Position numbers and translations under genes: made by a program. A stretch of DNA of 64,000 bases. Origin: Anaerolineae bacterium (GTDB lineage: Bacteria; Chloroflexota; Anaerolineae; UBA1429). This document shows positions 1 through 64,000 of this stretch, in pieces. The notes under the pieces are model-generated. The model searched no databases, was not told where the DNA came from, and was given only the letters and a program-made list of their open reading frames with translations. The DNA lies in assembly GCA_040766725.1 (NCBI GenBank), contig JAXGPZ010000001.1:2414328-2478327 (forward strand). The letters run 5' to 3'. How positions within the stretch are numbered: position 1 is the stretch's first letter; the number at the start of each line of letters is the position of its first letter.

Positions 1-899
1 TGGCTGGCGGCCTCGACGGCAGCGCGCAGCGCGGTGACGCGGTCTGAGGGCGTCCACCCGGCGATGAGATAGACGTGCTCGCGGTGGCCAAAGCGCGCGA
101 TGGCCTCGACGACGGCGCGATCGGCGCGCACCCGGGCCAGCATCTCGAGCAGCGTCGTGCGCGACTCGCGGGCCGCCGCGCGGATGTCGGCGCGCACGTC
201 ATCGAGCCGGCCGCGGTCGCGCTGCTCCTCGACCATCAGCTCGGCGAGGGTCTCTTGGGCGGTGCCGCTGTACTCTTCGGGGAGCGCCAGCGGCTCGAGA
301 AAGGCGCTCTCGAGGGCGCGGTCGAGGATGGGCGCGTGCTCCTGGGCGCAGAAGGCAAACACCAGCGAGCGGTCGCCATAGCGGTGCACCGGGATGAGCG
401 AATAAGGGATGCGGAACAGGCTGGCCTCGAGGCGCGCCATGTTCTCGGTGGGGATGGTGCCGGCCACCAGGTGCAGATGTTGGAGCTGGCGCAGCTCGGA
501 CAGGCGAATCCACAGCGGCGCGAGGCGGTCCATCGAATGCGAGACGAGGGTCCAGCGTTCGAGGGCGCGGCGCAGGGCGGCTTCTTGCTCGCGCAGGGCG
601 CCGACGCGCTCCTCGATGCCGCTCAAGCTGGCTTCGCAGAGCGAGATATCGTGGCGCAGGTCCAGGTCGTCGGGTATGGGCACGGGCTGCGGCTCGAGAT
701 CGAGTTGGGCGAGGAGATCGAGCAGGCGTCGCTCTTGCTGAGCGTACTGGTTGGCGCGGCCCGACCACTCGGTGCTGCCGCCGGTGGCCCACTGGCCCAG
801 GGCCTTGTCTTCGGCGAGGTGCAGCGCACCAAAGCGGGCGATGGCCATGGCGACGGCCTCGATCTGCTCGTCATAGACAAAGATGTCGACCTCGGACAT
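1..899 (-). CDS. V/A-type ATP synthase subunit I (membrane a-subunit), N-terminal ~299 aa; the gene runs off the left edge of the window
   Basis: Minus-strand frame read manually. ATG at 899..897 gives MSEVDIFVYDEQIEAVAMAIARFGALHLAEDK..., a typical subunit I cytoplasmic N-domain. A GGAGTGAG RBS lies 21 nt after the subunit C stop. The track ORFs 75..941(+) and 199..792(-) are antisense or wrong-frame artefacts of this gene. Confidence 0.6.
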   Translation of the reverse strand, partial: MSEVDIFVYDEQIEAVAMAIARFGALHLAEDKALGQWATGGSTEWSGRANQYAQQERRLLDLLAQLDLEPQPVPIPDDLDLRHDISLCEASLSGIEERVGALREQEAALRRALERWTLVSHSMDRLAPLWIRLSELRQLQHLHLVAGTIPTENMARLEASLFRIPYSLIPVHRYGDRSLVFAFCAQEHAPILDRALESAFLEPLALPEEYSGTAQETLAELMVEEQRDRGRLDDVRADIRAAARESRTTLLEMLARVRADRAVVEAIARFGHREHVYLIAGWTPSDRVTALRAAVEAAS

Positions 900-920
900 C
901 TCAGCGGGTGTAAACAACGC

Positions 921-2015
921 TCACTCCACCTGGCGGCCTGAAGCTGCCCTGTTGTCGATCAGACGATGGTGAATGCGCTCTGGGCCCCAGCCCAGGCTCT
1001 TGGCCTCGACCAGGGTCACCAGGTCGGTGACCTCCAGCTCTTGCAGGATGAGATAGCCCAGCACCTGGCCCAGGCCAAAGGGATAGCCCTGCATGGCGCG
1101 GCGCGCGAGGCCATGCCAGTAGCGACGCAGGGCCAGCTCGAGCTCGGGCAACTGGTCGGCCTCGCTGGCGTTGGGCGTCAGGCCGGATAGATCGACGGTG
1201 CCGGGCCCCCAGATGCGTTCGACGATCTCGATGGCCGGCGCGCCGGTGGCGATATCCTGGATGAGGGCCACGTTGGTGTGCACCGTATGCCAGATGGTAA
1301 AGTTGACGATCTCTTCGGCCGAGAGCTGGTAATAGACGCGGTAGCGAAAAGCCCACAGGATATTGAGTATATCCAGTTGCGTGCCCAGCAGACGGGTGGC
1401 CACGGCCCGCTCGTTGGCGCCCAGGCGCTTGATGGCGGCCGGCACGTCGCGATAGTAGCGCACGTCCATGGCCACCTCGAGCGGGAAGAGGGTGCCATAG
1501 CGGGCATAGAGGTGCAGCGCGTTGCGCAGCGGGTTGATATAGTGGGTGCCGGCCATGCGCTCGACCAGCGCCGGCACCGAGCGCTCGTGGAGCAGCACTT
1601 CCCAGTCGATGCGCGAGCGCTCGCCCAGCGGGATGAGATAGTCGCGCATCTGCGCCGGGCTAAGGCCGTGCTCGATGCCGCGAAAGACGGCCTTGAGGTT
1701 CTCGAGCTCATAGTGGCCCCACCAGACGTCGAGCAGGGTGCGAGCGGCGCCGCGCACCTGCCCCCTGGCCTTGAGCACGTTGTCGGCCGAGAGGCCCAGC
1801 AGGCGGCGCTCCAGCGTTTCGAGGTTGGGCTCACCAGACTCGCCGGGGCGCAACGCGCGCCCGTAGGCGGTGGCGCGCATTGCGTCGAGGACGCGGCGCA
1901 CGTCCTCGGCGCCGAGCAGCGTGTGCCACTCTTGCGGCCCCAAGAGTTGCGCCTTGAGGCCGGCCACGCGGGCATAGGCGCCGGCGTAGCCAACGGCCTC
2001 AATGCCCAGGGCCAT
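921..2015 (-). CDS. V/A-type ATP synthase subunit C (V0 d-like)
   Basis: 364 aa. The pattern YAGAYARVAGLKAQLL...DVRRVLD resembles Thermus AtpC (YLNARVRVRRGTLL). The ATG at 2015 has a GAGGAG RBS 4 nt upstream. The track start at 2033 is TTG. Confidence 0.65.
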   Translation of the reverse strand: MALGIEAVGYAGAYARVAGLKAQLLGPQEWHTLLGAEDVRRVLDAMRATAYGRALRPGESGEPNLETLERRLLGLSADNVLKARGQVRGAARTLLDVWWGHYELENLKAVFRGIEHGLSPAQMRDYLIPLGERSRIDWEVLLHERSVPALVERMAGTHYINPLRNALHLYARYGTLFPLEVAMDVRYYRDVPAAIKRLGANERAVATRLLGTQLDILNILWAFRYRVYYQLSAEEIVNFTIWHTVHTNVALIQDIATGAPAIEIVERIWGPGTVDLSGLTPNASEADQLPELELALRRYWHGLARRAMQGYPFGLGQVLGYLILQELEVTDLVTLVEAKSLGWGPERIHHRLIDNRAASGRQVE

Positions 2016-2382
2016 GTTGCTCCTCGCGGCCAAAGGCCACCAGAGCGCTCACCCGCGCCGCGGCCGCGTCGAGCCGTGCCTGCGCGCGGCGCTCCCAGGC
2101 CTCTAGCTCGGCCTCGACGCCGGCGCGCATGGTGGCGGCCTCTTGTTGGGCCTGCTGCAGGGTTACGGCGGCCGCCTGCTGCGCCTCTTGCTGGGCCTGC
2201 TGCTCGGCCTGCTGAATTAGGTCCTCGGCCTGCTGGCGGGCGCGTTCGAGCAAGCGGGCGGCCTCGGCCTCGGCCTCGGCCAGGATGGCCTGCGCCTCGC
2301 GCTCGATGCCGAGCACCTGCTGCAGAGCATCCTCTTCGGCCGAGTGCCCGGCCTGGGTGGGTCGAGATGTGGTGTTGTCCAT
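1999..2382 (-). CDS. V/A-type ATP synthase subunit G/H-like coiled-coil stalk protein
   Basis: 127 aa starting MDNTTSRPTQ... It is Ala/Glu/Gln-rich coiled coil (AEAEAEAARLLERARQQAEDL), like V-type subunit G. It overlaps the subunit C start by 17 nt. The longer track ORF start (2556) would overlap the promoter. Confidence 0.5.
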   Translation of the reverse strand: MDNTTSRPTQAGHSAEEDALQQVLGIEREAQAILAEAEAEAARLLERARQQAEDLIQQAEQQAQQEAQQAAAVTLQQAQQEAATMRAGVEAELEAWERRAQARLDAAAARVSALVAFGREEQHGPGH

Positions 2383-2528
2383 CGCTCTTCTCAAGGCCCC
2401 TGTGGACAAAAAAACGCCTAACGGTGCGATCGACACGGAACGTCTCTCGTCATCACCGGCGCGGCGTTCTGGTTGCGACGTCCCGCTCTGCCACATTGTA
2501 CACCGAGACAGAGCGGAAAACATCCCCG

Positions 2529-2556
2529 ATTGTAGGCTCATGTTGGCAAAAGTCAA
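2529..2556 (-). promoter_or_regulatory. Sigma-70-type promoter of the V-ATPase operon (-35 TTGACT, 16-nt spacer, -10 TACAAT on the minus strand)
   Basis: Plus-strand agtcaa at 2551-2556 and attgta at 2529-2534. It sits in the only AT-richer stretch upstream of the first operon gene. It implies a ~140-nt leader. Confidence 0.4.
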
Positions 2557-2667
2557 CTTTCATGGCGGTCGCCAGTACGATTAGCGGCCGCTGTGGCGGG
2601 CACAAGCCAACCGCCCGGTTGGCGATGACCGCCGGACGGTTGGCATGGTGAGCGGGGCAAGAGGCGG

Positions 2668-3714
2668 TCAGTCGAGCGGCAGCCTGATGGCCCGGCCCTG
2701 TTCGGCAGAGAGGTAGCCGGCCTCGATAGCCGCCTGGACGTGGCAGGCGCCTTCGGGGCTGATGATGCCCTCGAAATCGCCGCCGGCCAGCACGGTGTCG
2801 ACGAAATGGGCGGCCTCGGCGGTGCCGCGCGGCTCGCGCATGACGGGCACCTCGAGCCAACCCTGCATGTCGCTGGGCAGGCTGCGCCGCGAGTAGATGC
2901 GCAGCGACTCCCAGCCCTGCAGGATGGTGCCGTCGGTGCCATGATACGACTGCGCAAAGGGCGTCTGGCCGATCTGGCCCCAGCGGCTGTCGATGACGCC
3001 CAGGGCGCCGCTCTCGAACTTTAAGATCGCTGCCGAGTTGTCCTCGATCTAGGGCGCGAGATAGTCGCGCCAGCCCTGCTGCACCATGAACGCGCTCACG
3101 TCGGTGACGGGGCCGAGATTATCGACCATGGCGCTGATCATATAGCCAGCCTCATCGACCCAGGCGCCGCCGCCGGCGCGCTCTTTGTCCTCGAGCCATT
3201 CGCAAAAGTACTTGCTCAGGTTGATCTCACGCGGGCCGGCGTGGCCGATGGACGCCCGGGCGAGGTAGACCTGGCCGATGCGGCCCTCGGCGATCCAGCT
3301 CTTGACCTTTTGGTAGCCGGCGCCGAAGCGAAAGTGGTAGGCCACCATGAGCTTGATGCCCGCCTGGCGGGCCACCGAGACCATCGCGGTGGCCTCGGCG
3401 TAGCGGGCGCTCATGGGCTTGTCGACATAGCAGTGCACACCGCGGCTGGCAGCGGCCGTGACGATCTTGACCTTTTCAGCGTTGTCGCTGCAGATCATCA
3501 CGGCGTCGAGCTTTTCGCTGTCGAGCATGTGCTCATAGCTGGCGTAGCAGGACGCGAGGCCATAGCGCTCGACGGCGCGCTGGGCCAGCTCCTGGTGGGG
3601 CTCGGCCACACTCACCAGCTCGGCATTGGGCAGAGCGTGCAGGGCGTCGGCCATGAACCAGACGTGGTCGTTGACCATGCCGGCGATGCCCATGCGAAGC
3701 CGTTTCTCAGCCAT
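2668..3714 (-). pseudogene. Gfo/Idh/MocA-family NAD(P)-dependent oxidoreductase interrupted by an in-frame TAG at 3049..3051
   Basis: Track ORFs 3049..3759(-) and 2668..2868(-) are in the same frame. The read-through translation is continuous (…QGWRDYLAP*IEDNSAAILKFESGALGVIDSRWG…) and is a typical Gfo/Idh/MocA C-terminal domain. ATG at 3714 has a GGGGGT RBS. Confidence 0.6.
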
Positions 3715-4023
3715 TGTGCATACCCCCTTGAGCCTGTGGAATCGAACTGCCATCATCATCGACCGCCACGGGCGATTGTCAATAGGGGGCAGCGCGAGGG
3801 CGGCTGTGGATCGAGACGCAAGTGCGCGGGTGTGGGTGAGGGGAGAGGCGGGGCCGCGTTATGCCCGGCAGCGCGACAGGCGGCGTCAATGGCATGTCGA
3901 GCTGTGCTGCCGGGCGCCATACCCCGCGCTTGACCGACCGCCTGCTCCATGCCAGACTGTGCGCGGGCTAGGCCGCCGGCAGGCGACTGGCCCGCACCCC
4001 ATTCCCCTACAGGAGCCATTGAC

Positions 4024-4794
4024 ATGCGTTCAGCCCGGCCCATCGCCCTCGTCACCGGCGCCAGCCGCCGCATCGGCATCGCCGCCGCCATCGCCCGCGC
4101 GCTGGCCGCCGACGGCTGGGATGTGGCCAGCACCTACTACCGGCCCTATGACGCCACCATGCCCTGGGGCAGCGCCCCCGAGGAAGCCGAGGCCCTCGTC
4201 GACGAGCTGCGCCAGGCCGGCGCGCGCGCCCTGGCCCTCGAGGCCGACCTGGCCGACCCCGACGCGCCCGCGCGCCTGTTCGACGCCGTGCAGGCCGAGC
4301 TGGGGCCCGTCACCGCGCTGGTGCTCTCGCACTGCCACTCGGTGGATAGCGCCATCCTCGACACCACGCTCGAGAGCTTTGACCGGCACATGGCCGTCAA
4401 CGCCCGCGCCACCTGGCTGCTGGTGCGCGAGTTCGGCCGGCGCTATGCCGGGCCGCACGGCGCCGGGCGCATCCTCGCAATCACCAGCGACCATGTGGCG
4501 TTCAACCTGCCCTACGGCGCCAGCAAGGGCGCCCTGGAGCGCATTGTGCTGGCCGCGGCCAAAGAGTTCGCCCAACTGGGCGTCACCGCCAACGTCATCA
4601 ACCCCGGGCCGGTGGATACGGGCTGGATGACCGCCGAGTTCATGGCCGAGATCGCTGCGCAGACGCCTCTGGGCCGCGTGGCGCGGCCAGAGGACACCGC
4701 CAACCTGGCGCGCTTTTTGTGTTCGCCCGCCGGCGGGTGGATCAATGGGCAGATCGCCTACAGCAACGGCGGCATCAAGAGCCCGGCCTACTAG
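4024..4794 (+). CDS. SDR-family oxidoreductase (short-chain dehydrogenase/reductase)
   Basis: MRSARPIALVTGASRRIGIA has the TGxxxGIG Rossmann motif. NLPYGASKGA carries the YxxxK catalytic motif. AGGAG RBS before ATG 4024. Confidence 0.8.
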   Translation: MRSARPIALVTGASRRIGIAAAIARALAADGWDVASTYYRPYDATMPWGSAPEEAEALVDELRQAGARALALEADLADPDAPARLFDAVQAELGPVTALVLSHCHSVDSAILDTTLESFDRHMAVNARATWLLVREFGRRYAGPHGAGRILAITSDHVAFNLPYGASKGALERIVLAAAKEFAQLGVTANVINPGPVDTGWMTAEFMAEIAAQTPLGRVARPEDTANLARFLCSPAGGWINGQIAYSNGGIKSPAY

Positions 4795-4839
4795 GCCGTG
4801 GCGGCCGGGCTGGCGTACGCACCTCTTCAGGAGTCGGCG

Positions 4840-5841
4840 ATGGACAAGATCCGTATCGGCGTGGTTGGCCCGGGGCTCATCTGGCAGAATTCGCACAAGC
4901 CGGCGCTCGACCTGCTGCGAGACCGCGTGGAGATCGCGGCTTTTGCCGCCTCGAGCGAGCGCAGGCGCCTGGCGGTCGAGCGCGACTATCCGGGGGCGCC
5001 CTTTTACCTAGACTATCGGGCGCTGCTCGCCTCGCCCGAGGTGGACTGGGTGCTGGTGCTGACGCCCATCGCGCTCAACGCGCCCGTGGCGCTGGCGGCC
5101 ATGCGCGCCGGCAAGGACGTGCTCCTGGAAAAGCCCATGGGCCGCTCGCTGGCCGATGGCGAGGCGCTGGTGCGCACGGCCGACGAGTGCGGTCGGCGCC
5201 TGTACGTGCTCGAGCAAGCCGTCTACCCGCCCTATCTCGACATGGTGGAGCAGGTGCTCCGCGCCGGCGAGATCGGCCAGGTGGTGATGTATGACCAGGT
5301 GGCGCACGAGCTCTTTGACGCCACCCCCGCCCACAGCGCCGGGGGCTATGGGGCCACCGACTGGCGCATTCACCCCGACTTTCCGCTCGGCCCGCTGTTC
5401 GACGGCGGCCACCACCCCATCGCGCGGCTGTCGCGGCTGTTCGGGCGGCCAGCGTCGCTCTACGCCTCGGGCCAGCAGATCCGCCCGACGTATGGCCAGT
5501 TCGATCACGTGCTGGTGCTGATGGAGTATGACAACGGCGTGCGCGGGTCGTTCAGCCATGCCACGGTGCTCAGCGAGCGCAGCAACTATTTGCACATTCG
5601 CGGCACCGAGGGGACGCTGGCGGTGGCAGAGGATCGGCTGGTCATCGAGCGCAACGACGGCGCCCGCCGCGTGGTCGCGCTCCCGCCCGAGCAGCCCTTT
5701 GTGGCGATGTGGCAGGCCCTGCTGGGGGCCATCGCCAGGGGCGCCGAGCCCTACTATACCAAGGAACGCGCCCTGCAGGACCTGTCGATTCTGCTGGCCA
5801 TCGACCGTTCGGCCAACGCCCGCGCCCGGGTGGCGGTGTAG
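4840..5841 (+). CDS. Gfo/Idh/MocA-family oxidoreductase
   Basis: MDKIRIGVVGPGLIWQN... is an N-terminal Rossmann fold, and EKP is present. AGGAG RBS. Confidence 0.8.
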   Translation: MDKIRIGVVGPGLIWQNSHKPALDLLRDRVEIAAFAASSERRRLAVERDYPGAPFYLDYRALLASPEVDWVLVLTPIALNAPVALAAMRAGKDVLLEKPMGRSLADGEALVRTADECGRRLYVLEQAVYPPYLDMVEQVLRAGEIGQVVMYDQVAHELFDATPAHSAGGYGATDWRIHPDFPLGPLFDGGHHPIARLSRLFGRPASLYASGQQIRPTYGQFDHVLVLMEYDNGVRGSFSHATVLSERSNYLHIRGTEGTLAVAEDRLVIERNDGARRVVALPPEQPFVAMWQALLGAIARGAEPYYTKERALQDLSILLAIDRSANARARVAV

Positions 5842-5974
5842 CCCCGGGCGGGCGCCCGCCCCACCCCCTCGTCGACGCGTGCCACCTTCGCTCGCGCAGG
5901 CTGTCTCCCACGACATCGCCCATACGTCATACCGGGTGCGACGCAGGGAGCGCTGTGCGTCGATCGAAAGGAGC

Positions 5975-6604
5975 ATGATGTTGCGAAGCCGATCCGTCCT
6001 TGGTGCGACGCTGGCCCTGCTGGTGATCGCGCTGCTGACCGTCACGCCGGCGCTGGCCGCAGAGCCGCCCAACGCGCCCCCCGAGCCAGCGCAGATGCGC
6101 CTTGGCCCCCTCAACGAGCTGCCCATGCGGGCCTGGGAGCGCCTCCGTCTGTGGCTGGGGCTGGGCGCTGAGGGCCCTGGGCTGCGCCTGGGGCTGCTGT
6201 GGCGCCATGGCGCCGAGGGCGAGGCCTGGGGGCCGCGTGCTGGCGAGGGCGCCTGGCAGGTCGAACGCCCCGTCGTCGAGCCGCAGTTCATCGACGCGGA
6301 TGGCGATGGCGTCTGCGACCGGTGCGGGCGGGTGCACGACGGCATCTGCCCGGGAGATGGCGATGGCGAGCCCGACCGCCTGCGAGAGCGGGATCGGGAT
6401 GGCGCCGGCGATGGCCAGCAGCAAGAGCAGGCTCAGCAGCAAGAGCAGGCCCAGCTGCAAGAGCAGGCTCAGCAGCAAGAGCAGGTCCAGCTGCAAGAGC
6501 AGGCTCAGCAGCAGGAGCAGACCCAGCAAGGCGCCGGGCAGCCCTCTGGCGCCCAGAATGGCGGCGGCGACAGGCAAGGGGGGCAAGGCACAGGCGGGCG
6601 CTAG
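5975..6604 (+). CDS. Secreted hypothetical protein with an Asp/Cys-rich segment and a Q/E-rich hexapeptide repeat (QQEQAQ x6)
   Basis: AAAGGAG RBS. Signal peptide MMLRSRSVLGATLALLVIALLTVTPALA. The DADGDGVCDRCGRVHDGICPGDGDGE segment comes next, then an 18-nt tandem repeat encoding QQEQAQ units. Confidence 0.55.
   Translation: MMLRSRSVLGATLALLVIALLTVTPALAAEPPNAPPEPAQMRLGPLNELPMRAWERLRLWLGLGAEGPGLRLGLLWRHGAEGEAWGPRAGEGAWQVERPVVEPQFIDADGDGVCDRCGRVHDGICPGDGDGEPDRLRERDRDGAGDGQQQEQAQQQEQAQLQEQAQQQEQVQLQEQAQQQEQTQQGAGQPSGAQNGGGDRQGGQGTGGR
6418..6525 (+). repeat. Six tandem 18-nt units (cagcaagagcaggctcag and variants) encoding the QQEQAQ repeat
   Basis: Read directly in the sequence. The units differ only at 1-3 positions. 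Confidence 0.8.
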
Positions 6605-6835
6605 CGCCCCACGCCGCTGACGTTCCACGCGCAGAGGGCTGCCACCGTGGCGGCCCTCTGCGTCGACGTGAGCCGGCGCGAGTTCTGCGCTATGATGGCC
6701 CTCGAGGCGGCGAGGCGTTCAGAGCCAGGGGCAGCAGCCGCAGCGCCGGCGCCAGATGAGAAGGAGCGAGTCTGTCTCCACCATGGGCCAGCAACCGTCA
6801 TACAGGGTAGAGTCCGCGCGCGTCGAGGGGACGGC

Positions 6836-7348
6836 ATGAGCGCTGGCCCTGGCGCCCGAGCACACGAGGCGCTCGAGGCGCTGTATCGCGACCATGCCGA
6901 GCCGCTGCTCAACTATCTGTATCGGCTGTTGGGGAGCCGCAGCGAGGCCGAAGAGGCCCTGCAAGACACGTTCGTCAAGGCCCGTGGCGCGCTGGGCAGG
7001 TTGCCGGCCGATGCCAACCACCGGGCGTGGCTCTACCGCATCGCCACCAACACCGCCACCGACCGGCTGCGGCGTCGCCGGCTGATCCGCTGGCTGCCGC
7101 TGCTCGAGACTGACGGCGCCGACAGTGCGCTCGATCGGCCCGAGGCCGCTGCGCTGGAACGCGCCGACGTGGGCCGCGCGCTGCGGCGGCTGTCGCCGCG
7201 CGATCGGCAGGTGCTGTGGCTCTATAGCGTCGCTGGCTATGACACCGCCGAGATCGCCAACATGCTCGGCATCAGCCGGGCGGCGGCCAAGAAGCGGGTG
7301 GCGCGGGCCCGAGAGCGCTTTGGGCGCGCCTACCAGGGTGAGGAGTGA
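6836..7348 (+). CDS. ECF (sigma-24-type) RNA polymerase sigma factor
   Basis: Regions 2 and 4 are recognisable (LYRDHAEPLLNYLYRLLG, YRIATNTATDRLRRR, YDTAEIANMLGISRAAAKKRVARARE). GAGGGGA RBS before ATG 6836. Confidence 0.8.
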   Translation: MSAGPGARAHEALEALYRDHAEPLLNYLYRLLGSRSEAEEALQDTFVKARGALGRLPADANHRAWLYRIATNTATDRLRRRRLIRWLPLLETDGADSALDRPEAAALERADVGRALRRLSPRDRQVLWLYSVAGYDTAEIANMLGISRAAAKKRVARARERFGRAYQGEE

Positions 7349-7349
7349 G

Positions 7350-8327
7350 ATGAACTGCCGGCAGTCTCGCCGATTGTTGGCCATTCACCGCGAGCTGGGG
7401 GCTCGCGAGCGGGCGGCCGTCGATGCCCACGTCGCCTCGTGCGAGGCCTGCGCGGGGCTGTGGCGCGCCTATCAGGCGCAAGACCGCGCGCTGGCGGCCC
7501 TGCCGCGCATCGCCCCGCCAGCGCGCCCCCCGCGAGCCTCTGCCGTAAGCGGGCCGCGGGCGGCAACGGTGCGACGGGGCTATGCGCTGGCGCTGGCCGC
7601 GGCGCTGTTGCTGGCCGGGCTGGGCGTCACGGCGCGCGTGTCGGCCAGCGCCCTGCCCGGCGAGCCGCTCTATGGCGTCAAGCGGGCGGTCGAGGCGGTG
7701 CGCCAGGCGTTAGTCACCGGCGATGCCGCGCGGCAGGCGCTCGACGGGGCGCTGGCCGAGCGACGCCGCTTTGAGGCCCGCGAGCTGCAGCGCCTGGGGC
7801 GCACGGCCGAGGTCGAGTTCGATGGCATCGTCGAAGACACCGCCGACGGCGAGTGGACGGTGGCCGGGGTGCGCATCCAGGTGCCGCCCGCGGTGCTGGC
7901 CGCGCCCGCGCCGCTGGGGCAGGCGGTGTGGGTGCGGGCGCGCGTCACGGCCGGGCGGTTCGTGGCGCTGCAGGTCAGCCCGCGCGAGGCGGCGTCTGCC
8001 CCGGCCGAGCCGCCCGCCTCGCTGCCGGGCCAGGCGCCCGCGCCGGACGTGGGCCCGCAGCCGGGCGCCGCTGGCCAGCCTCAACAGGGCGCGCCGGCTG
8101 GCCCCGAGTCTACGCAAACGCCCCAGGCTGAACCGCTGCCCCAGCAGCCCGCCGCGGGGCCAACCGCGGCGCCGCGCTCGGGCGACGGGCCGGGGCCCAT
8201 GTCGACGGCCACGCCTGCCAGCCAGGGCGAGCAGCAGGGCGGACCCGCAGGCGGGCCCACGGCCGCGGCCACCCCGCGACAGCCCGGCGGCAGCGGCCCG
8301 GGCGCGGGCACCGGCTCGCAACGCTGA
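7350..8327 (+). CDS. Anti-sigma factor (zf-HC2 HxxxCxxC) with one TM helix and a long Pro/Gln/Ala-rich extracytoplasmic tail
   Basis: HVASCEAC motif and TM segment YALALAAALLLAGLGV. Its ATG is 1 nt after the sigma-factor stop (GTGAGATG), so the two genes are translationally coupled. Confidence 0.7.
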   Translation: MNCRQSRRLLAIHRELGARERAAVDAHVASCEACAGLWRAYQAQDRALAALPRIAPPARPPRASAVSGPRAATVRRGYALALAAALLLAGLGVTARVSASALPGEPLYGVKRAVEAVRQALVTGDAARQALDGALAERRRFEARELQRLGRTAEVEFDGIVEDTADGEWTVAGVRIQVPPAVLAAPAPLGQAVWVRARVTAGRFVALQVSPREAASAPAEPPASLPGQAPAPDVGPQPGAAGQPQQGAPAGPESTQTPQAEPLPQQPAAGPTAAPRSGDGPGPMSTATPASQGEQQGGPAGGPTAAATPRQPGGSGPGAGTGSQR

Positions 8328-8477
8328 GCTGGGCTGTGGCGAGCGTTCACGCCGCCGGTTGAGCCCTGACGCGCGAGGCCGGACGCAGCGCCTGGCAACC
8401 CAGGCCAGCGGCTCCGCGCGCAAGAGGACGAGGCGCGCCTTGCGGCGCGCCTCGTGTGTGCATCCCAGCGTCGACGA

Positions 8478-10364
8478 TCACTGGGTGGGCTGCAGCTTGG
8501 ACCACATCAGCAGTTGATCGCGGAGCCAGTAGCCGCCCGCGGTGTAGGGATCGTGGCAGCTTGGCCAGCCGCTCCAGTAGGTGGTGTTCATAGGCACCTG
8601 GATGACCGTCTGGATGAGCGGCACGATGGGCAGCTCGGGCAGCCAGATGGCGAGCATCTGCTCCCACAGCGGCATCACGCCGGGATCATCAGGCGGCAGC
8701 TTGGCCATCTCGTCGAGGATGTCGCTGAACTCTTTGTTGTCCCAGCGGAAGAAGCCGATGTTGGCGCGCTCGCCAGTGGGCTTCAAGTTCATCTGCTGGA
8801 AGCGGTAGAAGGTGGCGTGCGGGTCGTTCATGGCGCCGCCGATGCCAAACATAAAGATCTTGGCATCGCCCAGGTAGATGCGGTCGGCAAAGTCAGCGGG
8901 CAGCAAGAAGGTCGCGTCAAAGCCGGCGCGGCGCAACTGCTCGGTGACGATGGGCACCGAGGGCGTCAACGAGGGATGCTGCGGGTAGGTGATGATCTCG
9001 AACGAGAAGGTCTTGCCCGCCGAGTCAGCCCAGAAGCCATCGGCATTCTTCTTGTAGCCCTTGGACGTCATGATGGCGTCCACCTTGGACTGGTTCTGCT
9101 CGAGCGTGTTGTACTGCTCGAGCAGCGGCGCCGCGGCATCAAAGTACTTTTTCAGTCCGCCATAGTCGGGGATGGGCAGGCTGGTGACCTGGCTGTAGCC
9201 GTTGAACGCCAGGTTGACGATCTGCTGGCGATCGATGGAGTAGCTGACGGCCCAGCGGATGTCTTTGTCGTTGAACGGCGGCTCGGAGCAGTTGAACCCG
9301 ACATAGACCGGCCACCAGTCGATAAAGCCGTAGGGCGGCTCATCGCAGAAGGTGACGACCTGCGGGTTCTGGCTGTTGACGAGGCGCATGTTGGTGGGCG
9401 TCATCGAGAACGCCATCTCCAGCTCGTTGTTCATCAGCATCTGCGCCTGAGTGATCTCGCTCATGGCGGGCAGCACGATGATGCGCTCGATCTTGGGCAT
9501 GTCGCGAAAGCCGGTCTCGGCGCCCCACCAGCTGTCGCGCAGGTCCCACACCTTTTGCTCCACCGAGGTGGCCACCAGCTTGTAGGGGCCGGTGCCGAGC
9601 GGCCAACCCTTGGCCGGATCATAGTTGGTGAAGGTGAGGGGATCCTTGTCCTTCCAGACGTGCTCGGCCACAAACACCAGGCCGAGCGAGCCGCGGTAGG
9701 TGAGATAGTCCCAGATAAAGCGCGGCGAGGGCATGTTGAAGGTGATCTTGACCGTGAGGGGGTCTACCACCTCGATCGACTTGCAGTACTTTTCCACGTC
9801 CATGCCATAGGTAAGCTCCTTCTTACCCTTGAGCATGTTCAGGGTAAAGGCCACATCCTCGGCATCGAACGCCTCGCCATCGCTCCACTTGACGTCGGGA
9901 CGGATCTTGATGGTCGCCTCGGTGAAATCGGCGTTGTACTCGTGGCCCTCGGCCTGCCAGTTGTAGTAGTCGCCGCCGATCATGTTGTAGACAAAGAGGC
10001 CCTCGCCGCCGATGTGGTGAATGCCGCCACGCGAGATGCCCGTGACGTACGGGTTGAACATCTCGACGTCGGTAAAGCCACCCACCATCTCGCCGCCCAT
10101 GCCGGCAGCGATCCAGGTGCGGTTGCGCGGCACCTCGGCGATGCCGCCCGTTGGCTTGGTGGGCTCGACCACCTTTTCGATGACGACGGTCTCTTTGACG
10201 ACCTTTTCGACGACCTTGGGAGTGCCCTCAACGATGACGGTCTCTTTGACGACCTTCTCGACGACTTTTTCAACGGTCTCTGGCTGGCACGCGGCCAACA
10301 GACTGGCGGCTGCGACCGCAGCGCTGCCCTTGAGCACGGCACGACGGGTGATTCTCCTGCTCAT
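8478..10364 (-). CDS. ABC transporter substrate-binding lipoprotein, family 5 (Opp/Dpp-like; peptide or oligosaccharide)
   Basis: TAT-like SRRITRRAVLKG and lipobox LLAAC. VVEKVVKETVIVEGTPKVVEKVV linker. Family-5 SBP body. AGGAGCAGAAG RBS. Confidence 0.85.
   Translation of the reverse strand: MSRRITRRAVLKGSAAVAAASLLAACQPETVEKVVEKVVKETVIVEGTPKVVEKVVKETVVIEKVVEPTKPTGGIAEVPRNRTWIAAGMGGEMVGGFTDVEMFNPYVTGISRGGIHHIGGEGLFVYNMIGGDYYNWQAEGHEYNADFTEATIKIRPDVKWSDGEAFDAEDVAFTLNMLKGKKELTYGMDVEKYCKSIEVVDPLTVKITFNMPSPRFIWDYLTYRGSLGLVFVAEHVWKDKDPLTFTNYDPAKGWPLGTGPYKLVATSVEQKVWDLRDSWWGAETGFRDMPKIERIIVLPAMSEITQAQMLMNNELEMAFSMTPTNMRLVNSQNPQVVTFCDEPPYGFIDWWPVYVGFNCSEPPFNDKDIRWAVSYSIDRQQIVNLAFNGYSQVTSLPIPDYGGLKKYFDAAAPLLEQYNTLEQNQSKVDAIMTSKGYKKNADGFWADSAGKTFSFEIITYPQHPSLTPSVPIVTEQLRRAGFDATFLLPADFADRIYLGDAKIFMFGIGGAMNDPHATFYRFQQMNLKPTGERANIGFFRWDNKEFSDILDEMAKLPPDDPGVMPLWEQMLAIWLPELPIVPLIQTVIQVPMNTTYWSGWPSCHDPYTAGGYWLRDQLLMWSKLQPTQ
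10140..10270 (-). repeat. Copy 1 of a dispersed coding repeat encoding the SBP linker KETVIVEGTPKVVEKVV (also at 19440..19540 + and 51170..51310 -)
   Basis: All three SBP genes share a ~45-nt core (gagaccgtcatcgtcgagggcacNcccaaggtcgtcgagaaggtNgtcgag) at roughly 85-90% identity, flanked by gtcgtcgagaag-type units. Confidence 0.7.
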
Positions 10365-10551
10365 CTTCTGCTCCTGTGCGAATGTGAACGCCGGCCCCAG
10401 GCCGTTGCGTTCATGAGCCCATCGACCTACACGACCTGCGCCCTGTCAGCATGGCAGGGTGCGTCAGCCGGCCGAGCTCTTGGTGGCTGGTCACCTCCTT
10501 TGCAGCCACAGCTCACACCGCGGCGGCCCGTGGACGGGGCGCCGCACACGC

Positions 10552-11583
10552 TCAGGCGCCGATATACAGCGCCGAAACGTCCTCTGGCGCCACCACGGGC
10601 GCGTCACGATAGAGATAGCAGGCCACGGCGCGGTTGGCGCTGGCCGCATAGAGCGGCGGCGTGGCCGCGCGGCAGATATCCATCACCTGCGGGCAGCGCG
10701 GCGCAAAGGGGCAGCCCTGCGTCGTCGAGTGCTGGCCGGCCGTGCTGGCCGATACGCGCACCTCGGCCCAGCGTTTGGTGGGGTCGGGCAGCGGAATGGA
10801 GCCCACCAGCAACTGGGTGTAGGGGTGCAAGGGGGCCTTGATCACCGGCTCGACGCTGCCCACCTCGACCATAGCGCCGCTGTACATCATCAGGATGCTG
10901 GTGCACACCTGGTAGGCGGTCGTCAGATCGTGGGTGATGTAGATGATGGCGATGTCGCGCTGATCGTGGGCGTTGAGCAGGCTCTCGAGGATGCTGGCGC
11001 GCAGCGAGGCGTCGACCATTGAGACGGGCTCGTCGGCGACGATGATGCTGGGGTTGAGCATCAGGGCGCGGGCCACCATCACGCGCTGGCGCTGCCCGCC
11101 CGAGAGCTGGTGCGGGTAGCGGCCCAGGGTCTCGTCGACGCGCAGCCCCACCACCTGCAGGGCCTGCTCGATCATCGTGCGGCGCTCGGCGGCGGTCCTA
11201 TGCGGCTCAAAGCGCCTGATGGGCACCTCGAGCGCGTGGTCGACGCGGTAGAACGGGTTGTAGACCTCAAAGGGGTCCTGGAAGATGGCCTGCACGTCAC
11301 GGCGAAAGGCCATGCGCTCGTCGCCCTGGATTGCGGCCGTGGGGCGGCCGCGGTAGAACACCTCGCCCGAGGTGGGCGAGATCAGGCCCAGCAGCAGGCG
11401 CGAGAGCGTGGTCTTGCCGCTGCCGCTCTCGCCGGCGATGGCCACGATGGACGGCGGCTGCGCGTGAATGGTCAGCGAGGCCTGGTTGACCGCGACGGTG
11501 GTGGCGCCTTTCTTGCCGATGGTGCCGCGGCTGGCAAACACCTTGGTGACATTGCGCGCCTCGAGCAGGGGTATGGCGGTCAT
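10552..11583 (-). CDS. ABC transporter ATP-binding protein (OppF/DppF-like)
   Basis: Walker A GESGSGKT, signature LSGGQRQR, Walker B IIVADEP. The ATG at 11583 overlaps the upstream stop (ATGA). Confidence 0.85.
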   Translation of the reverse strand: MTAIPLLEARNVTKVFASRGTIGKKGATTVAVNQASLTIHAQPPSIVAIAGESGSGKTTLSRLLLGLISPTSGEVFYRGRPTAAIQGDERMAFRRDVQAIFQDPFEVYNPFYRVDHALEVPIRRFEPHRTAAERRTMIEQALQVVGLRVDETLGRYPHQLSGGQRQRVMVARALMLNPSIIVADEPVSMVDASLRASILESLLNAHDQRDIAIIYITHDLTTAYQVCTSILMMYSGAMVEVGSVEPVIKAPLHPYTQLLVGSIPLPDPTKRWAEVRVSASTAGQHSTTQGCPFAPRCPQVMDICRAATPPLYAASANRAVACYLYRDAPVVAPEDVSALYIGA

Positions 11584-12551
11584 GCGGCGGCTCCTGCATG
11601 GCATGGGCAGGCCACCCAGCGACCGGGCAGCACTTCGGTGAGCACCTGGGGCGTCGTCCAGCAATCTCCCACGGCGTCGGGACAACGCGCGTGAAAGGCG
11701 CAGCCGGGCGGCGCATTGAGCAGCGAGGGCGTTTGCCCGGGGATGCCCTTGAACACGGCCTTGGCATCGAGCGAGGGCAGCGTGTTGATGAGCAGGCGGG
11801 TGTAGGGGTGCAGCGGCAGGCGAAAGACGTCTGTCACCGGCCCCAGCTCCACCAGGCGGCCGGCATACATGATGCCGATTTTGTCGACGAACTGGGCCAT
11901 CAGGCCCATATCGTGCCCCACGAGGATGATCGAGGCCTCGAGCTGACGCTGGATGCGCCCGAGCGTCTCCATCACCTGGCGTTGCACCACCACGTCGAGG
12001 GCGCTGGTGGGCTCGTCGGCGATGATCACCTTGGGCCGCAGGCAAATGCCCATGGCGATGCAGACGCGCTGCTTCATGCCGCCGCTCAGCTCGTGTGGGA
12101 ACATGCCCAGCACGTTGGGCCGCAGGCCCACCGCCTCGATGAGCGTGGCGGTGTGCTCGGCCAGGCGCGCTCGATTCATCGTACGATCGTGCGCATAGAT
12201 GGTGTCGTAAAAGTGATCGCGCACGCGCATCACCGGGTTGAGCGAGTTCATGGCCGCCTGGGGGATCAGCGAGATGGCCGAGCCGCGCATGCGGCGCATC
12301 TGCTCGGGAGAGAGCGCCATCAGATCGACGCCATCGAGCAGCACCTGCCCGCCACGGATGCGCCCGGGCGGCGTCACCATGCGCAAGAGCGCCAGCACGG
12401 TGGTCGACTTGCCCGAGCCGCTCTCGCCCACCAGCCCCATGCGCTCGCTGCGGGCGAGGTCAAAGGTGACGTCCTCGGCCGCCTTGATGGGGCCGGCGTC
12501 GGTTTCGTATTGCACGCAGAGATTGCGCACCTGTAACACTGAAGCGCTCAT
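11580..12551 (-). CDS. ABC transporter ATP-binding protein (OppD/DppD-like)
   Basis: GESGSGKS, LSGGMKQR, IIADEPTSALD. Confidence 0.85.
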   Translation of the reverse strand: MSASVLQVRNLCVQYETDAGPIKAAEDVTFDLARSERMGLVGESGSGKSTTVLALLRMVTPPGRIRGGQVLLDGVDLMALSPEQMRRMRGSAISLIPQAAMNSLNPVMRVRDHFYDTIYAHDRTMNRARLAEHTATLIEAVGLRPNVLGMFPHELSGGMKQRVCIAMGICLRPKVIIADEPTSALDVVVQRQVMETLGRIQRQLEASIILVGHDMGLMAQFVDKIGIMYAGRLVELGPVTDVFRLPLHPYTRLLINTLPSLDAKAVFKGIPGQTPSLLNAPPGCAFHARCPDAVGDCWTTPQVLTEVLPGRWVACPCHAGAAA

Positions 12552-13396
12552 CTGGCCCTCCGCAGACGCGGGTTGGCAAGCTCATCGAGGCCTGAAGAGA
12601 TGGCGAATAGCGCGGCGAACACGTAAAGGATGGCGATGATGGGCGGCGCCCACCACCACCACATGCCGCGCAGCAGCGCCCCATAGTAGTTGCACCAGAA
12701 GATGGTCATGCCCAGGGTGGGCTCGGTTTGCGGGCCCAGGCCCATGGCCTCGAGGCCGATGGCGGCCAGCAGAGCGCCGGCCACCGCGCCCACCAGCGTG
12801 GCCGCCAGATAGGGCAGCAGGTTGGGCAGCAGCTCTTGGACGATGATCTGCCAGTCGTTCATGCCCGAGAGGCGCGCGATCTCGACATAGGAGCGCTCGC
12901 GCATCGAGAGCACCTGCGAGCGGATGGTGCGGGCCGGGCGCATCCACGAGAGGGCAGCCACGATCAGCGCCAGGTTCCTGACGTTGAGCACCTCTTTGAT
13001 GACCGAGGCGATGACCACCAGGACGGCCAGCGCCGGGATGGTCAGCGCCACGTCGGCGGCGGTGCTGATGACCGAATCGACAAAGCCGCCGAAATAGCCG
13101 GCGATGAACCCGAGGATGGTGCCCACCACCAGGCCGATGATGCCGGCGGTGAGGCCGATCTCAAAGGTGTAGAGGGAGCCCACCAGCAGGTTGGGCAAGA
13201 GCTCGCGGCCCACCGAGTCGCTCCCTAGAGGGAGCCCTGCCGAGGGGCTCTGATCGGCCATGGCCGAGATGGGACGGGCTTTGGTGACGTCGACAAAGGT
13301 CGGGCCGATGATCCAGAACAGCAACAGCATGGCGAACATGGCCACGCCGACGAGCAAGAGCGGGTTGCGGCGTACATAGCCCCAGGTGCGTGACAT
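12548..13396 (-). CDS. ABC transporter permease (OppC/DppC-like)
   Basis: Six TM helices, EAA-like loop. Start overlaps neighbouring genes by 4 nt. Confidence 0.85.
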   Translation of the reverse strand: MSRTWGYVRRNPLLLVGVAMFAMLLLFWIIGPTFVDVTKARPISAMADQSPSAGLPLGSDSVGRELLPNLLVGSLYTFEIGLTAGIIGLVVGTILGFIAGYFGGFVDSVISTAADVALTIPALAVLVVIASVIKEVLNVRNLALIVAALSWMRPARTIRSQVLSMRERSYVEIARLSGMNDWQIIVQELLPNLLPYLAATLVGAVAGALLAAIGLEAMGLGPQTEPTLGMTIFWCNYYGALLRGMWWWWAPPIIAILYVFAALFAISSGLDELANPRLRRAR

Positions 13397-13410
13397 GCGT
13401 GCTGCCCCCT

Positions 13411-14418
13411 CTATTTGCGGGTGTAACGGATGCGCGGATCGAGGAACGGGTAGACCAGGTCGAGCAGGAGCGTGGCCACGCCCACCGCAAGGATCACAAA
13501 GAACACCACTCCATAGATCATGAAATAGTCAAAGCCGGTGATGGCCCGATAGAGCACCGAGCCCATGCCCGGGTAGCGAAAGATCACCTCGACGAGCAGC
13601 GAGCCCGAGAGGATGGTGCCGGCAGACAACGCCAGGCCGGTGGTCTGGGGGAGGATGGCGTTGCGCATGGCGTACCGGAAAAAGATGCGTCGCGGAGAGA
13701 GCCCACGGGCCTCGGCGAGCATGACATAGTCCTCGCCGAGGGTGGTGACCATCATGCCGCGCATCGACAGCGCCCAAAAGCCCACGCCGGCCACCACCAT
13801 CGAGGCGGCCGGCAGGATGGCGTGGTGGACCACGTCCCAGGCGAACTTGAGGGAGAAGGTGGGTACGGTGCCATATTGAGAGCCGCCGCCCAGCGGCAGC
13901 CATTTGAACTTGAAGGCAAAGATGTACATCATCACGAGGCCGAGGATGTAGTAGGGCACCGAGGACATCATCAAGAAGGGGGTCGAGACCCAGTGGACGA
14001 TCTTGGGCGTGCGCGGCCAGCCCAGCAGCGCCCCCACCAGGCTGCCCACGGCAAAGGCCAACAGCGTCGAGACAAGGAGCAGGCCCACGGTCCACGGCAC
14101 GGCGCGCATGATGATTTCAAAGACGGTGGCGGGGTACATGGCGATCGAGTAGTTGAAATCAAAGCGCAGCATGTCGAACATATAGTTGAGATACTGCTTC
14201 CAGAGAGGCTGATCGAGGCCGAACTTGGCGCGGTAGGCCTCGACCATCTCATCGAGGCCCTCGGTGTTGATGCCACCGGTGGCGGCCAGGTTGCCGAGGC
14301 GCTGAGCCACAGGGTCGCGATCGGGCGCCAACCTGGGCAGGAAAAAGATCAACGACGTGCCCACCCAGATGACGAGTAGAAAGAGCAGGACCCGGCGAAC
14401 GATATACCTCCAGCTCAT
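13411..14418 (-). CDS. ABC transporter permease (OppB/DppB-like)
   Basis: MSWRYIVRRVLLFLLVIWV... GGGGGGTG RBS before ATG 14418. Confidence 0.85.
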   Translation of the reverse strand: MSWRYIVRRVLLFLLVIWVGTSLIFFLPRLAPDRDPVAQRLGNLAATGGINTEGLDEMVEAYRAKFGLDQPLWKQYLNYMFDMLRFDFNYSIAMYPATVFEIIMRAVPWTVGLLLVSTLLAFAVGSLVGALLGWPRTPKIVHWVSTPFLMMSSVPYYILGLVMMYIFAFKFKWLPLGGGSQYGTVPTFSLKFAWDVVHHAILPAASMVVAGVGFWALSMRGMMVTTLGEDYVMLAEARGLSPRRIFFRYAMRNAILPQTTGLALSAGTILSGSLLVEVIFRYPGMGSVLYRAITGFDYFMIYGVVFFVILAVGVATLLLDLVYPFLDPRIRYTRK

Positions 14419-14690
14419 CACACCCCCCTTGGTCGATGTGGCGGGCGGCAAAGGTGCGTCGCGGGCCATGACGGCGAGCTTTGCGGTCCGTACGGGAGCA
14501 TTATGACGGGGCCGATTATCGTTGTCAAGTGGTATTTTGGTGGACGCTATCGGGCCGCCGACCCCGAGGCGCGCGACGCTATTCGGGCTGGGCGGGCGCG
14601 CACGCGGCGCGGCGAGCGGTTGACGTCATGCCCGGCATCGCCGACCATCGCCTGGCCCTGTCTCAACGCCGGCCACCCATGAGGGGCGCT

Positions 14691-14948
14691 ATGCACGAAT
14701 CGCCAGACGATGGGTACAACTCGGTCGGACAAGAGGCGTTCGAGGTCACGATCGCGCCGCTGCAAGCCGCTCAGGCCCCGGGCGCCAACAGCGCGCGCCA
14801 ACTGCCGGCTGCGTGCCTGGCGCGCAGCGCCGCGCTGGACCGCGCCGGGCCAGGCCTGCGGGCCGTCGTCGAGGTCAACCCCGAGGCGCTGAGCGATATG
14901 CCCAGCGCCCCTTGGCGGCCAGTGCCGCTGGCTAGGGTCAGCGCCTAG
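14691..14948 (+). pseudogene. N-terminal remnant (~85 aa) of an amidase (Asp-tRNA/Glu-tRNA amidotransferase-like amidase-signature family)
   Basis: FEVTIAPLQAA...ARSAALDRAGPGLRAVVEVNPEAL matches the usual amidase N-terminus pattern (LTIAELaaa...ARIEAlnP.LNAvvevnpeAl). It stops 45 nt before the convergent cassette. Confidence 0.4.
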
Positions 14949-14993
14949 TGCAGCGCTGGCTCTTGCCAGCCCTCGTGGCGCAACGGCAGACCA

Positions 14994-15335
14994 TCATGCC
15001 GACGGCTCTAGGGCTGCCTGCAAAGCCGCTTTGAGCTGGTCGGCGCTGGGTGGCTTGCCGGCAAAGCGCACCATTTCGCCAATGAGCACGGCCGGCGCAA
15101 AGGTGGCGCCGCGCGTCTCAAAGAGGGTCATGATCTGCCTGTGCTCCGCCGCCGTGAGCCCACCCTGTCCCGCGAGGATGGCACTCAGTGAGGCGTGGTG
15201 CACCTCGATGGTGAGCCCCAGTTGGCTGCATGCCTCCTTGAGGTTGCCTGCCAACACTCGGTCAAGACGCGCCAGATGCGGCATGCAGCAAGCGCCCGAG
15301 ACCGTGACGACGCGTAGTTTGCTGTCGTGTTCCAT
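14994..15335 (-). CDS. Thioredoxin_3-family small redox protein (redox-active-disulfide-protein-2-like, Cys-Cys variant, ArsD-reminiscent)
   Basis: 113 aa. KLRVVTVSGACCMPHLARLD...GLTIEVHH...APAVLIGEMV matches the thioredoxin-fold pattern that accompanies DUF318 permeases. A vicinal CC replaces the usual CxxC. Confidence 0.5.
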   Translation of the reverse strand: MEHDSKLRVVTVSGACCMPHLARLDRVLAGNLKEACSQLGLTIEVHHASLSAILAGQGGLTAAEHRQIMTLFETRGATFAPAVLIGEMVRFAGKPPSADQLKAALQAALEPSA

Positions 15336-15359
15336 GAACCGCTTCTCTCCTTCGAGTGA

Positions 15360-16283
15360 CTAGTGCGCAATCCAGTTCACGGCATAGCCGGTGCACATGG
15401 CCCCAAGGACCATGGCCAGGCCAAAGCCAATGACGTACTTTTTTCTGAACAGCTTGGTCAGCATCAGAATCTCTGGCGGGCTGATAGTTGTGGCGGTGAT
15501 CAGAAAGGCGAGCACCGCCCCCTGACTGAGACCCTTGAGCGAAAGCGAGTAGATGATCGGCACCACCGCCGCAGCGTTGACATAGAGCGGAACGCCGATC
15601 AGGGCGGCAATCGGCACGGCCAACAGCCCGGCGCCTCCAGCGTACCGGACGATGATCTCTTCCGGCACAAAGCCATAGATCAGGGCGCCGACCGCGCTGC
15701 TGATGACAATAATCGGCAGCAGGCTGCGGGCAAAGCCCAGGGTATAGTCCCAGGCGCGGGCCGCCTTGGCTCTAAAGCCATCCTCGAGCACGAGATCGAG
15801 CGCGCTCCCGTCAGCACTGGGATCAGCTGCGCGGGGCGGGCCACTGGCCACCTTGATCTGGTTCTGCCAGCCGGCCCGTTGCGCCAGCGTGCCAAAGACC
15901 AGCGCCAGCAGCCCCCCGGCGGTCAGAAAGACCAGGGCAGAGCGCACGCCAAAGAGCGGCGCCAGAATAGGCAACGCAATCTCCACTGGATATGGCGATG
16001 ACAACAGGAAGGTGGTCATCACCCCGATGGGAATCCCCGCCCTGGCCATAGTGGCCAACACCGGGACAGTCGAGCAGGAGCAGAATGGCGTCACATAGCC
16101 CAGGCCCAGCGCGATGCCTTGGCCGAGCAAGCCTTTTCTGCCTGCGAGGCTCTTGCGCAGTGTTTCCGGAGAGATATACTCCATCAGCAGGCCTGAAATA
16201 AAGGTGACGATCAAGAACAGCGGTATCAGTTCGGCCAAGATGATCAGGAAAAAGCGTCCGGAGCTGAGCAGCGTCACTAGCAT
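15360..16283 (-). CDS. DUF318 / ArsP-like permease with the TPFCSCS motif
   Basis: Eight predicted TM segments. YVTPFCSCSTVPVL matches the TPFcSCS signature of organoarsenical efflux permease ArsP and other DUF318 permeases. Confidence 0.7.
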   Translation of the reverse strand: MLVTLLSSGRFFLIILAELIPLFLIVTFISGLLMEYISPETLRKSLAGRKGLLGQGIALGLGYVTPFCSCSTVPVLATMARAGIPIGVMTTFLLSSPYPVEIALPILAPLFGVRSALVFLTAGGLLALVFGTLAQRAGWQNQIKVASGPPRAADPSADGSALDLVLEDGFRAKAARAWDYTLGFARSLLPIIVISSAVGALIYGFVPEEIIVRYAGGAGLLAVPIAALIGVPLYVNAAAVVPIIYSLSLKGLSQGAVLAFLITATTISPPEILMLTKLFRKKYVIGFGLAMVLGAMCTGYAVNWIAH

Positions 16284-16286
16284 GGC

Positions 16287-16637
16287 CTATGTCTCACTTT
16301 CCCACAAAGCCTTTTCGAGATAGGGCAGCACTTCTCGCCAGGTCTGGACGGCCACCTGGTAGGCTGCTTCGCCTTTGGGCGTCAGCTCAAAGACTCTGCG
16401 TGGCCGCCCGTCTTGGACTCTTTCGTCTATTTGTGCATATTCGCCCTCCAGCAGCGCTTTGAGAACGGGATATATCGTTCCATAGGCAGGCGTGCAGCAC
16501 CCTGCAGTGAACTCGGAGAGTTTCCCCAACAGAGCATATCCATGGGTTGGCTCGTCATGGAGCGTGCGCAGGATAAAGAACCGAGAGAGACTCATGTTGA
16601 TGAGCGACTTCCAATAGTCCGGGCTTTCGAGTTGCAC
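16287..16637 (-). CDS. PadR-family transcriptional regulator
   Basis: ILRTLHDEPTHGYALL...RRVFELTPKG is the winged-helix PadR signature. GTG start at 16637 has a GGGAGG RBS 6 nt upstream. The alternative ATG at 16595 gives 102 aa. Confidence 0.75.
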   Translation of the reverse strand: MQLESPDYWKSLINMSLSRFFILRTLHDEPTHGYALLGKLSEFTAGCCTPAYGTIYPVLKALLEGEYAQIDERVQDGRPRRVFELTPKGEAAYQVAVQTWREVLPYLEKALWESET

Positions 16638-16699
16638 CGTGAGCCTCCCGCATCCAGGATCTATATGCTGACCTTCTATATATCGAACATCGGCATATT

Positions 16700-17098
16700 A
16701 GCACCTGACGAAGATCGCGTCAAGACCCCTGGGGGCCGATCGGCCATGAATGCAGCGATGGCGTTGGGCCGTGGAGCGCCTTCAGACGGTGTCTGAGCGT
16801 GCTGGCGTGGCTGTGGCACGCCTCAGGGTTGGGCTGATGACCAGCGGACGCGCCCTGCCCGCGCCGCGCTCACCTGGGAGTGCCTATGTTGTAGCACCTA
16901 CGGCGGGTGCACGCCGCCGGCGAGGTGCGCGGCCTGTCGCTGGGGCTGACCTTTATGGGAACGGCCTTTAGCGAGCCGGCGCTGATTCGGCTGGCGTATG
17001 GCTTTGAGCAGCACACGGGCGCGCGCCGCCCGCCACGCTACCTGCCCACTTTGAGGCTGCCCCAGCCCGCTTGCGGCGGCGGCCTCGCTGGGCCCTAG
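16700..17098 (+). pseudogene. C-terminal remnant of the same amidase, with frameshift and in-frame TAG
   Basis: Frame 1 gives TPGGRSAMNAAMALG, an echo of the GGSSGGSAAAVAAG amidase signature. Frame 2 gives GLSLGLTFMGTAFSEPALIRLAYGFEQHTG, the amidase C-terminal GLPvGLQliG..fdE..Llr.A.a.E motif, preceded by a TAG at 16892. Confidence 0.4.
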
Positions 17099-17727
17099 TT
17101 CACGATGCGCACTTGCTCGAGGGTGACCGATACGTCCGTCGTCCCCACCTGAGCGATCGACTTGATGTAGCCCTCAAAGGCCACCAGTTGGCCCTTGCTG
17201 AGCTCGAGCGCGCTCTCTTTGGGCAGGTCGAACCTGATGGCGAACAGGCCACCCTTGTCCAGTCTGAGCGACAGCTCGTGCGCCACAGCGTCGCCTACGG
17301 GAAACTGGACGTTCTCGGGGTCGAGCGTGACCAGGCCGCCGGGCGTCACCTCGATGACCCTGCCCTGCCAGGCCACCCGCATGTCGATGATGCTATCGAC
17401 GTACACGGGCCATTGCAGCTCGGTCGCGCTCTTGTGCCGAGCCCACAGCTCGGCCGTGGTGAGCGCATAGTTGATGGTGGGCGTGGGCACCGGCGTGGGC
17501 GTGGGCACGGGTGTGGGCGTGGGCACCGGCGTGCGCGTGGGGCGCGGCGTACGGGTCGGGCGCGGCGTGGCCACTTCGGCCAGGCGCTCGACGATGGCCT
17601 GCGCTGGCTCGCTCTCGCGCTGACCATAGACCACGCCCGACAGAAACCCCACCAGCAGCGCTGCCAGCAGCGCGGGAACGATGACATACCAGCGATTGAG
17701 CACCGGCCGTGGCTCTCTAGGTTCCAT
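17095..17727 (-). CDS. Membrane-anchored hypothetical protein with a Pro/Thr-rich linker
   Basis: 210 aa from ATG 17727 (GGGGGAGAG RBS). N-terminal TM helix, then a TPRPTRTPVPTPTPVPTPTPVPTPT linker, then a ~120-aa C-terminal domain of unknown function. Confidence 0.6.
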   Translation of the reverse strand: MEPREPRPVLNRWYVIVPALLAALLVGFLSGVVYGQRESEPAQAIVERLAEVATPRPTRTPRPTRTPVPTPTPVPTPTPVPTPTINYALTTAELWARHKSATELQWPVYVDSIIDMRVAWQGRVIEVTPGGLVTLDPENVQFPVGDAVAHELSLRLDKGGLFAIRFDLPKESALELSKGQLVAFEGYIKSIAQVGTTDVSVTLEQVRIVN

Positions 17728-17880
17728 CGCCACTCTCCCCCACCCAGACTGGCTTTCAGTATGGACGCAGGGCGGCCGCCGCACAAGTGCGCCTGGCCAG
17801 GGGCGCCAGGCGCGCGGTGGTCCAGGCCCGCGCATCGATGGCGGCCTCAGCGAGGCCCGCGCAGGCCGGTCATTGACGCC

Positions 17881-18981
17881 CTAGAAGGTGGTCTGCAGCT
17901 TGATCGTCTTGCCCTCGCGCGCCGCCTCATAACAGCGCGTCATGATCTCGATCACGTGCCGCGCGTGCTCGGCGCTGGCCACCACGGGCTGCGCGGGGTC
18001 GAGGATGCACTCGATCAGGTTCTCGACGCCGGCGGGCAGGCCCCAGGGCTTGGTGTCCTTGGGAAAGCTGAGGTCGGTCCAGCCATACACCTCTCGTTCG
18101 CGGTCGTCGCGCCACAGCGAGAGCTTGTCGAGCGAGCCATAGATGCCGTTGACGGCGATGGTGCCATCAGAGCCAAAGATCTGCATGGCGGGCTGGCTGG
18201 TCTGCTCGCGCGTGGCGCGCACGCAAAAGGTCGAGTCGACAAAGCCAAAGCGGGCATCGCCAAAGTCGAGCAGCAGGAGCGTGTTGTCATCGACCTCGAC
18301 ATCGATCACCTTGCCCTTGTAGGGCCCAGCCCTGACGACGCGCTGCGGCCAGGAGATGCCCGACATGACGGCCACGCTTTTGGCGGGCCCCAGCAGGCCG
18401 GTGACGGTGTGCAGGCCATAGACGCCCATATCGAGCACCGGGCCAGCGCCCTGTTTGTAGAACCAGGTGGGGTCTGTCTCCCATTCCTCGTCGGGCCACG
18501 AGCCGGGGCCGCCGTGCGAATTGTGCGACAGCAGCCACGACACCTTGCCGATGGCGCCCTCGCGCAGCAACTGGGCGATCTTTTGGTTGATCGGGTCGAG
18601 CATGGTGCAGGCGGCTGCGCCCAGTTTCAGCGAGCGCTGGCGCGCCTCGTCGATCAGGTGCGTGGCCTCGGCCACCGACCCGGCCATGGACTTTTCGCTG
18701 TACACATGCTTGCCGGCGCGCAGGGCCTTGAGGTTGACCTCATAGTGCGACTGGATGTTGGTGGTGTCGACGAGCAGGTCGATCCCCGACCTGGCCAGCA
18801 TCTCGTCCAGGTCGGTGTAGACCTGCGGCACGCCGAGTTTGGCGGCCAGGCTTGCGGCGCGGCCCGGAACAGAGTCGCACACGGCGACAAACTCGGCCTT
18901 GGCGAGCGCCTTGATGCCCGGGCCATAGCTGCCGTTAGCGATGACCCCACAACCGACCAGCCCAACCTTTACCTTTTCCAT
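17881..18981 (-). CDS. Gfo/Idh/MocA-family oxidoreductase
   Basis: MEKVKVGLVGCGVIANGSYG... AAGGAGTGGAG RBS before ATG 18981. Confidence 0.8.
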   Translation of the reverse strand: MEKVKVGLVGCGVIANGSYGPGIKALAKAEFVAVCDSVPGRAASLAAKLGVPQVYTDLDEMLARSGIDLLVDTTNIQSHYEVNLKALRAGKHVYSEKSMAGSVAEATHLIDEARQRSLKLGAAACTMLDPINQKIAQLLREGAIGKVSWLLSHNSHGGPGSWPDEEWETDPTWFYKQGAGPVLDMGVYGLHTVTGLLGPAKSVAVMSGISWPQRVVRAGPYKGKVIDVEVDDNTLLLLDFGDARFGFVDSTFCVRATREQTSQPAMQIFGSDGTIAVNGIYGSLDKLSLWRDDREREVYGWTDLSFPKDTKPWGLPAGVENLIECILDPAQPVVASAEHARHVIEIMTRCYEAAREGKTIKLQTTF

Positions 18982-19151
18982 CTGCTCCACTCCTTTGTTG
19001 ACGGCCACCATGCCGCGGCTGCGCTCATTGTACTCGTCTAGCCAGGGCGCAGCCAGCGGCGCAGGCTCTGGCTGGCCGGTGGCGCGGGGTTGCGGCCAGA
19101 GGCCTGGCTCCAGATCGTGAGGCAATAGCTGCGGATTCCGGCGCTAGAGCA

Positions 19152-19181
19152 TTGACAAACGTCGCATAATCCAGGTAGAAT
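19152..19181 (+). promoter_or_regulatory. Sigma-70-type promoter (TTGACA, 18-nt spacer, TAGAAT) for the sugar ABC operon
   Basis: Read in the sequence, ~165 nt upstream of the SBP start in a divergent intergenic region. Confidence 0.4.
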
Positions 19182-19348
19182 GGCGCCAAGAGGACGGTTT
19201 GTGGCCAACACGAAAGGGGGTGTATCGCCTCATATCGCCTTTGGCGGATCGGCACTCCGAGCTGGGGCCCTATGAGCCGCGGCACTGGCGAGTTGGTGTT
19301 GGCGCCGGGCGCCGCAATGGAGCTAGCGTTCTGCGAGGAGAGGGTGGT

Positions 19349-20788
19349 ATGAACAAGCTGACACGTCGCGATTTTCTGCGGGCGGGCGAGCTGGCGGCAG
19401 CGGCCTGGGTTTTGTCGGCCTGTGCTCCGGCCGCGCCCCAAGTGATCAAAGAGGTCGTCAAGGAAACGGTCATCGTCGAGGGCACCCCCAAGGTCGTCGA
19501 GAAGGTCGTCGAGAAGGTTGTTGAGAAGACGGTGGTGGTCGAGGCGGCCGCCAAAGAGCCCATCACGCTGGAATGGTGGCCTGGCTGGCCCGGCAACTAT
19601 ATGCTGGCCATCGCCAAGCTGTTTGAGGATGCCAACCCCGGCATCAAGCTGAATGCCGTGCTCAACTATCCCGAGAAGCAGGCAGTGCTGGCGGCCGTTG
19701 CGGCCGGCACGACCCCCGATCTGATCGCCGACATTCCCTACATGGAGCTGATCGTCCGCGACGTCTTTTTAGAGATCGACGATCGCCTCACCGAGTTCCC
19801 CGATCTGGCGATCAAGGACGGCGACATTCCTGAAGCCCTGTGGGAGGTGTTCGCCTGGGAAGGCAAACATTATGGCATCCCCAGCGTAGACACGGCCGGC
19901 CGGCAGGGGTTGGGCATCAACGCGCGCGTTGCCGAAGAGGCGGGGCTGGACCCGGAGAACCCGCCGCGCACGTGGACCGAGGCGTTCGAGTGGCACAAGA
20001 AGATGACCACGTACGACGACGCCGGCAACCTGAACGTGCTGGGCTTTGACCCGATGGCCGAGCGCACCGACGCCTGCACCGACGGCGACCCCTGGATGTG
20101 GCCGCACATGTGGGGCTTTGCCTACATCAAGGACAACGTCTATGACATCGACCGCGCAGAGACGGTCGAGTTCCTGACGGTCATCAAGCGCTTTGCCGAG
20201 GACGTGGGCCCGGAAAAGATCGATGGCCTGAACACGGCCTTTAGCGGCATGAGCCGTGGCCCCTTTGGCCAGGGCAAGGTGGGCATGCGCATCACCTACC
20301 CGTCGGGGCCTGCGGGCGTGTATCGCATCAACCCCAAGGACAAGTACGTCTTTACCTGGGTGCCGATGCCAGACAACCGCCGCGATGTGACCATGCAGAC
20401 GGCCGGCGGCCACGCGGGCATGATCATGAAGGCGTCCAAGCATCCTGACGAGGCCTTCAAGCTGGCCGTGTTCCTCACGCAGGACGCGGCCTGCAACGTG
20501 CTGTTCAAAGAGGTCGGCTGGATTGGCCCCCGCCTGTCGTGGCAGGCCAAGGCCGATCTGAGCAGCTATCCTGACCATGTGGCCTCGGCGATCAAGTACT
20601 TTACCGACTCGATGAAGAACGCCGACGAGGTGTGGTGGAACAACGACCCTATCGAGGGCATCACGGCCTCAGAGTGGGAGCGTGTGTTCCAGGGCGTGCG
20701 CCATGGCGAGATCACGCCAGAGGATGGCGCCCGGCAGATGCAGGAGAACCTGACCAAGGAACTCGAGCAGATGTTGGAAGCCCGCTAA
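19349..20788 (+). CDS. Sugar ABC transporter substrate-binding lipoprotein (family 1)
   Basis: TAT motif MNKLTRRDFLRAG, lipobox LSAC, KEVVKETVIVEGTPKVVEKVVEKVVEK linker. GAGGAGAGGG RBS. Confidence 0.85.
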   Translation: MNKLTRRDFLRAGELAAAAWVLSACAPAAPQVIKEVVKETVIVEGTPKVVEKVVEKVVEKTVVVEAAAKEPITLEWWPGWPGNYMLAIAKLFEDANPGIKLNAVLNYPEKQAVLAAVAAGTTPDLIADIPYMELIVRDVFLEIDDRLTEFPDLAIKDGDIPEALWEVFAWEGKHYGIPSVDTAGRQGLGINARVAEEAGLDPENPPRTWTEAFEWHKKMTTYDDAGNLNVLGFDPMAERTDACTDGDPWMWPHMWGFAYIKDNVYDIDRAETVEFLTVIKRFAEDVGPEKIDGLNTAFSGMSRGPFGQGKVGMRITYPSGPAGVYRINPKDKYVFTWVPMPDNRRDVTMQTAGGHAGMIMKASKHPDEAFKLAVFLTQDAACNVLFKEVGWIGPRLSWQAKADLSSYPDHVASAIKYFTDSMKNADEVWWNNDPIEGITASEWERVFQGVRHGEITPEDGARQMQENLTKELEQMLEAR

Positions 20789-20873
20789 GAGAGGGATCAG
20801 GGTCAGGGCAGCAGCGTTGCCTGCTGCCCTGACCTGCGATGCATCTTGAGCGACCAAGCGAGAGGTGAACGCC

Positions 20874-21767
20874 ATGACGAACGTGGCTCGTCGTGAAGCG
20901 CGGCGCACTCTGCAGGGCCTGGCCTTTGCCTCGCCCTGGGTCATCGGTTTTCTGGCCTTTACGATCTACCCACTGCTGGCCTCGACATACTATAGCCTGA
21001 CGCGCTATGACGTGATTCGGCCGCCCAAGTACGTCGGCCTGGAGAACTATGTCGAGATCTTTTCCTCTGACCCGATCTTTCGCCTGGCCCTGGTCAACAC
21101 GCTGTACTTTGTCATCATCGGCGTCCCTGCCGCCTTTATCACGGCCTGGCTGGTGGCCAACCTGCTGAACAACGAGATGTGGGGGCGCCCCGTGTGGCGC
21201 ACCATCTTTTTTCTGCCATCGATCACGCCCATTGTGGCCAGCGTCATGGTGTGGCTGTGGATCTATAACACGCAGTTCGGCCTGATCAACGGCGCGCTGA
21301 TGGCGCGCGGGCTCAAGGTGATCCCCTTCCTCAGCAGCCCCAAGCTGGCCAAGCCCTCGCTGATTCTGGTGCAGTGTTGGGCGCAGGGCAGCTCGATCGT
21401 GATTTTTCTGGCCGCGCTGCAAGATGTGCCCCGAGAGCTGTATGAGGCGGCGACCATCGATGGCGCCAACAGCTGGCGCCGCTTTTGGAGCATCACTATT
21501 CCCATGTGCACGCCGGTGATGCTCTTTGTGCTGTTGACAGAGCTCATCGGCACGTTCCAGTCTTTCTCGCTGCCGTGGCTGCTCACCGAGGGCGGCCCCA
21601 ACTATGCCACCGAGCTCTATAGCCTGTACCTGTTCAGGAACGCCTTTGTGTTCTTCAAGATGGGCTATGCCTCGGCGCTCTCGTGGATTCTGTTCGTCGT
21701 CATCGGCCTGTTCACAGTGGCTATCTTTCGCAGCTCGGCACGCTGGGTCTACTACCGCAGTGAGTAA
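20874..21767 (+). CDS. Sugar ABC transporter permease (MalF/UgpA-like)
   Basis: Six TM helices and an EAA loop (LYEAATIDGANSWRRFWSITIP). ATG 20874 is preceded by GAGAGG. The track start 20865 is GTG. Confidence 0.85.
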   Translation: MTNVARREARRTLQGLAFASPWVIGFLAFTIYPLLASTYYSLTRYDVIRPPKYVGLENYVEIFSSDPIFRLALVNTLYFVIIGVPAAFITAWLVANLLNNEMWGRPVWRTIFFLPSITPIVASVMVWLWIYNTQFGLINGALMARGLKVIPFLSSPKLAKPSLILVQCWAQGSSIVIFLAALQDVPRELYEAATIDGANSWRRFWSITIPMCTPVMLFVLLTELIGTFQSFSLPWLLTEGGPNYATELYSLYLFRNAFVFFKMGYASALSWILFVVIGLFTVAIFRSSARWVYYRSE

Positions 21768-21845
21768 CCAGGGCGCCCAGCAGCGGTTCGTGCGCGAGCA
21801 GATCGACCTACCGTGGCTGAGCCAGCCAGAGATGGAGTGCTGACG

Positions 21846-22778
21846 ATGGCAGTTATCAGGCCTTCTTCTGCGTCGCCCTGGTCGACACGCAACAACCAGG
21901 ATGAGGCCGCCGCTGCGGCGCGACGAAAGCAGCGCGCGGCGAGGCGCTTTGGCCGCAAGTCTTTGATCACCCTGGCGGTGGCCCTGCTGAGTTTCATCTT
22001 CTTTCTGCCTTTTCTGTGGATGGTCTCCACCTCGCTCAAGATCGACCCCGAGGTGTACCAGATTCCGCCCGTCTGGATTCCGCGGAGCTTTCGCCTGGCG
22101 AACTACTTTGAGGCCATGACCTATGTGCCCTTTGGGCGCTATGTGCTGAACACGCTCCAGTATGGCATCCTGTCGGACATTGGGGTGGTGCTCTCGTCGG
22201 CCGTGTGCGCCTATAGCTTCTCACGGCTGCAGTGGAAGGGGCGCGATGCGCTCTTTGCCATTGTGCTGGCCACCATGATGGTGCCCTACCAGGTGACGAT
22301 GATCCCGCTCTACCTGATCTTTAAGCGGCTCAACTGGCTCAACACCTATCTGCCGATGGTGGTGCCCAACTATCTGGGGTCGGCGTACTTTATCTTTATG
22401 TTGCGCCAGTTCTTTATGACCATCCCGATGGAGCTATCCGACGCGGCGCGCATCGATGGCTGCAGCGAGCTGCGCATCTTTACGAGCGTCATCCTGCCGC
22501 TCTCCAAGCCGGCATTGGCGGTGGTGGCGCTGTTCCGCTTTATGGACTGCTGGAACGACTATATGGGGCCGCTGATCTATCTGCGTGACACGAAAAAGTA
22601 CACGGTGGCGCTGGGGCTGCAACACCTGCGGCAGTATGGCACGGCGGCCAGCGTCGAGCAGGTGTGGCCCCACCTGATGGCAGCCAGCACGGTGGTCACA
22701 CTGCCGGTGGTGCTGCTCTACTTTTTCACGCAGCGCACGTTTGTCGAGGGCATTGCGCTCACGGGCATCAAGGGCTGA
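21846..22778 (+). CDS. Sugar ABC transporter permease (MalG/UgpE-like)
   Basis: SDAARIDGCSELRIFTSVILP is the EAA motif. GGAG RBS before ATG 21846. Confidence 0.85.
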   Translation: MAVIRPSSASPWSTRNNQDEAAAAARRKQRAARRFGRKSLITLAVALLSFIFFLPFLWMVSTSLKIDPEVYQIPPVWIPRSFRLANYFEAMTYVPFGRYVLNTLQYGILSDIGVVLSSAVCAYSFSRLQWKGRDALFAIVLATMMVPYQVTMIPLYLIFKRLNWLNTYLPMVVPNYLGSAYFIFMLRQFFMTIPMELSDAARIDGCSELRIFTSVILPLSKPALAVVALFRFMDCWNDYMGPLIYLRDTKKYTVALGLQHLRQYGTAASVEQVWPHLMAASTVVTLPVVLLYFFTQRTFVEGIALTGIKG

Positions 22779-22849
22779 ACGCGCCAGCGACCACCGATCC
22801 GAACTGTGGCCCGCGGCCGTGCCGCGGCCAGAGATGCGAGGAGAGCCCT

Positions 22850-25177
22850 ATGGCTGCTATCGACACCAACGCAGACGCCGAGTGCTCGGCGCAGGCGCTG
22901 CGCCTGCGGCTGCAACGTAGCGCGACGCTGGCCCATCTGTTGGCGACCTACGCCACCGACGAGGGCATCGATCCCCAGAACGCGCCGCACTTTGAGGCCT
23001 GGCTGGCTCGCAGCGGCGAGCTGCCGCCCGATTTCGACGCGCTGCCCACCAACGCCGGCCTGCCGCCGCTGCTGGTGCGGGCCGATGGCAGCCCTGTGGC
23101 GTCGGCCGAAGAGTGGCCCGCGCGGCGCGCCGAGATGCTGCGCATGCTCGTGCACTATCAGCTCGGCCAACCGCCCCCACCGCCCGGCGCGATGTTCGTC
23201 GAGGATGTGGATGAGCAGCCCCTGGCGGGCGGCGGCGCGGTGTTGCGCAAGGTGCTGGTGTATGGGCCCGATGCCAAGGCCGTGGCTGCCGATCGGGCTC
23301 TGGCCGCGGTAGACGCGGCCATGTATCGCACGGTGCGGCTGCGCGTCGAGATCACCCTGCCCGACGGTGGCGGGCCCCATCCGGCGCTGGTGACGCTCGG
23401 CAGGCGCGACGGCGACCATCTGCGGGGCTGGCTGGGCGAACAGGCCGTGGCCGCGGGCTATGTGGTCTGCGCCTTTGACCGCGACGACGCCTTCCAGGCC
23501 CACGACGTCTATGCCGGCCAGGAGTGGACCGAGCTGGGCTGGTGGGCCTATGCGGCCAGCCGCTGCGTGGATTATCTGGCCGGCCTCGAGGCGGTGGATG
23601 CGGCGCAGGTGGCCATTGTCGGGCATTCGCGCGGGGCCAAGATGGCGCTGATCGCCGCCGCCCTCGACGAGCGCTTTGCCGCCGCCGTCATCAGCCACCC
23701 CGGTTCTGGCGCCGGCATGACCGAGCCCTGGCGCTACATCGGCGAAAAGTTTGGCGGCGAGACGCTCGAGTACAGCACGCGCGTCTTTCCCTATTGGAAC
23801 CATCCCCGGCTGCGCTTTTTCGCCGGCCGCGAGAACAAGCTGCCTTTCGATGCGCACTTTATGGTGGCCTTGGTGGCGCCGCGGGCGCTGTTGATGACCG
23901 AGGGCGACGCCGACGACGTGGGCGAGCCCTGGGGGGCGCAGCAGAGCTACCTGGCGGCCAGCGAGGTGTGGGCGCTACACGGCCAGCCAGAGCGGCTGGG
24001 CATCGCGTTTCATGCTGGCGGGCATCGCCTGGCGGCTGCGGTGCTGCAAGGTTATGTCGACTGGCTCGACATGCAGTTCGGCCGGCGGCCGTTCGCCTTT
24101 GCCAACACGCTGATGTACCCTTACACGTTTGAGGCCTGGCGCGCGGCCACGGGCCAGCAGGTGCACCCGCTGGCCTATCCCGATCGGCTGGGCCAGAGCC
24201 CCCTCACCCGCGACGATGGCAGCGCGGTCGACAGCGCAGCGGCGTGGCCCCAGCAGCGCGCCGCCCTGCAGCGGCGGATTCTGGACATGGTCGGCGCGCT
24301 GCCGCCGCTGGGCGCGGGCGGGCTGACGATCGTGAAGCAGGTGGAGCGCGACGGGCTGGTGGCGGCCGAGGCCGTGCTGCCCGACGGGCTGCCGGTGCAC
24401 CTGACGTACTGCGCCGACGCCGAGGGGCCGCTGCCGGTGGCGGTGTATCTGCATGGCCATCTCGACACCTGCGGCTGGGCCTGGTCGGCCGAGTATGGCT
24501 GGACGCCTGCGGTGGGCGAGCGCCTGGCGCGGCAGGGCCTGCTGGCCGTCGAGTACGACCAGTACGGCTATGGCCGCAGAAACCGCGTGGACGTGCTCGA
24601 GATGTTTGCCGCCCACCCGGAGTGGTCGGTGCTCGGGGTGATGGTGCAAGACGCCCGCCGGGTGGCGAACGCGGCCGCGGCCCTGCCGATGGCAGCGGCC
24701 GGGCAGGTGGCGGTGGTCGGGTACTCGCTCGGGGGGCTGGTGGCCATGCTGGCGGCCGCGCTCGACGAGCGCATCGCCGCTGCGGCCAGCACCTGCGGCA
24801 TCGGCTCGTTGCGGCGCGATGCCCATGGCGCCGCGACCGAGGGCCTGCGCCGCTATGCGCATCTGCGCCCGCTGCTGCCGCGGCTGGGATTTTTCGTGGG
24901 GCACGAGGCGCGCGCGCCGTTTGACATGGACGATGTGCTGGCGTTGATCGCGCCGCGGCCGGCGCTGGTGCTGGCGCCCACGCTCGATCAGGACTGGCTG
25001 CACGCCGATGTGCGCGCCTGCTATGAGGGCGCCAGGCCGGTCTATGCGCTGCTGGGGGCTCCCGAGGCGCTGGCGTTCATGGCGCCGGACGATTTCAACC
25101 GCTATCCGCCCAAGTATCAGGAGCTGGTCAACCGCTGGCTGCTGGGGGCCCTGCACAGCGCAGGTGCCGCCGGCTAG
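22850..25177 (+). CDS. Two-domain alpha/beta-hydrolase carbohydrate esterase. The N-domain is CE15 (glucuronoyl esterase)-like. The second domain has its own GxSxG nucleophile.
   Basis: 775 aa. GAGGAGAG RBS. VAIVGHSRGAKMA resembles the CE15 GCSR(x)G serine motif. The second domain carries VAVVGYSLGGLVA. Confidence 0.7.
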   Translation: MAAIDTNADAECSAQALRLRLQRSATLAHLLATYATDEGIDPQNAPHFEAWLARSGELPPDFDALPTNAGLPPLLVRADGSPVASAEEWPARRAEMLRMLVHYQLGQPPPPPGAMFVEDVDEQPLAGGGAVLRKVLVYGPDAKAVAADRALAAVDAAMYRTVRLRVEITLPDGGGPHPALVTLGRRDGDHLRGWLGEQAVAAGYVVCAFDRDDAFQAHDVYAGQEWTELGWWAYAASRCVDYLAGLEAVDAAQVAIVGHSRGAKMALIAAALDERFAAAVISHPGSGAGMTEPWRYIGEKFGGETLEYSTRVFPYWNHPRLRFFAGRENKLPFDAHFMVALVAPRALLMTEGDADDVGEPWGAQQSYLAASEVWALHGQPERLGIAFHAGGHRLAAAVLQGYVDWLDMQFGRRPFAFANTLMYPYTFEAWRAATGQQVHPLAYPDRLGQSPLTRDDGSAVDSAAAWPQQRAALQRRILDMVGALPPLGAGGLTIVKQVERDGLVAAEAVLPDGLPVHLTYCADAEGPLPVAVYLHGHLDTCGWAWSAEYGWTPAVGERLARQGLLAVEYDQYGYGRRNRVDVLEMFAAHPEWSVLGVMVQDARRVANAAAALPMAAAGQVAVVGYSLGGLVAMLAAALDERIAAAASTCGIGSLRRDAHGAATEGLRRYAHLRPLLPRLGFFVGHEARAPFDMDDVLALIAPRPALVLAPTLDQDWLHADVRACYEGARPVYALLGAPEALAFMAPDDFNRYPPKYQELVNRWLLGALHSAGAAG

Positions 25178-25187
25178 GGAGGGACAG

Positions 25188-26234
25188 ATGGCTCACGCGC
25201 AGCGCAACTTTTCGATGCAGGCCTACTGGGAGCGGGTCACCGCCGAGTGGACGCCGCAGCTCCACTTTCGGGGCGCCACCCGCGCCGACTGGGAGGCGTG
25301 GCGGGCTGAGGCCAGCGCCAGGTATCGCCAGTTGCTGGGCGAGCTGCCCGAGCCGGCGCCGCTCGACGCCGAGGTGGAGTACAGCGTCGAGGACGGCGAC
25401 CTGATCCGTGAACGGGTGGTGTTTCAGGCCGAGGCGTTCATGTCGGTGCCCTGCATCGTGCTGCGGCCCAAGGCCATGGCGGCCGATCGCTCGCACGCCG
25501 CCATCCTGTGCAGTCACGGGCATGGGCCTTTTGGCAAAGACCCGGTGGCCGGGGTGCGCTCGTCGGCGCAGCATGTGGCCCAGATAGAGCAGCACAACTA
25601 TAACTATGGCGAGCAGATGGCGAGGGCCGGCTATCTGACGCTGAGCCCCGACCTGCGCGCCTTTGGCGAGCGGCGCGACGGGTGGTCGCAGGGGATGCCG
25701 GGCGAGGCCTACTGCAACTCGACCTTTGTGCGCGGGGCCTTGCTGGGGATCTATCCGCTGGCGCTCAACGTGTTCGACATGATGCGCTGCGTGGACTATA
25801 TGCAGACGCGGCCAGAGGTGGACCCCGAGCGGATCGGCATGATGGGGCTGTCGCAGGGCGGCACGATGACGACCTTTACCATCGCGGCCGAGCCGCGCAT
25901 CAAGGCCGCCGACATCATCTGCTACGTGAACCCGTTTCGCGCCTTTGCGATCGAGCAGTGGGACAACCTGTGCGGCTCTCAACTGCTGCCCAACCTGTAT
26001 CGCTATCTCGACACCGACGATGTGGCCGGCCTGATGGCGCCGCGCCCGTTGCTGATCGAGATGGGCATCTATGACAACTGCTTTCTGTTGCAGGATACGC
26101 TCCAGGGGTTCGAGGGAGTGCGGCGCATCTATCGCGCCGCCGGCGCCGAGGCCGATCTATGGAGCGACGTGCATGCGGGGCCGCACGCATTTGGCGGCAA
26201 CAAGGCGTTCGAGTTTTTTGACCGGTATCTCTAG
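25188..26234 (+). CDS. Alpha/beta-hydrolase esterase, CE7 (acetylxylan esterase / cephalosporin-C deacetylase)-like
   Basis: MMGLSQGGTMT resembles the CE7 GxSQGG motif. GGGAGGG RBS. The start is 11 nt after the upstream stop. Confidence 0.65.
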   Translation: MAHAQRNFSMQAYWERVTAEWTPQLHFRGATRADWEAWRAEASARYRQLLGELPEPAPLDAEVEYSVEDGDLIRERVVFQAEAFMSVPCIVLRPKAMAADRSHAAILCSHGHGPFGKDPVAGVRSSAQHVAQIEQHNYNYGEQMARAGYLTLSPDLRAFGERRDGWSQGMPGEAYCNSTFVRGALLGIYPLALNVFDMMRCVDYMQTRPEVDPERIGMMGLSQGGTMTTFTIAAEPRIKAADIICYVNPFRAFAIEQWDNLCGSQLLPNLYRYLDTDDVAGLMAPRPLLIEMGIYDNCFLLQDTLQGFEGVRRIYRAAGAEADLWSDVHAGPHAFGGNKAFEFFDRYL

Positions 26235-26262
26235 CGAGCCACGCACAGCAGCAAGGAGCGAC

Positions 26263-27597
26263 ATGACGCATCGGATCGTGGTGGTAGGTGGGGGCAGCGC
26301 TGGCTGGGGCCCCAAGCTGATGTCTGACCTGTTTCTGACGCCTGCCCTGGCCGACAGCACCTATGTGCTGCATGACCTCAACCAGGGCAATGCCGACCGC
26401 ATCGCGCGTTTTGCCACCAAGCTGGCAGACCAACTGGGGGTGCAGCCCACCATCGTCGTGGAGGGCGATCCCGACCAGGCCTATGCCGAGGCTGACTTTG
26501 TGCTCATCACCATCTCAACGGGCGGCCTGGAGGCCATGGGGCATGACCTGGCCGTGCCCGAGCGCTATGGCATCTATCATACGGTGGGCGACACGGTGGG
26601 CCCCGGCGGCTGGGCCAGAGCGTTGCGCAACGTGCCGGTCTTTCAGCAGATCGCCCAGCGGGTCAACGTGCTGGCGCCAGACGCCGTCATCCTCAACTAC
26701 TCGAACCCGATGGCGCAGCTCACCAAGACGCTGGCCGTCAGCACCGACCAGCCGGTGGTGGGCCTGTGCCACGGGCTCTTTGAGACGCTCGAGTTTCTGC
26801 AGTTCTTGCTGAACATCAAGGACGAGCACGATATACAGGCGGTGTATGGCGGCGTCAACCACTTTTTCTGGATCACCGACCTGCGCATCCGGGGTAACGA
26901 CGGCTATGAGCTGCTGGAGGAGCTGCTGGGCGAGCGCTCGCTGCTCGAGGTGGCCGCCGAGCTGAACCCTGAGCTGGCGCATCGCGTGAGCCTGGCGTCA
27001 GAGCTGCTGCGCGTGACCGGCATGCTCACCTACGCCGCCGATCGCCACACCAGCGAGTTCTTTAGCCACATCCTGACGTCGACCGAGCGCATGGCCGAGT
27101 ATGGGATCGTGCGCACCAGCATCGCCGATCGCCGGCGCAACATGACCAACACGATGGCGCGCATCGACGACATGACCCGCAGCGGCATACCGGCGGCCTA
27201 TGGCCAGCGCTCGCGCGAGACGGCGGCCGACATCATCAACGCGTTCGTCACCGGCAAGCCGTTCATCGACGTGGGCAACGTGCCCAACGTCGGGCAGATC
27301 GCCAACCTGCCGATGGGTGCCGTGGTCGAGACGCCGGTGCTGGTATCGCCGAACGGCTTTCAGCCGATCACCGTGGGCGAGTTGCCCGAGCCGACGGCCA
27401 CCTGGCTGGACCGCATCGTGCGCGTGCAAGAGATGACCGTTGACGCGGCCCTGCTGGGCGACCTGGACGAGGCGCTAATGGCGCTGGCGCTCGATCCGCT
27501 GTGCGCCCACCTGGACTGGACGCAGGTCGAGGAGCTGGGCATCGAGCTGTTGCGCGCCAACGCGGCCTATCTGCCCCAGTTCCAGGGCATGCTCTAG
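26263..27597 (+). CDS. Glycoside hydrolase family 4 (NAD+/Mn2+-dependent glycosidase)
   Basis: MTHRIVVVGGGSAGW is the GH4 Rossmann N-terminus. Also LCHG, NHFFW. AAGGAG RBS. Confidence 0.8.
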   Translation: MTHRIVVVGGGSAGWGPKLMSDLFLTPALADSTYVLHDLNQGNADRIARFATKLADQLGVQPTIVVEGDPDQAYAEADFVLITISTGGLEAMGHDLAVPERYGIYHTVGDTVGPGGWARALRNVPVFQQIAQRVNVLAPDAVILNYSNPMAQLTKTLAVSTDQPVVGLCHGLFETLEFLQFLLNIKDEHDIQAVYGGVNHFFWITDLRIRGNDGYELLEELLGERSLLEVAAELNPELAHRVSLASELLRVTGMLTYAADRHTSEFFSHILTSTERMAEYGIVRTSIADRRRNMTNTMARIDDMTRSGIPAAYGQRSRETAADIINAFVTGKPFIDVGNVPNVGQIANLPMGAVVETPVLVSPNGFQPITVGELPEPTATWLDRIVRVQEMTVDAALLGDLDEALMALALDPLCAHLDWTQVEELGIELLRANAAYLPQFQGML

Positions 27598-27609
27598 AGC
27601 GAGGTGCGT

Positions 27610-28920
27610 ATGAAGATCACGATCATCGGCGCGGGCAGCTATGTGTTCACCCGCAACCTGCTGACCGATTTTCTGACGTTTCCAGCGCTGCAAGAGGCGG
27701 ACATCTGGCTGGAGGACATCGAGCCAGAGCGCCTCACGGTGATGGCGGCGTTGGCAGAGCGGATGGTGTCGCAGCAAAAGTGCGGCGTCAGCATCCACAC
27801 CACGACGGATCTGCGCGCGGCCCTGGACGGCGCCGACTATGTGTTCAGCACCGTGCGGGTGGGCGACACGCGCAGCAACCTGGAGATACCGGCCCGGTAT
27901 GGCGTCAGCGTGTCGGTGGCCGACACCACCGGCGCGGGCGCGGCCTTTTACTTTTTGCGGAATGCGCCCGTCATCTTGCAGGTGGCGCGCACGATGCAAG
28001 AGGTGTGCCCCAACGGGCTGCTGCTCAACTACACGAACCCGATGGGCATGTTGTGCTGGGCGGTCAGCCTGCAGAGCAAGATCCGCAGCGTGGGGCTATG
28101 CCACTCGGTGCAGGGCACAGCGATGACGCTGGCCTCGTACATCGGCGCGCCCTTTGAGGAGATATCGTTCTGGGTGGCGGGGCTCAACCACATGGCGTGG
28201 TTCCTCGAGTTCCTGTGGCGCGGCGAGGACGCGTACCCTCTGCTGTGGCGCGCCATGCAAGACCCGGACCTCTATGCGCGCGACCGCGTGCGCTGGGACC
28301 TGATGCGCTACTTTGGCGCGTTTGTGTCCGAGTCGTCGACGCACAGCTCCGAGTATCACCCCTACTTTCGGCGCACGCCGGCGCTGATCGAGCGCTATCT
28401 GGGCCTCGAGATCGGCGGCCCCGGCCAGCCGAGCTATCTGGACCATCTGCGCAGCAGCCAGGCGCGCGGCGCCGAGCGGCGGCAGGCGCGAGAGGCGGAG
28501 AACCGCCAGCTCGCCTATGGTAGCGAGCCGATCCCGATTGTGCGCGGCCGCGAGTATGGCAGTTGCATTCTGAACGCCATCGAGACCAACACGCCGTTCC
28601 TGTTCAACGGCAACGTGGCCAACGACGGGCTGATCACCAACCTGCTGCCGGGCGCCATCGTCGAGGTGCCGATCATGGTGGATGGCACCGGGCTTCATCC
28701 GCTGCACGTTGGCGCCCTGCCGCCGGCGCTGGCGGCTTTGAACCGCACGGCGCTGAACTGCCAGGAGCTGGCGGTGCGCGGCCTGCTCGAGGGCCAGCGC
28801 GAGTACATCTACCAGGCGGCGCAGCTCGACCCGCTGGTGGCCGCGCTGCTGTCGCTCGACCAGATCAGGGCGATGGTCGACGAGCTCTTTGCCTCTGACG
28901 CCGAGTACATCACGATCTAG
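27610..28920 (+). CDS. Glycoside hydrolase family 4, second tandem paralog
   Basis: MKITIIGAGSYVFT, NYTNPMG, LCHSVQGT, NHMAWF. ~35% identical to the upstream GH4. Confidence 0.8.
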   Translation: MKITIIGAGSYVFTRNLLTDFLTFPALQEADIWLEDIEPERLTVMAALAERMVSQQKCGVSIHTTTDLRAALDGADYVFSTVRVGDTRSNLEIPARYGVSVSVADTTGAGAAFYFLRNAPVILQVARTMQEVCPNGLLLNYTNPMGMLCWAVSLQSKIRSVGLCHSVQGTAMTLASYIGAPFEEISFWVAGLNHMAWFLEFLWRGEDAYPLLWRAMQDPDLYARDRVRWDLMRYFGAFVSESSTHSSEYHPYFRRTPALIERYLGLEIGGPGQPSYLDHLRSSQARGAERRQAREAENRQLAYGSEPIPIVRGREYGSCILNAIETNTPFLFNGNVANDGLITNLLPGAIVEVPIMVDGTGLHPLHVGALPPALAALNRTALNCQELAVRGLLEGQREYIYQAAQLDPLVAALLSLDQIRAMVDELFASDAEYITI

Positions 28921-28944
28921 CAACGGGGGAGGACGCCGGCGGTC

Positions 28945-30168
28945 GTGGCCAGTGAACTGATGACTTCAGAGACATCGATCCGGGTGATCAACCGCAAGCG
29001 GGTGCTCACCTTGATCTTGTACCGACCGGGGCTGACGCGCACCGAGCTCGCCGAGGCTTGCGGGCTGAGCGCCGCCACGGTGAGCAGCCTGGTTGCAGAG
29101 CTACTGGACGAAGGGATTCTGCACGAGCACGACGGCGGGGGGCGCCTGCAGCGCAATCGCACGCTGTGGCTCAACCGCAATGCCGGCTGCGCGGTGGGCA
29201 TCGAGCTCTCGCCGCGACACTGCCGGGCCGTGTTGGTGGACATGGAGATGAACGTGGCCCGCCGCACAGAGCGCGCCCTGCCGAACACCCTGGTCGACGA
29301 CACGATCGTGGCGCTGGCCGACACCGTGCGTGAGCTCTGCGCGGGGGCCCACGCCCCGCTGGTGGGCGTGGCGGTGGCCGTGCCAGGCCCCGATGACGTC
29401 GAGGGCCGACGGGTCGTCTTTTCTGAGAGCCTGGGCTGGACCGACGTGGCGCTGGCCGAGCGACTGGCGGCGTTCACCGGCTGCTCGGTGTCGGTGATCA
29501 ACCGCCCCAAGGCGGGCGTGTTGGGCGAGCACTGGTATGGCGCCGGCCAGGGCATCGACAACCTGGTCTATGTCTCGGTGTCGAGCGGCGTGGCGGCCGG
29601 CATCTTTATCGGGGGGCAGCTCTTTGCCGGCGCTTTTGGCTATGGTGGCGAGCTCGGCCATACTACGATCATCGAGGACGGGCCGCTGTGCGTCTGTGGC
29701 AACCGCGGCTGCCTGGAGGCGGTCGCCAGCCTGCCGGCCATCGCAGCGGCGGTGGGCCGGCGCATGCGGGCGGGCGAGCCCTGCGTGCTCGCCGAGACGC
29801 CCGAAGGGCAGGCTGCCGGAGACTATGAGCCGCTCATCGCCGCGGCGCGCAATGGAGACCTGTTGGTGCGCGACGAGATTCGCGCCGCCAGCCGCTACAT
29901 CGGCATCGCGGTGGCCAACCTCATCAACCTGTTCAACCCACAGATGGTCATCGTGGGGGGCCAACTGGCGTTGGCCGGAGAAGTGGCGCTCAACACCGTG
30001 CGCGAGACGGCCCAACGGCGGGCCTTTCCGCTCAGCTATCGTAACGTGCAGATCGTCGCCAGCGCGCTGGGGGGCGATTCGGCCTGCCTGGGGGCGTGTG
30101 CCTATGTCATCGCCGAGCACATCAGCCGCCTAGGCGCCCGACAGCCGCTCAGCACCACCCAGAACTGA
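28945..30168 (+). CDS. ROK-family transcriptional regulator (NagC/XylR-like repressor)
   Basis: N-terminal HTH (RKRVLTLILYRPGLTRTELAEACGLSAATVS). ROK domain with zinc motif CVCGNRGC. The GTG start at 28945 has a GGGGGAGG RBS. An alternative ATG sits at 28960. Confidence 0.75.
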   Translation: MASELMTSETSIRVINRKRVLTLILYRPGLTRTELAEACGLSAATVSSLVAELLDEGILHEHDGGGRLQRNRTLWLNRNAGCAVGIELSPRHCRAVLVDMEMNVARRTERALPNTLVDDTIVALADTVRELCAGAHAPLVGVAVAVPGPDDVEGRRVVFSESLGWTDVALAERLAAFTGCSVSVINRPKAGVLGEHWYGAGQGIDNLVYVSVSSGVAAGIFIGGQLFAGAFGYGGELGHTTIIEDGPLCVCGNRGCLEAVASLPAIAAAVGRRMRAGEPCVLAETPEGQAAGDYEPLIAAARNGDLLVRDEIRAASRYIGIAVANLINLFNPQMVIVGGQLALAGEVALNTVRETAQRRAFPLSYRNVQIVASALGGDSACLGACAYVIAEHISRLGARQPLSTTQN

Positions 30169-30180
30169 CAGGAGTCTAGC

Positions 30181-30960
30181 ATGAAGTCAGCCAACACCGC
30201 CCTCTGGGCCAGACGGTATGGCCAGCTCGAGGCCCGCAACTATGCCGACGCCGTGACGATGGGGGCGGCCGCAGCCGACGACCTCGCCGCCATCATCAAC
30301 CAGGCGGTGCGCGAGCGGGGCCTGGCCTCGATCATCGTGGCCACCGGCAACTCGCAGTTGCGCTTTATGGAGGCGCTGCGCACCCGCAAGGACATCGCCT
30401 GGGAGCGCGTGGTCGTCTTTCATATGGACGAGTATCTGGGCATGGCGGCCGATCACCCGGCCAGCTTTCGCAGGTACATTCACCAGGAGCTGACCGACAT
30501 TGTGCGCCCACAGGCGTTCTATGGCGTCGACGGCGATGCGCCCGACACAGCCGGCGAGCTGGCCCGCTACACCGCCCTGCTGGAGCGTTACCCCGCTGAT
30601 GCCTGCGTGATGGGCATCGGCGAGAACGGCCACCTGGCGTTCAATGATCCGCCGGCCGACTTGACCACCACTGCAACGATCCACGTGGTGACACTGGACA
30701 TGGCGTGCCGGCAGCAGCAGGTGGGCGAGGGCCACTTTGCCACGCTGGACGAGGTGCCCACGCACGCGCTGTCGCTGACGGTGCCGGCGCTGCTCAAGCC
30801 CGCCCATGTGCTGGTGGTGGTGCCCGAGGCGCGCAAGGCGCCGGCCGTCAAGGCTGCGCTCACCGGCCCCGTCACGCCGCTGTGCCCGGCCTCGGTGTTG
30901 CAGACGCAGCCGCAGGCCGTGATCTATCTGGAGCCCGCCTCGGCGGCGCTGTTGCCGTAG
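30181..30960 (+). CDS. Glucosamine-6-phosphate deaminase / 6-phosphogluconolactonase family (NagB-like) sugar-phosphate isomerase
   Basis: IVATGNSQL and MGIGENGHLAFNDP motifs. AGGAG RBS. Confidence 0.75.
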   Translation: MKSANTALWARRYGQLEARNYADAVTMGAAAADDLAAIINQAVRERGLASIIVATGNSQLRFMEALRTRKDIAWERVVVFHMDEYLGMAADHPASFRRYIHQELTDIVRPQAFYGVDGDAPDTAGELARYTALLERYPADACVMGIGENGHLAFNDPPADLTTTATIHVVTLDMACRQQQVGEGHFATLDEVPTHALSLTVPALLKPAHVLVVVPEARKAPAVKAALTGPVTPLCPASVLQTQPQAVIYLEPASAALLP

Positions 30961-30981
30961 GCGAGCAGCCCCTGGCTGACC

Positions 30982-32307
30982 TCACCGGAACGCTACCTGC
31001 GCGCTCATGCCGGCGCGCAGGCTGGCCGGGCGCTCTTCGAGCAGGATGGTGACGCGATAGACGACATCGCCTCCGAGGGTGTCGGCCAGCGGGGCGATGG
31101 CCTGCACGCGGCCTGCGATGTCGACGCCGAGCGCCTCGACCGTCACCGTGACGGGCTGCCCCACCGCGACGCGGGGGACATCGCGTTCGCCGAGATCGGT
31201 GGTCTCGGCCAGGAGCGTGTCGAGGTCGGCCAGCGCTGCCGCCGCCTGGCCGGGCAGCAGCCATTGCCCCAACTCTGCCGACAGCCGGGTCAGCACACCG
31301 TCAAATGGCGCTCGCAGGCTCAGTTGCTCTTGCAGCGCCAGGGCAGACTGCACCTGCGCCTGGGCGGCCTCGACCTGCGCCTCGGCAGCGGCCAGCTCTG
31401 GGCGACGAGGGCCGGCCTGCAGAGCAGCCAGCGCCGCCCGAGCGGCATCGACCTGGGCCTGGGCAGCGGCCAGATCATAGCGGGTGGCAGGCTGGCGAGC
31501 CAGCGCCAGTTGCGCCTCGGCCGAACGCACGGCCTGACGAGCCCGCTCGACCTCGGCCGGATCGGCGCCCCGTTCGACTGTAGCGAGCTGGTTCTCGGCC
31601 AGACCGACACTCGTCTCTGCCACCAGCACGCGAGCCCTGGCGCCATCGCACTGCGCGCCCGCCAGCGCCGCATTGCCGCAGACCACATCGCGCTCGCTCT
31701 GCGCCGCCCAAAGGGCATCTTTGGCGGCGGCCACGCCCAGATGCGCGCGCTGCACCGCGAGGTCGTCGGGGGCGCTCTGAAGCTGCCCGAGCGCTGCCTG
31801 CGCCGAGGCCAGGTTGGCCTGGGCCTGCGCCACCTGCTCGGGGCGGGGACCGGCTGCCAGCGCGTCATAGTGGGCCTGGGCGCCATCGAGCGCCGCCTGC
31901 GCCTGCTGCAGCGCCTCGGCCGACGGGCCCGCCAGCAGCAACGCGTGGTTGGCCTGCGCAGCATGCAGCGCCGCCTGCGCCAGAGCCGCCTGAGCGGCCA
32001 CTACGTCGTCCTCGAGAGCGAGTAGCAGGTCGCCGGCCGCCACGGCGTCACCCTCGGCAAAGGGCAATGCCACCACCCGGCCGGCGCCCACGGCAGAGAG
32101 CTCGACCTGTCTGGCCGGCACGATCCTGGCGGCCGCCACCACGCCCGCGGTGGAGCTTGGCGAGGGCGATCGAGAGGCGTCCGTCGAGGGTGGCTCTTTG
32201 CCGAGCACCACGGTGGGCAGCGGCACGCGCGAGGCGCCGGGCTGTCTACAGGCCGTCAACAGCAGCGCGGCGATGGTCAACGCAGGCCAGAGGCTCGAGG
32301 CGCGCAT
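30982..32307 (-). CDS. Efflux-transporter periplasmic adaptor (HlyD/MFP family, MacA-like) lipoprotein
   Basis: Lipobox LLLTAC. Long Ala/Gln-rich coiled coils. C-terminal beta-barrel (VTVTVEALGVDIAGRV). ATG 32307 has a GAGGAG RBS and is adjacent to the upstream stop (TGAGATG). Confidence 0.75.
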   Translation of the reverse strand: MRASSLWPALTIAALLLTACRQPGASRVPLPTVVLGKEPPSTDASRSPSPSSTAGVVAAARIVPARQVELSAVGAGRVVALPFAEGDAVAAGDLLLALEDDVVAAQAALAQAALHAAQANHALLLAGPSAEALQQAQAALDGAQAHYDALAAGPRPEQVAQAQANLASAQAALGQLQSAPDDLAVQRAHLGVAAAKDALWAAQSERDVVCGNAALAGAQCDGARARVLVAETSVGLAENQLATVERGADPAEVERARQAVRSAEAQLALARQPATRYDLAAAQAQVDAARAALAALQAGPRRPELAAAEAQVEAAQAQVQSALALQEQLSLRAPFDGVLTRLSAELGQWLLPGQAAAALADLDTLLAETTDLGERDVPRVAVGQPVTVTVEALGVDIAGRVQAIAPLADTLGGDVVYRVTILLEERPASLRAGMSAQVAFR

Positions 32308-32308
32308 C

Positions 32309-33031
32309 TCACTGCTCCTCGGCTGGCGGCGGCACGGCTCCGTTCGCCACCACCAGCCCATCGCGCAGGGTGATGACCCGCCGCGCATACCTGATGACGC
32401 GCGGATCGTGGGTGGCAAAGATAAAGGTGACGCCCGTCTCCGCGTTGAGGCGCAGCATCATCTCCATGATCTGCTGGCCGTTGGCCGTGTCGAGGTTGGC
32501 CGTGGGCTCGTCGGCCAGCACGATGCGCGGGCGCTTGACCAGGGCCCGCGCCACGGCGGTGCGCTGCTGCTCGCCCCCCGAGAGCTGATCGGGGCGGTGC
32601 TGCGACCGGTCGGCCAGCCCCACGGCCTCGAGCAGGTGCATCACGCGAGCGCGGCGTTCGTCGGCGCCGATCCCGGTCAGCAGCAGAGGCATCTCGACGT
32701 TCTCGTAGGCGCTGAGGGTGGGAATCAGTGCATAGAACTGAAAGATGAACCCGATGGCGTTCTGGCGGATCTCGGCGCGCTCGTCGCGGCTGAGACGGCT
32801 CACCTCGCGCCCGTCGAGCCACACCGAGCCGCTGGTAGGCTGATCCAGGCAGCCCATCAACTGCAACAGCGTGGTCTTGCCCGATCCCGACGGCCCGACC
32901 AGCGTCAGGAACTCGCCCTCGTCGACCTCGAGGCTGACGCCGCGCAGGGCTCGCGTGGTGAACTCGCCGACAACATAGTCGCGTGTGACGTTGTCAACCC
33001 GGGCAACTGGCATAGTCTCCATGCTCCTCAT
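32309..33031 (-). CDS. ABC transporter ATP-binding protein (MacB/LolD-type)
   Basis: [28 protein letters not shown]. Confidence 0.85.
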
Positions 33032-34260
33032 GCTTCTCCGCCGTGCAGAGACTGAACCGGCTCCATACGCGCCGCCAGCATGGCCGGATAGAGCGCGCCG
33101 AGCATCGTCACCACCAGCGCTGCGATCACCAGGGCGACGGCATCGTTCAGGGTGAGATAGCCATACAGGCGCTCGCCGAGCATCATGTTGGTTACGCCCA
33201 TATCGGCGGTGAGGCTGCCGATGTAGACGCCGCGGGTGCTGAGCCAATAGACGGCGACGCCACCCAGCAGCAAGCCGATGACCACACCGACCAGGGCCAG
33301 CAGAAAGGACTCGAGCAGGAACAGCGCCATGATGCGCCGGCCCTTCATGCCGAGGGCGGCCAGCACGCCGATCTCTCGCGTGCGCTCAAAGACGGCCATC
33401 ACCATGGCATTGACCACGACGGTGGCGGTGATGCCCAGGACGATGAGGTAGAAGACGGCCATCATGGCGCTGGCGTATTCTTCCATCGAGAGCAGCAGGG
33501 CGTTCATCTGCTGCCACGTCTTGACCTCGTACTGGGCCGAGGTGAGCGCCGCCGCCACCTCATCGGCGCGGAACATGTCGTCGAGCTGCACCCAGACCAC
33601 GCTGGCGCGATCGCCCGTCTGGCTGATGGCCTGCGCCTTGGCCAGGGGCATGAGCACGTTGGCCTGGTCGTAGCTGGGCGTGTTGGTGCTGTAGATGCCA
33701 CGGATGACAAAGGCCTGCTGGTCCACCGCGCCGCCGGCGGTGTTCACCAACAGGGCGACGCGGTCGCCGACGTGCAGTCCACGTTTGAGCGCCAGCGACT
33801 GGCCAATGAGCACGCCCTCGCGGTCTCCGGCAGCGAGCCAGTCGCCGCCGCGGAGGCCATCGCGATAGACGCCGCTGCTGTCGGCGTCTGGATCGAGGCC
33901 GACGATGCGCACGCCAAGCGTTTCGTCGCCAACCAACATGATGCCGCTGATGTAGAGCCTGGGCGAAGCGGCTCTGACGGGGGGCAACGTCTCGATCTGT
34001 GCGGCGATGGCGGACGGTGTGTTCACCAGATCGTCCCAGGCCAGGCTCGCCTTGGTTTCGTCGTAATCGCGAGCACGCACCTGCAGGTGACCGCTCTCGA
34101 GGCGGATGCCAAGCTCGAGGGAACTGCGCATCTCGCCCTCGACAAAAGCCGCCATCATCAGCAGCAGCGCCAGACCTGCCCCGAGCGCCAGGGCCGATAG
34201 CAGCGTGCGGCGCCTGTTGCGCCCCAACCCTCGATAGGCGATCTTGAGCATCGGTATCAT
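33028..34260 (-). CDS. ABC transporter permease, FtsX/MacB-type
   Basis: N-terminal TM, large periplasmic domain, C-terminal three TM helices carrying the [14 protein letters not shown] motif. Confidence 0.8.
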
Positions 34261-34270
34261 GGTGCGCGCC

Positions 34271-35506
34271 TCACAAAAAGTGCAGCGCCGCGGCGGGCTC
34301 GCGGCGGGCAGCCTCGCGGGCCGGATAGAGCGACGCCAGGATCGAGATCAGCACTGCAGAGAGGATGTAGCGAGGCGCGCTGTTCAGCGCCAGGGTCGAG
34401 TAGACGCGCCCGTCGATGAGCGCGGTGAACTCGGTCATCTGAGTGAACTGGCTGAAATCGAGCCCAACGCGGCTCAACAGGGCATTGCCCAGCAGGCCCA
34501 GGGCAACACCCGCCAGCGCGCCCAGCAGGCCCAAGAGGGAGCCCTCGAGCAGAAAAAGGAGCGTGATCTGCCGGGCTTTGAGCCCCAGGGCCGCCAGCAC
34601 CCCGATCTCGCGCGTGCGCTCATACACGGCCATGAGCAACAGGTTGAGGGTGCCGATGCCCGCGATGCCCAGCATGATGATGCCAAAGACGTCCATCACC
34701 GCGCCCTTGATGGCCATCGTCTGCGCCAGCTCTGGAAAGTTGACGCGCCACGATGCCACCTCGTAGCCGGCCAGCCGGGGGGCCAGCGCCCTGATCACTG
34801 TGGCCTCGTGGCCCATGTCGCGCAGCCAGACGACGGCCTCGGTCACCTCGCCAGGGGCCATATAGAGCGACTGCGCCGTGGCCAGCGGCATGTAGAGGGT
34901 GGCTTTCTCGACCTCGGCCATGTCGAGGTCAAAGATGCCGACGACCGTCATCGAGCGCTGACGCATTTGCTCATGCTCCGCACGGCCCACGAGCGTGAGG
35001 CGATCGCCCAGGCCCAGCTCGAGGGCGTCGGCGAGGCCCTGCCCGATGACGATGGCATCGCCGTCGTCAGGCGCCAGAAAGCGCCCCTGACTGATGCGCT
35101 GCCCGATCAGGCTGACGGGCAGCTCGACGTCGGGCTCGATGCCCACGATGCCCACGCCCAGCGCGCCATGCCGACTGCTGGCCATGCCGCTGGTGTTGAT
35201 GCGCCGCGACACCGCCAGCACCTGCGAGAGAGATGATGCCGCCCGGTTCACGACGTCAGGTTGCTCGACCGGCAGCAACGGGCGCTCATCGGGGTGGGCG
35301 GCATAGCCGGGCGCGTGCACCTGAATGTTGCCCCCCAGCACCTTGATGGCATTGCCGTAGATGGCCTGGTCAAAGCCGCTCATCAGGCCCCGGTAAAGGA
35401 TCATCAGAGCGGTGGTGAGGCCAATCGCCAGCGCCACGATCACCGTGCGGCGACGGTGCCGCCAGAGGTTGCGCCATGCCAGGCGCGTCAAGAGCGCTGT
35501 ACTCAT
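34271..35506 (-). CDS. ABC transporter permease, FtsX/MacB-type (second paralog)
   Basis: MSTALLTRLAWRNLWRHRRRT... [23 protein letters not shown] before ATG 35506. Confidence 0.8.
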   Translation of the reverse strand: MSTALLTRLAWRNLWRHRRRTVIVALAIGLTTALMILYRGLMSGFDQAIYGNAIKVLGGNIQVHAPGYAAHPDERPLLPVEQPDVVNRAASSLSQVLAVSRRINTSGMASSRHGALGVGIVGIEPDVELPVSLIGQRISQGRFLAPDDGDAIVIGQGLADALELGLGDRLTLVGRAEHEQMRQRSMTVVGIFDLDMAEVEKATLYMPLATAQSLYMAPGEVTEAVVWLRDMGHEATVIRALAPRLAGYEVASWRVNFPELAQTMAIKGAVMDVFGIIMLGIAGIGTLNLLLMAVYERTREIGVLAALGLKARQITLLFLLEGSLLGLLGALAGVALGLLGNALLSRVGLDFSQFTQMTEFTALIDGRVYSTLALNSAPRYILSAVLISILASLYPAREAARREPAAALHFL

Positions 35507-35895
35507 GCCCTGCTCCTTACACCGAGAGCGATCGCGTTGCGCGATGGCGTGCATCTGTTGGCTCGAGTAGCGGCCGAGAGCGGCAGGGCCAGCCCCGCTA
35601 TGGAGACGGCAATCTGCCCCACCGCAATGTCGGCGACTTTGCCTCGAGGCCGATACGCTGCGCCTGCGCCAAGGCCACCGAACCTACCCCTAGAGAATAG
35701 TCGGTCTGCGCCCTGTTGTCGATGCCGTACGCTCGGCTCCAGCGTGCCAGCAGGGGGCCGCGCCATCGAGCGGGCCAGCAACAGGTGGGCGGTGGAACCG
35801 GCCCCCGTGAGCAGTTGCGGTGCCCTCTGAGTGCAGCCATCGCGCGGACGGCGCTGCTTTGATGTGAGAGCCTATCAGGCTGTGACGCGAGCCCA

Positions 35896-35923
35896 TTGAC
35901 GGGCTCACGCTGCATGCTAGAAT
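35896..35923 (+). promoter_or_regulatory. Sigma-70-type promoter (TTGACG, 16-nt spacer, TAGAAT) upstream of the AOR gene
   Basis: Read in the sequence. It implies a ~190-nt GC-rich leader before ATG 36116. Confidence 0.4.
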
Positions 35924-36115
35924 GCGGCAGTGCTGGGCTCTGGCGTCTGGCAGCGCCGAGGCGGGCCGCTGAGGGCGGCTGCGGCTGACGCAGGGCCATG
36001 TGGATGAGGCGTCGGCAGCCAATAGACGGCCGGCGCAGGCGTCGCTGCTCTTGGCGTTGACGATGGCGGGGCAGAGACGGCGGCTACTATGGTCTGTGCA
36101 TATGGAGGGCACACT

Positions 36116-38017
36116 ATGGCGCGTTCGTATCACAACCGCATTGTGCGCGTGAACCTCTCCACTGGGGCGATCACGGTCGAGGAGCCCGGCATCGCCTACC
36201 TGCGACGCTACATGGGCGGCTGGAACCTGATCGCTGACGTGTTGCTGAGAGAGGTGCCCAGGGGCGCCGACCCTCTGGGGCCAGCCAACAGGCTCGTCTT
36301 TGCGCCTGGCGTCATCACGGGGCTGCCCATCTCGGGGGCCTCGCGGAGCGCCGTGGGCGCCAAGTCTCCGCTGACGGGTGGGTTTGGCGCCGCCGAGGTG
36401 GGCGGTGGCTTTGGCGCCTGGCTCAAGCGCGCCGGCTTTGATGCCCTGATCGTCGAGGGCGCGTCGCCCACGCCGGTCTATTTGTGGATCCACGACGGCC
36501 AGGTCGAGATTCGCGATGCCACCCACCTGTGGGGCCTGACCACCAAAGAGACTGAGGCTCTGGTGCGCGCCGAGGTGGGCCAGCCTCGTGCCGAGCTGAC
36601 GATGATCGGCCTGGGCGGCGAGAACCTCGTCAAGTACGCCTGTGTGATGAACGGCCTGAAAGACGCCGCCGGTCGCACAGGCATGGGCGCCGTGATGGGC
36701 TCCAAGCGGCTCAAGGCCGTAGCCGCCTGGGGCAGCGAGGGCCTTCAGGCCAGCGACCAGGAGACCATCGGCGCCATGGCGAGGCGCGCCGCACAAGAGG
36801 TGCGCGGCGGCACCCGCGCGTCGTGGCTGGCCAAAGCGGGCACCGGAGGCGAGAGGCTCGAGGATGGGATTCTGCAGGGCAACATGCCCATCCGCAACTT
36901 TCGCGATGGCGAGTTCCCGCAGATCGGCGACCTCGAGTACATCATGCAAAAGATCGGCGTCAAGATGGAGGGGTGTTGGGGCTGCGCCGTGCGCTGCAAA
37001 AAAGTGGTCAAGGCCGAAGCCGAGGCCTACAGCGTCGATCCGGACTATGGCGGACCAGAGTACGAGTCGATCGGCTCGCTGGGCACCACCTGCGGCGTAA
37101 GCGATATCGTAGCCATGTCGCAGGCCACCGCCCTATGCAACGCCTACTCGCTGGACACCATCGGCGCGGGCGTGACCATTGCCTTTGCCATGGAGTGCTT
37201 TGAGAAGGGGCTGCTCACCCTCGACGATACCGACGGCATCGACCTGCGCTTTGGGAACGGCGATGCCATGATCGCCATGGTGGAAAAGATCGCTCGGCGT
37301 GAAGGGCTGGGCGATCTGCTCGCTGAGGACCTCGCCACGATCGCCAGGCGCATCGGGCATGGCGCCGAGATGTTCGCCGTGCACGCCAAGGGGCAGGCGT
37401 ATCCGATGCACGAGCCACGGTTCAAGCGGGGCATGGCCATCGGCTATGCCGTATCGCCCACGGGGGCCGACCATTGTCACTCGCTGCACGATTCGGGCCT
37501 GGCCAACGCCACCGACGAGGGACTGAACCCCAACAAGGCGCTGCGCGGCATGGGCGTACTCGAGCCGCTGCCGCTGGCCGAGCTTGGCCCTCAGAAGGTG
37601 CGCGCCACGATGTACCACCAGATCGGTCAGGTCATGCTGAACTGCGCCTGTATGTGCATGTTCACCGGCTGGAGCCTGACCGAGATGACCGCGATCGTGC
37701 AGGCCGCGACGGGCTGGGACGTAACCGACGTAGAGCTCTATCGCGTGGGCGAGCGCGCGCTCAATCTGGCGAGGGTGTTCAACCTGCGCGAGGGTTGGAC
37801 CGTGGAGGATGATCGGCTGGCAGAGCGCAGCTATGGCCCCACCGTGGGGGGAGCGCTGGCCGATGGCGGCATCGACCGCGAAGAGCTGCGCGAGGCCGTT
37901 CACACCTACTATGCGATGATGGGCTGGGACAAGCTCACCGGCGCCCCGACGGTCGACAAGCTCGAGGAGCTCGGCGTGGGCTGGGCGGCAGCGCAACTCG
38001 GGGCGCCGGCCAGATAG
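36116..38017 (+). CDS. Aldehyde:ferredoxin oxidoreductase family (tungstopterin/[4Fe-4S] enzyme)
   Basis: 633 aa. MARSYHNRIVRVNLSTG is the AOR N-terminus. The AOR_N and AOR_C architecture has conserved Cys residues. GGAGGG RBS 6 nt before the ATG. Confidence 0.8.
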   Translation: MARSYHNRIVRVNLSTGAITVEEPGIAYLRRYMGGWNLIADVLLREVPRGADPLGPANRLVFAPGVITGLPISGASRSAVGAKSPLTGGFGAAEVGGGFGAWLKRAGFDALIVEGASPTPVYLWIHDGQVEIRDATHLWGLTTKETEALVRAEVGQPRAELTMIGLGGENLVKYACVMNGLKDAAGRTGMGAVMGSKRLKAVAAWGSEGLQASDQETIGAMARRAAQEVRGGTRASWLAKAGTGGERLEDGILQGNMPIRNFRDGEFPQIGDLEYIMQKIGVKMEGCWGCAVRCKKVVKAEAEAYSVDPDYGGPEYESIGSLGTTCGVSDIVAMSQATALCNAYSLDTIGAGVTIAFAMECFEKGLLTLDDTDGIDLRFGNGDAMIAMVEKIARREGLGDLLAEDLATIARRIGHGAEMFAVHAKGQAYPMHEPRFKRGMAIGYAVSPTGADHCHSLHDSGLANATDEGLNPNKALRGMGVLEPLPLAELGPQKVRATMYHQIGQVMLNCACMCMFTGWSLTEMTAIVQAATGWDVTDVELYRVGERALNLARVFNLREGWTVEDDRLAERSYGPTVGGALADGGIDREELREAVHTYYAMMGWDKLTGAPTVDKLEELGVGWAAAQLGAPAR

Positions 38018-38073
38018 CGGCGCGGCCGAGGGCATCCCTCGCGATCGCTGGTACTGGCCAACGACGATGCAAG

Positions 38074-38118
38074 CTGCGCGTGCTGGCGACTCTCTGGTGA
38101 GGCTGCCAGCACGCGCAG
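38074..38118. terminator. Perfect 14-bp inverted repeat (CTGCGCGTGCTGGC / GCCAGCACGCGCAG, 17-nt loop) between convergent genes. It may be a bidirectional terminator or RNA-stabilising hairpin.
   Basis: Seen in the sequence. It lies 57 nt after the AOR stop and 150 nt after the minus-strand DUF4389 stop. There is no clear U-tract. Confidence 0.35.
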
Positions 38119-38269
38119 AGGCAGGGCGTGAAATCACCTGCAGCACGTACACGCCAGGGTTCAGGGCGCAGGCCCACTGCCCTGCCCGTGACAGGCACAG
38201 ATGCGAGCTCCAGCCAGTATGGTGGCCCCTGGCGGTCTGCTCGCCTGCCGCAGGGGCTCGGCCGCCATG

Positions 38270-38941
38270 CTAGGGCTGCAGGCTAAAGGGCGGGTACTTG
38301 TCGGTGACCAGGAGCGTCACATAGGCCTGCACGCGGAGCCCGTAGCGCATGACACCCACCACAAAGTCGAACAGCCCGCGCGGATAGCGACCTGTGAACA
38401 GGATTGCGAACCAGGCGATGATCACAAAGATCACCGCTACGATGGCCAGCACCGCCAGCACAACATAGTGGGGGATCGCCAGGAGCCACTTGACCAGCGG
38501 CATCCAGCGGTTGAGATCGTGCTGGACGTCGGGGTAGTCGATCTCGACGTGCACCGCTTGCTCGTCCTCGGTGGAGGGATACTGATCGGTGAGCAAGGCG
38601 GCATAGGCCCCCACTCGCGCGCTAAAGCGGGCCAGCTCGCGCGTGAACTCGAACCACCAGCGCGGGTAGCGCTGGCGGAAGAGGATCATCAGGCCGGTGG
38701 CCATCGCCAGCCCGCCGGCCAGTCCGCCAGCGGTGTCGCGTGTGCGCCTGAGCACTTCTCCCGCCTCGTTGACGAGCACCGTGTTGGTGACCGTCTGCCC
38801 AGCGCCTACCACCAGAGACAGGATGATGGCGATGGGTATGATCCACAGGATGCGGAAAAGCGTCGTCAGTCGGTCCAGTTCTTCTGGGTAGTCGATCTCC
38901 AGGCGTGCCGGATAGCTCGTGGGTATGGCTTTTGTCTCCAT
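38270..38941 (-). CDS. DUF4389-like membrane protein with an internal tandem duplication
   Basis: Two copies of IDYPE..L.R..LF..I..IPH/IA.L. with hydrophobic helices (IDYPEELDRLTTLFRILWIIPIAI and IDYPDVQHDLNRWMPLVKWLLAIPHYVVLAVLAI). AGAGGAAAG RBS. Confidence 0.65.
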   Translation of the reverse strand: METKAIPTSYPARLEIDYPEELDRLTTLFRILWIIPIAIILSLVVGAGQTVTNTVLVNEAGEVLRRTRDTAGGLAGGLAMATGLMILFRQRYPRWWFEFTRELARFSARVGAYAALLTDQYPSTEDEQAVHVEIDYPDVQHDLNRWMPLVKWLLAIPHYVVLAVLAIVAVIFVIIAWFAILFTGRYPRGLFDFVVGVMRYGLRVQAYVTLLVTDKYPPFSLQP

Positions 38942-39248
38942 CGCGCTTTCCTCTTTTCACTCATCGACAAGAGCCAGAGGACCCGGCGTCACCCGCCATG
39001 CCAGCGGCCAGCAGCCTGCAAGGCATGGCAGAGTGTCGCCCTTGCGAATATCATCTCCGATGGGCGTGCATATGTCAAGCCGAACGGGCGGCCGCAGGGG
39101 CGCTCTGGCGCGACGGGTGGGCGCCGTCTGGCCAAACCTCTTGGGCGGCAGGCCGTGGCGAGGCGGCCATGCTGTTGTGCTGACGAGGCGGTTAGGGGGC
39201 CTAGGCCCACTGCCTGGCGCGATGGCCATACGGCCTCTCGGCCCTGCC

Positions 39249-42200
39249 CTACCTGAGCACCCAGCCCTTTTCGGCCTGGATGTTGCAGTAGCCGTTGGCG
39301 TGTTGCACCTGCCCCTGCACCAGCAACACCAGGCTGGTGCGCCACACGACGCGCTGCCCCTGGAACACGTCGGGGCGGATGATGACGTTGATCAGCCCCC
39401 ACTCGTCCTCGAGGGTGACGAACACGAACCCCTTGGCCGTGGGCGGCGCCTGCCGGGTGATGACCATGCCGGCCACGCGCACGGTGGCGCCCTGGCGCGC
39501 CGCGGTCAGCATGGGGCTACTGAGCACGCCCTGGCGGTCGAGCGACGCGCGGTAGAGCTCGAGCAGGTGCCCGTCGGCGGCCACGCCGGTGGCGCCATAT
39601 TCCTGCAGCAGTCGCTCGGCCTCGTCCATCGCGGCCAGCTCGACGCCATCGGGTGGCAGCGGCAGGGGCAGCTCGTCGGCCTGGTAGCGCAGGCGGCCCA
39701 GCTCCCACACCAGGCGGCGTGGCTCGACGCCCCACGCCTCAAAGCCGCGCGCCATGATCAGTTGCTCGATCAGCCGCCGCGGCAGGCGCGTGCGTCGGCA
39801 AAAGTCGGCCAGGCTGGCAAAGGCACCCCGGGCACGAGCCGCCAGAACGCGCTCGGCCTGCGCCTCGCCCAGGCCATCGACATAGCGGAGCCCGAGGCGA
39901 ATGGCGTCGCCCTCGAGGGTGCAGTCATAGTCGCTGCGGTTGACATCGACCGGGCGCACCTTGACCTGGTGGCGCAGCGCGTCGCGCACCAGCACGCGGG
40001 GCGCGTAAAAGCCCATCGGCTGGTTGTTGAGCAGCGCGCAGTAATACTCGGCGGGATAGTAGGCCCGCAGGTAGAGGGTGTCGTAGGTGGTCTTGGCGAA
40101 CGAGGCCGCGTGGCTCTTGCAAAAGCCATAGGCAGCAAAGCCCGAGAGCTGAGCAAAGACCTGCTCGGCCACCTCGAGCGACACGCCCTGAGACAGCGCC
40201 CCCTGCACAAACTGCTGCTGCAGGGCGGCCATCCTTTCGTGGCTGCGCTGGTGCGACATGGCCCGTCGCAGCAGGTCGGCCTCGCCCGGAGTGAACCGCC
40301 CCATGGCCATGGCGATGCGGATCACCTGCTCTTGAAAGACGATCACGCCCAGCGTCTCTTGCAGGATCGGCTCGAGCAGCGGGTGTAGATAGGTGACCGG
40401 CTCCTGGCCCATGCGCCGCCTGAAAAAGGGGTGCACCATATTGCCCAGCAACGGCCCCGGGCGGATGATGGCCACCTCGATGACGATGTCGTTAAAGGTG
40501 CGCGGGCGCATTTTGACCAGCGCCTGTTGCTGCGCCCGCGACTCGACCTGAAAAAGGCCCACCGTGTCGGCGCGCTGCAAGATGGCATAGAGGCGGGGGT
40601 CGTCCAGCGGCAGGCGGTCGAGATCGATGCGTCGGCCGTGGCGCCGCTCGATGGTGGCCAGGCACTCGTCGAGCACGCCAAAGGTGCCCAGCGAGAGCAG
40701 GTCGAACTTGATCAGGCCGGCCTCTTCGAGGCTGTCTTTGTTCCACTGGACGACGACGCGCCCCGGCATGGTGGCGCGCTCGAGCGGCACCAGCTCGACC
40801 AGCGGCCGCCGCGTGATGACCATGCCGCCCACATGGATGCTCAGATGCCGCGGCAGGCCCTGGATCTGCTCATAGAGCGCAAGGAACTGGCCCCACGTCT
40901 CGCCAGAGACGTGGGCCATCAAGGGGTGGCCCACGTCGCCGTGGTGATAGCTGCCCAGCCCGCCCTGGGCCTTGGCCAGGTGGTCGATCAGGTCGGGCGG
41001 AAAGCCCAGCGCCTTGCCCACATCGCGGACGGCGCTGCGCTGGCGATAGGTGACATAGTTGCAGACCATGCCCACGTGGTCCTCGCCGTACTTGGCATAG
41101 ACGTACTGGAGCACCTCTTCGCGGCGGCTGGCGTTGAAATCGAGGTCGATATCGGGCATGACGCGCGACTCGGCCGACAAAAAGCGCTCGAACAGCAGGT
41201 CGTTGGCCAGGGGGTCGACGTTGGTGATGCCCAGCAGATAGGCCACGATCGAGTTGGCCGCCGAGCCGCGCCCGCGCACCTGAATGCCCTGCTCTCTGGC
41301 ATAGCTCACGATATCCCACACGGTGATGAAATAGCCGGCCAGCCGCGTCTGGGCGATGACCTGCAGCTCGTGGGCCAACTGGCGCTCGGCGGCGCCGCGC
41401 TCATGGGGGTAGAGCCGCGGCAGCGCCTCGCGGCAGAGGCGTTCGAGCTGCGCGGCGGGGGCCTCGCCGTCGTGGGGCGTGGGCGGCAGGGCGTCGCTGC
41501 GCAGGTTCAGGTCGACGCGGCAGCGGGCGGCGATGCGCTCGGTGTTGGCCAGCGCCTCGGGGTAGGCGCCCAGCAGCGCGGCCATCTCCTCGGGGCCCTT
41601 GAGGTAGTATTCCGAGTTGGGCAGCAGGTGCGGGCGCGCCTCGTCGAGGGTGAGGTTGCGGTCGATGGCCAGCAGCAGGTCATAGAGGCGGTGCTGCCAG
41701 CGCTCGGCATAGTGCACGCCGTTGGTGGCCACCACGGGCAGGCCCAGCGCGGCGGCCAGCTCGGCCAGGTCGGGCAGCAAGAGATGGTCGTGGCGGTGCA
41801 GGTGGTGTTGCAGTTCGACATAGAGGTTGCCCGGCGGCGCCAGGCGCTGCAGCGTGCGCAGCCAGGCGGCGGCCTCGTGGCTCTGCCCGGCCAGCAGCAG
41901 CCGGTTGACGCGCCCGCGATAGCCGCCTGTCAGCACGATCAGCCCGCCGGTGTGGGGCGTCAGTTGCTCCAGGGTCAGGCGGGCGTTGCCCTTGGCGCCG
42001 GCCAGTTGGGCCGCGCTGATCAGCCGGCAGAGGTTGGCATAGCCCTCGCGGTTCTCGACCAGCAGCACCAGCCGGCCGCCCTCGCCCTGGTCGTCGTCGG
42101 CCAGGTGCACCTCGGCGCCGATGACGGCGTGCAGGCCGCGCTCTTGGGCCGCGCTCCAGAACTCGACGGCGCCATAGAGGGCGTTGTTGTCGGTGATGGC

Positions 42201-42311
42201 CAGCGCCGACATGCCCAGCGCCTGCGCCCGGTCGAGCAACGCCTCGGGGCGCGAGGCGCCATCGAGCAGCGAGTAGCAGGTGTGGCAGTGCAGCTCGACA
42301 TAGCCGCTCAT
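39249..42311 (-). CDS. dnaE2: Error-prone DNA polymerase III alpha-type subunit DnaE2 (ImuC)
   Basis: 1020 aa. PHP domain MSGYVELHCHTCYSLLDGASRP. Pol III alpha core (GYFITVWDIV, PDIDLDF). Cassette context with imuA and imuB. The ATG overlaps the upstream ORF stop (ATGA). Confidence 0.85.
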   Translation of the reverse strand: MSGYVELHCHTCYSLLDGASRPEALLDRAQALGMSALAITDNNALYGAVEFWSAAQERGLHAVIGAEVHLADDDQGEGGRLVLLVENREGYANLCRLISAAQLAGAKGNARLTLEQLTPHTGGLIVLTGGYRGRVNRLLLAGQSHEAAAWLRTLQRLAPPGNLYVELQHHLHRHDHLLLPDLAELAAALGLPVVATNGVHYAERWQHRLYDLLLAIDRNLTLDEARPHLLPNSEYYLKGPEEMAALLGAYPEALANTERIAARCRVDLNLRSDALPPTPHDGEAPAAQLERLCREALPRLYPHERGAAERQLAHELQVIAQTRLAGYFITVWDIVSYAREQGIQVRGRGSAANSIVAYLLGITNVDPLANDLLFERFLSAESRVMPDIDLDFNASRREEVLQYVYAKYGEDHVGMVCNYVTYRQRSAVRDVGKALGFPPDLIDHLAKAQGGLGSYHHGDVGHPLMAHVSGETWGQFLALYEQIQGLPRHLSIHVGGMVITRRPLVELVPLERATMPGRVVVQWNKDSLEEAGLIKFDLLSLGTFGVLDECLATIERRHGRRIDLDRLPLDDPRLYAILQRADTVGLFQVESRAQQQALVKMRPRTFNDIVIEVAIIRPGPLLGNMVHPFFRRRMGQEPVTYLHPLLEPILQETLGVIVFQEQVIRIAMAMGRFTPGEADLLRRAMSHQRSHERMAALQQQFVQGALSQGVSLEVAEQVFAQLSGFAAYGFCKSHAASFAKTTYDTLYLRAYYPAEYYCALLNNQPMGFYAPRVLVRDALRHQVKVRPVDVNRSDYDCTLEGDAIRLGLRYVDGLGEAQAERVLAARARGAFASLADFCRRTRLPRRLIEQLIMARGFEAWGVEPRRLVWELGRLRYQADELPLPLPPDGVELAAMDEAERLLQEYGATGVAADGHLLELYRASLDRQGVLSSPMLTAARQGATVRVAGMVITRQAPPTAKGFVFVTLEDEWGLINVIIRPDVFQGQRVVWRTSLVLLVQGQVQHANGYCNIQAEKGWVLR

Positions 42312-42562
42312 TCGTACACCCGCTCCAGCCGCCAGGCCAGGGTCAGCCGATCTTGATAGATGCTGCACAGCAGCCGCGTTTCGGTGACCACCTCGCAATA
42401 GTCGCGCCAGACCTCGTGCTCGGTCCACCAGGCAAGGTGCACCCGCCACTGCACGCTGACCCAGCGCACGCGGTGTTCTTGTCGCTGCCAGCGAAAGCTC
42501 TGCACGGCGCCGTCGGCATCCAGCTCCACCTCGATGGGCTGCCCCTCGGGCCAAAAGGGCAT
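42308..42562 (-). CDS. 84-aa Trp-rich hypothetical protein translationally coupled between imuB and dnaE2
   Basis: ATG at 42562 is preceded by a GGAGG RBS. It lies 2 nt after the imuB stop, and its stop overlaps the dnaE2 start. It has GC3-rich coding codon usage. The protein composition is not junk (MPFWPEGQPIEVELDADGAVQSFRWQRQEHRVRWVSVQWRVHLAWWTEHEVWRDYCEVV...). Confidence 0.5.
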   Translation of the reverse strand: MPFWPEGQPIEVELDADGAVQSFRWQRQEHRVRWVSVQWRVHLAWWTEHEVWRDYCEVVTETRLLCSIYQDRLTLAWRLERVYE

Positions 42563-42564
42563 GA

Positions 42565-43743
42565 TCAGCGCCTCCGCAGGCGGTAGCGCTCGGCCACCAG
42601 CTCGTCATCGGGCAGGTGAGGCTGCGCCTGCAACACGCTGTCGCCGGGGTGCTTGTGGGCGAGCCTGTCGAGGGCCTCGGCCAGGCGGTAGCGGTCTTCC
42701 ATCTGGGCAAAGAGCTGCAGTTGGCGGCCGTCGGTGGCCTCGAGGGCGGTGAGTTGCAGCTCGATGGCCAGCACGCCCTCGTCGTCGCGGTGAGCGCGCT
42801 GCAGCTCGCGCAACAGGCCGGCCAGCAGCCCTTGCAGCCGTTGCGGGCCCAGGCCCTCGCTGGCCCAGGCCGATTTGCTCCAGCTCTCGCCGCCGGCCAG
42901 CTCAAAGCGCACCTGCAGGCGGCGGGCCACCAGATGCGCCTCGTTCAGTTCGGCAAAGAGGCGCTGCCCCAGCCGCTGCAGCAGGGCCAGCAGCGCCTCG
43001 CCACGGGCCTCGGGCAGCTCAAAGGCGTGCCGCGCGGTGAGCAGTTGACGGCGGCGGCCCTGCAGCGGGCGGTCGTCGCGGCCCGCCGCACGACGGTGCG
43101 CCGTGAGGCATTCGGGGCCAAACTGCTCGGCCACGGCGGCGGCGGGCAGCCGCGCCAGGTCGCCCAGGGTGGCAATGCCGAGCATCCGCAGGCGCCGTTG
43201 CGCCTCGAGGGGCAGCTCCAGGCAATCGACCGCCAGGGGCGCCAGAAAGGCGGCGTCGTCCTCGGCCAGAGTATAGCCGCGCCAGGGTGCGCTGCGTTGG
43301 GCTGCCATCCAGGCGGTGAACTTGGCGCTGGCCACGCCCACCAGCGCCGACAGGCCGGGGTGCTCTTGTAGCGCGCCGCGCAGCGCCCGGCACCAGGCGC
43401 CCTCGTCGCCATACAGCGCGCCCATGCCCTGCGCCTCGATATAGGCCAGGCCCAGGCTGTCATCTTCGACGGCGGGGCTGTGCAGGGCCAGGGCGGTGAG
43501 GGCCTCGTCCCACGCCTGGCGATAGCGCGGCAGGTCGGCCTCGACCAGCAGCGCCTCGGGGGCGCGCGCCAGCGCCTGCGCCAGGGGATCGCCGGGCTGC
43601 ACGCCCTGCGCCGCGACCTGCTCTGAGGCGTCGAGCACGATGCCCTCTTGCCGCACGATCAACGGCTGGCGTGGACGTCGCAGCCGTTGCTGTTCGAGCT
43701 GCGCCGGCAGATGGGGCGCCCACACACAGGCCAAACGCGACAT
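42565..43743 (-). CDS. imuB: ImuB, the Y-family (DinB-like) polymerase homolog of the SOS mutasome
   Basis: MSRLACVWAPHLPAQL...LIVRQEGIVLDASEQAAAQGVQPGD is a Y-family palm/finger-like N-terminus without obvious catalytic acidic triad spacing. At 392 aa it is shorter than typical ImuB (~470-530 aa). Confidence 0.75.
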   Translation of the reverse strand: MSRLACVWAPHLPAQLEQQRLRRPRQPLIVRQEGIVLDASEQVAAQGVQPGDPLAQALARAPEALLVEADLPRYRQAWDEALTALALHSPAVEDDSLGLAYIEAQGMGALYGDEGAWCRALRGALQEHPGLSALVGVASAKFTAWMAAQRSAPWRGYTLAEDDAAFLAPLAVDCLELPLEAQRRLRMLGIATLGDLARLPAAAVAEQFGPECLTAHRRAAGRDDRPLQGRRRQLLTARHAFELPEARGEALLALLQRLGQRLFAELNEAHLVARRLQVRFELAGGESWSKSAWASEGLGPQRLQGLLAGLLRELQRAHRDDEGVLAIELQLTALEATDGRQLQLFAQMEDRYRLAEALDRLAHKHPGDSVLQAQPHLPDDELVAERYRLRRR

Positions 43744-43752
43744 ACGCTCACC

Positions 43753-44490
43753 TCAGGTCAAAGGGATTTCCAGCTCGACGGCCGGCCCGATCGGCGCGAG
43801 CTTGTTCTTGAGCACCCGCACCTCGGCCAGCAGGCCCGTCACCTGGCGGCGGCGCTGTCGCCAGCGACGCCCCTCGCAGGCCAGCCGCAGGCTGGCGAAA
43901 TAGGGCAGCCCCAGCCCCTCGGGATACCAGTCCAGGCAGATCGTCTCGGTGAGCACCAGCAGCGTCGACATGGTGCTGTGCACCAGCGGCGTCCAGGCGC
44001 GCAGGGCCTGGTCGAGCAGGGCCAACGAGGCGTCCTCAAAGAGCAGCGGCTGCAGCCGGTCAAAGACGATCAGCGCCGCACCGCCCTCGGCCAGCAGGTC
44101 GCCGGTCATCTCGAGGGCGTGGCGAAAGCCGTGCGGCCGCAGGATATAGAGCCGGCGCAGGTCGATGTCGCGGCGCGCCAGCAGGTCCAGGTCGAGGCTC
44201 TGGTCGACATCGACATAGACAACGGCCTCGCCGCCGCGCTGCGTCTGCCGGATGAGGCTGGCCAGCAGCAACGCCTGCCCGCTGCTGCCCGCCGTCACCA
44301 GCTCGGTGACGCGCCCGCGCGGCAGCCCGCCGATGCCCAACGCCTGGTCGAGGGGGGCCAGGCCGGTGGATAGCACCGGCGGACGGGTGGCGGTCAGTTG
44401 CCGCATCGGGCGAATGGCGCGCTGGCCCCATTTGCGCTGCAGCAGCGTGACGGTCTGTTCGAGCTCATGTAAGCGTGCCTGCTTGGCCAC
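43753..44490 (-). CDS. imuA: ImuA (RecA/SulA-fold mutasome protein)
   Basis: It has a degenerate RecA-like P-loop region (VTELVTAGSSGQALLLASLI) and is the first gene of the cassette. The proposed start is GTG 44490 with a GGAGGG RBS. The upstream in-frame ATG at 44508 and TTG at 44535 lie inside the -10 and LexA box of the promoter and are unlikely to be translated. Confidence 0.6.
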   Translation of the reverse strand: MAKQARLHELEQTVTLLQRKWGQRAIRPMRQLTATRPPVLSTGLAPLDQALGIGGLPRGRVTELVTAGSSGQALLLASLIRQTQRGGEAVVYVDVDQSLDLDLLARRDIDLRRLYILRPHGFRHALEMTGDLLAEGGAALIVFDRLQPLLFEDASLALLDQALRAWTPLVHSTMSTLLVLTETICLDWYPEGLGLPYFASLRLACEGRRWRQRRRQVTGLLAEVRVLKNKLAPIGPAVELEIPLT

Positions 44491-44506
44491 GGCGCCCTCC
44501 AAAGCC

Positions 44507-44535
44507 ATGATACCGAACAAACGTTCGAGTGTCAA
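44507..44535 (-). promoter_or_regulatory. SOS promoter: -35 TTGACA, 17-nt spacer containing the LexA (Cheo-type) box CGAACAAACGTTCG at 44514..44527, -10 TATCAT
   Basis: Read directly on the minus strand: TTGACA CTCGAACGTTTGTTCGG TATCAT. GAAC-N4-GTTC is a perfect dyad matching the Gram-positive/Chloroflexi LexA consensus CGAACRNRYGTTCG. Confidence 0.65.
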
Positions 44536-44735
44536 TGGCGGGACGTATCGGCAGGCGCGGTGTGCTTGTGGCCCTGTCGCGCATCGCGGGGGATGGGGCG
44601 GGGCGTAGCGGCGCGTGGGGGCTACGGATGAACCGGCGCACCTGCAGCACTGGCATGACAGCTGCGCCGTGGCGTTCTATACTTGGTCCTCAAGCGGCTA
44701 TCGGCGCTCGCGATTGGCCTAACAGAGACTTGACG

Positions 44736-45683
44736 ATGGGCAGACTCTACATTGGCGTCACCGACAACGACTGGTTCCATTTCCTAGCAGCCCGCCGGCC
44801 CGATGAGGTCAACTTTTGGCTCCCGGGCGACCAGCGTCGCTTCCGCACGCTCGAAACAGGCGAGCTCTTCCTGTTCAAACTACACAGCCCCGATGACTAT
44901 ATCGTCGGCGGCGGCCTGTTCGTCAGCCACACCCTGTTGCCCCTATCCATGGCATGGGAGGTTTTCGGCACCAGCAACGGAGTGCCGGATCTGGCCACGC
45001 TAAGCAGCAAGATCAGGCACTACCGTGCCTCTAGAGGAGCCATCGGCCGCGACCCGACGATCGGCTGCATCGTGTTGGCCGAGCCGTTCTTCCTCGAGCC
45101 TGCTGCATGGTTGCCGATGCCAGCTGGCTGGCACAGGAACATCGTCCAGGGCAAATCCTACGAGATCGACAGCCCTGAGGGGCGCCGTCTGCTCGACAGT
45201 GTGCTGCCGCTGATGGGGCATCGCATTGGCTCGCCGGCCGTCGGAGAGGTTGCCCCCCGAGTCATTGCAGAGGAGGGGCCACGATACGGGCCCGAGACCC
45301 CCATCAGACCGCGGCTCGGTCAGGGGGGCTTTCGCATCGTGGTCACTGAGGCCTATGAGCGGCGCTGTGCTGTCACCGGCGAGCGCGTACTGCCCGTGCT
45401 GCAGGCATCGCACATCAAGCCCTTCTCATTCGAAGGGCCCAACACGGTGGACAACGGCATCTTGTTGCGGTCAGACCTGCACGCGCTGTTCGATCGTGGC
45501 TACCTGACCATCACCGAGGACCACCATGTCGAGGTTAGCAGGCAGATCGAGCAGGAGTTTCACAACGGCAAGGCGTATCGGCGCCTGCACGGCGCAGAGT
45601 TGTCGGTGTTACCGCAGCGCGAGGTAGAGCGGCCATCTGCAGAGTTCATCGGCTGGCATAACGAGCATTGCTACCGCGGATAG
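44736..45683 (+). CDS. HNH endonuclease with an N-terminal PUA-like (EVE/ASCH-type) domain; candidate modification-dependent (type IV-like) restriction nuclease
   Basis: The C-terminus RCAVTGERVLPVLQASHIKPFSFEGPNTVDNGILLRSDLHALFDRGYL is an HNH (HNH_2-like) motif. The N-terminus YIGVTDNDWFHFLAARRPDEVNFWLPGD...GELFLFKLHSPDDYIVGGGLFVSH has a PUA-like beta-barrel pattern. Confidence 0.65.
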   Translation: MGRLYIGVTDNDWFHFLAARRPDEVNFWLPGDQRRFRTLETGELFLFKLHSPDDYIVGGGLFVSHTLLPLSMAWEVFGTSNGVPDLATLSSKIRHYRASRGAIGRDPTIGCIVLAEPFFLEPAAWLPMPAGWHRNIVQGKSYEIDSPEGRRLLDSVLPLMGHRIGSPAVGEVAPRVIAEEGPRYGPETPIRPRLGQGGFRIVVTEAYERRCAVTGERVLPVLQASHIKPFSFEGPNTVDNGILLRSDLHALFDRGYLTITEDHHVEVSRQIEQEFHNGKAYRRLHGAELSVLPQREVERPSAEFIGWHNEHCYRG

Positions 45684-46296
45684 CTAGCCCTACTCAAGCC
45701 AACCTCCCGACGATCAAAGCCAGGATGAGCACCTCTGTGATGGCTGTAGGTCATTTGCAGCGCAGTCACGGGGCTGCGCTGTACTGCTCCATCTCAAATG
45801 GAACTGGCAAGAGCTGATCCTCTATGCTCCTGATCGTTCTTGGCTCAGTGGGGAGCAGCAGCTGGCGAGCCTTGCACTCCGCGATCGCATCATAGACGCA
45901 ATGCCGCAGGTAGCCCAAGGTATTCGCACTCGCGCCGGAGGGGCGGGTGGTGGCGCCATCCGAGTCGCCTCTGCTCCCGTCAGGTCGGTGGAGGGCGCCT
46001 CGGGGCCAGGTGCCTGTTGCTCAGGCCCAACAGGCGGCCACCTGAGGACCCGGAACCGCAGGGCAGCTGATGCCGTTGCGCGGATCGTGTTGGGCCGGAC
46101 GGATGCGGACTCTCGCGAAAACTGTTCCAGCAGTGTCAGAGCCCTTTGTGCAGTCAGGCCCCAAGGGCTCTGGAGGAGAGCGGACGGGCACACCAAGACC
46201 CCAGCAAGGCTCTACGTAACGCTCTGCGATGCGGGTGGTGAGAATCCGCAGCCTGCGCTGTGGCCACCGTAGGCCAGCCCGATCGCCGCCAGCGCG

Positions 46297-46328
46297 CAAG
46301 CCAAACGGGCGCTCCACGGAGCGCCCGT
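46297..46328 (-). terminator. GC-rich hairpin (ACGGGCGCTCC / GGAGCGCCCGT) followed by TTGGCTTG, downstream of the corrinoid-protein gene
   Basis: Seen in the sequence 29 nt after the stop at 46357. The U-tract is weak. Confidence 0.4.
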
Positions 46329-46356
46329 CTGCAATCACTCGTCTCGGTTGCGGCCG

Positions 46357-46992
46357 TCAGCCCGCGATCAACTCGGCCACCAGCCGCGCCGCACCCGCCG
46401 CGTCGCGCGCATAGCCGTCGGCGCCGATCTCGTCGGCGTACTTTTGCGTCACCGGCGCACCGCCGATCATGATCTTGATCTTGCCGTGCAGCCCCGATTC
46501 CTTGAGCGCCTCGACCGTCGCCTTCATGCTCGGCATCGTCGTCGTCAGCAGCGCCGACAGCCCGATCACCTGCGCTCCGCGCTCGATCGCCGTCTGCACA
46601 TAGTTCTCCGGCGCCACGTCCACCCCCAGGTCGATCACTTCGTATCCCGCACCCTCCACCATGATCGCCACCAGGTTCTTGCCGATGTCGTGCAGGTCGC
46701 CCTTGACCGTGCCCACCACCACCTTGCCCTTGGGCTCCACGCCCCTCGCCACCAGCTCTGGCTTGAGTATGGCCAGCCCCGCCTTCATCGCTCGCGCCGC
46801 AATCAGCAGCTCGGGCACATAGTACTCGTTGATCTCGAACAGCCGCCCCACCTCGGCCATCGCCGGGATCATCGCCTCGTTCAGCACCCGGCCTGCCTCG
46901 ATGCCCGCCACCAACGCCGCACGCGTCCCGGTTTCGCAAGCCGCCATGTCGCCGTTCAAGATCGCTTCGTAGATCGCTTCTGGAAATGACAT
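46357..46992 (-). CDS. Cobalamin (B12)-binding corrinoid protein (MtaC/MtbC-like, DxHxxG)
   Basis: The B12-binding motif VKGDLHDIGKNLV (DxHxxG) and GGAPVTQ are present. The N-terminal helical cap resembles methyltransferase corrinoid proteins. Confidence 0.8.
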   Translation of the reverse strand: MSFPEAIYEAILNGDMAACETGTRAALVAGIEAGRVLNEAMIPAMAEVGRLFEINEYYVPELLIAARAMKAGLAILKPELVARGVEPKGKVVVGTVKGDLHDIGKNLVAIMVEGAGYEVIDLGVDVAPENYVQTAIERGAQVIGLSALLTTTMPSMKATVEALKESGLHGKIKIMIGGAPVTQKYADEIGADGYARDAAGAARLVAELIAG

Positions 46993-47004
46993 GCCTTTGC
47001 TCCT

Positions 47005-48003
47005 CTAGGGCTTGATCGCGGCGCGTCGCCAGGGGTCGGCCTGCAGGAATGCGTCTAGCATGACCTGCTTCTTTTCAGGCACTACACCGATGGCCTCGCC
47101 ATCGCCATAGTCGCTAAGGATAAAGCCGCCTTCGGGCGTCGCCCACCGCTCGAGCAGCAGTTGTGCCTCCTCGCGAATGTCGTCAGCGTCTTTGAAGGGC
47201 AGCGTGTGTTGAATATCACAGAGTGACTCGAAGCATATCCGACCGCGATACCTTGCGCCGATCTCCTCAATGCCCAAAGCGCGCGGCTGCTGCAAGTTGA
47301 TCACGTTGCAGCCGATCTCGATCAACGGCTCGATGACCTCGTTCACCTTGCCGCAGCTATGCATCCACACGTGCCAGCCCTTGGCGTGCATCGAGTCGAA
47401 AAGCACCTTGTATCGTGGCTTGAAAAACTCGTTCCACATCTTGGGGCTCACAAAGGTAGCGAGCTCGGTGCCCCAGTCATCAGTAAAGGAAAACCCGTGG
47501 ATCTGCCCGGGGAAGCGTGCATGGATATTCTCCATGATGCCCAGGTTGTACTCCATAACCTTGTCAGCCAGCCATTCCATGCTCTGCCGTTCGGCATACA
47601 GGTCTGTCAGTGTGTTCTGAAACCCATGCAACATGTGCATACGCTCGAACAGGAAAAACCCGATGCCGGTCATGATGTACTTGCCATCCGAGCCTTCGAA
47701 CCGCTCCTCCATGCCTTCATAGAACAGCGGGTTGTCGGGGTCAGGCCACCGATAGGAGTCCGCTTTGCTCAGATCTTCCAGCGGGTGCCCTTTGACCTGC
47801 CCCATATTGGACATCTCGGTCCGCTCCCACAGACACCCGAACCAATCATAGTCCTGACGTTTGGCACGGTCGCCCACGCCCTTGTTGTTCCAAGCCACAC
47901 CGAAAGTGTCATTGAGCCCCAGGAGCGCAAAGCGCACCGGTATGCGGTCAGGTGTTCGAAACTCGATCGCCCGCCGCACAACTTCGTATGATGACATGGC
48001 CAT
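47005..48003 (-). CDS. Uroporphyrinogen-decarboxylase-family (MtaA/MtbA/CmuA-like) methylcobamide methyltransferase
   Basis: N-terminus YEVVRRAIEFRTPDRIPV is URO-D-like. Putative Zn ligands are in WMHSCGKV (HxC) and a downstream Cys (FESLCD), as in MtaA. It lies 12 nt before the corrinoid protein gene. Confidence 0.75.
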   Translation of the reverse strand: MAMSSYEVVRRAIEFRTPDRIPVRFALLGLNDTFGVAWNNKGVGDRAKRQDYDWFGCLWERTEMSNMGQVKGHPLEDLSKADSYRWPDPDNPLFYEGMEERFEGSDGKYIMTGIGFFLFERMHMLHGFQNTLTDLYAERQSMEWLADKVMEYNLGIMENIHARFPGQIHGFSFTDDWGTELATFVSPKMWNEFFKPRYKVLFDSMHAKGWHVWMHSCGKVNEVIEPLIEIGCNVINLQQPRALGIEEIGARYRGRICFESLCDIQHTLPFKDADDIREEAQLLLERWATPEGGFILSDYGDGEAIGVVPEKKQVMLDAFLQADPWRRAAIKP

Positions 48004-48046
48004 GGCAGTCTCCTGATGCGTGGTAGATATGGCGCGAGGCAGACCG

Positions 48047-48895
48047 CTAGCCTTTGAGCCCGCTCATCGCCATGCCTTCGACGAATTGCCGCTGAAAGAT
48101 AAAGTAGACGATCAGGATAGGCACAGTGGCCACCGTGGTAAAGGCCATGACCGTACCCCAATCCACCGAAAACTCGCTATAGAAGCGCGTGACAGCAATC
48201 GGGATAGTGAACATCTCCGTTTCGTTGACCACAATGCTCGGCCACAGGAACGAGTTCCACGCACCCATGGCGGTGAACACAATCACCGTCGACACCGCCG
48301 ACTTGGACAGCGGCAATACCAGGCTGAACAGGATGCGCAGATCACTAGACCCATCTATGTAGGCCGCGTCGACCAGATCCGTCGGAACGGCCAGAAAGTG
48401 CTGTCGAAGCAGAAAGATAGCAAATGGCGTCATCAAGCCCGGCAATATCAGGCCGAGGTAGGTGTTTGTCAGGTGCAGGTTGCGCACCATGATATAGAGC
48501 GGGATAAGGATCACGTACGATGGGATCATCATGGTCAGTAGACACAAGGTGAAGACGGTATCGCGCCCTGGAAAAGTAAAGCGCGTCAGCCCATAGGCCA
48601 CGATGGCCGAGAGCAGAAGCGTAGTCAATACCTGGATCAAAGCAGTAAAGGCACTGTTGAAATAGACGCGTGGAATGTCCACCAGTCGCCAGGCTTCGCG
48701 ATAGTTGCGTAATGTGCCCAGTCCCGGCGTAATCCACCGCGGCGGGTAGGCCATCACCTCCGTATTGGGCTTGAACGAGGCCAGCGCCATCCACACCAGC
48801 GGCGCCAAGGCGATCACCGCGCCTGCCGTCAGCATGACGTAGATGATCCCTAGCAGAATCCACCTGCGAACACGAGGCCATCTGCTGGCCTGCAT
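48047..48895 (-). CDS. Sugar ABC transporter permease (MalG/UgpE-like)
   Basis: EAA motif DAAYIDGSSDLRILFSLVLP. ATG 48895 has a GGAGGAGGAG RBS. The track start 48913 is TTG. Confidence 0.85.
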   Translation of the reverse strand: MQASRWPRVRRWILLGIIYVMLTAGAVIALAPLVWMALASFKPNTEVMAYPPRWITPGLGTLRNYREAWRLVDIPRVYFNSAFTALIQVLTTLLLSAIVAYGLTRFTFPGRDTVFTLCLLTMMIPSYVILIPLYIMVRNLHLTNTYLGLILPGLMTPFAIFLLRQHFLAVPTDLVDAAYIDGSSDLRILFSLVLPLSKSAVSTVIVFTAMGAWNSFLWPSIVVNETEMFTIPIAVTRFYSEFSVDWGTVMAFTTVATVPILIVYFIFQRQFVEGMAMSGLKG

Positions 48896-48943
48896 AGGGC
48901 ACTCCTCCTCCAAAGCGACCGGCTGACGGGTCGAGGCTTGGAC

Positions 48944-49858
48944 CTAGTACGTTACCTCGCGCTCAACGACGCGCCGCTGGATGATCGTCACCAGTAGGAT
49001 CACGAGCGTCAACACAATGCCCATCGCCGTGCCATAGCCCAGCCGAAGATATTGGAACGACTCGCGATACAGCAGATAGACTGGCGTCCAGGTGCTGTTG
49101 AGCGGTCCGCCAGCAGTCATGAGGAATGGCTGCATGAACACCTGAAAGCCCCAGATGCCGTTTAGGATGATGCACAGCACAATGGTGGGGTTGAGCAGTG
49201 GAATGGTGATGCGCAGCAACTGCTGCATCGAGTTTGCTCCGTCAATCCGCGAGGCCTCATAGTACTCTCGGGGAATGTTCTGCAGGCCCGCCAGAAAGAT
49301 CACTGTGTAAAAGCCCACGCCCTTCCACACGTCCATCAGGGCGATGGATTCCATGGCTTGCTTGGGCGATGAGATAAACTGCTGTTTAGGAATGCCCAGC
49401 TTCCCGAGGTAGTAGTTGATCAGCCCCATCGAGGGCGAATACAGCGACGTGAACAGCACCGCGATGACGGTTAACGAGACGACGTTGGGCACAAAGTAGA
49501 CCGTCCGGAAAAAGCCCCGCAAGAACTGCAGATTATTGAGCGCCAGTGCGGCCAGTAGCGAAAGCACCAACGTTAGGGGTATCTGCACCACCATATATCT
49601 GCCCACGTTGGCATAGCTCTTGAGGTAGAGATCATCTTGCAGCATTGTCCTAAAGTGCTGCAAGCCGACAAAACGCGGCGTCTCATAGAGTGTCTCAAAC
49701 TCGCGGAAACTGAGCCAAAATGCATAGAGCAGCGGAAAGAGCCAGAATATCAGAAAGAAAAGCAGGTATGGTGAAAGAAACGCGTAACCCTTCAGCACCT
49801 GGCGATGCCGGTACAACAGCCGGTCGATCTTTTCGCCCAGGCTGGGTTTCTCTGGCAT
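48944..49858 (-). CDS. Sugar ABC transporter permease (MalF/UgpA-like)
   Basis: MPEKPSLGEKIDRLLYRHRQVLKGYAFL... EAA loop YEASRIDGANSMQQLLRITIP. Start chosen at ATG 49858. The RBS is distant, so the start is uncertain. Confidence 0.75.
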   Translation of the reverse strand: MPEKPSLGEKIDRLLYRHRQVLKGYAFLSPYLLFFLIFWLFPLLYAFWLSFREFETLYETPRFVGLQHFRTMLQDDLYLKSYANVGRYMVVQIPLTLVLSLLAALALNNLQFLRGFFRTVYFVPNVVSLTVIAVLFTSLYSPSMGLINYYLGKLGIPKQQFISSPKQAMESIALMDVWKGVGFYTVIFLAGLQNIPREYYEASRIDGANSMQQLLRITIPLLNPTIVLCIILNGIWGFQVFMQPFLMTAGGPLNSTWTPVYLLYRESFQYLRLGYGTAMGIVLTLVILLVTIIQRRVVEREVTY

Positions 49859-49957
49859 CACAGCGCGAGTAGCCAAGTCTCTCCTTTCTCCCCGTCTCCA
49901 TAGGGAGCACCCGGAGCGAACGCAGAGCATCCGCTCCGGGGTCATGCTGCACAAAAC

Positions 49958-51403
49958 CTATCTGGCGGCGCGCGCCTCTTGGACAGCCTGGAGCAGCTTG
50001 TCGAACTCGGCGCTGGCGGTCTCCATCGCTTCTTCGACGGGCTTGTTCTCAAAGAGAATGCTCTGGTACTCTTGCTGGATCACGGCTTCGATACGAGTGT
50101 ATTCCATGCCCACCCGAGGAATGCCGTTGACCGCCAGGGCTACCGCTTGTTTGTGCTGCGGAATGCCCTCTTCTAGATAGGGATGATCGCCCATGTCGTT
50201 GCGGGCTGGCGTGTAGTAGTTTCGACCAAAGTCGGCTTCCTGATCGGCCTGCGTGCAAAAGTTGATCCAGTCCCAGGCCTCGGCCTTGTGCTCGGCGATC
50301 TTGAAGATCACCTGGCCCATGCCATCGCCCACGCCCGTCACAGCGGGCTCCTTTTTCTTGGCGTTGGGCGGGAGCGGATAGCCCATTGGCGCCCAGCGGA
50401 ACTTGTCACCGATGGCATCCTGCATGCCCTTGTAGCCACGGTTCGACGGCGTGAAGGAGATCGGGACAAGCTGGTCGTTGAAGAAGCTGGTACCTGGCGC
50501 AGGCTTCTCGGGCGATACCCAACCCTTGTCAAAGATGTCCTTGAACAGCTTGACCGTGTTCACCACGGGCTCGGTGTTCAAGAGCGACTTGAACTCTGTG
50601 GTGTCGGCGATGGTGACGATCGAATCGGTATACATGCCCGGATACGAAGCCAGATAGAGCATGATGGCCCAGGCGGTGTGAACAAGCATATCCACCGGCC
50701 AGTTGCCACTTCCCTGCAGTTTCTCCAGCCAGACGAGGTACTCTTCCCAGGTCTTGGGCGGCTTGTCAGCATCCAGCCCGGCCTTGTCGACCATATCGAG
50801 GTTGTAGGTCGGGCAGTGAATGTCGATGCAGTTGGGCATGATGTAGACGTCTTCCATATCGAGCTTCAATCGCTCGATCATCTGAGGGAAGATCGCCTTT
50901 TCCAGGTCCGAGTAGCCGGGGTAGACGGTGTCGTCATTCAGCTTCTCGAGCACCTGCAGACGCACAAACTCGTACGTCCGCAACGTGTGGAGCCACATGG
51001 TGTCGGGGCGTTCGCCAGCCGCCAGCCGTGTGATCATGCGCTCCTCGGTCTCACCTGGGGCGGCTGCATACGACTTGGAGAGCACGTCCACGTCGGGGAA
51101 CTGCTCCATAAAGCGCGGCGCGATGGCGGCGAAAGTCGGCTCTAGCGCTGCTCCCTGAAAGCCATAGATGGCCAGTTCGACCTTTTCTTTGGGCGCAGGG
51201 GGAGCGGTCGCGATCTTCTCGACCACCTTCTCGACGACCTTGGGCGTGCCCTCGACGATGACGGTCTCCTTTACAACCTCCTTGACAACCTTCTCGACCT
51301 CGACGACCTTGGGCTGGCAAGCGGCCAGCAACGCAGCGCCGGCTCCGGCACAGCCGAGGCGCAACACAGCACGTCGTGTCAACATTCTTCCCTGAATCGC
51401 CAT
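49958..51403 (-). CDS. Sugar ABC transporter substrate-binding lipoprotein (family 1)
   Basis: MLTRRAVLRLG, lipobox LLAAC, VVEVEKVVKEVVKETVIVEGTPKVVEKVVEK linker. AAGGAGGG RBS before ATG 51403. Confidence 0.85.
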   Translation of the reverse strand: MAIQGRMLTRRAVLRLGCAGAGAALLAACQPKVVEVEKVVKEVVKETVIVEGTPKVVEKVVEKIATAPPAPKEKVELAIYGFQGAALEPTFAAIAPRFMEQFPDVDVLSKSYAAAPGETEERMITRLAAGERPDTMWLHTLRTYEFVRLQVLEKLNDDTVYPGYSDLEKAIFPQMIERLKLDMEDVYIMPNCIDIHCPTYNLDMVDKAGLDADKPPKTWEEYLVWLEKLQGSGNWPVDMLVHTAWAIMLYLASYPGMYTDSIVTIADTTEFKSLLNTEPVVNTVKLFKDIFDKGWVSPEKPAPGTSFFNDQLVPISFTPSNRGYKGMQDAIGDKFRWAPMGYPLPPNAKKKEPAVTGVGDGMGQVIFKIAEHKAEAWDWINFCTQADQEADFGRNYYTPARNDMGDHPYLEEGIPQHKQAVALAVNGIPRVGMEYTRIEAVIQQEYQSILFENKPVEEAMETASAEFDKLLQAVQEARAAR

Positions 51404-51536
51404 AGCCTCGTTCCCTCCTTTGCCTCTATACACTCCCTGTAGGGCGTCGGGCCAAGGCGGCTACTCGCGGACCGGGCGGATCATCCCTCTGATGAGGGCG
51501 CTCCGACAATCCCGTTCCGCAGCAGGCAAGAGCCTT

Positions 51537-51572
51537 TGCCGCGCCGCCCAGACTGTCTACAATTATGACAGC
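51537..51572 (+). promoter_or_regulatory. Promoter-like TTGCCG, 16-nt spacer, TACAAT, overlapped by the palindrome CTGTCTACAATTATGACAG (candidate operator), in the divergent region between the sugar operon and the regulator gene
   Basis: Seen in the sequence at 51554..51572 (palindrome) and 51559..51564 (-10). Confidence 0.3.
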
Positions 51573-51635
51573 AAACCACCATCGCGAGAGGGCGTTCCTG
51601 CTCAATTGCGGCCACGATGAGGCTATCACCCGGAC

Positions 51636-52856
51636 ATGACGTCAAGCGATCAGCTGGCAGGTATGGTGCGCTGGGCCCTGCGTCGACTTTACGATCCTGT
51701 GGCGCTGCGCACCAGTCCGCTGGTAGCGCTTCTTGGGTTGGATGCTGACCGCAATCCCGCCAAGCGTCTGCAGCAGGTGCTCATCAGCGCCATCGAGGCG
51801 TGCGAGCCAGGGCCAGAAGTGCCTGAGCAGTCGCGGGCCTGGCGCCTGCATGAGGTACTGCGCTCTCGTTATGTGGAGCAGTCGGGTCAGCAACAGGTCG
51901 CCGACCAGCTCGGCATCGGGGTGCGCCATCTTCGCCGTGAGGAGGTCGAGGCGATCACGGCGTTGGCCCATCTACTCGAGCCCGCCATCGCCCCCACAAC
52001 TGGCCTGGCACACGCTGAGCCCGGCCGGCATGAGCCCACGCCGCCTTTCTCAGCCGACGAACCACAACGCTGTGCCACGCCGCTCAACGAGGTCTTGATC
52101 GGCGCAATAGAAACGGTGGCTCCCTTGGCCGACAGGCACCTGGTGCACCTGGCTCCACCTCCGGCCGACATGTTGCAGAGCATATGCTGCTGCATCGAGC
52201 CCATGGCCTTGCGCCAGGTCCTGATCAACCTGCTGTGCGTGGCGGTGCGACAAACGCCGGGTGGCGAGGTGCGTGTAGATGTTCACTCCGATGGCGTCGA
52301 GCTCGTTCTCATGCTCATCGGCGTTGGTCGCAGCCATCCTGTGCCACGCGATGCCGATGACTGCGAGAACATCGCGTTGACAGCCGCGCTTCTCAACAGG
52401 TATGAGGCTACGTTGACGCTCTCGCCGCCCGAGGCCGATTTCGTGGCCACCCTGATCACACTCGCCAGCCCAGCCATTACGGTCATGGTGGTTGAGGACA
52501 ACGCCGATACCCTGAGTCTGTTGCAGCGCTACGTGGCCAGCTCGCCCTACCGAGTGCTCGGTCTTGGGCAGGCCGAACGGGCCATTGAGATGGCATGCGA
52601 GAACCAGCCGGACGTCATCGTGCTGGATGTGATGATGCCTACGGTCGATGGCTGGGAGTTGCTGGGCCGCCTGCAGCAGCATCCACAGACCAGTCATATC
52701 CCGCTGATTGTCTGCACGATTTTGGCGCAAGAGGAACTAGCACGCACACTCGGCGCTCGCGACTTTGTGCACAAGCCGGTTACGCGTCAGGCGTTCCTGG
52801 CTGCGCTCGATCGGCAGGCGCCTGCGATTGGCGGCCCAGCGCATCGGTCACACTGA
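51636..52856 (+). CDS. Atypical regulator: N-terminal HTH-like domain, degenerate HATPase_c-like domain (no recognisable HisKA), C-terminal receiver domain
   Basis: QQVADQLGIGVRHLRR is HTH-like. LRQVLINLLCVAVRQTPGGEVRVDV is N-box-like. The REC domain is VMVVEDNADT...DVIVLDVMMPTVDGWELL...PLIVCT...FVHKP. Confidence 0.65.
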   Translation: MTSSDQLAGMVRWALRRLYDPVALRTSPLVALLGLDADRNPAKRLQQVLISAIEACEPGPEVPEQSRAWRLHEVLRSRYVEQSGQQQVADQLGIGVRHLRREEVEAITALAHLLEPAIAPTTGLAHAEPGRHEPTPPFSADEPQRCATPLNEVLIGAIETVAPLADRHLVHLAPPPADMLQSICCCIEPMALRQVLINLLCVAVRQTPGGEVRVDVHSDGVELVLMLIGVGRSHPVPRDADDCENIALTAALLNRYEATLTLSPPEADFVATLITLASPAITVMVVEDNADTLSLLQRYVASSPYRVLGLGQAERAIEMACENQPDVIVLDVMMPTVDGWELLGRLQQHPQTSHIPLIVCTILAQEELARTLGARDFVHKPVTRQAFLAALDRQAPAIGGPAHRSH

Positions 52857-55023
52857 GCACCTGTCCGAGCAGTGCGGCCAGGGTGACGCCTGACGGACGC
52901 ACCACTGTCACGCAGCGTCCATCGGCGAACGAAGCAGCTGCTACCTGTCCGGTGATGGCGATCACGGGAATGGACCGCAGGCGCGCATCGCCTTGCTTGA
53001 TGCGCAGTAGCTCATAGCCATCGAGACCAGGCATGACCAGATCCAGCAGCACCAGATCGGGAGCGGCGTGGCGCATCAATGTCAACGCTCGCTGAGCACG
53101 AGTGGCCCGCAAGATCTCATAATGGCGATCACCTCCTTGCAGCAGCCTGACGAGGAGCTGGATGGCTTCCCTATCGTCATCCACGATCAGCACGCGCCGC
53201 ACCGCATCGCCCAGTTGATCCAGAAGTGCCAGCAAACGCCGCCGTTCGATCGGTTTGACGACATAGTCGAGAACGCCCAGTCGTTCTGCGAGTTCTCGCT
53301 CACTAGGCGCCCAACAAAGTATGCCAGGGGTGCCTTGCGGCAGCGCAGCAAGAGGACTCTCGCTCTGTAGAGCGTGCTCGGCCAGTTCGCTGTTAAGCAC
53401 CATTGCGTTGGCTGGCGAAGCTTCGAGTGACTGCACCGCCTCTTTGATGCTGGCCGCGGGCACAATCTCGGCGTCATAGTACTCGCGGCGCAACATACGC
53501 TGCATCACCTCACCCGACTCGACAACCACGAAACGAGGTCTGGTCACTGGGAGGGGTGCCCGTGAAGGGCGCGTTCGCACCTCAACCTGCGTGTCTGGGC
53601 CAAACCAACGCGATATATCAGCCCCGTTCGGCAAGGTTGGGGACAAAGTTGGCAGCTCAAAGTAGACTGAGGTGCCTTGCCCCAGCTCGCTCTCGAGCCA
53701 CATACGACCGTGGTGCAGCTCGATAAAGCGTCTGCTGATACTTAGGCCCAGGCCTGAGCCCTCAGTTCGCCGCCGAATTGCACTGCCCGCCTGCTGAAAG
53801 GGCTCGAATACGCGCTCGAGATCCTCAGCGGCTATCCCGGGCCCTGTATCGATCACGCCGCACCTGACCTTGCCAGCAGCCTCTGAGGCGACAACCTGGA
53901 CACCACCCGCCATGGTGTGCCGCCCGGCATTGCTGAGCAGGTTGAGCAACACCTGGCGCAGGCGGGTGCGGTCGCCGTGGATCAGCGGGAGCCCAGGGGC
54001 GATCTCGATCGTCAGGCCCAAGCCCTTGGAATCGAACAGCGGTCGGACCGCTACCACGGCAGCCTCGACGATGTCTCTCAGTGAGACCCACTCTTTTGTA
54101 AGGGCCATGCGCCCTGCATCGGCGCGGCTCAGATCCAGAATGTCATCCACCAGGCCGGCAAGGTGCTGGCTATTGCGCTGAATGGCAGCGATGTCAGCCA
54201 ACAGCGACGGTGGCAGTCTGGCGCCATAGACGCCGGGAGATTCGGTGATCATCTCGCTGAACCCGATGATGATGTTCAGTGGGGTCCGCAGCTCGTGGCT
54301 GACACTGGCCAGAAACTCCTCTTTGGCCGCCCGCGCATCTTCAGCGATCCGAGTCATCAGCTCGAGGCGCTCTGACAGACGCTCGAGCTGTAGGTTGGCG
54401 CTGATCAGGTCCTCCTGGGTCTCCTTAAGAACTACGCGCTGGGAAAGCGCCTCATCGAGACTGGCCCGCATATCTTGGCATTCGTGCCACGCCCAGTCGA
54501 CAACGTCGAGCACACGGCGTCTATAGAGCCAGATGAAGGCGGGCACCGCCCAGCACAGGATGCTCGTCATCGCCGCCAAGAGCCGATCAGGCAGGTCCTT
54601 TGGACTGTTGGCCCACCACAACACCAAAGTGATGGCCGTAACGATGGCACTACCCCAGGTCGGGCCGGTCGCCAGCCCTACTAGCCCCGCCGCAAGCACC
54701 CCCAGCAGGGCCGCCCCACGATAGCCGAGTCCACGCGAGCAGTAGGCAGCGATGAGCAGCGAAACCCCGGCCAGCAGGAGCAGGCCTGCTTTCGGCCGCC
54801 TTTCCTGCAACAAGATCGCGGTGATAGCGGCGCCAATCGCCAGTGCCGACTGTGGCACCAGCGCCCAGGGAAGCCCCCATAGGTCCACCGCAACGACTCC
54901 GACGATGGCGCAAGCGCATATCAGCATCGCGCTCGCGATCAGTGCACTGCGTCCGGCCTCGGCGTCCAGGTCGGATCGAGGATAGATGACGGCAGTCTTC
55001 TTGCTGAACACGGCTCCCTCCAA
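52780..55023 (-). CDS. Hybrid sensor histidine kinase: multi-TM sensor, HisKA, HATPase_c, then two receiver-like domains
   Basis: SHELRTPLN is the H-box. The G-boxes are DTGPGI and GSGLGLSI. The C-terminal REC is VLIVDDD...LVLLDLVMPGLDGYELL...PVIAITG. The start is uncertain (TTG 55023 or GTG 55008). The 3' end overlaps the convergent gene by 77 nt. Confidence 0.8.
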   Translation of the reverse strand: MEGAVFSKKTAVIYPRSDLDAEAGRSALIASAMLICACAIVGVVAVDLWGLPWALVPQSALAIGAAITAILLQERRPKAGLLLLAGVSLLIAAYCSRGLGYRGAALLGVLAAGLVGLATGPTWGSAIVTAITLVLWWANSPKDLPDRLLAAMTSILCWAVPAFIWLYRRRVLDVVDWAWHECQDMRASLDEALSQRVVLKETQEDLISANLQLERLSERLELMTRIAEDARAAKEEFLASVSHELRTPLNIIIGFSEMITESPGVYGARLPPSLLADIAAIQRNSQHLAGLVDDILDLSRADAGRMALTKEWVSLRDIVEAAVVAVRPLFDSKGLGLTIEIAPGLPLIHGDRTRLRQVLLNLLSNAGRHTMAGGVQVVASEAAGKVRCGVIDTGPGIAAEDLERVFEPFQQAGSAIRRRTEGSGLGLSISRRFIELHHGRMWLESELGQGTSVYFELPTLSPTLPNGADISRWFGPDTQVEVRTRPSRAPLPVTRPRFVVVESGEVMQRMLRREYYDAEIVPAASIKEAVQSLEASPANAMVLNSELAEHALQSESPLAALPQGTPGILCWAPSERELAERLGVLDYVVKPIERRRLLALLDQLGDAVRRVLIVDDDREAIQLLVRLLQGGDRHYEILRATRAQRALTLMRHAAPDLVLLDLVMPGLDGYELLRIKQGDARLRSIPVIAITGQVAAASFADGRCVTVVRPSGVTLAALLGQVLSVTDALGRQSQAPADRAQPGTPDA

Positions 55024-55570
55024 GACGAGTGCGGCCTTGATGGTCAGGCTATCGACTACTCATGCCGACAGGCTGCAGTGGGTCAGCAGGTCTACGCCGG
55101 CTTTAGGTCGCAGCTGAGGAGACCACCGCTGACGTTGTCGGCGGGGCGGGCGGCATCGATGCAACAGCCTAGAGTCCTCAGTGGCCGCCTTCTTGCAGGA
55201 CTCGGAGCCCGGCGCCGCCGTGGAGCCTGCAGACATTGTAGAGGAACAGTGCGAGCAGGGAAATCTGGAGGTGGGTGATGCTCTGGTAGGCCTATACCAG
55301 AGAGGTGTGATAGAACTCGGTCACGGCAGCAATGACTACGCTCGACCCGTTGGAGGTGCCGTGTGCGCCCAGACGTAGTTCGACAGGCGGAGCGGGGGAC
55401 AAAGGCGCGTGGTGCCATCGAGGGCGAGCACGGGCGCGCGCTGCGCAATCCTGGTGGCTTGGTGCGTGCGATCCACCCGATACGCGACCGCCCCGATGCG
55501 CTTTTGGCGCGCCAAAGCGCCTGGGGTGACTGTGCGCTGGCGCTGAGCAGGCGTGCCATATCATCACATC

Positions 55571-56750
55571 CCATACACATTGGGTCAGGACATCCCATAC
55601 ACTATCCATGGCGCAAGGAGGTGTGGGGATGCCTTTCATGCGGACGGACACGATAGATGCACGCATTCGCTTTGTGTGTGCGGCCTTGCAGCGACAGGGG
55701 AGGCAGACGATGGCCTCGCTGTGCCAGGAGTATGGCATTGCGCGGTGAACGGGCTACCACTGGCTGCGACGCCACGAAGACGCCGGGAGCTCTAGCGCTC
55801 TGGCAGACCGGTCTCGGGCGCCGCACGAGCAACCCCACAAGACGCCTTGCGAGGTCGAGGCCAGGGTGGTCGCCTTGCGCGAGCGGTATGGTTGAGGCGG
55901 GGAGGAGTTGCAGGGGCTACTGAGGCAGCAAGCCCAACAGCCCGCCGTGGGGCGCTTCGAGGCTGCCGAGCCGAATGACCTATGGCAGATGGACTTCAAG
56001 GCGCCCCTGGCCCTGACCCAAGGCTGCTGCTACCCGCTCGCCGTCCTCGATGACCACAGGCGCTACCTGCTGGGCCTGTGAGCCTTGCCCAGCACGGGCG
56101 CCAGGGCGACCTATGCCGCTCTACAGGCGACTATGCTCGTTTGCGGTCTACCGGAGGCCATCCTGATGGATCACGGCACGCCTGGTGGCACAGCAACAGC
56201 GCCTGTGGCCTCACACGCTGCTCCACGCAGCTCATCGAACAAGGGATTGAGGTGCTCCACGGTCGCTTCCGCCATCCTCAGACCCCGGGCAAGGTGGAGA
56301 CGCTGCATCATGCCCCGGCCCGTGACCTGCGCCACCATCGACGACCCGAGACGTTGGCCTCGGCGCAATCCTACTTTGATGGCTTCCGCCAGGAGTACAA
56401 CTGCCTGCGGCCGCATCGGGCTTTGGCCCTGGGGGTGCCGGCTGACTATTACCGCACCAGCAGCAGGAGCTGTCAGCCCTCGCCAGCGCTCTGGACCTAC
56501 CCCGCTGACTACCAGGCTGTCAGGCTGAACAGTGAGGGCAGCATGGACTACCATGGCGTGCGCTGCTGTGTGGCCAAGACGCTCGCCAGGCAGACCGTGG
56601 GGGTGCCTGAGGCCGATGCCAAACTGCCCGTGCAATACCGTGGCAGATATATCCGCGAGATCGATCTCACTACGGGCAAGAGCCGTGCCTTCGACCGCCC
56701 GCACCACGACATCCCAATGGTGTCTGGAATGTCCTGACACACATTGTATG
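55571..56750 (+). mobile_element. Decayed IS481-family insertion sequence (~1.18 kb) with imperfect ~25-bp terminal inverted repeats and a transposase gene broken by at least 3 stops/frameshifts
   Basis: Left IR CCATACACATTGGGTCAGGACATCC versus the right IR complement CCATACAATGTGTGTCAGGACATTCC. The ORF from ATG 55629 (AAGGAGG RBS) has an HTH N-terminus, a DDE core (NDLWQMDFK...ILMDHG), and an IS481-type C-terminus (HPQTPGKVETLHH...YNCLRPHRALALGVPADYY). These are spread over three frames, with TGA stops after ...GIAR, ...RYG and ...LGL. Confidence 0.6.
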
Positions 56751-56989
56751 GAATATCTTGACACAGTACATATGTTGTAAGGCTATGATGCGTCGATTGC
56801 GGTAACAGCCAGACAGACTCGCCAGGGCTCCGATCCGCTCGGTCAGCAGTATTCCTGCATCGTCCCTGTGCCTTGGTGTGGCTGAATGGAGCGAGGTTGC
56901 GCCAACGACCGACGGAGACATTGCTCCGGCACCTGCAGGACTTGCCTGACGCGCTCCACCACCTGCCTGCGCATGGCCAGACTCGTCGG

Positions 56990-57410
56990 TAGCCATGCAT
57001 CACCTCACACGAGATGGCATCGTCCAGCGACAGGTCGGCCACCAGCCTCTTCAGCTGGGCGTTCTCTTTCTCCAGCGTCTCCACCTTTGTGTCAACGCTC
57101 ACTGTGGAGTCTCCAGGATCGCCCAGATAGGGGTCCTCACTCTGGTCAAGTTGCCTCCTATCGACACAATGACCCGGTTGGCCCGAGTGTCATGGGGGGC
57201 AGCCATGCGCAATGTGGAGGGGCGTTTCGTCATCTGGCATTTGCGCGACAGAGGCTGCTCCGTGAGCGAGATCGCGGGGGAGAGTGGTCATGATCGCAAG
57301 ACGGCGCCGAAGGTGCTGCCGCAGGAGCTGTTGCCTACCCCAAAGCCGCGGCAGGCGCGGGCTTACAGGATAGAACCGTTTGCGATCATCCACAGAGAGG
57401 TTTGAGCGCA
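56990..57410. mobile_element. Fragments of other IS elements: an IS3-OrfA-like leucine-zipper piece on the minus strand and an IS21 IstA-like HTH N-terminus on the plus strand
   Basis: Minus 57013..57102 gives VETLEKENAQLKRLVADLSLDDAI. Plus ~57212..57340 gives RNVEGRFVIWHLRDRGCSVSEIAGESGHDRKTAPKVL. Neither continues into a full transposase. Confidence 0.35.
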
Positions 57411-59344
57411 GGGGTCTGGAATGCGCACAAACGCTATACGAGGTTAAGGCTCGGGAGATCGGCTCGACTATGCCCTCTACTCGTGACCGTGGTGGTGGCA
57501 CTCTCCTGCCTCGAGGCCACTGTGTTCGTCCAAGCAATTGCAGCATACGAATGGGTGCAGACACGCTAGACCAGGCTCGTGGAGCCAGACCTGATGGCGA
57601 TGCTATGGAGAGCTGCAAAAGCCCACTGCCTGAACGAGAAGCAGGGATCAAGCCCTGACGCGGTAGTGACGCCCGCACCAAGCTCTTTCGTCCCCTGGAT
57701 GCTCGAACGGGGTGCGGCCAGCCCGCAGCTTCGCCCCGGATAGACTGCCCAACTGCTCTTCAGACCCTACAGGTCATGCTGCGCGAACACCGATACGGTG
57801 GCACGATGCCGAAGTGATCAGATGAGTGCCCGTGTTGCCGCTAGACACCCAGACCGACCTGCTGGACGTCTCTGGACAGGCACCTCAAGACAATTCGCTG
57901 GCACGCAACTCTGGCCGCAATAACCTGCTCGTTGTATCAGCGGGAAAGGGGCATGGCTGGACTCGGATGGGATGGTGAGCATGCCCAACGGATCATCAAG
58001 CCGATCGTATCTTCGTCCGGGCGCGATCGCTCCTGATGACGATCCCGCAGCGCCAGCTCATCTGCAGTTCGTACAGTGGGCGATCGCCGATTGGCCTATG
58101 TTTTTGCCTCATACGGGATGGTACCAGATCTGGTGCCCCGCGAAAGGTGCGGCAGACTGGCCTACCTGAGCACACGTACGGTCTATGGGCCATAGTGCTG
58201 TCGGCATGGCTCGACGCGGCTTTCAGTCGCGCGCCTGCGGCGTTCGCAAGTCAGATCCTGTCGGTCGAAGGTCTCGCCTCCAAGTACGTAAGCCTGTCTC
58301 GCCGTATGTGTCTGAGGCAGCAACGCCATCGGACCGGCCGATCCTCTCTGAACCCGGCCACTTGGGCGGCACGGATTGGGAAGAGAGTCCAGTATGCTGT
58401 GGATTGGCCTGACTATCGGGTAGGTCACCCACAGGCTGCGCGCGATGGAGGGGCCCTTTGAACGCGGAGGAACCGTTGGCACGTTGTACCAGCGCTTGAT
58501 ATCAGTGAGCAAACCTTCTCCACTAGCCTCAGGTCGCGCTGCCAGAGGGAGCGGCTACGACCGCGGATGGCTAGGTTCACCCAGAAAACTGCCAGCAGTC
58601 GATGCCTGCTTGGGTACGTCTGGAGCCGGCACAGCGAGGCGGCCTCGCAGGTACCCCAACCGCGGCAGCCTCGTGCCCGCCGTAGGGGCCTTCAGGCACG
58701 GTGAGTCGTGCCTCTCGATGGTCGCGCCGTCGGCAGCACCCGTGCCTCTTCAGAGCAAGCCGATAAAGCTTGGTATCTTGCGACACCAGCCTGTTGTCCT
58801 CATAGCACGCCTCGACACCAGCTTCGCCAATTGCCCGACTGCGCACGAACCATCTCGACGGCACACTGAATGGCAACGTCGCGCCGTTCCTGTCACAGGA
58901 GAGCTCGTGGCGGCGAGGGCAGACATCGGTGCTATACCACGCTACGCCATGCGGTATGAGGAGCCTGCAGCTACACCCTCTTGACCTTCCTGCGCCCCGA
59001 CGACAGCCTGAGCGGTTGGTGACCATCAGGCTCTTCAGCGCCTCGCCCCAACCCACGCTACGGCATTTCTCTAACGCGTGGACGCTCAAGGGGCAATCGT
59101 ACGCGAGCTCATGTTCTTCGTGTCCACCCTTGACCAGCTCAACGCACTGATGTCCGAGATAGCGCTCTGCCGGCTAGAGAGGCCATAGGCTGGGCTGCTA
59201 GAGTGGTGACCAACTGCCCTAGCCGTCGCTGCTCGCTGCGGCCATGGCCAGCACGCGGCGCGGGCGGCCGGGCAAGGGGAAAGCCCCAGCCTTGGGAAAG
59301 GCTGGGGCCCTAATGCCGAGTGCTCGTTGTGGTGCAGAGGGCCG

Positions 59345-60241
59345 CTAGAGCAGCCCCAGCGCCATCAGCGCCTGTTCCATCCCGTGGCGCTCGTCGGAGC
59401 TGATCTCGCGCATGGGGGCGCGAACGCCGCCCCCTGTGAGCCCACGAAGCTCCAGAGCGGCCTTGAAGAAGGCAGGGTGCATGCCGTCATGCAGAATGTG
59501 TCGCACCTTGTTGATCCGCACCTGTGTCTCGCGCGCCTGCTGCAGCGCTCCCCTATGGAACGCGTCGTACAAGGCGCAAAAGAGCTCGGGGAACACATTC
59601 GCATTGCCCGACACACCCCCACGAGAGCCCACAGCAAGGCCTGGCAGCATGAGCCCGTCGGAGCCGGTGAAGACCATCAGCGCCCCGTCGTCTAGGGCGA
59701 TGTACTCCTGGATCCTGACCAGGTCAGAGCTGCTCACTTTGAGCCCGGCAAGGTTAGGCGCACCGGCCGACAGGTGCTGCACCAGCTCCACCGAGATGTC
59801 GTTCTTGGCGTTGCCAGGGAAGCTGTAGATGAACATGGGATAGCCAGGCACCGCTGCCAGCGCAGTCTCGTAATGAACCCGCAGGCTCTGCTGGTCGTAG
59901 GTGTAGAAGAACGGCACGATCGCGCTGCCGGCATCGGCTCCGCACTCTGCGGCGTGCCGAGTGAGGGCCACGGTGTCTGCAGTGGACATGCAACCGACGT
60001 GAGCCAGAGTGAGGCAGCGACCGTTGACCTGGCGCACCACCAACTCTGTCAGATGCCTGCGCTCATCGAGGCTCATCAATGCCCCTTCGCCGGTCGAGCC
60101 CCCAATCATGAGGCCGTGGATACCTTTCGCGATCAGGAACTCGACCAGGGCAGCCACTGCCTGCTCGTCGACCCGGTCACTATCATCAAAGGGCGTGACG
60201 ATGGGGCAGATGACTCCGCCAAACCCCTCAGGAACTGCCAT
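59345..60241 (-). CDS. DapA-family class I aldolase/lyase (dihydrodipicolinate synthase / N-acetylneuraminate lyase / KDG-aldolase family)
   Basis: ICPIVTPFDDSDRVDEQAV...GLMIGGSTGEGALMS is the DapA/NanA-family N-terminus with GSTGE. A Schiff-base Lys region is present. Confidence 0.8.
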   Translation of the reverse strand: MAVPEGFGGVICPIVTPFDDSDRVDEQAVAALVEFLIAKGIHGLMIGGSTGEGALMSLDERRHLTELVVRQVNGRCLTLAHVGCMSTADTVALTRHAAECGADAGSAIVPFFYTYDQQSLRVHYETALAAVPGYPMFIYSFPGNAKNDISVELVQHLSAGAPNLAGLKVSSSDLVRIQEYIALDDGALMVFTGSDGLMLPGLAVGSRGGVSGNANVFPELFCALYDAFHRGALQQARETQVRINKVRHILHDGMHPAFFKAALELRGLTGGGVRAPMREISSDERHGMEQALMALGLL

Positions 60242-60254
60242 GACTCGCTCCCCT

Positions 60255-61040
60255 CTACGGTGTGCTCGCAGGTGCCATGGTCAAGGCACGTGCGCGGGCA
60301 GGTACGTATCCCATACGTCGTGAGATCTCTTGCGCCGTCTGCAGGACCCGCGGCGCCACTTGCTCAACCGACAGGTCGAGAGTGCCCGAAACACTGCAGG
60401 CACCTACAACCACGCTGCGGTCGCCCAGAATAGGCGCTCCCACGCAGCGGATGCCCAGTTCGTGCTCCTGCTCATCGATGGCATAGCCCCGTCTCTGAGC
60501 TCTATCCAGGTCTGCCTGCAGCACTTGTGGGTCGACAATGGTGTGCGGCGTGTAGCGCGCCAGGCCTGTGCGCTGAACCAGGCTAGCCACCTGTTCAGCG
60601 GGCAACTGGCTGAGGATCGCCTTGCCCACGGCCGTACAGTGCGGCGACACACGATCGCCGACGGCGGTGCGGGCCAGCAGGCGTTGTGGCGTCTCAACCG
60701 CATAGATATAGAGTACATGATCGTGGTCTAGCACAGTAAGATAGACCGACTCTCGGCACACGGTGGAGAGCTCGCGGAGCAAGGGCGCAGCACGGTCGCG
60801 CAACTCGACGTTCACTCGCACCGCCTGGGTCAAGGGCACAACAGCCGTTCCCAGTGCATAGCGACCATCATCCGAACGCTCCACATAGCCCTTGACGACG
60901 AGCGTGTTGAGCAGGCCATGCGTGGTGCTCTTCGGGAACCCCAGACGCTCGGAGATGGTCCCCAGCGTGAGCCATGGCCCGTCGCTACTGAACAGTTCGA
61001 GTATCTCCAGCGCCTTGACCACCGAGTTGATCATCGACAT
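60255..61040 (-). CDS. IclR-family transcriptional regulator
   Basis: The N-terminal HTH is INSVVKALEILELFSSDGPWLTLGTISERLGFPKSTTHGLLNTLV. The C-terminal IclR effector domain is present. Confidence 0.8.
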   Translation of the reverse strand: MSMINSVVKALEILELFSSDGPWLTLGTISERLGFPKSTTHGLLNTLVVKGYVERSDDGRYALGTAVVPLTQAVRVNVELRDRAAPLLRELSTVCRESVYLTVLDHDHVLYIYAVETPQRLLARTAVGDRVSPHCTAVGKAILSQLPAEQVASLVQRTGLARYTPHTIVDPQVLQADLDRAQRRGYAIDEQEHELGIRCVGAPILGDRSVVVGACSVSGTLDLSVEQVAPRVLQTAQEISRRMGYVPARARALTMAPASTP

Positions 61041-61169
61041 CGTTGCCCGTCATCCTACCTGTACACGGCCCAACCACACCCTGGAATCGCGACAGCCCAT
61101 TATACACCAAAGCGCCAGCACTCTGCCCAGACCACACCATGGCCCGTGCGTACCTCTGCGACCATGGGC

Positions 61170-62999
61170 CTATCTGGCCCGGCAGGCTCTGAGCCGGGCG
61201 ATGCGAAACGCGCTCTCTCGCGTCGGCAGATCCACGTCCATCAGGTCAGCTCCAGGGTCGCGCGGCGTGTCTGGCAGGGGCGTTCTTGCCGGGTTGCCTG
61301 TCGCAAAAAGGATCCGTTCGACGCTGCTGACCGATGCGTCGAAAGCAAAGGCCGCACTGATGCCCAGTTGTTCACAGGCGACCTCAAAGCGCTGCATGTC
61401 TGCATCGACGGCTATCTCGATGTCGCACCACTCATCGACAGGGAACTCACCGAGATCGCGCGCCAGGCATCCATCCATCGCCCACAGGTGCCCGGCACTA
61501 TCCAGCCACACCCTGACCGGCACCTGACCGCGGGCATCTCGTACGTGCACATAGAGCCCATCGGTGCCCAGGCTGGCCGCCATGATCCGAGCCGAGATGC
61601 GCACCTGCGTAGACTCGGGAAAGACGCGCTCGGCTCGAGCGGCGTCGCACGGGTCGGCATCGCGCAACTCGAGGCAGTTGCCCGATCCATCGGTGGCAGG
61701 CGCCAAAGCGATGGGGGCCCACAGAGGGCTGTAGATGTTCCAGTCCGGAATCTCACCATGTGCTGCCATCGACGAAAAGTCGTCATCGACGGTCTCGTCG
61801 ACTCGGGCGCGCACGGGCACAGGCACTCGGCTGACCCAGATATCCTCCTTATTCATGCTGTAGGCGAGCCACAAGTCGCCGTCGGCGGGCGAACCGTTGC
61901 CCTCGACTATGCCGCGGACATACTGGGCTCCAAAGTCTTTGGCATGTCCATAGTAGCGACGAGGGGGCACGTGGCCGGCCACGCACAGCAAGTTGTCAAA
62001 AACATAGCCATCGTCGCCGGTGACGATGGCCAGCGGCCAACGGTGATACCCATGCGTGCTGGGGTTGTACACCAGCGCGTAGCGGCCATCGTTTGTACGC
62101 TGCCCCCAGATCTTGGCGCCAGCCATCACCAGCGAGGGGACTGCCGCCACAGGCGACCAACTGCGTCCCTCGTCGGTCGAGACTGCTGCCCGCGACCACT
62201 TCCACAGGCCTACCACCCGCCCATCGGCGGCATGGTAGAACGATGGCGCCTGATAGCCGGTGACGGCATAGAAGCCTTCCTCAGAGCGGTCCTCCTCCCA
62301 CCACTGCATAGTCATCAGGCGGTTGGCCACCAGGGTCTCACAGGCATCGACAAAGCCTGCGTCAGGAGCCTGAGCATAGTGCGGGTAACGCGTATTGGTT
62401 TCGTTCCAGCCTGCATGCCGGTTGTAACGGATAAAGTAGATGGGGCTCGGGGTCCCGTCGGCATGCACCTCGCGCACCACACGCCCGATGCCCCTGCCAT
62501 CCTGGGGCGAGCTGCGTGGATGAGGGCAGATGCCGTAAAAGCCCAACACCAGCAGGCGGTCGTTGGGTGCGACGTAGAACCCCATGCGTTGATGCATGAC
62601 GGCAAACGTCGCGGGCATGAGGCGGTAAGGGGCTTCGTCGGGATAGACGCCGTCGGGCACCATGTATGGTGGGAAGACCACTCTCGGGCGCGACCAGTTG
62701 CGGCCATCGCCCGAGTCCGTCAGCAGCGTTTGCCCAGGGGGCGTGTGCTCTCCGATCGGGTTGCTCAGGTACTCGAGATAGAAGCGGCCGCGCCAGTGCG
62801 CCAGCATGGGCGCATGGTTGTAAGTCCAGCCGTAGCCATCGGCCAGGTCTGGGTGCGAGCGGTTGCACCTCTGCACCTGATAGCTCTGCACGCCGACGGC
62901 GGGTCGCAGTTGGCCATCATGATAGTCTATGTTGGCCTTGACGTTGCCGGCATACTCTACTAGTGCAGGCTGCTTGTCCACGCATCCCCCATGCTGCAT
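61170..62999 (-). CDS. BNR/Asp-box repeat glycosyl hydrolase (sialidase/neuraminidase-like)
   Basis: 609 aa. Asp-boxes SGDGRNWS and TDEGRSWS. No signal peptide detected. Confidence 0.6.
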   Translation of the reverse strand: MQHGGCVDKQPALVEYAGNVKANIDYHDGQLRPAVGVQSYQVQRCNRSHPDLADGYGWTYNHAPMLAHWRGRFYLEYLSNPIGEHTPPGQTLLTDSGDGRNWSRPRVVFPPYMVPDGVYPDEAPYRLMPATFAVMHQRMGFYVAPNDRLLVLGFYGICPHPRSSPQDGRGIGRVVREVHADGTPSPIYFIRYNRHAGWNETNTRYPHYAQAPDAGFVDACETLVANRLMTMQWWEEDRSEEGFYAVTGYQAPSFYHAADGRVVGLWKWSRAAVSTDEGRSWSPVAAVPSLVMAGAKIWGQRTNDGRYALVYNPSTHGYHRWPLAIVTGDDGYVFDNLLCVAGHVPPRRYYGHAKDFGAQYVRGIVEGNGSPADGDLWLAYSMNKEDIWVSRVPVPVRARVDETVDDDFSSMAAHGEIPDWNIYSPLWAPIALAPATDGSGNCLELRDADPCDAARAERVFPESTQVRISARIMAASLGTDGLYVHVRDARGQVPVRVWLDSAGHLWAMDGCLARDLGEFPVDEWCDIEIAVDADMQRFEVACEQLGISAAFAFDASVSSVERILFATGNPARTPLPDTPRDPGADLMDVDLPTRESAFRIARLRACRAR

Positions 63000-63013
63000 T
63001 GCTGCCGGGCTAC

Positions 63014-64000
63014 CTAAGGCCGCCAGATGGTGGCAGCGATGTAGCGCTCACCGTCGGCCCGGTCGTCATAGTAGTAGGCCGTCACCAAGGCGCCATCCGG
63101 CCGCTCGAGCGCCCTGGGATAGCCGATATCGTGGTTACCGCCGTCATCTCGCAGAACGATGGGCTCGCCCCACGTGCGGCCGAGGTCATCGCTGCACACA
63201 GCACGCATGCCAAACGGGGGTCTGCGTAGGCCGTAGGTGATGACCAGGCGCCCGCTCTGCATCAGGGTGAGCGTAGGTGGGTTGCCGCCGAGCCCGGTCT
63301 CAGCCACAGGCACGCCTAGGTGTTGCCAGGTCTGCCCTTCGTCGTTTGAGGCATAGAGATCGATGCTGTGACGAGAGACCTGTCGATCCGGGTTGCCATC
63401 ACGGCTGCGGAGTGCAACCAGAATGCGTCCATCAGCGAGCCGCACCGACGCTGGCATGATGGTCCAGCCTGCAGGCTCGGGCCCAATCCACGAGACGAAC
63501 TCGAACGTTCGCCCGCGATCGTCGGTGCGGGCGCAGAAGGCGTGGCCCTCCTCCCCATCCTGCTTGGCCGCCGTCATAAAGAACAACTGGCCTTGATCGC
63601 TCGGGAGATAGTCTGTGCGGGCGGCCACGCCCGGCAGCCCCAGCGTGGGGAACAGATACGGCCCTGACCAGACGCTACCGCGATCATAGCTATAGTAAAG
63701 ACAGGAGTAACCACCTGCCCTCAGGCCGTGGTGACTGAGTTTGAGGGCAAAGTCGGGATGCGCGAAATCGAGAGGCTCGGGCAAATTGGTTGCATGCACG
63801 TCGGTAGATCCAGCCGGTGGCTCCACAAACCCCGGGCCCTCTAGGTGCCAGGTCTCGCCCCCATCCAGGCTGCGAGCCTGGGCCCAGATGGACGGGCGCG
63901 CCCTATCGATCGCATGAAAGCCGCCCGCGAGGTCCATGTAGCCCTGACGGAAACCAACCAGCAGTTCGTTGCCCCAGGCCCACATGCCCCCATTGGCGGG
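63014..64000 (-). CDS. BNR/Asp-box exo-alpha-sialidase-like protein (C-terminal ~325 aa; the N-terminus lies beyond the window end)
   Basis: Five Asp-boxes (SLDGGETW, SYDRGSVW, TDDRGRTF, SNDEGQTW, SDDLGRTW) form a six-bladed propeller pattern. The ORF stays open to position 64000. Confidence 0.65.
   Translation of the reverse strand, partial: PANGGMWAWGNELLVGFRQGYMDLAGGFHAIDRARPSIWAQARSLDGGETWHLEGPGFVEPPAGSTDVHATNLPEPLDFAHPDFALKLSHHGLRAGGYSCLYYSYDRGSVWSGPYLFPTLGLPGVAARTDYLPSDQGQLFFMTAAKQDGEEGHAFCARTDDRGRTFEFVSWIGPEPAGWTIMPASVRLADGRILVALRSRDGNPDRQVSRHSIDLYASNDEGQTWQHLGVPVAETGLGGNPPTLTLMQSGRLVITYGLRRPPFGMRAVCSDDLGRTWGEPIVLRDDGGNHDIGYPRALERPDGALVTAYYYDDRADGERYIAATIWRP

Follow-up and report, generated by a model that had tools for sequence, protein, structure and literature searches.

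Predicted remnants of a Pam-type amidase gene flank a PadR, ArsP_1 permease and thioredoxin-fold gene cassette in an uncultured member of the Chloroflexota

In the 64,000-nucleotide stretch of DNA analysed here (the window), three intact minus-strand genes, encoding a PadR-family regulator, an ArsP_1 permease and a thioredoxin-fold protein, lie between two plus-strand stretches that resemble parts of an amidase (Table 1). This arrangement raises the question of whether the two stretches are the ends of a single gene and, if so, how the three genes came to occupy its interior. A preliminary description of the locus, which identified the genes at 14994-16637 as PadR, DUF318 permease and thioredoxin_3, proposed a recent replacement of the middle of the amidase gene. 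The gene assignments are borne out by Pfam matches, that of the thioredoxin-fold protein lying below the cutoff, and we consider it likely that a Pam-type amidase was destroyed and that a self-contained cassette, with a likely function in the efflux of thiol-binding ligands, was acquired in its place.

Table 1. Coordinates of the features at the amidase and cassette locus (positions in the window)
Feature	Position	Strand	Description
Promoter of the Opp-type peptide ABC transporter operon	14500-14528	-	Predicted, sigma-70-like; TTGACA-17-CATAAT, 11/12 match
5' amidase remnant	14691-14948	+	ORF from ATG to TAG; Pam-type peptide amidase, amidase-signature family; recognisable homology 14727-14897
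Left spacer	14898-14993	.	96 nt, GC 0.71; origin unassignable
Thioredoxin-fold protein	14994-15335	-	113 aa; related to Thioredoxin_3 / MTH895-ArsE, more weakly to ArsD
ArsP_1 / DUF318 (UPF0718) permease	15360-16283	-	307 aa; PF03773 164.1 bits (cutoff 32.3), profile positions 8-293 of 294
PadR-family regulator	16287-16637	-	116 aa, GTG start; PF03551 58.5 bits (cutoff 27)
Cassette regulatory region	16638-16745	-	Conserved in cassettes at four other loci
Ribosome-binding site	16649-16644	-	GGGAGG
Repeated operator-like motif, second copy	16671-16661	-	TCAGCATATAG
Repeated operator-like motif	16686-16676	-	TCGATATATAG
-10 box	16700-16695	-	TAATAT
-35 box	16723-16718	-	TTGACG
Short GATCGGCCCCCA stretch	upstream of -35	-	
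Right spacer	16746-16912	.	~167 nt, GC ~0.68; origin unassignable
3' amidase remnant	16913-17098	+	Same amidase; homology 16913-17062; frame open until the stop at 17096-17098

With regard to the flanks, the translation of the 5' remnant aligns in a PDB sequence search with residues 10-62 of the peptide amidase Pam (PDB 1M21; E 4.6e-7), and that of the 3' remnant with residues 432-492 of the 503 of the same protein (E 1.8e-12). An HMM of the amidase family, made from 13 full-length relatives and comprising 546 columns, is matched at columns 45-101 by 14727-14897 of the plus strand (i-E 6e-11) and at columns 495-544 by 16913-17062 of that strand (GLSLGLTFMGTAFSEPALIRLAYGFEQHTGARRPPRYLPTL; i-E 4e-18). 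The amidase N-terminus that had been placed at 14691-14948 is thereby confirmed; of the amidase fragments claimed for 16700-17098, the C-terminal piece stands and the signature motif does not. Most of 15 full-length amidases match both remnants, with order and strand constant, and three match the 3' remnant only. P0124, P0170, P0179 and P0251 are common best matches of both remnants, and the 3' remnant is 72% identical to P0001. In each remnant the homologous stretch is free of stops and its conserved residues are well kept, while the GC3 in the remnants' own frame (0.84-0.86, with 0.86 for the 5' remnant) is like that of the host genes. Both flanking fragments match one amidase family, collinearly and on the same strand, rather than different families, and sequence comparison supports the view that they are the two ends of one Pam-type amidase-signature gene. 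Pfam and NCBIfam returned no amidase match for the raw flanking ORFs because the fragments are too short, so that the PDB search and the custom HMM were required, and a word-indexed homologue search with the concatenated remnants retrieved two partial amidases only.

Relative to Pam of Stenotrophomonas maltophilia (PDB 1M21/1M22; PF01425), the N-terminal helix region and the C-terminal strand/helix region are recognisably kept, and what remains, ~57 codons at the 5' end and ~50 at the 3' end, amounts to ~20% of the gene. The loss between the remnants comprises ~393 codons (HMM columns 102-494), or ~1.18 kb instead of the ~750 nt estimated earlier, and amounts to at least ~0.9 kb even if both spacers (96 nt and ~167 nt) consist of decayed amidase sequence. 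It includes every catalytic residue, namely the catalytic lysine, the GSSSG serines and the Ser-cisSer signature, and neither the GGSS(G/S)GS signature nor the Ser-cisSer-Lys triad has a counterpart at the locus. Lacking both its catalytic region and the GGSS signature, the amidase is a pseudogene. The position of the remnants beside a peptide ABC transporter, the predicted promoter of which points away from the amidase in a divergent arrangement, fits a peptide-related role.

Direct reading of the sequence confirmed in-frame TAG codons at 14946-14948 and 16892-16894, the latter within the right spacer and in the frame of the 3' remnant; the frameshift that had been reported alongside a TAG is possible near 16905 and not demonstrable. 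The stretch PGGRSAMNAAMALG (16727-16768) can no longer be held to be the amidase signature, since the scores of 16640-16918 and 16724-16915, in a three-frame hmmsearch and in frameshift-aware profile alignment, do not exceed those of shuffled DNA. Moreover, its first residues fall in cassette DNA, as 16724-16745 aligns with the sequence that precedes the -35 box in cassettes elsewhere. Neither spacer gave a significant score against the whole amidase profile. The right spacer may be decayed amidase sequence, though it is statistically like shuffled DNA, and in the left spacer no amidase similarity, conservation with other cassettes or significant RNA structure was detected. An assignment of 16725-16860 to the region that immediately precedes the C-terminal piece ('GPEGIDAAL...LVAPT...VNGDH') was suggested by pairwise frameshift-aware alignments and was rejected, as shuffled DNA equalled the profile score in 38 and in 96 of 150 trials.

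The cassette itself encodes three proteins with conserved cysteine pairs. PadR consists of a winged-helix domain in the short one-domain form (~110 aa class), and its vicinal Cys47-Cys48 pair is invariant, even in a copy that is only 25% identical. The permease carries a PFCSCS motif at residues 65-70, the Cys-Ser-Cys of which is kept in 118 of 120 homologues, and it scores below the NCBIfam equivalog cutoffs for SaoE (NF040736; 85.3 vs 325) and SO_0444 (NF033936; 78.6 vs 300). The thioredoxin-fold protein reaches 19.8 bits with PF13192, under the cutoff of 24.8, and an E-value of 0.0095 with TIGR00412; every one of its four aligned homologues matches PF13192 (best E-value 6.5e-9). It has an invariant SGACC(M/S)P vicinal pair, C16-C17, in place of CXXC. 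A vicinal pair as in ArsD is present and a third cysteine at +5 is not, and Pfam ArsD (PF06953) matches two of the four homologues, at 0.0019 or worse, with PDB 3KGK at E ~1. A single-sequence structure model of this protein was unusable (pLDDT 52). Downstream of trx no terminator or structured RNA was found, and no Rfam family was found at the locus.

The AT-rich stretch upstream of padR, which had been described both as a promoter/operator region and as the junction left by integration, retains only the first of these meanings. It is indeed AT-rich (GC 0.38 in a 50-nt window) and is one of three such loci in the 64 kb. Across five cassette loci from four assemblies, no column varies in the TTGAC, the -10 box or the TCGATATAT core, and all five have the repeated TCGATATATAG motif between -10 box and start codon. 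Being a promoter/operator that this cassette shares with those of other organisms, the stretch offers no evidence of an integration junction.

The module recurs in other Chloroflexota. The order PadR, ArsP_1 permease, thioredoxin-fold protein, with gene spacings of 3 nt and ~23 nt, is also found in L038/L039, L040 and L109/L110, in unrelated neighbourhoods. ArsR takes the place of PadR in L041 and L107, the latter with an arsenic-type context that comprises an LMWPc (ArsC-like) gene along with ArsR, while in a Bathyarchaeota contig (L111) the permease and thioredoxin genes form a pair that a PadR gene follows instead of preceding. The closest relative of the cassette shares 75% identity in the permease, 70% in PadR (that of L038) and 54% in the thioredoxin-fold protein. 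Viral contigs and plasmids, searched as possible vehicles, yielded no close relatives of the cassette.

The cassette genes differ in composition from those around them, with GC3 values of 0.62-0.77 vs 0.83-0.92 in the neighbours; padR, at 0.62, has the lowest value of any called gene in the window. Farther along, at 47-64 kb, genes have a GC3 of 0.70-0.78, which overlaps the cassette range, so that composition alone is no proof of foreign origin, which is nevertheless probable. No integrase or transposase (IS) was found within ~10 kb, in agreement with the preliminary description, nor were tRNA genes at the locus or flanking direct or inverted repeats beyond chance. The cassette therefore shows none of the features by which mobile elements are recognised (transposase/integrase, terminal repeats, attC/tRNA target). 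It resembles genomic islets, blocks of acquired genes that break up a gene of the host with no mobile element involved: a self-sufficient operon of different composition stands between the remnants of a single gene, and integrase, IS, att-like repeats and tRNA are missing. Nothing distinctive sets it apart from them; here the event included or preceded the loss of ~1.2 kb of the target gene. Pseudogene remnants around an acquired gene block are a common type of scar, and the earlier characterisation of this one as rare is unsupported: the scar is real but ordinary, one clean case in which an accessory operon stands where a host gene was, with no mobile element to be recognised.

An intact amidase had been expected at the orthologous locus of related strains and was found in no genome recovered by the left- or right-flank searches. 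Searching genome contigs from the left flank with the Opp permease led to one related species (L008), the only close relative found, which is 87% identical at the nucleotide level over the Opp operon and has neither amidase nor cassette. Its homology block in blastn spans 8482-14528, where synteny stops, and it has several rearrangements around the Opp operon, with SDR and GFO genes moved; something other than one insertion may thus have disrupted the locus. From the right flank, a search with the oxidoreductase against metagenome contigs and a set of 5.8 billion proteins gave no match above 64% identity, hence no close orthologue, and no amidase beside the matches. With no intact-amidase relative found and synteny with the nearest species broken exactly here, the order and age of the events can only be inferred.

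Identical arrangement and junctions occur in eight independently assembled contigs (L001-L007 and L106), from at least seven samples and different sequencing runs. Every strain sampled already has the split amidase and the nearest relative of the cassette stands at 75% protein identity, so that the insertion has not been established as recent. Within the cassette genes, strains differ by two synonymous changes and two conservative ones, none of them disruptive. L106 is a mosaic, with 0.1-0.2% divergence over 8.3-17.8 kb vs 2-3.5% to the right, from which it follows that homologous recombination moves the whole segment between strains. In L007, 8 of 10 differences fall in the 21% of the length that is made up of non-coding flanks (binomial P ~1e-4), an excess that deserves little weight since several of these differences lie 30-80 nt from contig ends and L106 shows no such excess.

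In the history that we propose, the ancestral state would have been a chromosomal Pam-type amidase gene, divergent from the neighbouring Opp-type transporter operon. This gene would have been replaced by the cassette segment, which measures at least 1.75 kb (14994 to ~16745), is self-contained, lies on the opposite strand and has its own sigma-70-type promoter and operator-like repeat. The block was most probably acquired from another Chloroflexota-like organism by illegitimate recombination and without a mobile element. The interior of the amidase would have been lost in the same event or later, and the arrangement would then have been fixed in the population.

A different order or source of events would require neither a one-step replacement nor transfer between species: the amidase could already have been dead or deleted, or the locus broken by rearrangement, before the cassette moved into neutral DNA from the same genome or with a larger segment from a sister strain. 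The exact end of synteny with the closest species at 14528 and its rearranged SDR and GFO genes round the Opp operon would be accommodated by such a course, as would the transfer of the 8.3-17.8 kb segment that L106 documents, the unassignable spacers on both sides of the cassette and the overlap of its GC3 with genes at 47-64 kb. However, the interruption of a single gene in place fits better with remnants that are collinear, on the same strand, stop-free and with conserved residues kept (72% identity to P0001), and padR has the lowest GC3 in the window; we regard this alternative as unlikely, though of appreciable weight.

That the two stretches stem from different paralogues brought side by side is conceivable at a rearrangement breakpoint, all the more as amidase-signature genes are often multi-copy in bacteria. 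Their best matches, however, belong to the same Pam-type subfamily and are largely the same proteins, they are ordered and oriented as the parts of one gene would be, and no other amidase copy was found in the 64-kb window, which leaves this explanation very improbable. Chance similarity or a chimeric assembly might be invoked because the fragments are short and Pfam itself is silent on them, but the E-values of the PDB search (4.6e-7, 1.8e-12) and of the family HMM (6e-11, 4e-18), together with the recurrence of the same junctions in eight independently assembled contigs from different sequencing runs, reduce its probability almost to nothing.

To return to the cassette as an acquired replacement of the amidase, the conserved cysteine pairs in all three proteins suggest, as far as motifs can tell, the efflux of a thiol-binding metal or metalloid. 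PadR, bound at the TCGATATATAG repeats, would keep its own operon silent as long as no thiol-binding ligand reaches Cys47-Cys48; the thioredoxin-fold protein would bind or pass on this ligand via its Cys-Cys pair, and the permease would export it via Cys-Ser-Cys. Motifs and family membership point to a trivalent arsenical, an organoarsenical or a soft metal as candidate ligands.

Known systems offer partial parallels. Like the PadR-family autorepressors (PadR, LmrR; NCBIfam Rv3488 family), the regulator is a one-domain winged-helix protein of ~110 aa, encoded by the first gene of a presumably self-repressed operon with a predicted AT-rich repeated operator over the transcription start region. 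It differs from them in its invariant vicinal cysteines, which speak for a ligand that is a metal or reacts with thiols, and not for phenolic acids or drugs; no PadR sensor with such a pair was found in the searched literature that covered PadR. The thioredoxin-fold protein resembles ArsD and MTH895-ArsE (PDB 3KGK, 1ILO; PF06953, PF13192) in its small fold type, in the vicinal Cys-Cys near the N-terminus and in the adjacency of its gene to an exporter gene. The metalloid site of ArsD is formed by Cys12-Cys13-Cys18, and the cassette protein differs in having only weak similarity (PDB E 0.03 to 1), no Cys18-like third cysteine, no CXXC and no ArsA ATPase partner. The permease belongs to the same Pfam family, ArsP_1, as ArsP of Campylobacter jejuni (TCDB Organo-Arsenical Exporter family), which exports MAs(III) and trivalent roxarsone (PMC6205960), and its relative in L107 has an ars-like context. 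With SaoE and SO_0444 it shares Cys-Ser-Cys, their most conserved common feature, and a small thioredoxin-like neighbour, as in SaoE/SaoT; this motif and a thioredoxin-like partner have been described for the SaoE/SO_0444 families (10.1101/2022.07.06.499078). In contrast to these systems, it scores far below the SaoE and SO_0444 equivalog cutoffs and is accompanied by PadR instead of ArsR.

The cassette, as a candidate new type of sensor and export unit for soft metals or organoarsenicals, is a more useful lead than the scar. In a broader and doubtful extension, which we think improbable as a whole, the block might constitute an uncharacterised system for sensing and exporting thiol-binding metals and metalloids (PadR Cys-Cys sensor, thioredoxin-fold Cys-Cys carrier, permease Cys-Ser-Cys exporter) that travels between Chloroflexota as a promoter-carrying unit without a mobility gene, and the near-identity over 8-18 kb of strains that diverge by 2-3% alongside could reflect a recent gene-specific sweep of this block in wastewater populations. 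The host population is an uncultured member of the Chloroflexota from activated sludge.

As for annotation, 14691-14948 and 16907-17098 should be recorded as remnants of one pseudogene. Gene callers now report the former as an 85-aa protein.

Reading the ORFs of 14400-17500 bears out the layout first proposed for this locus, in which amidase-like flanks on the plus strand enclose three minus-strand ORFs. NCBIfam agrees with Pfam on the ORFs of this cassette, where the permease lies nearest to SaoE and SO_0444, far under their equivalog cutoffs.

Features of the interrupted amidase locus and of the cassette promoter (window positions)
Feature	Position	Strand	Basis
5' amidase ORF	ends TAG at 14948	+	encodes ...FEVTIAPLQAA...VVEVNPEAL... 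(ORF listing, 14400-17500)
Thioredoxin_3-like gene	14994-15335	-	Pfam, weak: 19.8 bits vs cutoff 24.8
ArsP_1 permease gene	15360-16283	-	Pfam 164 bits
PadR gene	16287-16637	-	Pfam 58.5 bits
Repeated TCGATATATAG-like motif, two copies	16686-16676, 16671-16661	-	five-locus alignment
-10 box	16700-16695	-	five-locus alignment
-35 box	16723-16718	-	five-locus alignment
3' amidase ORF	16907-17098	+	encodes ...GLSLGLTFMGTAFSEPALIRLAYGFEQHTGARRPPRYLPTL... (ORF listing)

Pfam reports no amidase in the short flanking ORFs. Among PDB chains, the peptide amidase Pam (1M21) matches both ORFs by sequence, its residues 10-62 aligning with the 5' piece (E 4.6e-7) and residues 432-492 of its 503 with the 3' piece (E 1.8e-12). 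A partial amidase match (P0001) served as seed for the full HMMER search that yielded full-length relatives, and tblastn with 15 of them matches both pieces in one order and on one strand, the C-terminal piece alone being matched in 3 of the 15. An HMM of 13 full-length relatives (546 columns) places 14727-14897 at columns 45-101 (i-E 6e-11) and 16913-17062 at columns 495-544 (i-E 4e-18), with no further match on either strand. Judging from the PDB alignments, tblastn and HMM placement, the two fragments are thus real, collinear and of one subfamily, parts of one amidase as the preliminary description had it. The absent part, estimated there at some 750 nt, corresponds to columns 102-494, about 1.18 kb; counting both spacers between remnants and cassette as decayed amidase would still leave at least 0.9 kb. 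Both the catalytic Lys and the GSSSG of the profile consensus fall in this absent part, and the gene is, by its sequence, dead. Automatic annotation in public assemblies calls the 5' remnant an 85-aa protein-coding gene (3874-4131 of contig L001, window 14691-14948); pseudogene fragment would be the proper annotation.

Of the two spacers (14898-14993 and 16746-16912), neither outscores shuffled controls when compared with the full amidase profile. The supposed signature motif PGGRSAMNAAMALG (16727-16768) fares no better: a frameshift-allowed alignment of 16640-16918 to a profile of about 150 homologues does not exceed the level of shuffled DNA. The same control speaks against reading it as the GPEGIDAAL segment preceding the C-terminal piece, into which some pairwise frameshift-aware alignments extended. 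Furthermore, other cassette copies have DNA that aligns with 16724-16745, on the upstream side of the -35 box.

In the DNA upstream of padR, aligned for five loci, three elements are invariant: TTGAC at -35, TAnnAT at -10 after a spacing of 17-18 nt, and a repeated motif shortly past the latter. A consensus promoter scan independently selects the same promoter. The AT-rich stretch found here is indeed unlike the surrounding DNA, as 50-nt GC falls to 0.38 or below at only three loci in 64 kb, the other two being 14144-14199, inside the Opp permease gene, and 56723-56798. Its conservation identifies it as the promoter and putative operator of the cassette, the role already suspected for it, and not as an integration scar. 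Downstream of the thioredoxin-fold (trx) gene, nothing is conserved with other cassettes, and no significant structure was found in that stretch.

The closest non-identical permease relatives (74-75% identity) come from Anaerolineae, and more distant ones from Bellilinea, Smithella and Bathyarchaeota. The order PadR (116-122 aa), permease, Trx (112-116 aa) recurs, at almost the same gene spacing, in the differing neighbourhoods of L038/L039, L040 and L109/L110. ArsR replaces PadR in L041 and L107, adjoining an LMWPc (ArsC-like) gene in the latter, and an archaeal contig (L111) has the order permease-Trx-PadR. By these comparisons, the cassette is a unit and includes its own control region.

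Acquisition from elsewhere is plausible, given the lower GC3 of the cassette genes, the presence of the module in unrelated contexts and a permease closer to outside relatives than the flanking genes are. The proposed composition check gives GC3 values of 0.77, 0.76 and 0.62 for the cassette genes, against 0.83-0.92 for neighbouring genes and 0.84-0.86 for the remnants in their own frame; however, elsewhere in the window, at 47-64 kb, GC3 is also only 0.70-0.78. Best identity elsewhere is 75% for the permease (other Anaerolineae), compared with 64% for the flanking oxidoreductase and 51% for the Opp permease (beyond one sister species), although evolution rates differ between protein families. 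In line with the preliminary description, no integrase or transposase lies within about 10 kb of the cassette; no flanking repeats above chance, tRNA genes or Rfam families were found at the locus, nor close permease relatives on viral contigs or plasmids. Overall, the preliminary description is largely right in its observation and plausible in its interpretation; it errs on the signature motif, the deleted length and the meaning of the AT-rich stretch, and its terms 'recent' and 'rare' are unsupported. The locus is a scar of an ordinary evolutionary kind, in which a probably acquired operon interrupts what is now a pseudogene. The region 47000-64000, with GC3 clearly lower than the 0.82-0.90 at 1-46 kb, may be another compositionally distinct block.

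Seven contigs encode an identical permease and form, with L106, a set of eight that derives from at least seven samples, among them several SRA runs, GCA_002049745.1 and the JGI 'Soeholt' sample. Since the remnant-cassette-remnant structure is shared by all eight at 99.0-100% identity, it is neither produced by assembly nor a mutation private to one strain. In every copy the cassette genes are free of disruptions. Non-coding positions, 21% of the length, account for eight of the ten differences between L007 and the window, and several of the differences lie near contig ends; the two in cassette genes are synonymous. L106, a strain from SRR28082821 compared over 8327-21682, carries two conservative cassette substitutions (V27M and I192V) and one change in the remnants. 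It is a mosaic, with 0.1-0.2% divergence over 8.3-17.8 kb (Opp operon, remnants, cassette and a 210-aa gene) and 2-3.5% right of about 17.9 kb, which indicates that homologous recombination moves the whole segment between strains; the sharp boundary suggests that the left segment recently underwent homologous exchange or a sweep. In the product of the 210-aa gene (17095-17727, minus strand), a membrane anchor at the N-terminus is joined through a long linker of Pro/Thr repeats (PTRTPRPTRTPVPTPTPVPTPTPVPTPT) to a C-terminal domain without a Pfam or NCBIfam family match; at its stop, the gene runs 4 nt into the end of the amidase remnant ORF.

The only other close genome, the MAG Chloroflexota CTOTU19791 (L008), has the Opp operon in common (87% nucleotide identity), with homology ending at 14528 (L008 9891), the -35 box of the Opp promoter (14500-14528). 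The genes found upstream of Opp in L008 are flavodoxin-like, hydrolase and SDR genes; amidase and cassette are both absent there. The SDR gene (window 4036-4796) and a GFO gene (window 4826-5841) occupy different places relative to the operon in window and L008, which marks the neighbourhood as a rearrangement hotspot. The right flank has no close orthologue in any collection searched, and an intact amidase adjoins either flank in none of the 111 fetched loci. Since no relative with an intact amidase was found for comparison, the order of events is one that we infer.

Mild novelty is confined to the PadR/permease/Trx module, an uncharacterised set of three proteins that all have invariant cysteine pairs. 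PadR has GCC(T/S) at residues 46-49, kept even in a 25%-identical archaeal copy; the Trx-fold protein has SGACC(M/S)P where CXXC is expected; and the PFCSCS of the permease is retained by 118 of 120 homologues. The CSC motif is the hallmark common to two metal efflux families, SaoE and SO_0444, whose members likewise have an unusual thioredoxin-like protein as partner (10.1101/2022.07.06.499078). The permease resembles them in both respects but differs in scoring far under the equivalog cutoffs. ArsP, the founding family member, exports trivalent organoarsenicals (PMC6205960), and a PadR-ArsP_1 association was noted earlier from genome context (PMC6016940). All four Trx-fold homologues match Thioredoxin_3 and two of the four match ArsD weakly; weak PDB matches are to MTH895 and ArsD. 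No characterised PadR-type metalloid sensor emerged from the literature searches covering PadR. In the most economical model, a thiol-binding metal or metalloid would release a PadR autorepressor, a Trx-fold cysteine-pair carrier would take up this ligand and the CSC exporter would remove it. In two unrelated contigs (L107 1-2435 and L110 2727-4586), FmdE-like and TauE-family genes adjoin the permease/Trx module, and a MoaA-like radical SAM gene is present in L109 and L110. Downstream of the module in L041 lie the two ORFs (255 and 134 aa) of a second, split ArsP_1 permease gene (6426-7865), and after them genes for DGC/Thioredoxin_3, thioredoxin and DsbD.

Follow-up and report, generated by a model that had tools for sequence, protein, structure and literature searches.

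In a probable Chloroflexota genome, a minus-strand operon of three closely packed genes, encoding a PadR regulator, an ArsP_1/DUF318 permease and a 113-aa protein with a vicinal cysteine pair (the CC protein), most likely represents an undescribed type of system that senses and exports an arsenical, probably methylarsenite, because each protein has a conserved cysteine pair and relatives adjoin arsenic genes. On balance, the operon is probably a self-contained, autoregulated efflux system for a thiophilic trivalent metalloid; an arsenical is the likeliest substrate, with methylarsenite or another trivalent organoarsenical as the best candidate. It lies in a 64-kb window (the whole stretch of DNA analysed) beside an Opp-type ABC transporter, a Gfo/Idh/MocA oxidoreductase and a solute-binding protein. 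No other ars gene was found in these 64 kb, so an ars island in the window was rejected. Similarly, Rfam and tRNA searches of the window gave no matches, and the idea that the flanking gaps hold a riboswitch or another RNA element was rejected on that basis.

The operon and its control region

The ORFs of all three genes are present on the minus strand, and the motif positions in all three proteins were checked codon by codon. Coordinates, Pfam matches and codon check agree with the genes and motifs given in a preliminary description of this DNA. In order of transcription, the features are:

16695-16723, minus strand: sigma-70-like promoter, with TTGACG (16723-16718), a 17-nt spacer and a TG-extended TAATAT (16700-16695)
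16660-16686, minus strand: operator-like tandem repeats of 15-nt period, TCGATATATAGA (16686-16675) and TCAGCATATAGA (16671-16660), the proposed PadR site
16644-16649, minus strand: ribosome-binding site GGGAGG, upstream of the PadR GTG start
16287-16637, minus strand: PadR-family winged helix-turn-helix (HTH) regulator (Pfam PadR), 116 aa, GTG start
16494-16499, minus strand: codons of the PadR vicinal pair C47-C48, the proposed ligand sensor
15360-16283, minus strand: ArsP_1/DUF318 permease (PF03773), 307 aa, starting 3 nt after the PadR stop codon
16071-16091, minus strand: permease motif TPFCSCS (residues 65-71, C68-x-C70), from the codon check, invariant in orthologues
14994-15335, minus strand: CC protein, 113 aa, cytosolic, thioredoxin fold, ArsD-like, proposed metalloid chaperone
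15285-15290, minus strand: C16-C17 codons of the CC protein, from the codon check and conservation

Genes for PadR, permease and CC protein follow one another in this order at no fewer than 10 distinct Chloroflexota-type loci, including those of Litorilinea, Anaerolineaceae MAGs and several metagenomes. These loci are independent, with small-protein identities of 43-62%, and the CC protein follows every window-type permease for which enough downstream sequence is available. The -35 and -10 elements are kept in orthologous loci. The repeats, placed between the -10 element and the ribosome-binding site, have the consensus TCGATATAT[ACT]GA and occupy the same position in ~20 loci, in which the flanking intergenic sequence is otherwise divergent; they are candidate binding sites for the PadR protein. 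The region 16640-16700, previously noted for being AT-rich, is so, but not merely so, as it holds this conserved promoter and the 15-nt-period operator-like repeats.

The three proteins and their cysteine pairs

Each protein contains one conserved cysteine pair, CC in PadR, CxC in the permease and CC in the small protein, and the homologue alignments reveal no conserved third cysteine in any of them. The PadR pair accounts for both of that protein's cysteines, while the permease has, besides C68 and C70, a non-conserved C297, and the small protein, besides C16 and C17, a non-conserved C36. The pairs are not a product of chance, because CC and P81 of the small protein and C47, C48 and P50 of PadR are invariant, and 120 of 120 PadR matches carry the CC.

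The regulator belongs to PF03551 (58.5 bits, gathering threshold 27), and its best sequence relatives in the PDB are PadR/LmrR structures. Its AF2 model (pLDDT 91.7) consists of alpha1-alpha3, a wing and a helix at the C-terminus; a loop at residues 45-51 separates helices 33-44 and 52-64. C47-C48, within the motif TAGCCTP (16488-16508), are located in the alpha2-alpha3 turn, both in this model and by alignment to the alpha2-alpha3 loop of LmrR. The invariance of C47, C48 and P50 extends over relatives from several phyla, in an alignment made without the plasmid-borne PadR of locus L018. The subfamily comprises 2103 clusters, and [G/D]CCxP is found in the HTH turn in all of the 120 top database matches. 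None of the curated NCBIfam PadR subfamilies compared reaches its cut-off (padR_acidobact, 39.6 against 101.8 bits; Rv3488, 25.4 against 140; PhaQ, 17.8 against 139), and there is no curated model for the GCC subfamily, which the sources call only 'PadR family transcriptional regulator'. A literature search for PadR linked to arsenic, ArsD, arsM or methylarsenite returned nothing relevant; the chrA-padR pair of class 1 integrons is a different adjacency.

The permease is a full-length member of ArsP_1 (PF03773; 164.1 bits, gathering threshold 32.3, residues 11-303) and has the ArsP-type cysteine pair in its TPFCSCS motif. It stays far below the NCBIfam equivalog cut-offs of SaoE (85.3 against 325 bits) and SO_0444 (78.6 against 300). 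In a tree of context-defined relatives (PadR-, ArsR- and Trx_3-linked), the window permease falls in a distinct clade of 61-74% identity, in which the CC protein always comes next. Its nearest annotated relatives, at 31-36% identity, occur in ars or PadR-CC contexts, and the relatives compared give no sign of the clustering with transporters unrelated to ArsP that the preliminary description had regarded as fatal to its proposal. Among the closest homologues on plasmids is an ArsR(CVC)-regulated permease of Staphylococcus beside arsD-arsA. The motif itself, which had been taken as a signature of ArsP, is seen in PadR-linked, ArsR-linked and Trx_3-linked permease clades, and no motif in the SO_0444 Cu/Zn and SaoE families is more strongly conserved than CSC (Haft, 2022, preprint; 10.1101/2022.07.06.499078). 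From these comparisons, TPFCSCS is family-wide and no specific marker of ArsP; the papers searched do not mention it.

The small protein carries the motif SGACCMPH (15276-15299). In its model, beta1 spans residues 7-13, the CC residues 16-17, and a helix begins at 19, which would place the CC at the thioredoxin active-site position, opposite an invariant cis-Pro. Only the CC and this cis-Pro (P81) are invariant columns in 58 diverse relatives, whose mean identity is ~20%. The top seven matches of the model in a Foldseek search of the PDB are all ArsD. At the sequence level, Thioredoxin_3 (PF13192) scores 19.8 bits against a threshold of 24.8, and TIGR00412 16.3 against 62, although some relatives pass the Thioredoxin_3 threshold with up to 39 bits. 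Because its match is sub-threshold and covers the C-terminal half only, the protein is not a plain Thioredoxin_3 member. The CxxC redox motif of Thioredoxin_3/MTH895-ArsE is replaced by SGACCMPH, with CC invariant family-wide. Of the suggestion that the partner is a Thioredoxin_3 protein, the C-terminal similarity survives, but neither the score nor the CC conforms to it.

Profile comparison between Thioredoxin_3 and ArsD places the small protein above neither curated threshold. No match to ArsD (PF06953) was found for the window protein at E<0.1, weak ArsD Pfam matches occur in 5 of 9 close relatives (best 0.0011, below the threshold of 27), and a profile of the wider CC family matches ArsD at 5.5e-5. 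The C-terminal beta-beta-alpha unit is homologous to Trx_3 (hhalign E 5e-8), a stronger similarity than that to ArsD. The N-terminal CC region was aligned by hhalign to neither ArsD nor Trx_3; the putative equivalence of the CC with ArsD Cys12/13 therefore rests on modelled topology. Plain sequence searches against the PDB returned noise only, a nine-sequence profile gave marginal Trx matches, and tblastn against plasmids gave no match. The small protein belongs to no clearly non-redox, non-metal family, an assignment that would have overturned the original proposal. The residues flanking the CC vary within the same module architecture (CCMPH in a close subgroup, CCSPN, CCMRH and CCSPA), and Met18 and His20 were rejected as extra ligands of a Cu-type site since both vary.

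The idea of an ArsD-like partner replacing CxxC gains from the seven ArsD matches and from distant relatives beside ArsA/Get3-type ATPases. ArsD (R773; PDB 3MWH, 3KGK, 3KTB; PF06953) and the CC protein are both small, cytosolic thioredoxin-fold proteins of ~110 aa. In ArsD (Cys12-Cys13), and by its model also in the CC protein, the vicinal Cys-Cys lies in the loop that follows beta1, where thioredoxin has its active site. The third ArsD ligand, Cys18, which completes a three-coordinate As(III) site, has no conserved counterpart in the small protein, and adjacency to arsA is seen only in a sister subfamily and not in the window. ArsD serves the ArsA ATPase (PMC6205960), and distant CC-family members adjoin ArsA-type ATPases as arsD adjoins arsA. 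In 5 of 6 contexts examined, these neighbours are half-size ArsA/Get3-type ATPases, mostly translationally coupled, and one archaeal pair of an ArsA-like ATPase and a CC protein stands without ars or PadR neighbours. Like the CC gene, the genes of MTH895/ArsE-type Thioredoxin_3 proteins (PF13192, TIGR00412) commonly lie directly downstream of an ArsP_1 permease, for instance in strain NT-25 and in loci L036 and L041; however, the CC protein has CC and not CxxC and is ~37 aa longer, with an inserted helical segment.

Gene neighbourhoods and related systems

Members of the PadR subfamily are found beside arsM, ArsK-like MFS pumps, an aio arsenite-oxidase island, ArsA-like ATPases and ArsP_1 permeases. 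The early observation that PadR stands in for ArsR and carries a GCC motif is thereby extended, as that motif defines the large subfamily found in these surroundings. An arsM lies 4 nt upstream of a PadR 59% identical to that of the window, and such arsM matches score 328 and 289.5 bits against the NCBIfam curated cut-off of 263. In Photorhabdus, PadR is followed by an ArsM-like methyltransferase, and in Roseomonas and Azospirillum halopraeferens by an ArsK-like MFS pump and a flavoprotein; the A. halopraeferens unit is divergent from aioXSR-aioBA, with aioB above its cut-off. The orthologous module of Litorilinea adjoins an ArsC-like gene and two ArsR genes. Non-arsenic metal genes also occur, namely a P1B-ATPase and a CsoR-like repressor upstream of a related module in locus L010, and a CDF transporter with ArsR near another in Moorella. 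Inspection of more than 40 loci revealed no mer genes. Taken with the ArsD matches in Foldseek and the ArsA-type partners, the arsenic neighbourhoods lend support to the initial view of a candidate soft-metal(loid) module built on vicinal-cysteine chemistry.

Known systems share parts of this design. The permease and C. jejuni ArsP (TCDB ArsP family) are both Pfam ArsP_1 proteins having TPFCSCS with its CxC pair, but the regulator here is PadR, not ArsR. PadR and the ArsR/SmtB sensors are alike as winged-helix repressors that autoregulate an efflux operon and sense through a cysteine pair, properties that are proposed for PadR. The CVC site of R773 ArsR lies in the helix-turn-helix, and AfArsR and SpArsR have vicinal Cys pairs; these are As(III)/MAs(III) sensors. 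The Staphylococcus homologue of the module uses an ArsR with CVC, whereas PadR differs from ArsR/SmtB in its family (PF03551), in the location of the site in the alpha2-alpha3 turn and in having only two cysteines per monomer. SO_0444, and SaoE of the SAO system, belong to the same permease superfamily and share the conserved CSC motif, and CC/CxCC-rich accessory proteins are also held in common, including the atypical thioredoxin-like SaoT (10.1101/2022.07.06.499078). However, the window module is without selenoproteins, ABC importer and MerB-like lyase, and its accessory motif is CC, in contrast to CPCC or UxxC in the SAO system.

Proposed mechanism and alternative substrates

In the proposed scheme, a PadR dimer would bind the TCGATATAT-type repeats overlapping the -10/+1 region and repress the operon. 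Binding of the metalloid to C47-C48 in the HTH turn would distort the recognition helix and release the repressor. Canonical R773 ArsR derepresses similarly, with CVC cysteines at the start of its helix-turn-helix. The 113-aa thioredoxin-fold protein would capture the metalloid on C16-C17, at the thioredoxin active-site position opposite the cis-Pro, and thiol ligand exchange would pass it to C68-x-C70 of the permease, which would export it. Sensor, chaperone and permease, in this order, would form a two-thiol relay. Two thiolates per protein fit R-As(III) binding, and, according to a review (PMC6205960), the ArsP that has been characterised is an exporter of MAs(III) and Rox(III) but not of As(III).

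A broader reading is put forward more tentatively: the [G/D]CCxP PadRs may be an unrecognised family of metalloid repressors with a two-thiol HTH-turn site, and, jointly, the CC proteins a second, ArsD-independent lineage of chaperones. Such PadRs would detect trivalent arsenicals, perhaps selectively methylarsenite, across more than 2000 clusters in Chloroflexota, Proteobacteria, Firmicutes and archaea, and the partner of a CC-lineage protein would be either an ArsA-type ATPase or, in the present module, a secondary ArsP-type carrier, which would make this the first secondary metalloid exporter coupled to a chaperone.

The same sensor, chaperone and permease architecture could instead handle a soft metal cation, Hg(II), Cu(I)/Ag(I), Cd(II) or Zn(II), which we consider unlikely. 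Hg(II)-binding vicinal cysteine pairs are known from MerT, MerF and the MerA C-terminus. Yet no mer genes occur in the loci inspected (>40), and adjacent cysteines in a single chain should offer an unfavourable geometry for linear two-coordinate Hg(II) or Cu(I). Of the NCBIfam permease models, just those of the SO_0444 Cu/Zn exporter and SaoE are matched, but the scores are 79-85 bits against cut-offs of 300-325. The CSC/CC motifs of the family have been argued to indicate heavy-metal, mercury-like handling (Haft, 2022; 10.1101/2022.07.06.499078). Met and His are typical Cu(I) ligands and both are present in the CCMPH of the close small-protein subgroup; however, Met18 and His20 vary among modules of this architecture. 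Finally, while the P1B-ATPase and CsoR-like repressor of L010 and the CDF transporter with ArsR of Moorella speak for a metal cation, the genes that recur beside members of the PadR subfamily are arsM, aio and those for ArsK-like pumps, ArsA-like ATPases and an ArsC-like protein.

It is improbable that the module deals with thiol redox or with reactive sulfur or electrophiles. In that case, a vicinal or intermolecular disulfide would make the PadR CC a redox switch, the small protein would be a redox-active thioredoxin-like enzyme, and the permease would export a sulfur or electrophilic compound. This agrees with the thioredoxin fold of the small protein and the cysteines modelled at its active-site position opposite the cis-Pro, with the similarity of its C-terminal half, which is greatest to redox-active thioredoxins of the MTH895/MJ0307 type, and with strain NT-25, in which the genes after that of an ArsP_1 permease encode a CxxC Trx_3, a rhodanese and OsmC. 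However, CC in place of CxxC is invariant in the 58 diverse sequences, and an eight-membered vicinal disulfide is strained and does not belong to the thioredoxin mechanism. Moreover, the partners of the wider CC family are ArsA-type ATPases, not reductases, and the PadR-subfamily neighbourhoods are arsenic-related. Very improbable is that the small protein is an ArsC-like reductase, not a chaperone, converting pentavalent organoarsenicals or arsenate to the trivalent state before export: its thioredoxin-type fold and reactive cysteine pair would suit this role, and such a partner would make sense for trivalent ArsP substrates, but it lacks similarity to any ArsC family and a conserved third cysteine, Arg or anion-binding loop, and its relatives pair with ArsA-type ATPases in an ArsD-like manner.

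As far as is known, the characterised arsenic-responsive repressors are all ArsR/SmtB proteins, and ArsD is the sole known arsenic chaperone (PMC6205960). If the arsenical relay operates as proposed, the few families of metalloregulators would be joined by one with a PadR-type metalloid sensor, and hand-off from a chaperone would be seen to supply secondary permeases too. It would also provide an answer to how arsP is regulated where ArsR is absent, as in Paraclostridium, for which arsP regulation without ArsR is marked 'mechanism unknown' (PMC11653729). The two-cysteine sites would be natural candidates for methylarsenite-selective biosensors. More than 2000 'PadR family transcriptional regulator' clusters, together with arsM-padR and padR-arsK-like units, would be better annotated, which matters for surveys of arsenic cycling that now count only ArsR-linked genes.

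The operon and its flanks

The three-gene module with three cysteine motifs proposed in the preliminary description is real: the open reading frames were found, and TAGCCTP (PadR), TPFCSCS (permease) and SGACCMPH (small protein) were confirmed codon by codon. Each protein contains one conserved cysteine pair and no more. In PadR this CC pair accounts for both cysteines present, the permease has C68-x-C70 together with a non-conserved C297, and the small protein has C16-C17 together with a non-conserved C36.

Features of the operon (window coordinates)
16723-16718 and 16700-16695, minus strand: sigma-70-like promoter, TTGACG and TAATAT
16686-16660, minus strand: repeats TCGATATATAGA and TCAGCATATAGA, 15-nt period, 3' of the promoter
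16287-16637, minus strand: PadR gene, 116 aa, GTG start; Pfam PadR 58.5 bits
15360-16283, minus strand: ArsP_1 permease gene, 307 aa, starting 3 nt past the PadR stop; PF03773 164 bits
14994-15335, minus strand: small-protein gene, 113 aa, 24 nt beyond the permease gene

A GGGAGG ribosome-binding site lies 3' of the two repeats. The promoter and repeats (consensus TCGATATAT[ACT]GA) hold the same position in ~20 related loci, the rest of the intergenic DNA being divergent. From its sequence, this layout has the appearance of an autoregulated repressor operon, in which PadR would bind the repeats. No terminator-like hairpin was found 3' of the small gene; the 525-bp gap (14470-14993) before the downstream Opp-type ABC transporter genes carries a strong promoter-like site, TTGACA-17-CATAAT (14528-14500, minus strand, 11/12 matches). 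Just upstream of the operon, a 246-aa ORF (17095-17835, minus strand) with a Pro/Thr-rich repeat (TPRPTRTPRPTRTPVPTPTPVPTPTPVPTPT) and zero Pfam matches may encode a linker-containing protein that is anchored in the membrane or secreted. Searches of the 64-kb window for Rfam families and tRNAs returned none. The segment 46001-52000, where G+C dips to 0.56-0.62 (0.64-0.74 elsewhere) with negative GC skew at 46-48 kb, may have been horizontally acquired.

Conservation of the module and its protein families

A database of 5.8 billion proteins contains only eight clusters homologous to the small protein, all eight with VSGACCMPH; on every one of their contigs PadR, ArsP_1 and the CC protein follow one another in that order, amid surroundings that are otherwise unrelated. 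A genome scan recovered the same module in one Litorilinea and two Anaerolineaceae MAGs, which makes Chloroflexota the probable origin of the window. A metagenome scan added 28 loci with PadR, followed in 20 by an ArsP_1 permease; among these metagenome loci, every window-type permease with enough 3' sequence has the CC protein downstream. Across the relatives compared, no change is seen in C47, C48 or P50 of PadR or in TPFCSCS of the permease. One orthologous locus (L007:3754-7434, GCA_041890195.1) adjoins a type III CRISPR-Cas (Cmr/Cas10) cluster, probably incidentally.

Related loci (L numbers) from other genomes, plasmids and metagenomes
L036:4170-6853; L042:134-1150: arsM, then PadR-GCC 4 nt on
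L021:5416-8108 (Roseomonas mucosa plasmid); L026:5473-8195 (Azospirillum halopraeferens): PadR-flavoprotein-MFS unit
L018:4901-5170 (Cupriavidus basilensis pRK1-4); L019:4899-5033 (Staphylococcus pettenkoferi plasmid); L024:6408-7154 (Moorella); L050:1115-1261: CC[AS][VI][KRQ]IEE proteins or tags
L024:7641-10366 (Moorella); L036:615-1897; L041:3097-4413: second ArsP_1 permease (AVCSCT) and Thioredoxin_3 gene
L011; L013; L014-16; L017; archaeal L055-57: CC protein with ArsA-type ATPase

A profile of CC-bearing PadRs matched 2103 clusters at E<=1e-10; in the best 120 of these, CC is present in 120 and T..CC.P..G..YP in 118. Among the PadR-GCC matches listed, no label goes beyond "PadR family transcriptional regulator", and a literature search for PadR proteins tied to arsenic found no such paper. 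When PadR is aligned to LmrR and related structures, its CC pair falls in the turn between alpha2 and alpha3 of the winged helix-turn-helix, right before the recognition helix, in agreement with a predicted PadR model (pLDDT 91.7). Several members of the subfamily have arsenic genes as neighbours. The arsM genes (328 and 289.5 bits; NCBIfam cut-off 263) lie 4 nt upstream of a PadR-GCC 59% identical to that of the window, and in Photorhabdus akhurstii an ArsM-like methyltransferase follows PadR. On Roseomonas mucosa plasmids and in Azospirillum halopraeferens, PadR-GCC precedes a ~483-aa flavoprotein with CC-rich N- or C-terminal tails, whose best NCBIfam match, a weak one, is ArsO, and then an ArsK-like MFS pump (242 and 175 bits; cut-off 400); the Azospirillum unit is divergent from aioXSR-aioBA (aioB 181 bits; cut-off 95.65). 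The Litorilinea whole-module orthologue adjoins an ArsC-like gene and two ArsR genes. In L036, PadR is followed by an SO_0444-like permease (221 bits; cut-off 300) with PICCIG in place of CSC and an internal TRASH/YHS-like cysteine motif (DPVCGMSVD...YYFCSPHC).

TPFCSCS had been taken as an ArsP signature, but it is a family-wide feature: in the SO_0444 Cu/Zn and SaoE families, CSC is conserved more strongly than any other motif (10.1101/2022.07.06.499078), and TPFCSCS occurs in PadR-, ArsR- and Trx_3-linked permease clades. Window-type permeases form their own clade (61-74% identity), and that of the window scores well under the NCBIfam equivalog cut-offs (SaoE 85 vs 325 bits, SO_0444 79 vs 300 bits). 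A sister group, 31-36% identical to them, includes the PadR-linked permeases of Cupriavidus and Moorella and a Staphylococcus plasmid permease that adjoins arsD-arsA and is under a CVC-type ArsR. A CC[AS][VI][KRQ]IEE motif marks small proteins or N-terminal tags that follow ArsP_1 permeases under PadR-GCC or CVC-type ArsR. The motif occurs three times in an 89-aa protein with zero Pfam matches beside PadR-GCC and ArsP_1 on Cupriavidus basilensis pRK1-4, once in a 44-aa Staphylococcus peptide ending in CC, and as a tag fused to a DUF2703 domain beside PadR-GCC and ArsP_1 in Moorella; these proteins appear to provide the same accessory function on a second scaffold, one that is not of the thioredoxin type. 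Where a genome has a PadR-GCC-linked permease, it often also has another, more distant ArsP_1 permease (AVCSCT), paired with a classical CxxC Thioredoxin_3 gene, so the two architectures coexist and neither replaces the other.

Distant CC-family members are translationally coupled or adjacent to half-size ArsA/Get3-type ATPases in five contexts. These ATPases (~307-311 aa, a single nucleotide-binding domain, DTAPTGHSLRE motif; TIGR00345 236 bits, cut-off 135) occur in bacteria and Methanomethylicaceae archaea. The pairing mirrors the well-known arsD-arsA adjacency (PMC6205960), and genomic context is the strongest ArsD-like trait of the CC family. Three of the five contexts also have a vicinal-cysteine regulator: two PadRs with the same CC motif and one MarR. 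The MarR-family protein (L017:936-1397), which ends in RACCNG and lies directly upstream of the CC and ATPase genes, suggests that more than one family of regulators has acquired vicinal-cysteine sensor sites.

Substrate and likely function

The favoured reading, held at somewhat better than even confidence, is an autoregulated efflux system for trivalent arsenicals. It draws on the single cysteine pair in each protein, as a trivalent organoarsenical, R-As(III), needs two thiolates; on the two-cysteine ArsR of Shewanella, which is reportedly selective for methylarsenite (MAs(III)); and on the direct arsM-padR linkage, which fits a methylarsenite connection. Characterised ArsP also argues for it, exporting MAs(III) and trivalent roxarsone (Rox(III)) and not As(III) (PMC6205960). 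PadR would sense the arsenical via C47-C48 in the helix-turn-helix turn, the permease would accept the metalloid on its CxC pair, and the CC protein would act as an ArsD-like chaperone.

Against this reading, the 64-kb window contains no other ars or metal genes, and the archaeal ArsA-like ATPase-CC protein pairs (L055-L057) have neither PadR nor ars genes nearby, so the role of the pair may exceed arsenic handling. Two related modules have genes for other metals as neighbours, in one case a P1B-ATPase and a CsoR-like repressor, in the other a CDF transporter accompanied by ArsR. Among the permease's named relatives, SO_0444 handles Cu/Zn and SaoE an unspecified metal. Of the rival readings, a soft-metal cation as substrate is unlikely. 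A thiol-redox or reactive-sulfur role is less probable still. That the small protein is a reductase is very improbable. Of the redox partner described initially, the vicinal CC in SGACCMPH stands; the Thioredoxin_3 match is sub-threshold (Pfam, 19.8 vs 24.8 bits) and limited to the C-terminal half, and the protein falls far under the NCBIfam MTH895/ArsE model.

The earlier proposal of a soft-metal(loid) module with atypical cysteine chemistry, a PadR regulator and an ArsD-like partner is supported by the ars neighbourhoods and the ATPase pairing, and needs correction in places. On the trivalent-arsenical reading, the system is an efflux operon of ars-like type whose sensor comes from outside the ArsR family and whose ArsD-like chaperone works with a secondary carrier. 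It matters mostly for what it shows beyond the window: a large PadR subfamily that lacks annotation and a rare family of CC thioredoxin-fold proteins, each linked to arsenic genes.

Follow-up and report, generated by a model that had tools for sequence, protein, structure and literature searches.

A ROK-regulated operon predicted to import and degrade ester-bearing uronic-acid oligosaccharides in an uncultured Anaerolineales-type bacterium

Operon organisation and conservation

Nine genes, all on the forward strand, form an operon at 19349–30960 of the 64-kb stretch of DNA analysed here (the window), which comes from an uncultured Anaerolineales-type bacterium. The gaps between them are, in order, 76, 45, 71, 10, 28, 6, 24, and 12 nt, and each gene has strong family support, in keeping with the co-directional gene set described in the first-pass annotation. 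The promoter proposed there is also present. A sigma-70-type promoter-like site (TTGACA-18 nt-TAGAAT, 11 of 12 positions) occupies 19152–19181 on the same strand and is the sole match in the 14.5 kb searched (17000–31500). The closest related genome, represented by locus L016, has an equivalent site (TTGACA-18-TAATAT) in the corresponding position of the alignment, ahead of the orthologous gene for the sugar-binding protein (SBP).

Gene order is conserved in L001–L003 and partly in L016, which argues against a chance arrangement. The L016 operon lacks both the 775-aa esterase and the second glycoside hydrolase, GH4-B. Hence, the core consists of the importer, the Abhydrolase_7 esterase, GH4-A, the ROK regulator, and the NagB-like protein, with the two missing genes being accessory. 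Divergent from the operon, on the reverse strand, lies a Gfo/Idh/MocA sugar oxidoreductase gene (17881–19011; PF01408, PF22725, PF02894), whose product is most similar, among PDB entries, to DgpA and glucose-fructose oxidoreductase (about 9e-20). It is a possible functional partner of the operon.

The ABC importer

The first gene (19349–20788, starting at the ATG at 19349) encodes a CUT1-type sugar-binding lipoprotein matching PF13416 (4.5e-19) and PF01547 (4.3e-16), with a twin-arginine-like signal (RRDFL), a lipobox reading LSAC, and a linker of the form (VVEK)n. Its best PDB match, 4qrz (1.8e-14), is merely a generic sugar SBP, and no informative characterised relative was found. Two permeases follow, one MalF/UgpA-like (20865–21767; PF00528, 1.7e-12) and one MalG/UgpE-like (21813–22778; PF00528, 3.5e-18). 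The UgpA, GlcT, and MalF models score below their cut-offs for the former, as do the UgpE and MalG models for the latter. These family matches bear out the earlier assignment of a sugar ABC importer. In CUT1 systems the ATPase is usually encoded elsewhere.

The CE15-like tandem esterase

The 775-aa esterase gene (22850–25177, forward strand) encodes two related halves. The N-terminal domain (22850–24100) is of genuine CE15 type, as had been proposed, matching PF22244 (GCE_fung) at 6.7e-39 and 134.5 bits and OtCE15A and other CE15 structures at 1e-26. Its motif GHSRGAK (aa 258–264) has the nucleophile pattern Ser-Arg-x-x-Lys, and the domain is predicted to be catalytic through Ser260, Arg261, Lys264, His392, and Asp355, the first four of which are invariant across 48 homologues. 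The fold, the G-H-S-R-x-x-K motif, and the catalytic His are common to this domain and to the bacterial CE15 enzymes OtCE15A, SuCE15C, TtCE15A, and MZ0003. Glu305 of OtCE15A and its non-canonical acid Asp356 correspond to E304 and D355, respectively. Unlike in bacterial CE15 enzymes, the canonical Glu 23 residues past the Ser is replaced by His or Ser in the 775-aa family, and a Val stands at the position of Trp358.

The C-terminal domain (24101–25177) is homologous to the N-terminal half (BLASTP 4e-21; hhalign probability 100%, E 6.7e-43, 325 columns). Its GYSLGG motif (aa 624–629) means that each half does carry a GxSxG motif, as noted earlier, but with Leu in place of the CE15 Arg, and the CE15 Lys is also missing. 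Where the catalytic His is expected, the alignment pairs H392 with N750, and Asn occupies this position in 44 of 48 homologues, while Ser626 is retained in 37. Judged from its sequence, the 775-aa esterase contains a CE15-like module that has been duplicated in tandem; only the N-terminal copy has the full Ser/His/Arg/Lys set, and the C-terminal domain is probably non-catalytic. Without a catalytic His in its second half, the protein does not comprise the two full, independent esterases first suggested. This fused second module further distinguishes it from bacterial CE15 enzymes, as does its predicted cytoplasmic location. The latter follows from the lack of a signal peptide in the 775-aa proteins of the Chloroflexi clade; more distant members of the family, by contrast, do have secretory or lipoprotein signals.

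The first-pass annotation linked the operon to use of glucuronoxylan side chains (aldouronates). In that account, the CE15 enzyme acts on (methyl)glucuronoyl esters, the second esterase deacetylates, and GH4-A is an alpha-glucuronidase. GH4-B could then remove alpha-galactose, which caps MeGlcA in some hardwood xylans. The bona fide CE15 domain favours this account, given that its closest structures are glucuronoyl esterases. However, none of the ~45 ORFs scanned in the window is a xylanase, beta-xylosidase, GH67/GH115, or xylose-catabolic gene, and we regard the account as distinctly unlikely. Gene neighbourhoods in other genomes also count against it, as the partners of the 775-aa esterase differ from those expected of a bacterial CE15 enzyme. 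In two Bacteroidota-type SusC/D loci (L005, L015) the gene sits between GH140-like and GH28 genes, and in L013 it adjoins KdgK/KdgA-type genes. A GH4-A orthologue directly follows it in L012, and alpha-galactosidases recur nearby: L001 and L004 have GH4-B orthologues, and L005 has a GH36.

The Abhydrolase_7 esterase

The next gene (25188–26234) encodes a 348-aa cytoplasmic serine hydrolase. The GLSQGG motif reported earlier is present, and Ser222, Asp296, and His333 are invariant. Its description as CE7-like is not upheld, which removes a further element of the glucuronoxylan account. The best family is PF12715, Abhydrolase_7 (4.5e-12, aa 5–299), while AXE1/CE7 matches at 1.3e-6 over aa 146–242 only. 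Foldseek with an AlphaFold model (pLDDT 90) ranked 3g8y and 3nuz top (TM 0.76), followed by CE15 enzymes and BT1017 (0.63–0.66), with CE7 lower (0.53–0.57). The modelled fold thus resembles CE7 less than it does CE15 and the pectin methylesterase BT1017. BT1017 of Bacteroides thetaiotaomicron (6goc) acts on RG-II, where it cleaves the 6-O-methyl esters of GalA, and 3nuz has been named as its nearest structure (PMC7939467). The 348-aa esterase has several features in common with BT1017 and with 3nuz and 3g8y, two uncharacterised proteins from Bacteroides: the alpha/beta-hydrolase fold, a cap at the N-terminus, and the motif G-x-S-x-G-G. Sequence similarity to these proteins is nevertheless marginal (21% identity to BT1017 at TM 0.66), and the 348-aa esterase has neither the DUF3826 domain nor a signal peptide. 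A phmmer search with the 348-aa protein recovered 3g8y at 0.0014 but not 6goc.

Xylan genes were never among the neighbours of either esterase in the other genomes examined. The Abhydrolase_7 esterase adjoins UxaE in five loci and lies near UxaC and KduD in L047 and near KduI/KduD in L043. In L087 it occurs with a CHEV-motif GH4 and a GH95. Where the neighbours of the two esterases are informative, they thus indicate a galacturonate/pectin context and not a xylan one, although the majority of Abhydrolase_7 esterase neighbourhoods are not hexuronate loci.

The commonest neighbour by far is a Gfo/Idh/MocA gene, found at 51 of 80 loci and often flanking the esterase gene on either side, which raises the alternative that the 348-aa protein is a sugar-acid lactone hydrolase instead of a carbohydrate esterase. 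It would then partner the dehydrogenase encoded at 17881–19011, and the two would act on monosaccharides that the GH4 enzymes liberate. A small, invariant substrate would fit the 60–88% identity among homologues in many phyla, and the invariant K117, R162, R215, R237, and R286 would fit an anionic ligand. The protein also weakly matches dienelactone hydrolase and one lactonase model, in agreement with this. Conversely, the fold is closest to those of putative glycan esterases, of CE15 enzymes, and of the methylesterase BT1017, the oxidoreductase in the window lies outside the operon on the opposite strand, and Abhydrolase_7 has no characterised member (PMC12103068). We consider a lactonase role unlikely.

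The GH4 pair

GH4-A (26263–27597; PF02056 and PF11975) is an LplD-related glycosidase of the NAD+/Mn2+ type. Its best PDB match is the LplD alpha-galacturonidase 3fef, aligned end to end at 7e-51 and 177 bits, and the Thermotoga-type structures 1vjt and 3u95 match weakly, at 67–104 bits. GH4-A is therefore predicted to be an alpha-uronidase. The motif GLCHG[LIV]FE[ST] is retained in its orthologues (L001, L012, L016). Where LplD reads CHEVFGT, GH4-A reads CHGLFET, and its metal-site motif, CHG(L/I/V) across orthologues, is nearer to the CHGV of 3u95 (Thermotoga neapolitana) than to CHEV, a point in favour of xylan-derived glucuronides to be set against the bit scores. Given these motifs, GlcA and GalA specificity are not separable.

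GH4-B (27604–28920) resembles MelA-type alpha-galactosidases, passing the NF011657 model at 493.2 bits (cut-off 486). Its CHSV motif, which we take to be linked to MelA, is retained in orthologues. It differs from MelA-type systems in residing in a uronate-type operon, not a melibiose one, and in being dispensed with in L016. The proposed alpha-glucuronidase role thus fits neither enzyme well. The two are only 29% identical, indicating that the pair did not arise by recent tandem duplication as the term tandem paralogs had implied. Even so, the first-pass annotation survives its own refutation test, as the N-terminal esterase domain is CE15 and the motifs CHGL and CHSV are not the phospho-glucosidase CNVP.

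A close precedent for the arrangement is lplABCD of Bacillus subtilis, which likewise pairs an ABC importer with a cytoplasmic LplD-lineage GH4. The present locus has, in addition, three esterase modules and a second GH4, together with genes for a ROK regulator and a NagB-like protein.

The ROK regulator and NagB-like protein

Both remaining families were recognised previously. The ROK-family regulator (28945–30168; PF00480, 2.5e-53) has an N-terminal winged helix-turn-helix (HTH_24, MarR_2), carries CVCGNRGC, and reads GIELSPRH at the site of the ROK-kinase DxGxT. The NagB-family isomerase/deaminase-like protein (30181–30960; PF01182, 7.2e-22) retains MDEY and GHLAFNDP, which are deaminase and not lactonase motifs. 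It matches NagB structures at 3.5e-27 versus 1.5e-8 for 6-phosphogluconolactonase (6PGL), so the suggestion that it is a 6PGL is not sustained. It belongs to a distinct subfamily marked by ATG(N/A)SQ, GENGH(L/I)AFNDP, and C(R/K)xQQxxEGxF.

NagC/NagB pairs similarly combine an HTH-bearing ROK protein with a PF01182 protein carrying MDEY and GH-AFN(D/E)P. In contrast to such pairs, the ROK protein falls below the NagC and Mlc cut-offs and the NagB-like protein below the NCBI NagB cut-offs. The latter also has altered phosphate-site residues, with a Gln aligned to the phosphate-binding Arg172 of NagB, and the locus holds no NagA, kinase, or PTS genes.

The NagB-like gene belongs to the conserved core and is not accounted for by a pectin or a xylan substrate. 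One alternative is that the substrate is a glycan of uronic acid and amino sugar, for instance a fragment of capsule or EPS, or one resembling glycosaminoglycans, of microbial or other origin. Once the esters had been removed and the GH4 enzymes had cut the chain, a kinase encoded elsewhere would phosphorylate the amino sugar, the NagB-like protein would deaminate it, and the ROK protein would sense an aminosugar phosphate as NagC does. The core position of both genes in L016 and the retained deaminase motifs favour this alternative, and NagB-like genes recur beside the Abhydrolase_7 esterase (L020, L043, L047). An operon of Cohnella suwonensis (L084) combines the same NagB subfamily with a GH4, the Abhydrolase_7 esterase, two Gfo/Idh/MocA genes, and NagK-like (8e-28) and NagA-like (9e-54) genes, a setting that points to amino sugars. 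However, the GH4 in Cohnella differs in type (CNAP motif), the window has no NagA or NagK homologues, and no family specific to amino-sugar glycosides is found in the locus. Together with the sub-threshold NagB score and the substituted Arg172, this makes an amino-sugar substrate rather improbable.

Proposed pathway and substrate

Family assignments, conservation of catalytic residues, lack of signal peptides, operon layout, and synteny are observed directly; from them we infer what each enzyme does, in which order the steps occur, and what the substrate is. An oligosaccharide with ester groups on its carboxyls or neighbouring hydroxyls would be imported by the lipoprotein SBP and two permeases, energised by an ATPase encoded elsewhere. 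De-esterification would take place in the cytoplasm, through the N-terminal CE15 domain and the Abhydrolase_7 esterase, with the C-terminal CE15-like domain probably having only a binding or scaffold role. GH4-A would then take off the exposed alpha-uronosyl residue through the NAD+/Mn2+ redox-elimination of GH4 enzymes, and GH4-B would take off alpha-galactosyl residues. The ROK protein would repress the operon until product builds up, and the NagB-family protein may be an aminosugar-phosphate deaminase or isomerase.

As to the source, a galacturonide or pectin-type glycan is the likeliest, though still tentative, assignment, and a xylan-derived one is doubtful. The hexuronate catabolic genes UxaC, UxaE, KduI, KdgK, and KdgA do not occur in the window. 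In kind the locus is ordinary, with several uncharacterised enzyme subfamilies among its components. On balance, we favour a ROK-regulated operon through which this bacterium would take up an alpha-linked, ester-bearing uronic-acid oligosaccharide and break it down in the cytoplasm.

Operon organisation and conservation

The locus is a nine-gene operon on the plus strand (19349–30960), opening with a family-1 solute-binding lipoprotein (SBP, 19349–20788; ATG at 19349) that carries an RRDFL signal, an LSAC lipobox, and a (VVEK)n linker. Next come two permeases of the MalF/MalG type, a 775-aa esterase (22850–25177), a 348-aa esterase (25188–26234), and two GH4 glycosidases (GH4-A, 26263–27597; GH4-B, 27604–28920), with an ROK protein bearing an N-terminal winged helix and a PF01182 (NagB/6PGL family) protein at the 3′ end. 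Intergenic gaps are 76, 45, 71, 10, 28, 6, 24, and 12 nt, and the next gene downstream, HlyD-like (30982–32418), is convergent. Each of the nine ORFs has codon-position GC typical of coding sequence (window GC 62–70%) and strong family support which, together with conserved gene order elsewhere, bears out the inventory of the first-pass annotation. The SBP and permeases are those of a CUT1 sugar ABC importer, and no ABC ATPase gene lies within the operon locus.

The order from the SBP through the permeases, the 775-aa and 348-aa esterases, and GH4-A recurs on three metagenome contigs (L001–L003) at 62–78% protein identity, and the arrangement is therefore real rather than a product of chance. 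The closest genome locus, L016 from an Anaerolineales MAG (80–88% identity), reads SBP, two permeases, 348-aa esterase, GH4-A, ROK, and NagB-like, without the 775-aa esterase or GH4-B. Because of these two absences, the L016 gene set is the core of the system and the 775-aa esterase and GH4-B are two accessory genes. The 775-aa esterase gene is also the GC-richest part of the operon (0.70 vs. 0.62 in the permease region, 20000–22000). This composition and the lack of the gene in L016 would fit acquisition at a later date.

A promoter-like site at 19152–19181 agrees with the consensus at 11 of 12 positions, the sole match in the 14.5 kb scanned. In L016, TTGACA-18-TAATAT stands at the aligned position 5′ of the orthologous SBP gene. 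The ROK protein matches PF00480 at 2.5e-53, with HTH_24 and MarR_2 hits to its N-terminal wHTH. It is predicted to act as a repressor, which fits the HTH, the retained CVCGNRGC zinc motif, and the loss of the DxGxT kinase motif, replaced by GIELSPRH. A search of 19000–19350 for a ROK operator returned just weak GC-rich inverted repeats inside or beside the oxidoreductase start. No palindrome is kept across the upstream regions of the window, L016, and L001, and no operator is claimed.

The tandem CE15 protein

The N-terminal domain of the 775-aa esterase (aa 1–417) is unambiguously CE15, scoring 134.5 bits against PF22244 (cut-off 27) and matching ~20 distinct CE15 PDB sequences, the best at 1e-26 and OtCE15A at ~1e-26. 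Across 48 full-length homologues, G258, S260, R261, and K264 of the GHSRGAK motif are invariant, as is H392 at the catalytic His position, and E304, aligned with OtCE15A Glu305, is nearly so. The canonical CE15 Glu at Ser+23 is missing, with His283 here and His or Ser in homologues. D355, acidic (Asp or Glu) in 47 of the 48, aligns with OtCE15A Asp356, the alternative acid. Family, nucleophile motif, His, and an acidic triad residue place this domain in CE15, with esterase activity predicted from these residues.

The C-terminal domain (aa 418–775) is homologous to the N-terminal half, by BLASTP (4e-21) and by profile-profile comparison with hhalign (probability 100%, E 6.7e-43, 325 columns). 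An unrelated hydrolase is thereby ruled out, and this half is a diverged copy of the same CE15 module. The proposal of two full esterases in one protein is not supported by the Ser-His pair or the motif Arg and Lys. His392 pairs with Asn750 in the hhalign alignment (a position where 44 of 48 homologues carry Asn), the motif reads GYSLGG, in which Leu replaces the Arg and the Lys is gone, and Ser626, the ‘nucleophile’ of this half, is kept in just 37 of 48. For these reasons the second module is most likely non-catalytic.

This architecture is not unique to the locus, as 526 proteins were matched, many full-length at 750–810 aa. The protein is cytoplasmic; Chloroflexi-clade members have no signal peptide, while lipoprotein or secretory signals occur in distant members. 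A pattern-based scan of genome contigs with the 775-aa esterase returned zero relatives. Among the loci containing the family, two of SusC/D type (L005 and L015) place it between GH140-like and GH28 genes, with a second GH28, GH36, and GH31 in L005 and DUF4185 in L015. It adjoins PfkB/KdgK-type and KDPG-aldolase-type genes in L013. In L012 the next gene downstream of it is a GH4-A orthologue, and in L004 it comes after both a GH4-B orthologue and a TIM-barrel gene resembling xylose isomerase. Several other contexts are uninformative.

The Abhydrolase_7 esterase

The best family for the 348-aa esterase is PF12715 Abhydrolase_7 (46.3 bits, aa 5–299). PF05448 (CE7) gives only a local match of 27.8 bits at aa 146–242. 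The CE7 signature is an RGQ oxyanion motif together with GxSQGG; the protein has GLSQGG, with DLRAFGER aligned where the CE7 structure 3fcy reads DVRGQGGQ. An AlphaFold model (pLDDT 90) was compared with solved structures by Foldseek. The closest were 3g8y and 3nuz, uncharacterised Bacteroides proteins (TM 0.76), followed by CE15 glucuronoyl esterases and BT1017 (6goc, 21% identity) at TM 0.63–0.66, and CE7 enzymes at TM 0.53–0.57. The CE7 label initially given to this protein is thus not supported by family score, fold, or RGQ motif. BT1017 is reported to act on RG-II, where it takes the 6-O-methyl ester off backbone GalA, and to have 3nuz as its nearest structure (PMC7939467). Abhydrolase_7 has no characterised member and appears in an ESTHER/CAZy comparison as ‘putative AXE, not in CAZy’ (PMC12103068).

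The protein is unusually conserved, with 60–88% identity among the 120 relatives listed, which span at least 7 phyla and include Anaerolineae, Caldilineaceae, Planctomycetota, Omnitrophota, Ratteibacteria, Verrucomicrobiota, Lentisphaerae, Clostridia, Limnochordia, and cultured Cohnella. S222, D296, H333, and several Arg and Lys residues are invariant.

A genome scan with this esterase gave 80 loci, whose surrounding ORFs were clustered and the cluster representatives Pfam-scanned. By far the commonest neighbour is a Gfo/Idh/MocA oxidoreductase (51 of 80 loci, often on both sides), and in the window such a gene lies divergent beside the operon (17881–19011). This oxidoreductase was considered as a GH109-type glycosidase and rejected, its best matches being DgpA and glucose-fructose oxidoreductase. 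Downstream of it, a minus-strand gene (17095–17730) encodes a protein with a membrane anchor, a (Pro-Thr)n linker, and a C-terminal domain that has no Pfam, NCBIfam, or PDB match.

Hexuronate genes are a recurrent minority of the neighbours. The tagaturonate epimerase UxaE is immediately upstream of the esterase in 5 loci, and UxaC and KduD (L047), KduI and KduD (L043), PfkB kinases (L023 and L031), and a CHEV-motif GH4 with GH95 (L087) occur nearby in others. In the cultured Firmicute Cohnella suwonensis KACC 13347 (L084), the esterase is part of a 13-gene operon (1029–16603) in the order NagB-like, GH4 (CNAP motif), SBP, two permeases, Gfo/Idh/MocA, LacI, 348-aa esterase, Gfo/Idh/MocA, DLH-like hydrolase, NagK-like, NagA-like, and MFS. 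This strain offers an experimentally tractable relative.

A different arrangement is seen in Caldilineaceae (~30 genomes, within L046–L094), where the esterase sits in a conserved block at ~position 10000 of each locus. The block comprises an SBP, two permeases, two GNAT acetyltransferases, a PhyH-like dioxygenase, Gfo/Idh/MocA, a second PhyH-like protein, the esterase, and Gfo/Idh/MocA, and contains neither GH4 nor CE15.

The GH4 glycosidases

Both GH4 proteins match PF02056 and PF11975 at 1e-42 to 1e-50 and carry N-terminal GxGS dinucleotide-binding motifs (VVGGGSAG and IIGAGSYV) and Cys-His metal motifs (GLCHG and GLCHS). They had been read as tandem paralogues. A recent tandem duplication is rejected because they are only 29% identical with different motifs, and they represent separate lineages.

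The best structural-database match of GH4-A is Bacillus subtilis LplD (3fef, annotated as an alpha-galacturonidase) at 7e-51 and 177 bits, with the next at 116 bits. Motifs were read straight from the PDB alignments. The metal motif is GLCHG[LIV]FE[ST] in GH4-A and its orthologues (CHGL in GH4-A itself) vs. CCHEVFGT in LplD. CHEV is named as an active-site motif in the title of Thompson et al. 2013, as cited in PMC4650693. Other comparison motifs are CHGH in AglA, CHGV in Thermotoga neapolitana 3u95, and CNVP in 6-phospho-beta-glucosidases. Structures of the Thermotoga alpha-glucuronidase type (1vjt and 3u95 lineage) match the GH4 pair weakly (67–104 bits), with GH4-A at 1.3e-17 to 1vjt and 3.9e-18 to 3u95, the CHGV of which resembles CHGL. 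GH4-A is thus LplD-related but lacks the CHEV signature, and its sequence does not discriminate between GalA and GlcA as the sugar acted on. GH4-B passes the NCBI alpha-galactosidase subfamily model NF011657 (493.2 bits, cut-off 486) and has a CHSV motif, with GLCHSVQGT kept in orthologues.

The NagB-like protein

In E. coli NagB, the catalytic Asp lies in MDEY, the His and Glu in GHIAFNEP, and the phosphate is bound by Arg172. The NagB-like protein of the operon matches PDB NagB deaminases at 3.5e-27 vs. 1.5e-8 for 6PGL structures and retains FHMDEYLG and GENGHLAFNDP. It falls under the NagB equivalog cut-offs (TIGR00502, 112.1 vs. 236.9 bits; NF001684, 125.8 vs. 326), and has Gln at the position aligned with Arg172 and TGNSQ in place of TGGTP. 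An earlier guess of a lactonase is not sustained, as the protein scores 56.9 bits against the 6-phosphogluconolactonase model TIGR01198 (cut-off 124.45) and its similarity to NagB is far greater.

Its relatives form a distinct subfamily with ATG(N/A)SQ where NagB has PTGGTP, and C(R/K)xQQxxEGxF at the segment holding Arg172 in NagB. This subfamily recurs in L001, L016, L020, L043, L047, and L084. L047, where UxaC and a NagB-like gene both lie near the 348-aa esterase, weakens the idea that the NagB-like protein stands in for this uronate isomerase.

Other features of the window

A minus-strand cluster at the window end encodes a BT_1020-like beta-propeller protein (61170–63047) matching PF24067, the RG-II Dha-hydrolase module family, at 6.4e-108, with a sialidase-like CBM. 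Its neighbours are a second BNR/sialidase-like gene cut by the window end (63014–64000), a DHDPS-family lyase (59345–60280), and an IclR regulator (60255–61049), and the cluster may handle an acidic keto-deoxy sugar, for example Dha or Kdo. At 46357–51460 (minus), a sugar SBP and two permeases precede genes for a URO-D-like protein of MtaA type and a corrinoid protein that binds B12, a set that may couple corrinoid-dependent demethylation to sugar import. L017, L037, and L043 likewise have URO-D-like genes near the 348-aa esterase.

Further genes include an imuA-imuB-dnaE2-type mutagenesis cassette (39249–44676, minus), consisting of RecA-like, IMS/Y-family, and second DNA polymerase III alpha genes, followed by an HNH endonuclease gene (44511–45683). 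An aldehyde:ferredoxin oxidoreductase of the tungsten-enzyme family (36026–38017, plus) matches AFOR_N and AFOR_C at 1e-70 to 1e-103. Near the window start are a V-type ATPase subunit C/AC39 gene (921–2048) and, at 2998–5841, two more Gfo/Idh/MocA oxidoreductase genes with an SDR gene. A GC dip to 0.56 at 48000–50000 and an rve_3 integrase fragment at 56078–56737 may be traces of mobile DNA.

Substrate and implications

A uronate theme emerges from the three modules that are CE15-type or CE15-like, from the placement of GH4-A in the LplD lineage, and from hexuronate and GH28 neighbours elsewhere, and the general idea that it de-esterifies and cleaves uronic-acid glycosides is supported. We infer that an imported alpha-linked uronic-acid-bearing oligosaccharide is de-esterified and then trimmed in the cytoplasm. 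The CE15 N-domain, and possibly the Abhydrolase_7 protein, would carry out the de-esterification, after which GH4-A would trim alpha-uronosyl and GH4-B alpha-galactosyl residues.

A galacturonide or pectin-type source is tentatively favoured, at somewhat less than an even chance. The GH28, UxaE, KduI, and CHEV-GH4 genes all have links to galacturonate, xylan genes are absent from the ~45 window ORFs scanned and from every related locus, and a BT_1020-like (GH143-type) protein is encoded 30 kb away in the window. The same lack of xylan genes tells against the glucuronoxylan source proposed at first pass, which ranks below the pectin-type one and is unlikely. Among ~45 ORFs Pfam-scanned across the window there is no xylanase, beta-xylosidase, GH67/GH115, or xylose-catabolic gene. 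Certainty about the substrate is reduced by the CHGL motif of GH4-A and by the window having no genes for hexuronate catabolism. It is reduced further by the NagB-like core gene, which neither source explains, with the NagK/NagA context in Cohnella, and by the predominance of Gfo/Idh/MocA genes beside the 348-aa esterase, which would fit a lactonase role too.

A bolder proposal, and a rather improbable one, is that the conserved core, made up of the importer, the Abhydrolase_7 esterase, a GH4 of the CHG(L/I/V)FE type, and the distinct subfamily of NagB-like proteins, marks a cytoplasmic route for modified hexuronates that is as yet undescribed. The Abhydrolase_7 protein would then have a dedicated role as methyl-uronate esterase, uronolactonase, or de-N-acetylase, and in the tandem CE15 the dead second module would be a pseudo-enzyme that assists the uronoyl esterase. 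The NagB-like protein would act on a C6-carboxylate substrate, for instance an aminouronic acid or uronate, rather than a 6-phosphate, which would explain both its altered phosphate-site residues and the missing kinase.

Overall the system is of an ordinary kind, assembled from uncharacterised subfamilies. An ABC importer with cytoplasmic CAZymes under a ROK regulator is a standard type and leaves the understanding of glycan utilisation unchanged. What it unites are four enzyme groups that are widespread but uncharacterised. The tandem CE15 is cytoplasmic, has a second module that is probably inactive, and counts >500 relatives, while the Abhydrolase_7 esterase shows very strong conservation across a range that extends from Chloroflexota to Clostridia. 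The other two are a GH4 clade that resembles LplD but differs in its signature motif, and the NagB-like subfamily. Their study could reveal how esterified uronic acids are handled after import by bacteria without classical beta-helix pectin methylesterases or GH67/GH115, and could widen the substrate range of CE15 past lignin-carbohydrate esters.

Follow-up and report, generated by a model that had tools for sequence, protein, structure and literature searches.

In an Anaerolineae bacterium, a translesion-synthesis operon of four genes very probably stands under SOS control, as judged from a predicted LexA operator that fills the spacer between the two core hexamers of its promoter. The operon lies on the minus strand of the 64-kb stretch of DNA analysed here (the window) and is led by an imuA-like gene (imuA below), whose probable start, on our analysis, is 18 to 45 bases downstream of the one given by several gene callers. 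The literature describes both the motif and a LexA-regulated cassette of this kind, so the locus belongs to a well-described class: in Firmicutes and Actinobacteria the LexA motif is GAAC-N4-GTTC (PMC4951493), with variants in Cyanobacteria and Chloroflexi according to Fernandez de Henestrosa 2002, as cited in PMC4951493; imuA-imuB-dnaE2 has been termed a LexA-regulated cassette (PMC6511836), and the literature on this cassette (Erill et al. 2006, as cited in PMC4951493) places it in the core SOS regulon. The reading of box and promoter is thus right but ordinary, an expected instance of a well-known arrangement and not new in kind.

Table 1. Features of the imuA promoter, of the genes behind it and of the divergent neighbour; positions are those of the window
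Feature	Positions	Strand	Basis or remark
-35 hexamer TTGACA	44530..44535	-	sequence; best promoter-like match in 38-48 kb
Spacer CTCGAACGTTTGTTCGG	17 nt	-	between TTGACA and TATCAT; holds CGAACGTTTGTTCG
Predicted LexA operator CGAACGTTTGTTCG	44514..44527	.	fills the -35/-10 spacer; core GAAC-N4-GTTC at 44515-44526
-10 hexamer TATCAT	44507..44512	-	sequence and consensus scan; overlaps ATG 44508-44506
Predicted transcription start zone	44498..44502	-	6-10 nt past the -10; from usual sigma-70 spacing
Shine-Dalgarno GGAGGG	44495..44500	-	followed by CGCC, i.e. 4 nt ahead of GTG 44490
imuA-like, RecA paralogue, 245 aa	43753..44490	-	RecA Pfam, E 7.7e-25
imuB-like, predicted inactive Y-family polymerase core without C-terminal extension, 392 aa	42565..43743	-	IMS Pfam
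Standalone ImuB-C (DUF6504), 84 aa	42308..42562	-	PF20114 matches in orthologues; profile alignment
dnaE2 (imuC), error-prone Pol III alpha paralogue, 1020 aa	39249..42311	-	NF004225, 1091.7 bits (cut-off 939)
HNH_2 gene, divergent from imuA	44736-45683	+	resembles phosphorothioated-DNA-binding restriction endonucleases

The imuA promoter and its box

Read along the minus strand, positions 44535-44488 are TTGACA-CTCGAACGTTTGTTCGG-TATCAT-GGCTTT-GGAGGG-CGCC-GTG. The sequence-only reading had described this stretch as a TTGACA and a TATCAT hexamer separated by a 17-nt spacer that holds a GAAC-N4-GTTC dyad, and re-reading the minus strand bears out every one of its coordinates (Table 1). The spacer length falls within the 16-18 nt of sigma-70-type promoters, the hexamers match at 11 of 12 positions, and a consensus scan ranks the site first among the promoter-like sites between 38 and 48 kb, of which five were seen against 0.9 expected. 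The operator matches the Cheo-type palindrome CGAAC-N4-GTTCG at all 10 specified positions; the 64-kb window holds one exact copy of this palindrome, with 0.07 expected, and one exact copy of the shorter GAAC-N4-GTTC, with 0.45 expected. The box overlaps the core promoter of an imuA/imuB/dnaE2 operon, a known SOS-regulon gene set.

The arrangement was followed through 10 distinct loci encoding ImuA homologues, fetched by exact-protein look-ups, whose ImuA proteins are 98, 75, 72, 69, 53, 47, 47, 46, 44 and 40% identical to that of the window and whose genomic neighbourhoods differ. GAAC-N4-GTTC lies just upstream of imuA in all ten; nine of them have the full order of TTGACA, 3-4 nt, the box, 2 nt and TAnnAT, with the start codon 15-19 nt past the -10. 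When the loci are aligned on the box, conservation is confined to the box and its two hexamers, with no conserved column in the 40 nt farther upstream, and purine-rich GGAG/GAGG stretches occupy the Shine-Dalgarno position. Comparison of these loci shows the arrangement of promoter and box to be, on its pattern of conservation, under selection. The flanks of the box vary, being CTC...GGT in the window as against TA...TA in most orthologues (TAGAAC-N4-GTTCTA).

The more distant ImuA relatives carry the names Chloroflexi or Anaerolineae, and a scan of a genome collection with peptide patterns taken from the ImuA alignment returned ordinary recA genes (~30% identity) and no true orthologues. Two of the loci (L087, at ~6353, and L089, at ~6288 and ~7661) carry extra copies of a ~70-nt repeat that ends in TATAAT-A-GAAC-N4-GTTC-GC, so that a -10-like hexamer stands immediately before the box; in L089 one of the copies is found 164 nt ahead of the box of the imuA promoter. 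This repeat is absent from the window.

The sequence is compatible with a simple switch. A LexA dimer covers ~20 bp or more, so that in an undamaged cell a dimer seated on the CGAAC-N4-GTTCG operator would reach into both hexamers and deny RNA polymerase access to the promoter. RecA-stimulated self-cleavage of LexA relieves repression; after DNA damage this cleavage would free the imuA promoter, and transcription would begin ~7 nt past the -10, near 44500 as judged from spacing. The resulting leader would be ~10 nt long and begin with the Shine-Dalgarno sequence GGAGGG; ImuA would be translated from GTG 44490 as a protein of 245 aa, and the three downstream genes would follow by translational coupling. 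A leader of ~10 nt that opens directly with the Shine-Dalgarno sequence is short, and the precise point at which transcription begins is guesswork. In this scheme LexA binding, occlusion of both hexamers, the start site and induction by damage are all what we infer.

Recurrence of the design and identity of the repressor

We scanned public metagenomes for TTGACA-N3-4-GAAC-N4-GTTC-NN-TA and found at least 120 loci. The first ORF downstream of each match listed was taken, giving 107 ORFs in all, and these were classed by BLASTP and Pfam. By BLASTP, the 107 ORFs among the matches listed include 27 LexA homologues, eight RecA-like and four ImuB-like proteins; by Pfam, the same ORFs among the matches listed include 26 with Peptidase_S24, 12 with LysM, nine with LexA_DNA_bind, six with RecA, five with IMS (Y-family polymerase) and two with UvrD. 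Since S24/LexA, RecA-like, Y-family and UvrD ORFs stand behind the design, the design marks SOS genes. At one metagenomic locus (L113) this promoter design is followed by the same cassette of four genes.

The named owners of lexA among the matches listed are Syntrophales, Gallionella, Casimicrobiaceae, Patescibacteria and Chloroflexota, the last with two lexA genes among the matches listed, from Ca. Limnocylindria and Limnocylindrales; a homologue search started from a metagenomic LexA gave close Limnocylindrales relatives as all of its best 120 matches. Because these owners span several lineages including Chloroflexota, we read the design as a widespread SOS promoter, typical of autoregulated lexA and used in the phylum to which the window belongs.

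Two further features of the metagenomic loci may be recorded here. Small LysM proteins are known LexA targets adjoining actinobacterial lexA, and at six loci (L156, L164, L173, L177, L187 and L206) the ORF behind the design encodes a LysM protein of 79-83 aa, with a second GAAC-N4-GTTC just past the -10. Many metagenomic lexA genes with this design, among the matches listed, have their ATG 6-7 nt past the -10 and look leaderless, including those at L124, L136, L150, L153, L154, L157, L212, L213 and L221; the imuA genes of the window's lineage, unlike these leaderless-looking lexA genes, have a gap of 15-19 nt and a Shine-Dalgarno sequence.

What protein would occupy the box is a separate matter from the reality of the operator. 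A tblastn search of the window and of 15 fetched loci, with the LexA proteins of E. coli and B. subtilis as queries, gave no lexA, and the cassettes of other phyla often bring a lexA copy of their own (PMC4951493; PMC6511836). Both would suit an operator bound by something other than the housekeeping LexA, either a second, LexA-like S24 paralogue that serves the cassette alone or a dimeric regulator unrelated to LexA that reads GAAC-N4-GTTC. We consider this improbable: no repressor gene adjoins the cassette in any of the ten orthologous loci, the motif is the canonical LexA motif, and among the matches listed the design precedes 26 S24/LexA genes, Chloroflexota included, which is consistent with autoregulation. 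Control by the housekeeping LexA is the reading that we carry forward.

The start codon of imuA

Counted from GTG 44490 to the stop at 43753, imuA spans 738 nt and would encode 245 aa. Within one cluster of 90% identity, gene calls give 245 aa (PGAP and JGI), 251 aa (from ATG 44508), 276, 299 and 300 aa. The sequence-only reading had held that the annotated starts sit inside the promoter and that the true start is most likely GTG 44490. The first statement can be verified in part: ATG 44508 is publicly called (251 aa) and, as had been claimed, overlaps the -10, since ATG 44508-44506 falls on TATCAT 44512-44507; TTG 44535 is simply the mechanical start of the longest ORF.

The second statement is upheld by comparison with homologues, whose N-termini align at GTG 44490, and by the form in which the upstream stretch is conserved, with the promoter kept as DNA and not as peptide. 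In the protein alignment most homologues begin M-x-K/R..., in register with the V-A-K that starts at GTG 44490; among distinct homologues, the nearest have 244-245 aa and their first residue aligns with it, as do the start codons of the orthologous loci. Over-extended calls in two relatives read 'LTIEQMFYIM' and 'LTSERLFYII', which are promoter and box in translation. A strain that is 98% identical differs by a 1-nt indel directly upstream of the -35 (CCCGCATTGACA vs CCCGCCATTGACA); an indel at this place shifts the upstream frame, and the stretch above the -35 is therefore non-coding. If transcription begins where spacing suggests, ATG 44508 would be unusable because it would lie upstream of the transcript.

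These data bear equally on the view that translation truly begins at ATG 44508 (251 aa) or TTG 44535 (260 aa), with the promoter farther upstream and TTGACA...TATCAT as coding sequence. Some callers do give 251, 276, 299 or 300 aa for the same gene or for near-identical strains, and the reading frame stays open back to 44535. Neither codon, however, is preceded by a Shine-Dalgarno sequence; the extension is kept as DNA motifs and not as peptide and is absent altogether from most homologues; the indel in the 98% identical strain breaks the frame just upstream; and a consensus scan of the minus strand from 44535 to the divergent gene gave no other promoter-like site. An upstream start is thus very unlikely, and GTG 44490 is retained as the probable start. 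The correction is not new, since the PGAP call in a sister Anaerolineae MAG is already 245 aa.

Least credible of all is that palindrome and hexamers are a chance match without regulatory role: chance alone would give the 12-nt GAAC-N4-GTTC 0.45 times per window, but the 14-mer just 0.07 times, the region's best promoter match has the box precisely within its spacer, and chance is effectively refuted because the same arrangement is conserved in all ten orthologous loci with nothing else upstream conserved.

A probable four-gene operon with a split ImuB

Behind the promoter, imuA and imuB are separated by 9 nt that carry a GAGGTGA ribosome-binding site, imuB and the ImuB-C gene by 2 nt, and the ImuB-C gene and dnaE2 share a 4-nt ATGA overlap. 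With two such short gaps and an overlap, the four genes look like one operon whose members are translationally coupled. The claim that the whole four-gene cassette stands under the SOS promoter gains from this tight packing and from the occurrence of the same design elsewhere mostly ahead of lexA and other SOS genes, and we hold it to be the probable arrangement. At the distal end, a promoter-like site on the minus strand (39050-39078; TTGACA, 17 nt, GATGAT) lies ~170 nt past the dnaE2 stop and before a DUF4389 gene at 38270-38941; this suggests that the SOS operon ends at dnaE2.

On the other side of imuA, the protein of the divergent HNH_2 gene scores 75 bits with NF045808, below the cut-off of 180, and the gene has its own promoter-like site at 44655-44683. 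LexA control of this gene was considered and rejected, as that site has a GTTC half-site only; the intergenic region between imuA and the HNH gene holds no second box. Rfam and tRNA scans of the window gave no matches. The G+C content of positions 48001-50000 is 0.563, as against 0.62-0.74 elsewhere in the window.

The first protein of the operon matches the RecA core only. It scores 45 bits with the NCBIfam ImuA model, below the cut-off of 150, and 88 bits with RecA models, and its Walker A motif is degenerate (GSSGQA): RecA GPESSGKT aligns with TAGSSGQA, with the lysine replaced by Q and the threonine by A. In the imuB-like protein the catalytic SIDEAY of DinB aligns with SLGLAY, and because of this replacement the polymerase is predicted to be inactive. 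The ImuB-C domain is not fused to the C-terminus of ImuB but lies on a separate ORF. PF20114 (DUF6504) is matched by six of nine orthologues of the 84-aa protein, and a profile of the 84-aa family matches residues 389-461 of an ImuB-like protein of 464 aa in which the domain is fused (93.8% probability, E 1.7e-7); since the profile matches these C-terminal 73 residues of a fused ImuB-like protein and orthologues match DUF6504, we assign the 84-aa ORF as a standalone ImuB-C domain. The 84-aa protein had no sequence relative in the PDB.

Set beside known systems, the operon resembles the imuA-imuB-dnaE2 cassette (Erill et al. 2006, as cited in PMC4951493; mycobacterial imuA'-imuB/dnaE2, PMC10421592) in joining a RecA-derived accessory protein and a dead Y-family polymerase (both here as predicted) with DnaE2 in one operon, and in having a LexA-type box, likewise predicted, in its promoter. 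Unlike that cassette, it has ImuB split into a 392-aa core and a separate 84-aa ImuB-C, its ImuA scores nearer to RecA than to the ImuA model, and no lexA is attached to it. The predicted operator is like the Cheo-box (GAAC-N4-GTTC) LexA operators of Firmicutes, Actinobacteria and Dehalococcoides (Fernandez de Henestrosa et al. 2002, as cited in PMC4951493) in being a perfect CGAAC-N4-GTTCG 14-mer over the core promoter; it differs from them in that most orthologues of the window's lineage have TAGAAC-N4-GTTCTA. The closest parallel for the split is the set of standalone ImuB-C operons (PMC6511836; PMC3765255), where an inactive Y-family polymerase without C-terminal extension is likewise followed by an ImuB-C gene and dnaE2; those operons, however, are reported from genomes that have no imuA, in the operon or elsewhere, whereas a RecA-like ImuA leads the operon of the window.

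The composition of the cassette is thus a more unusual point than the LexA box, and it remains a lead. A 2019 survey by Timinskas and Venclovas reported operons with a standalone ImuB-C exclusively from genomes that lack imuA (PMC6511836), and the layout of a RecA-like ImuA, a split ImuB and DnaE2 is conserved across an Anaerolineae-centred lineage (the window, L084-L101 and L113). It is possible, though we would put it no higher than tentative, that this layout is an undescribed mutasome arrangement and that the lineage is either a survivor of a stage before fusion or a case of secondary fission, readings that arise because the same survey proposed that a Y-family polymerase and ImuB-C fused to give ImuB, and that a duplicate of RecA gave rise to ImuA (PMC6511836).

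The practical gains are that the start of imuA is fixed at GTG 44490 where automated pipelines disagree, and a rule for curators, namely that GAAC-N4-GTTC, where TTGACA precedes and TATAAT follows it, identifies the DNA as non-coding promoter sequence. The design is strongly tied to SOS genes and could therefore seed the prediction of SOS regulons in uncultured lineages. For the biology of the group the meaning is modest: the Anaerolineae, with few cultured members, join the lineages that carry an error-prone cassette apparently under SOS control.
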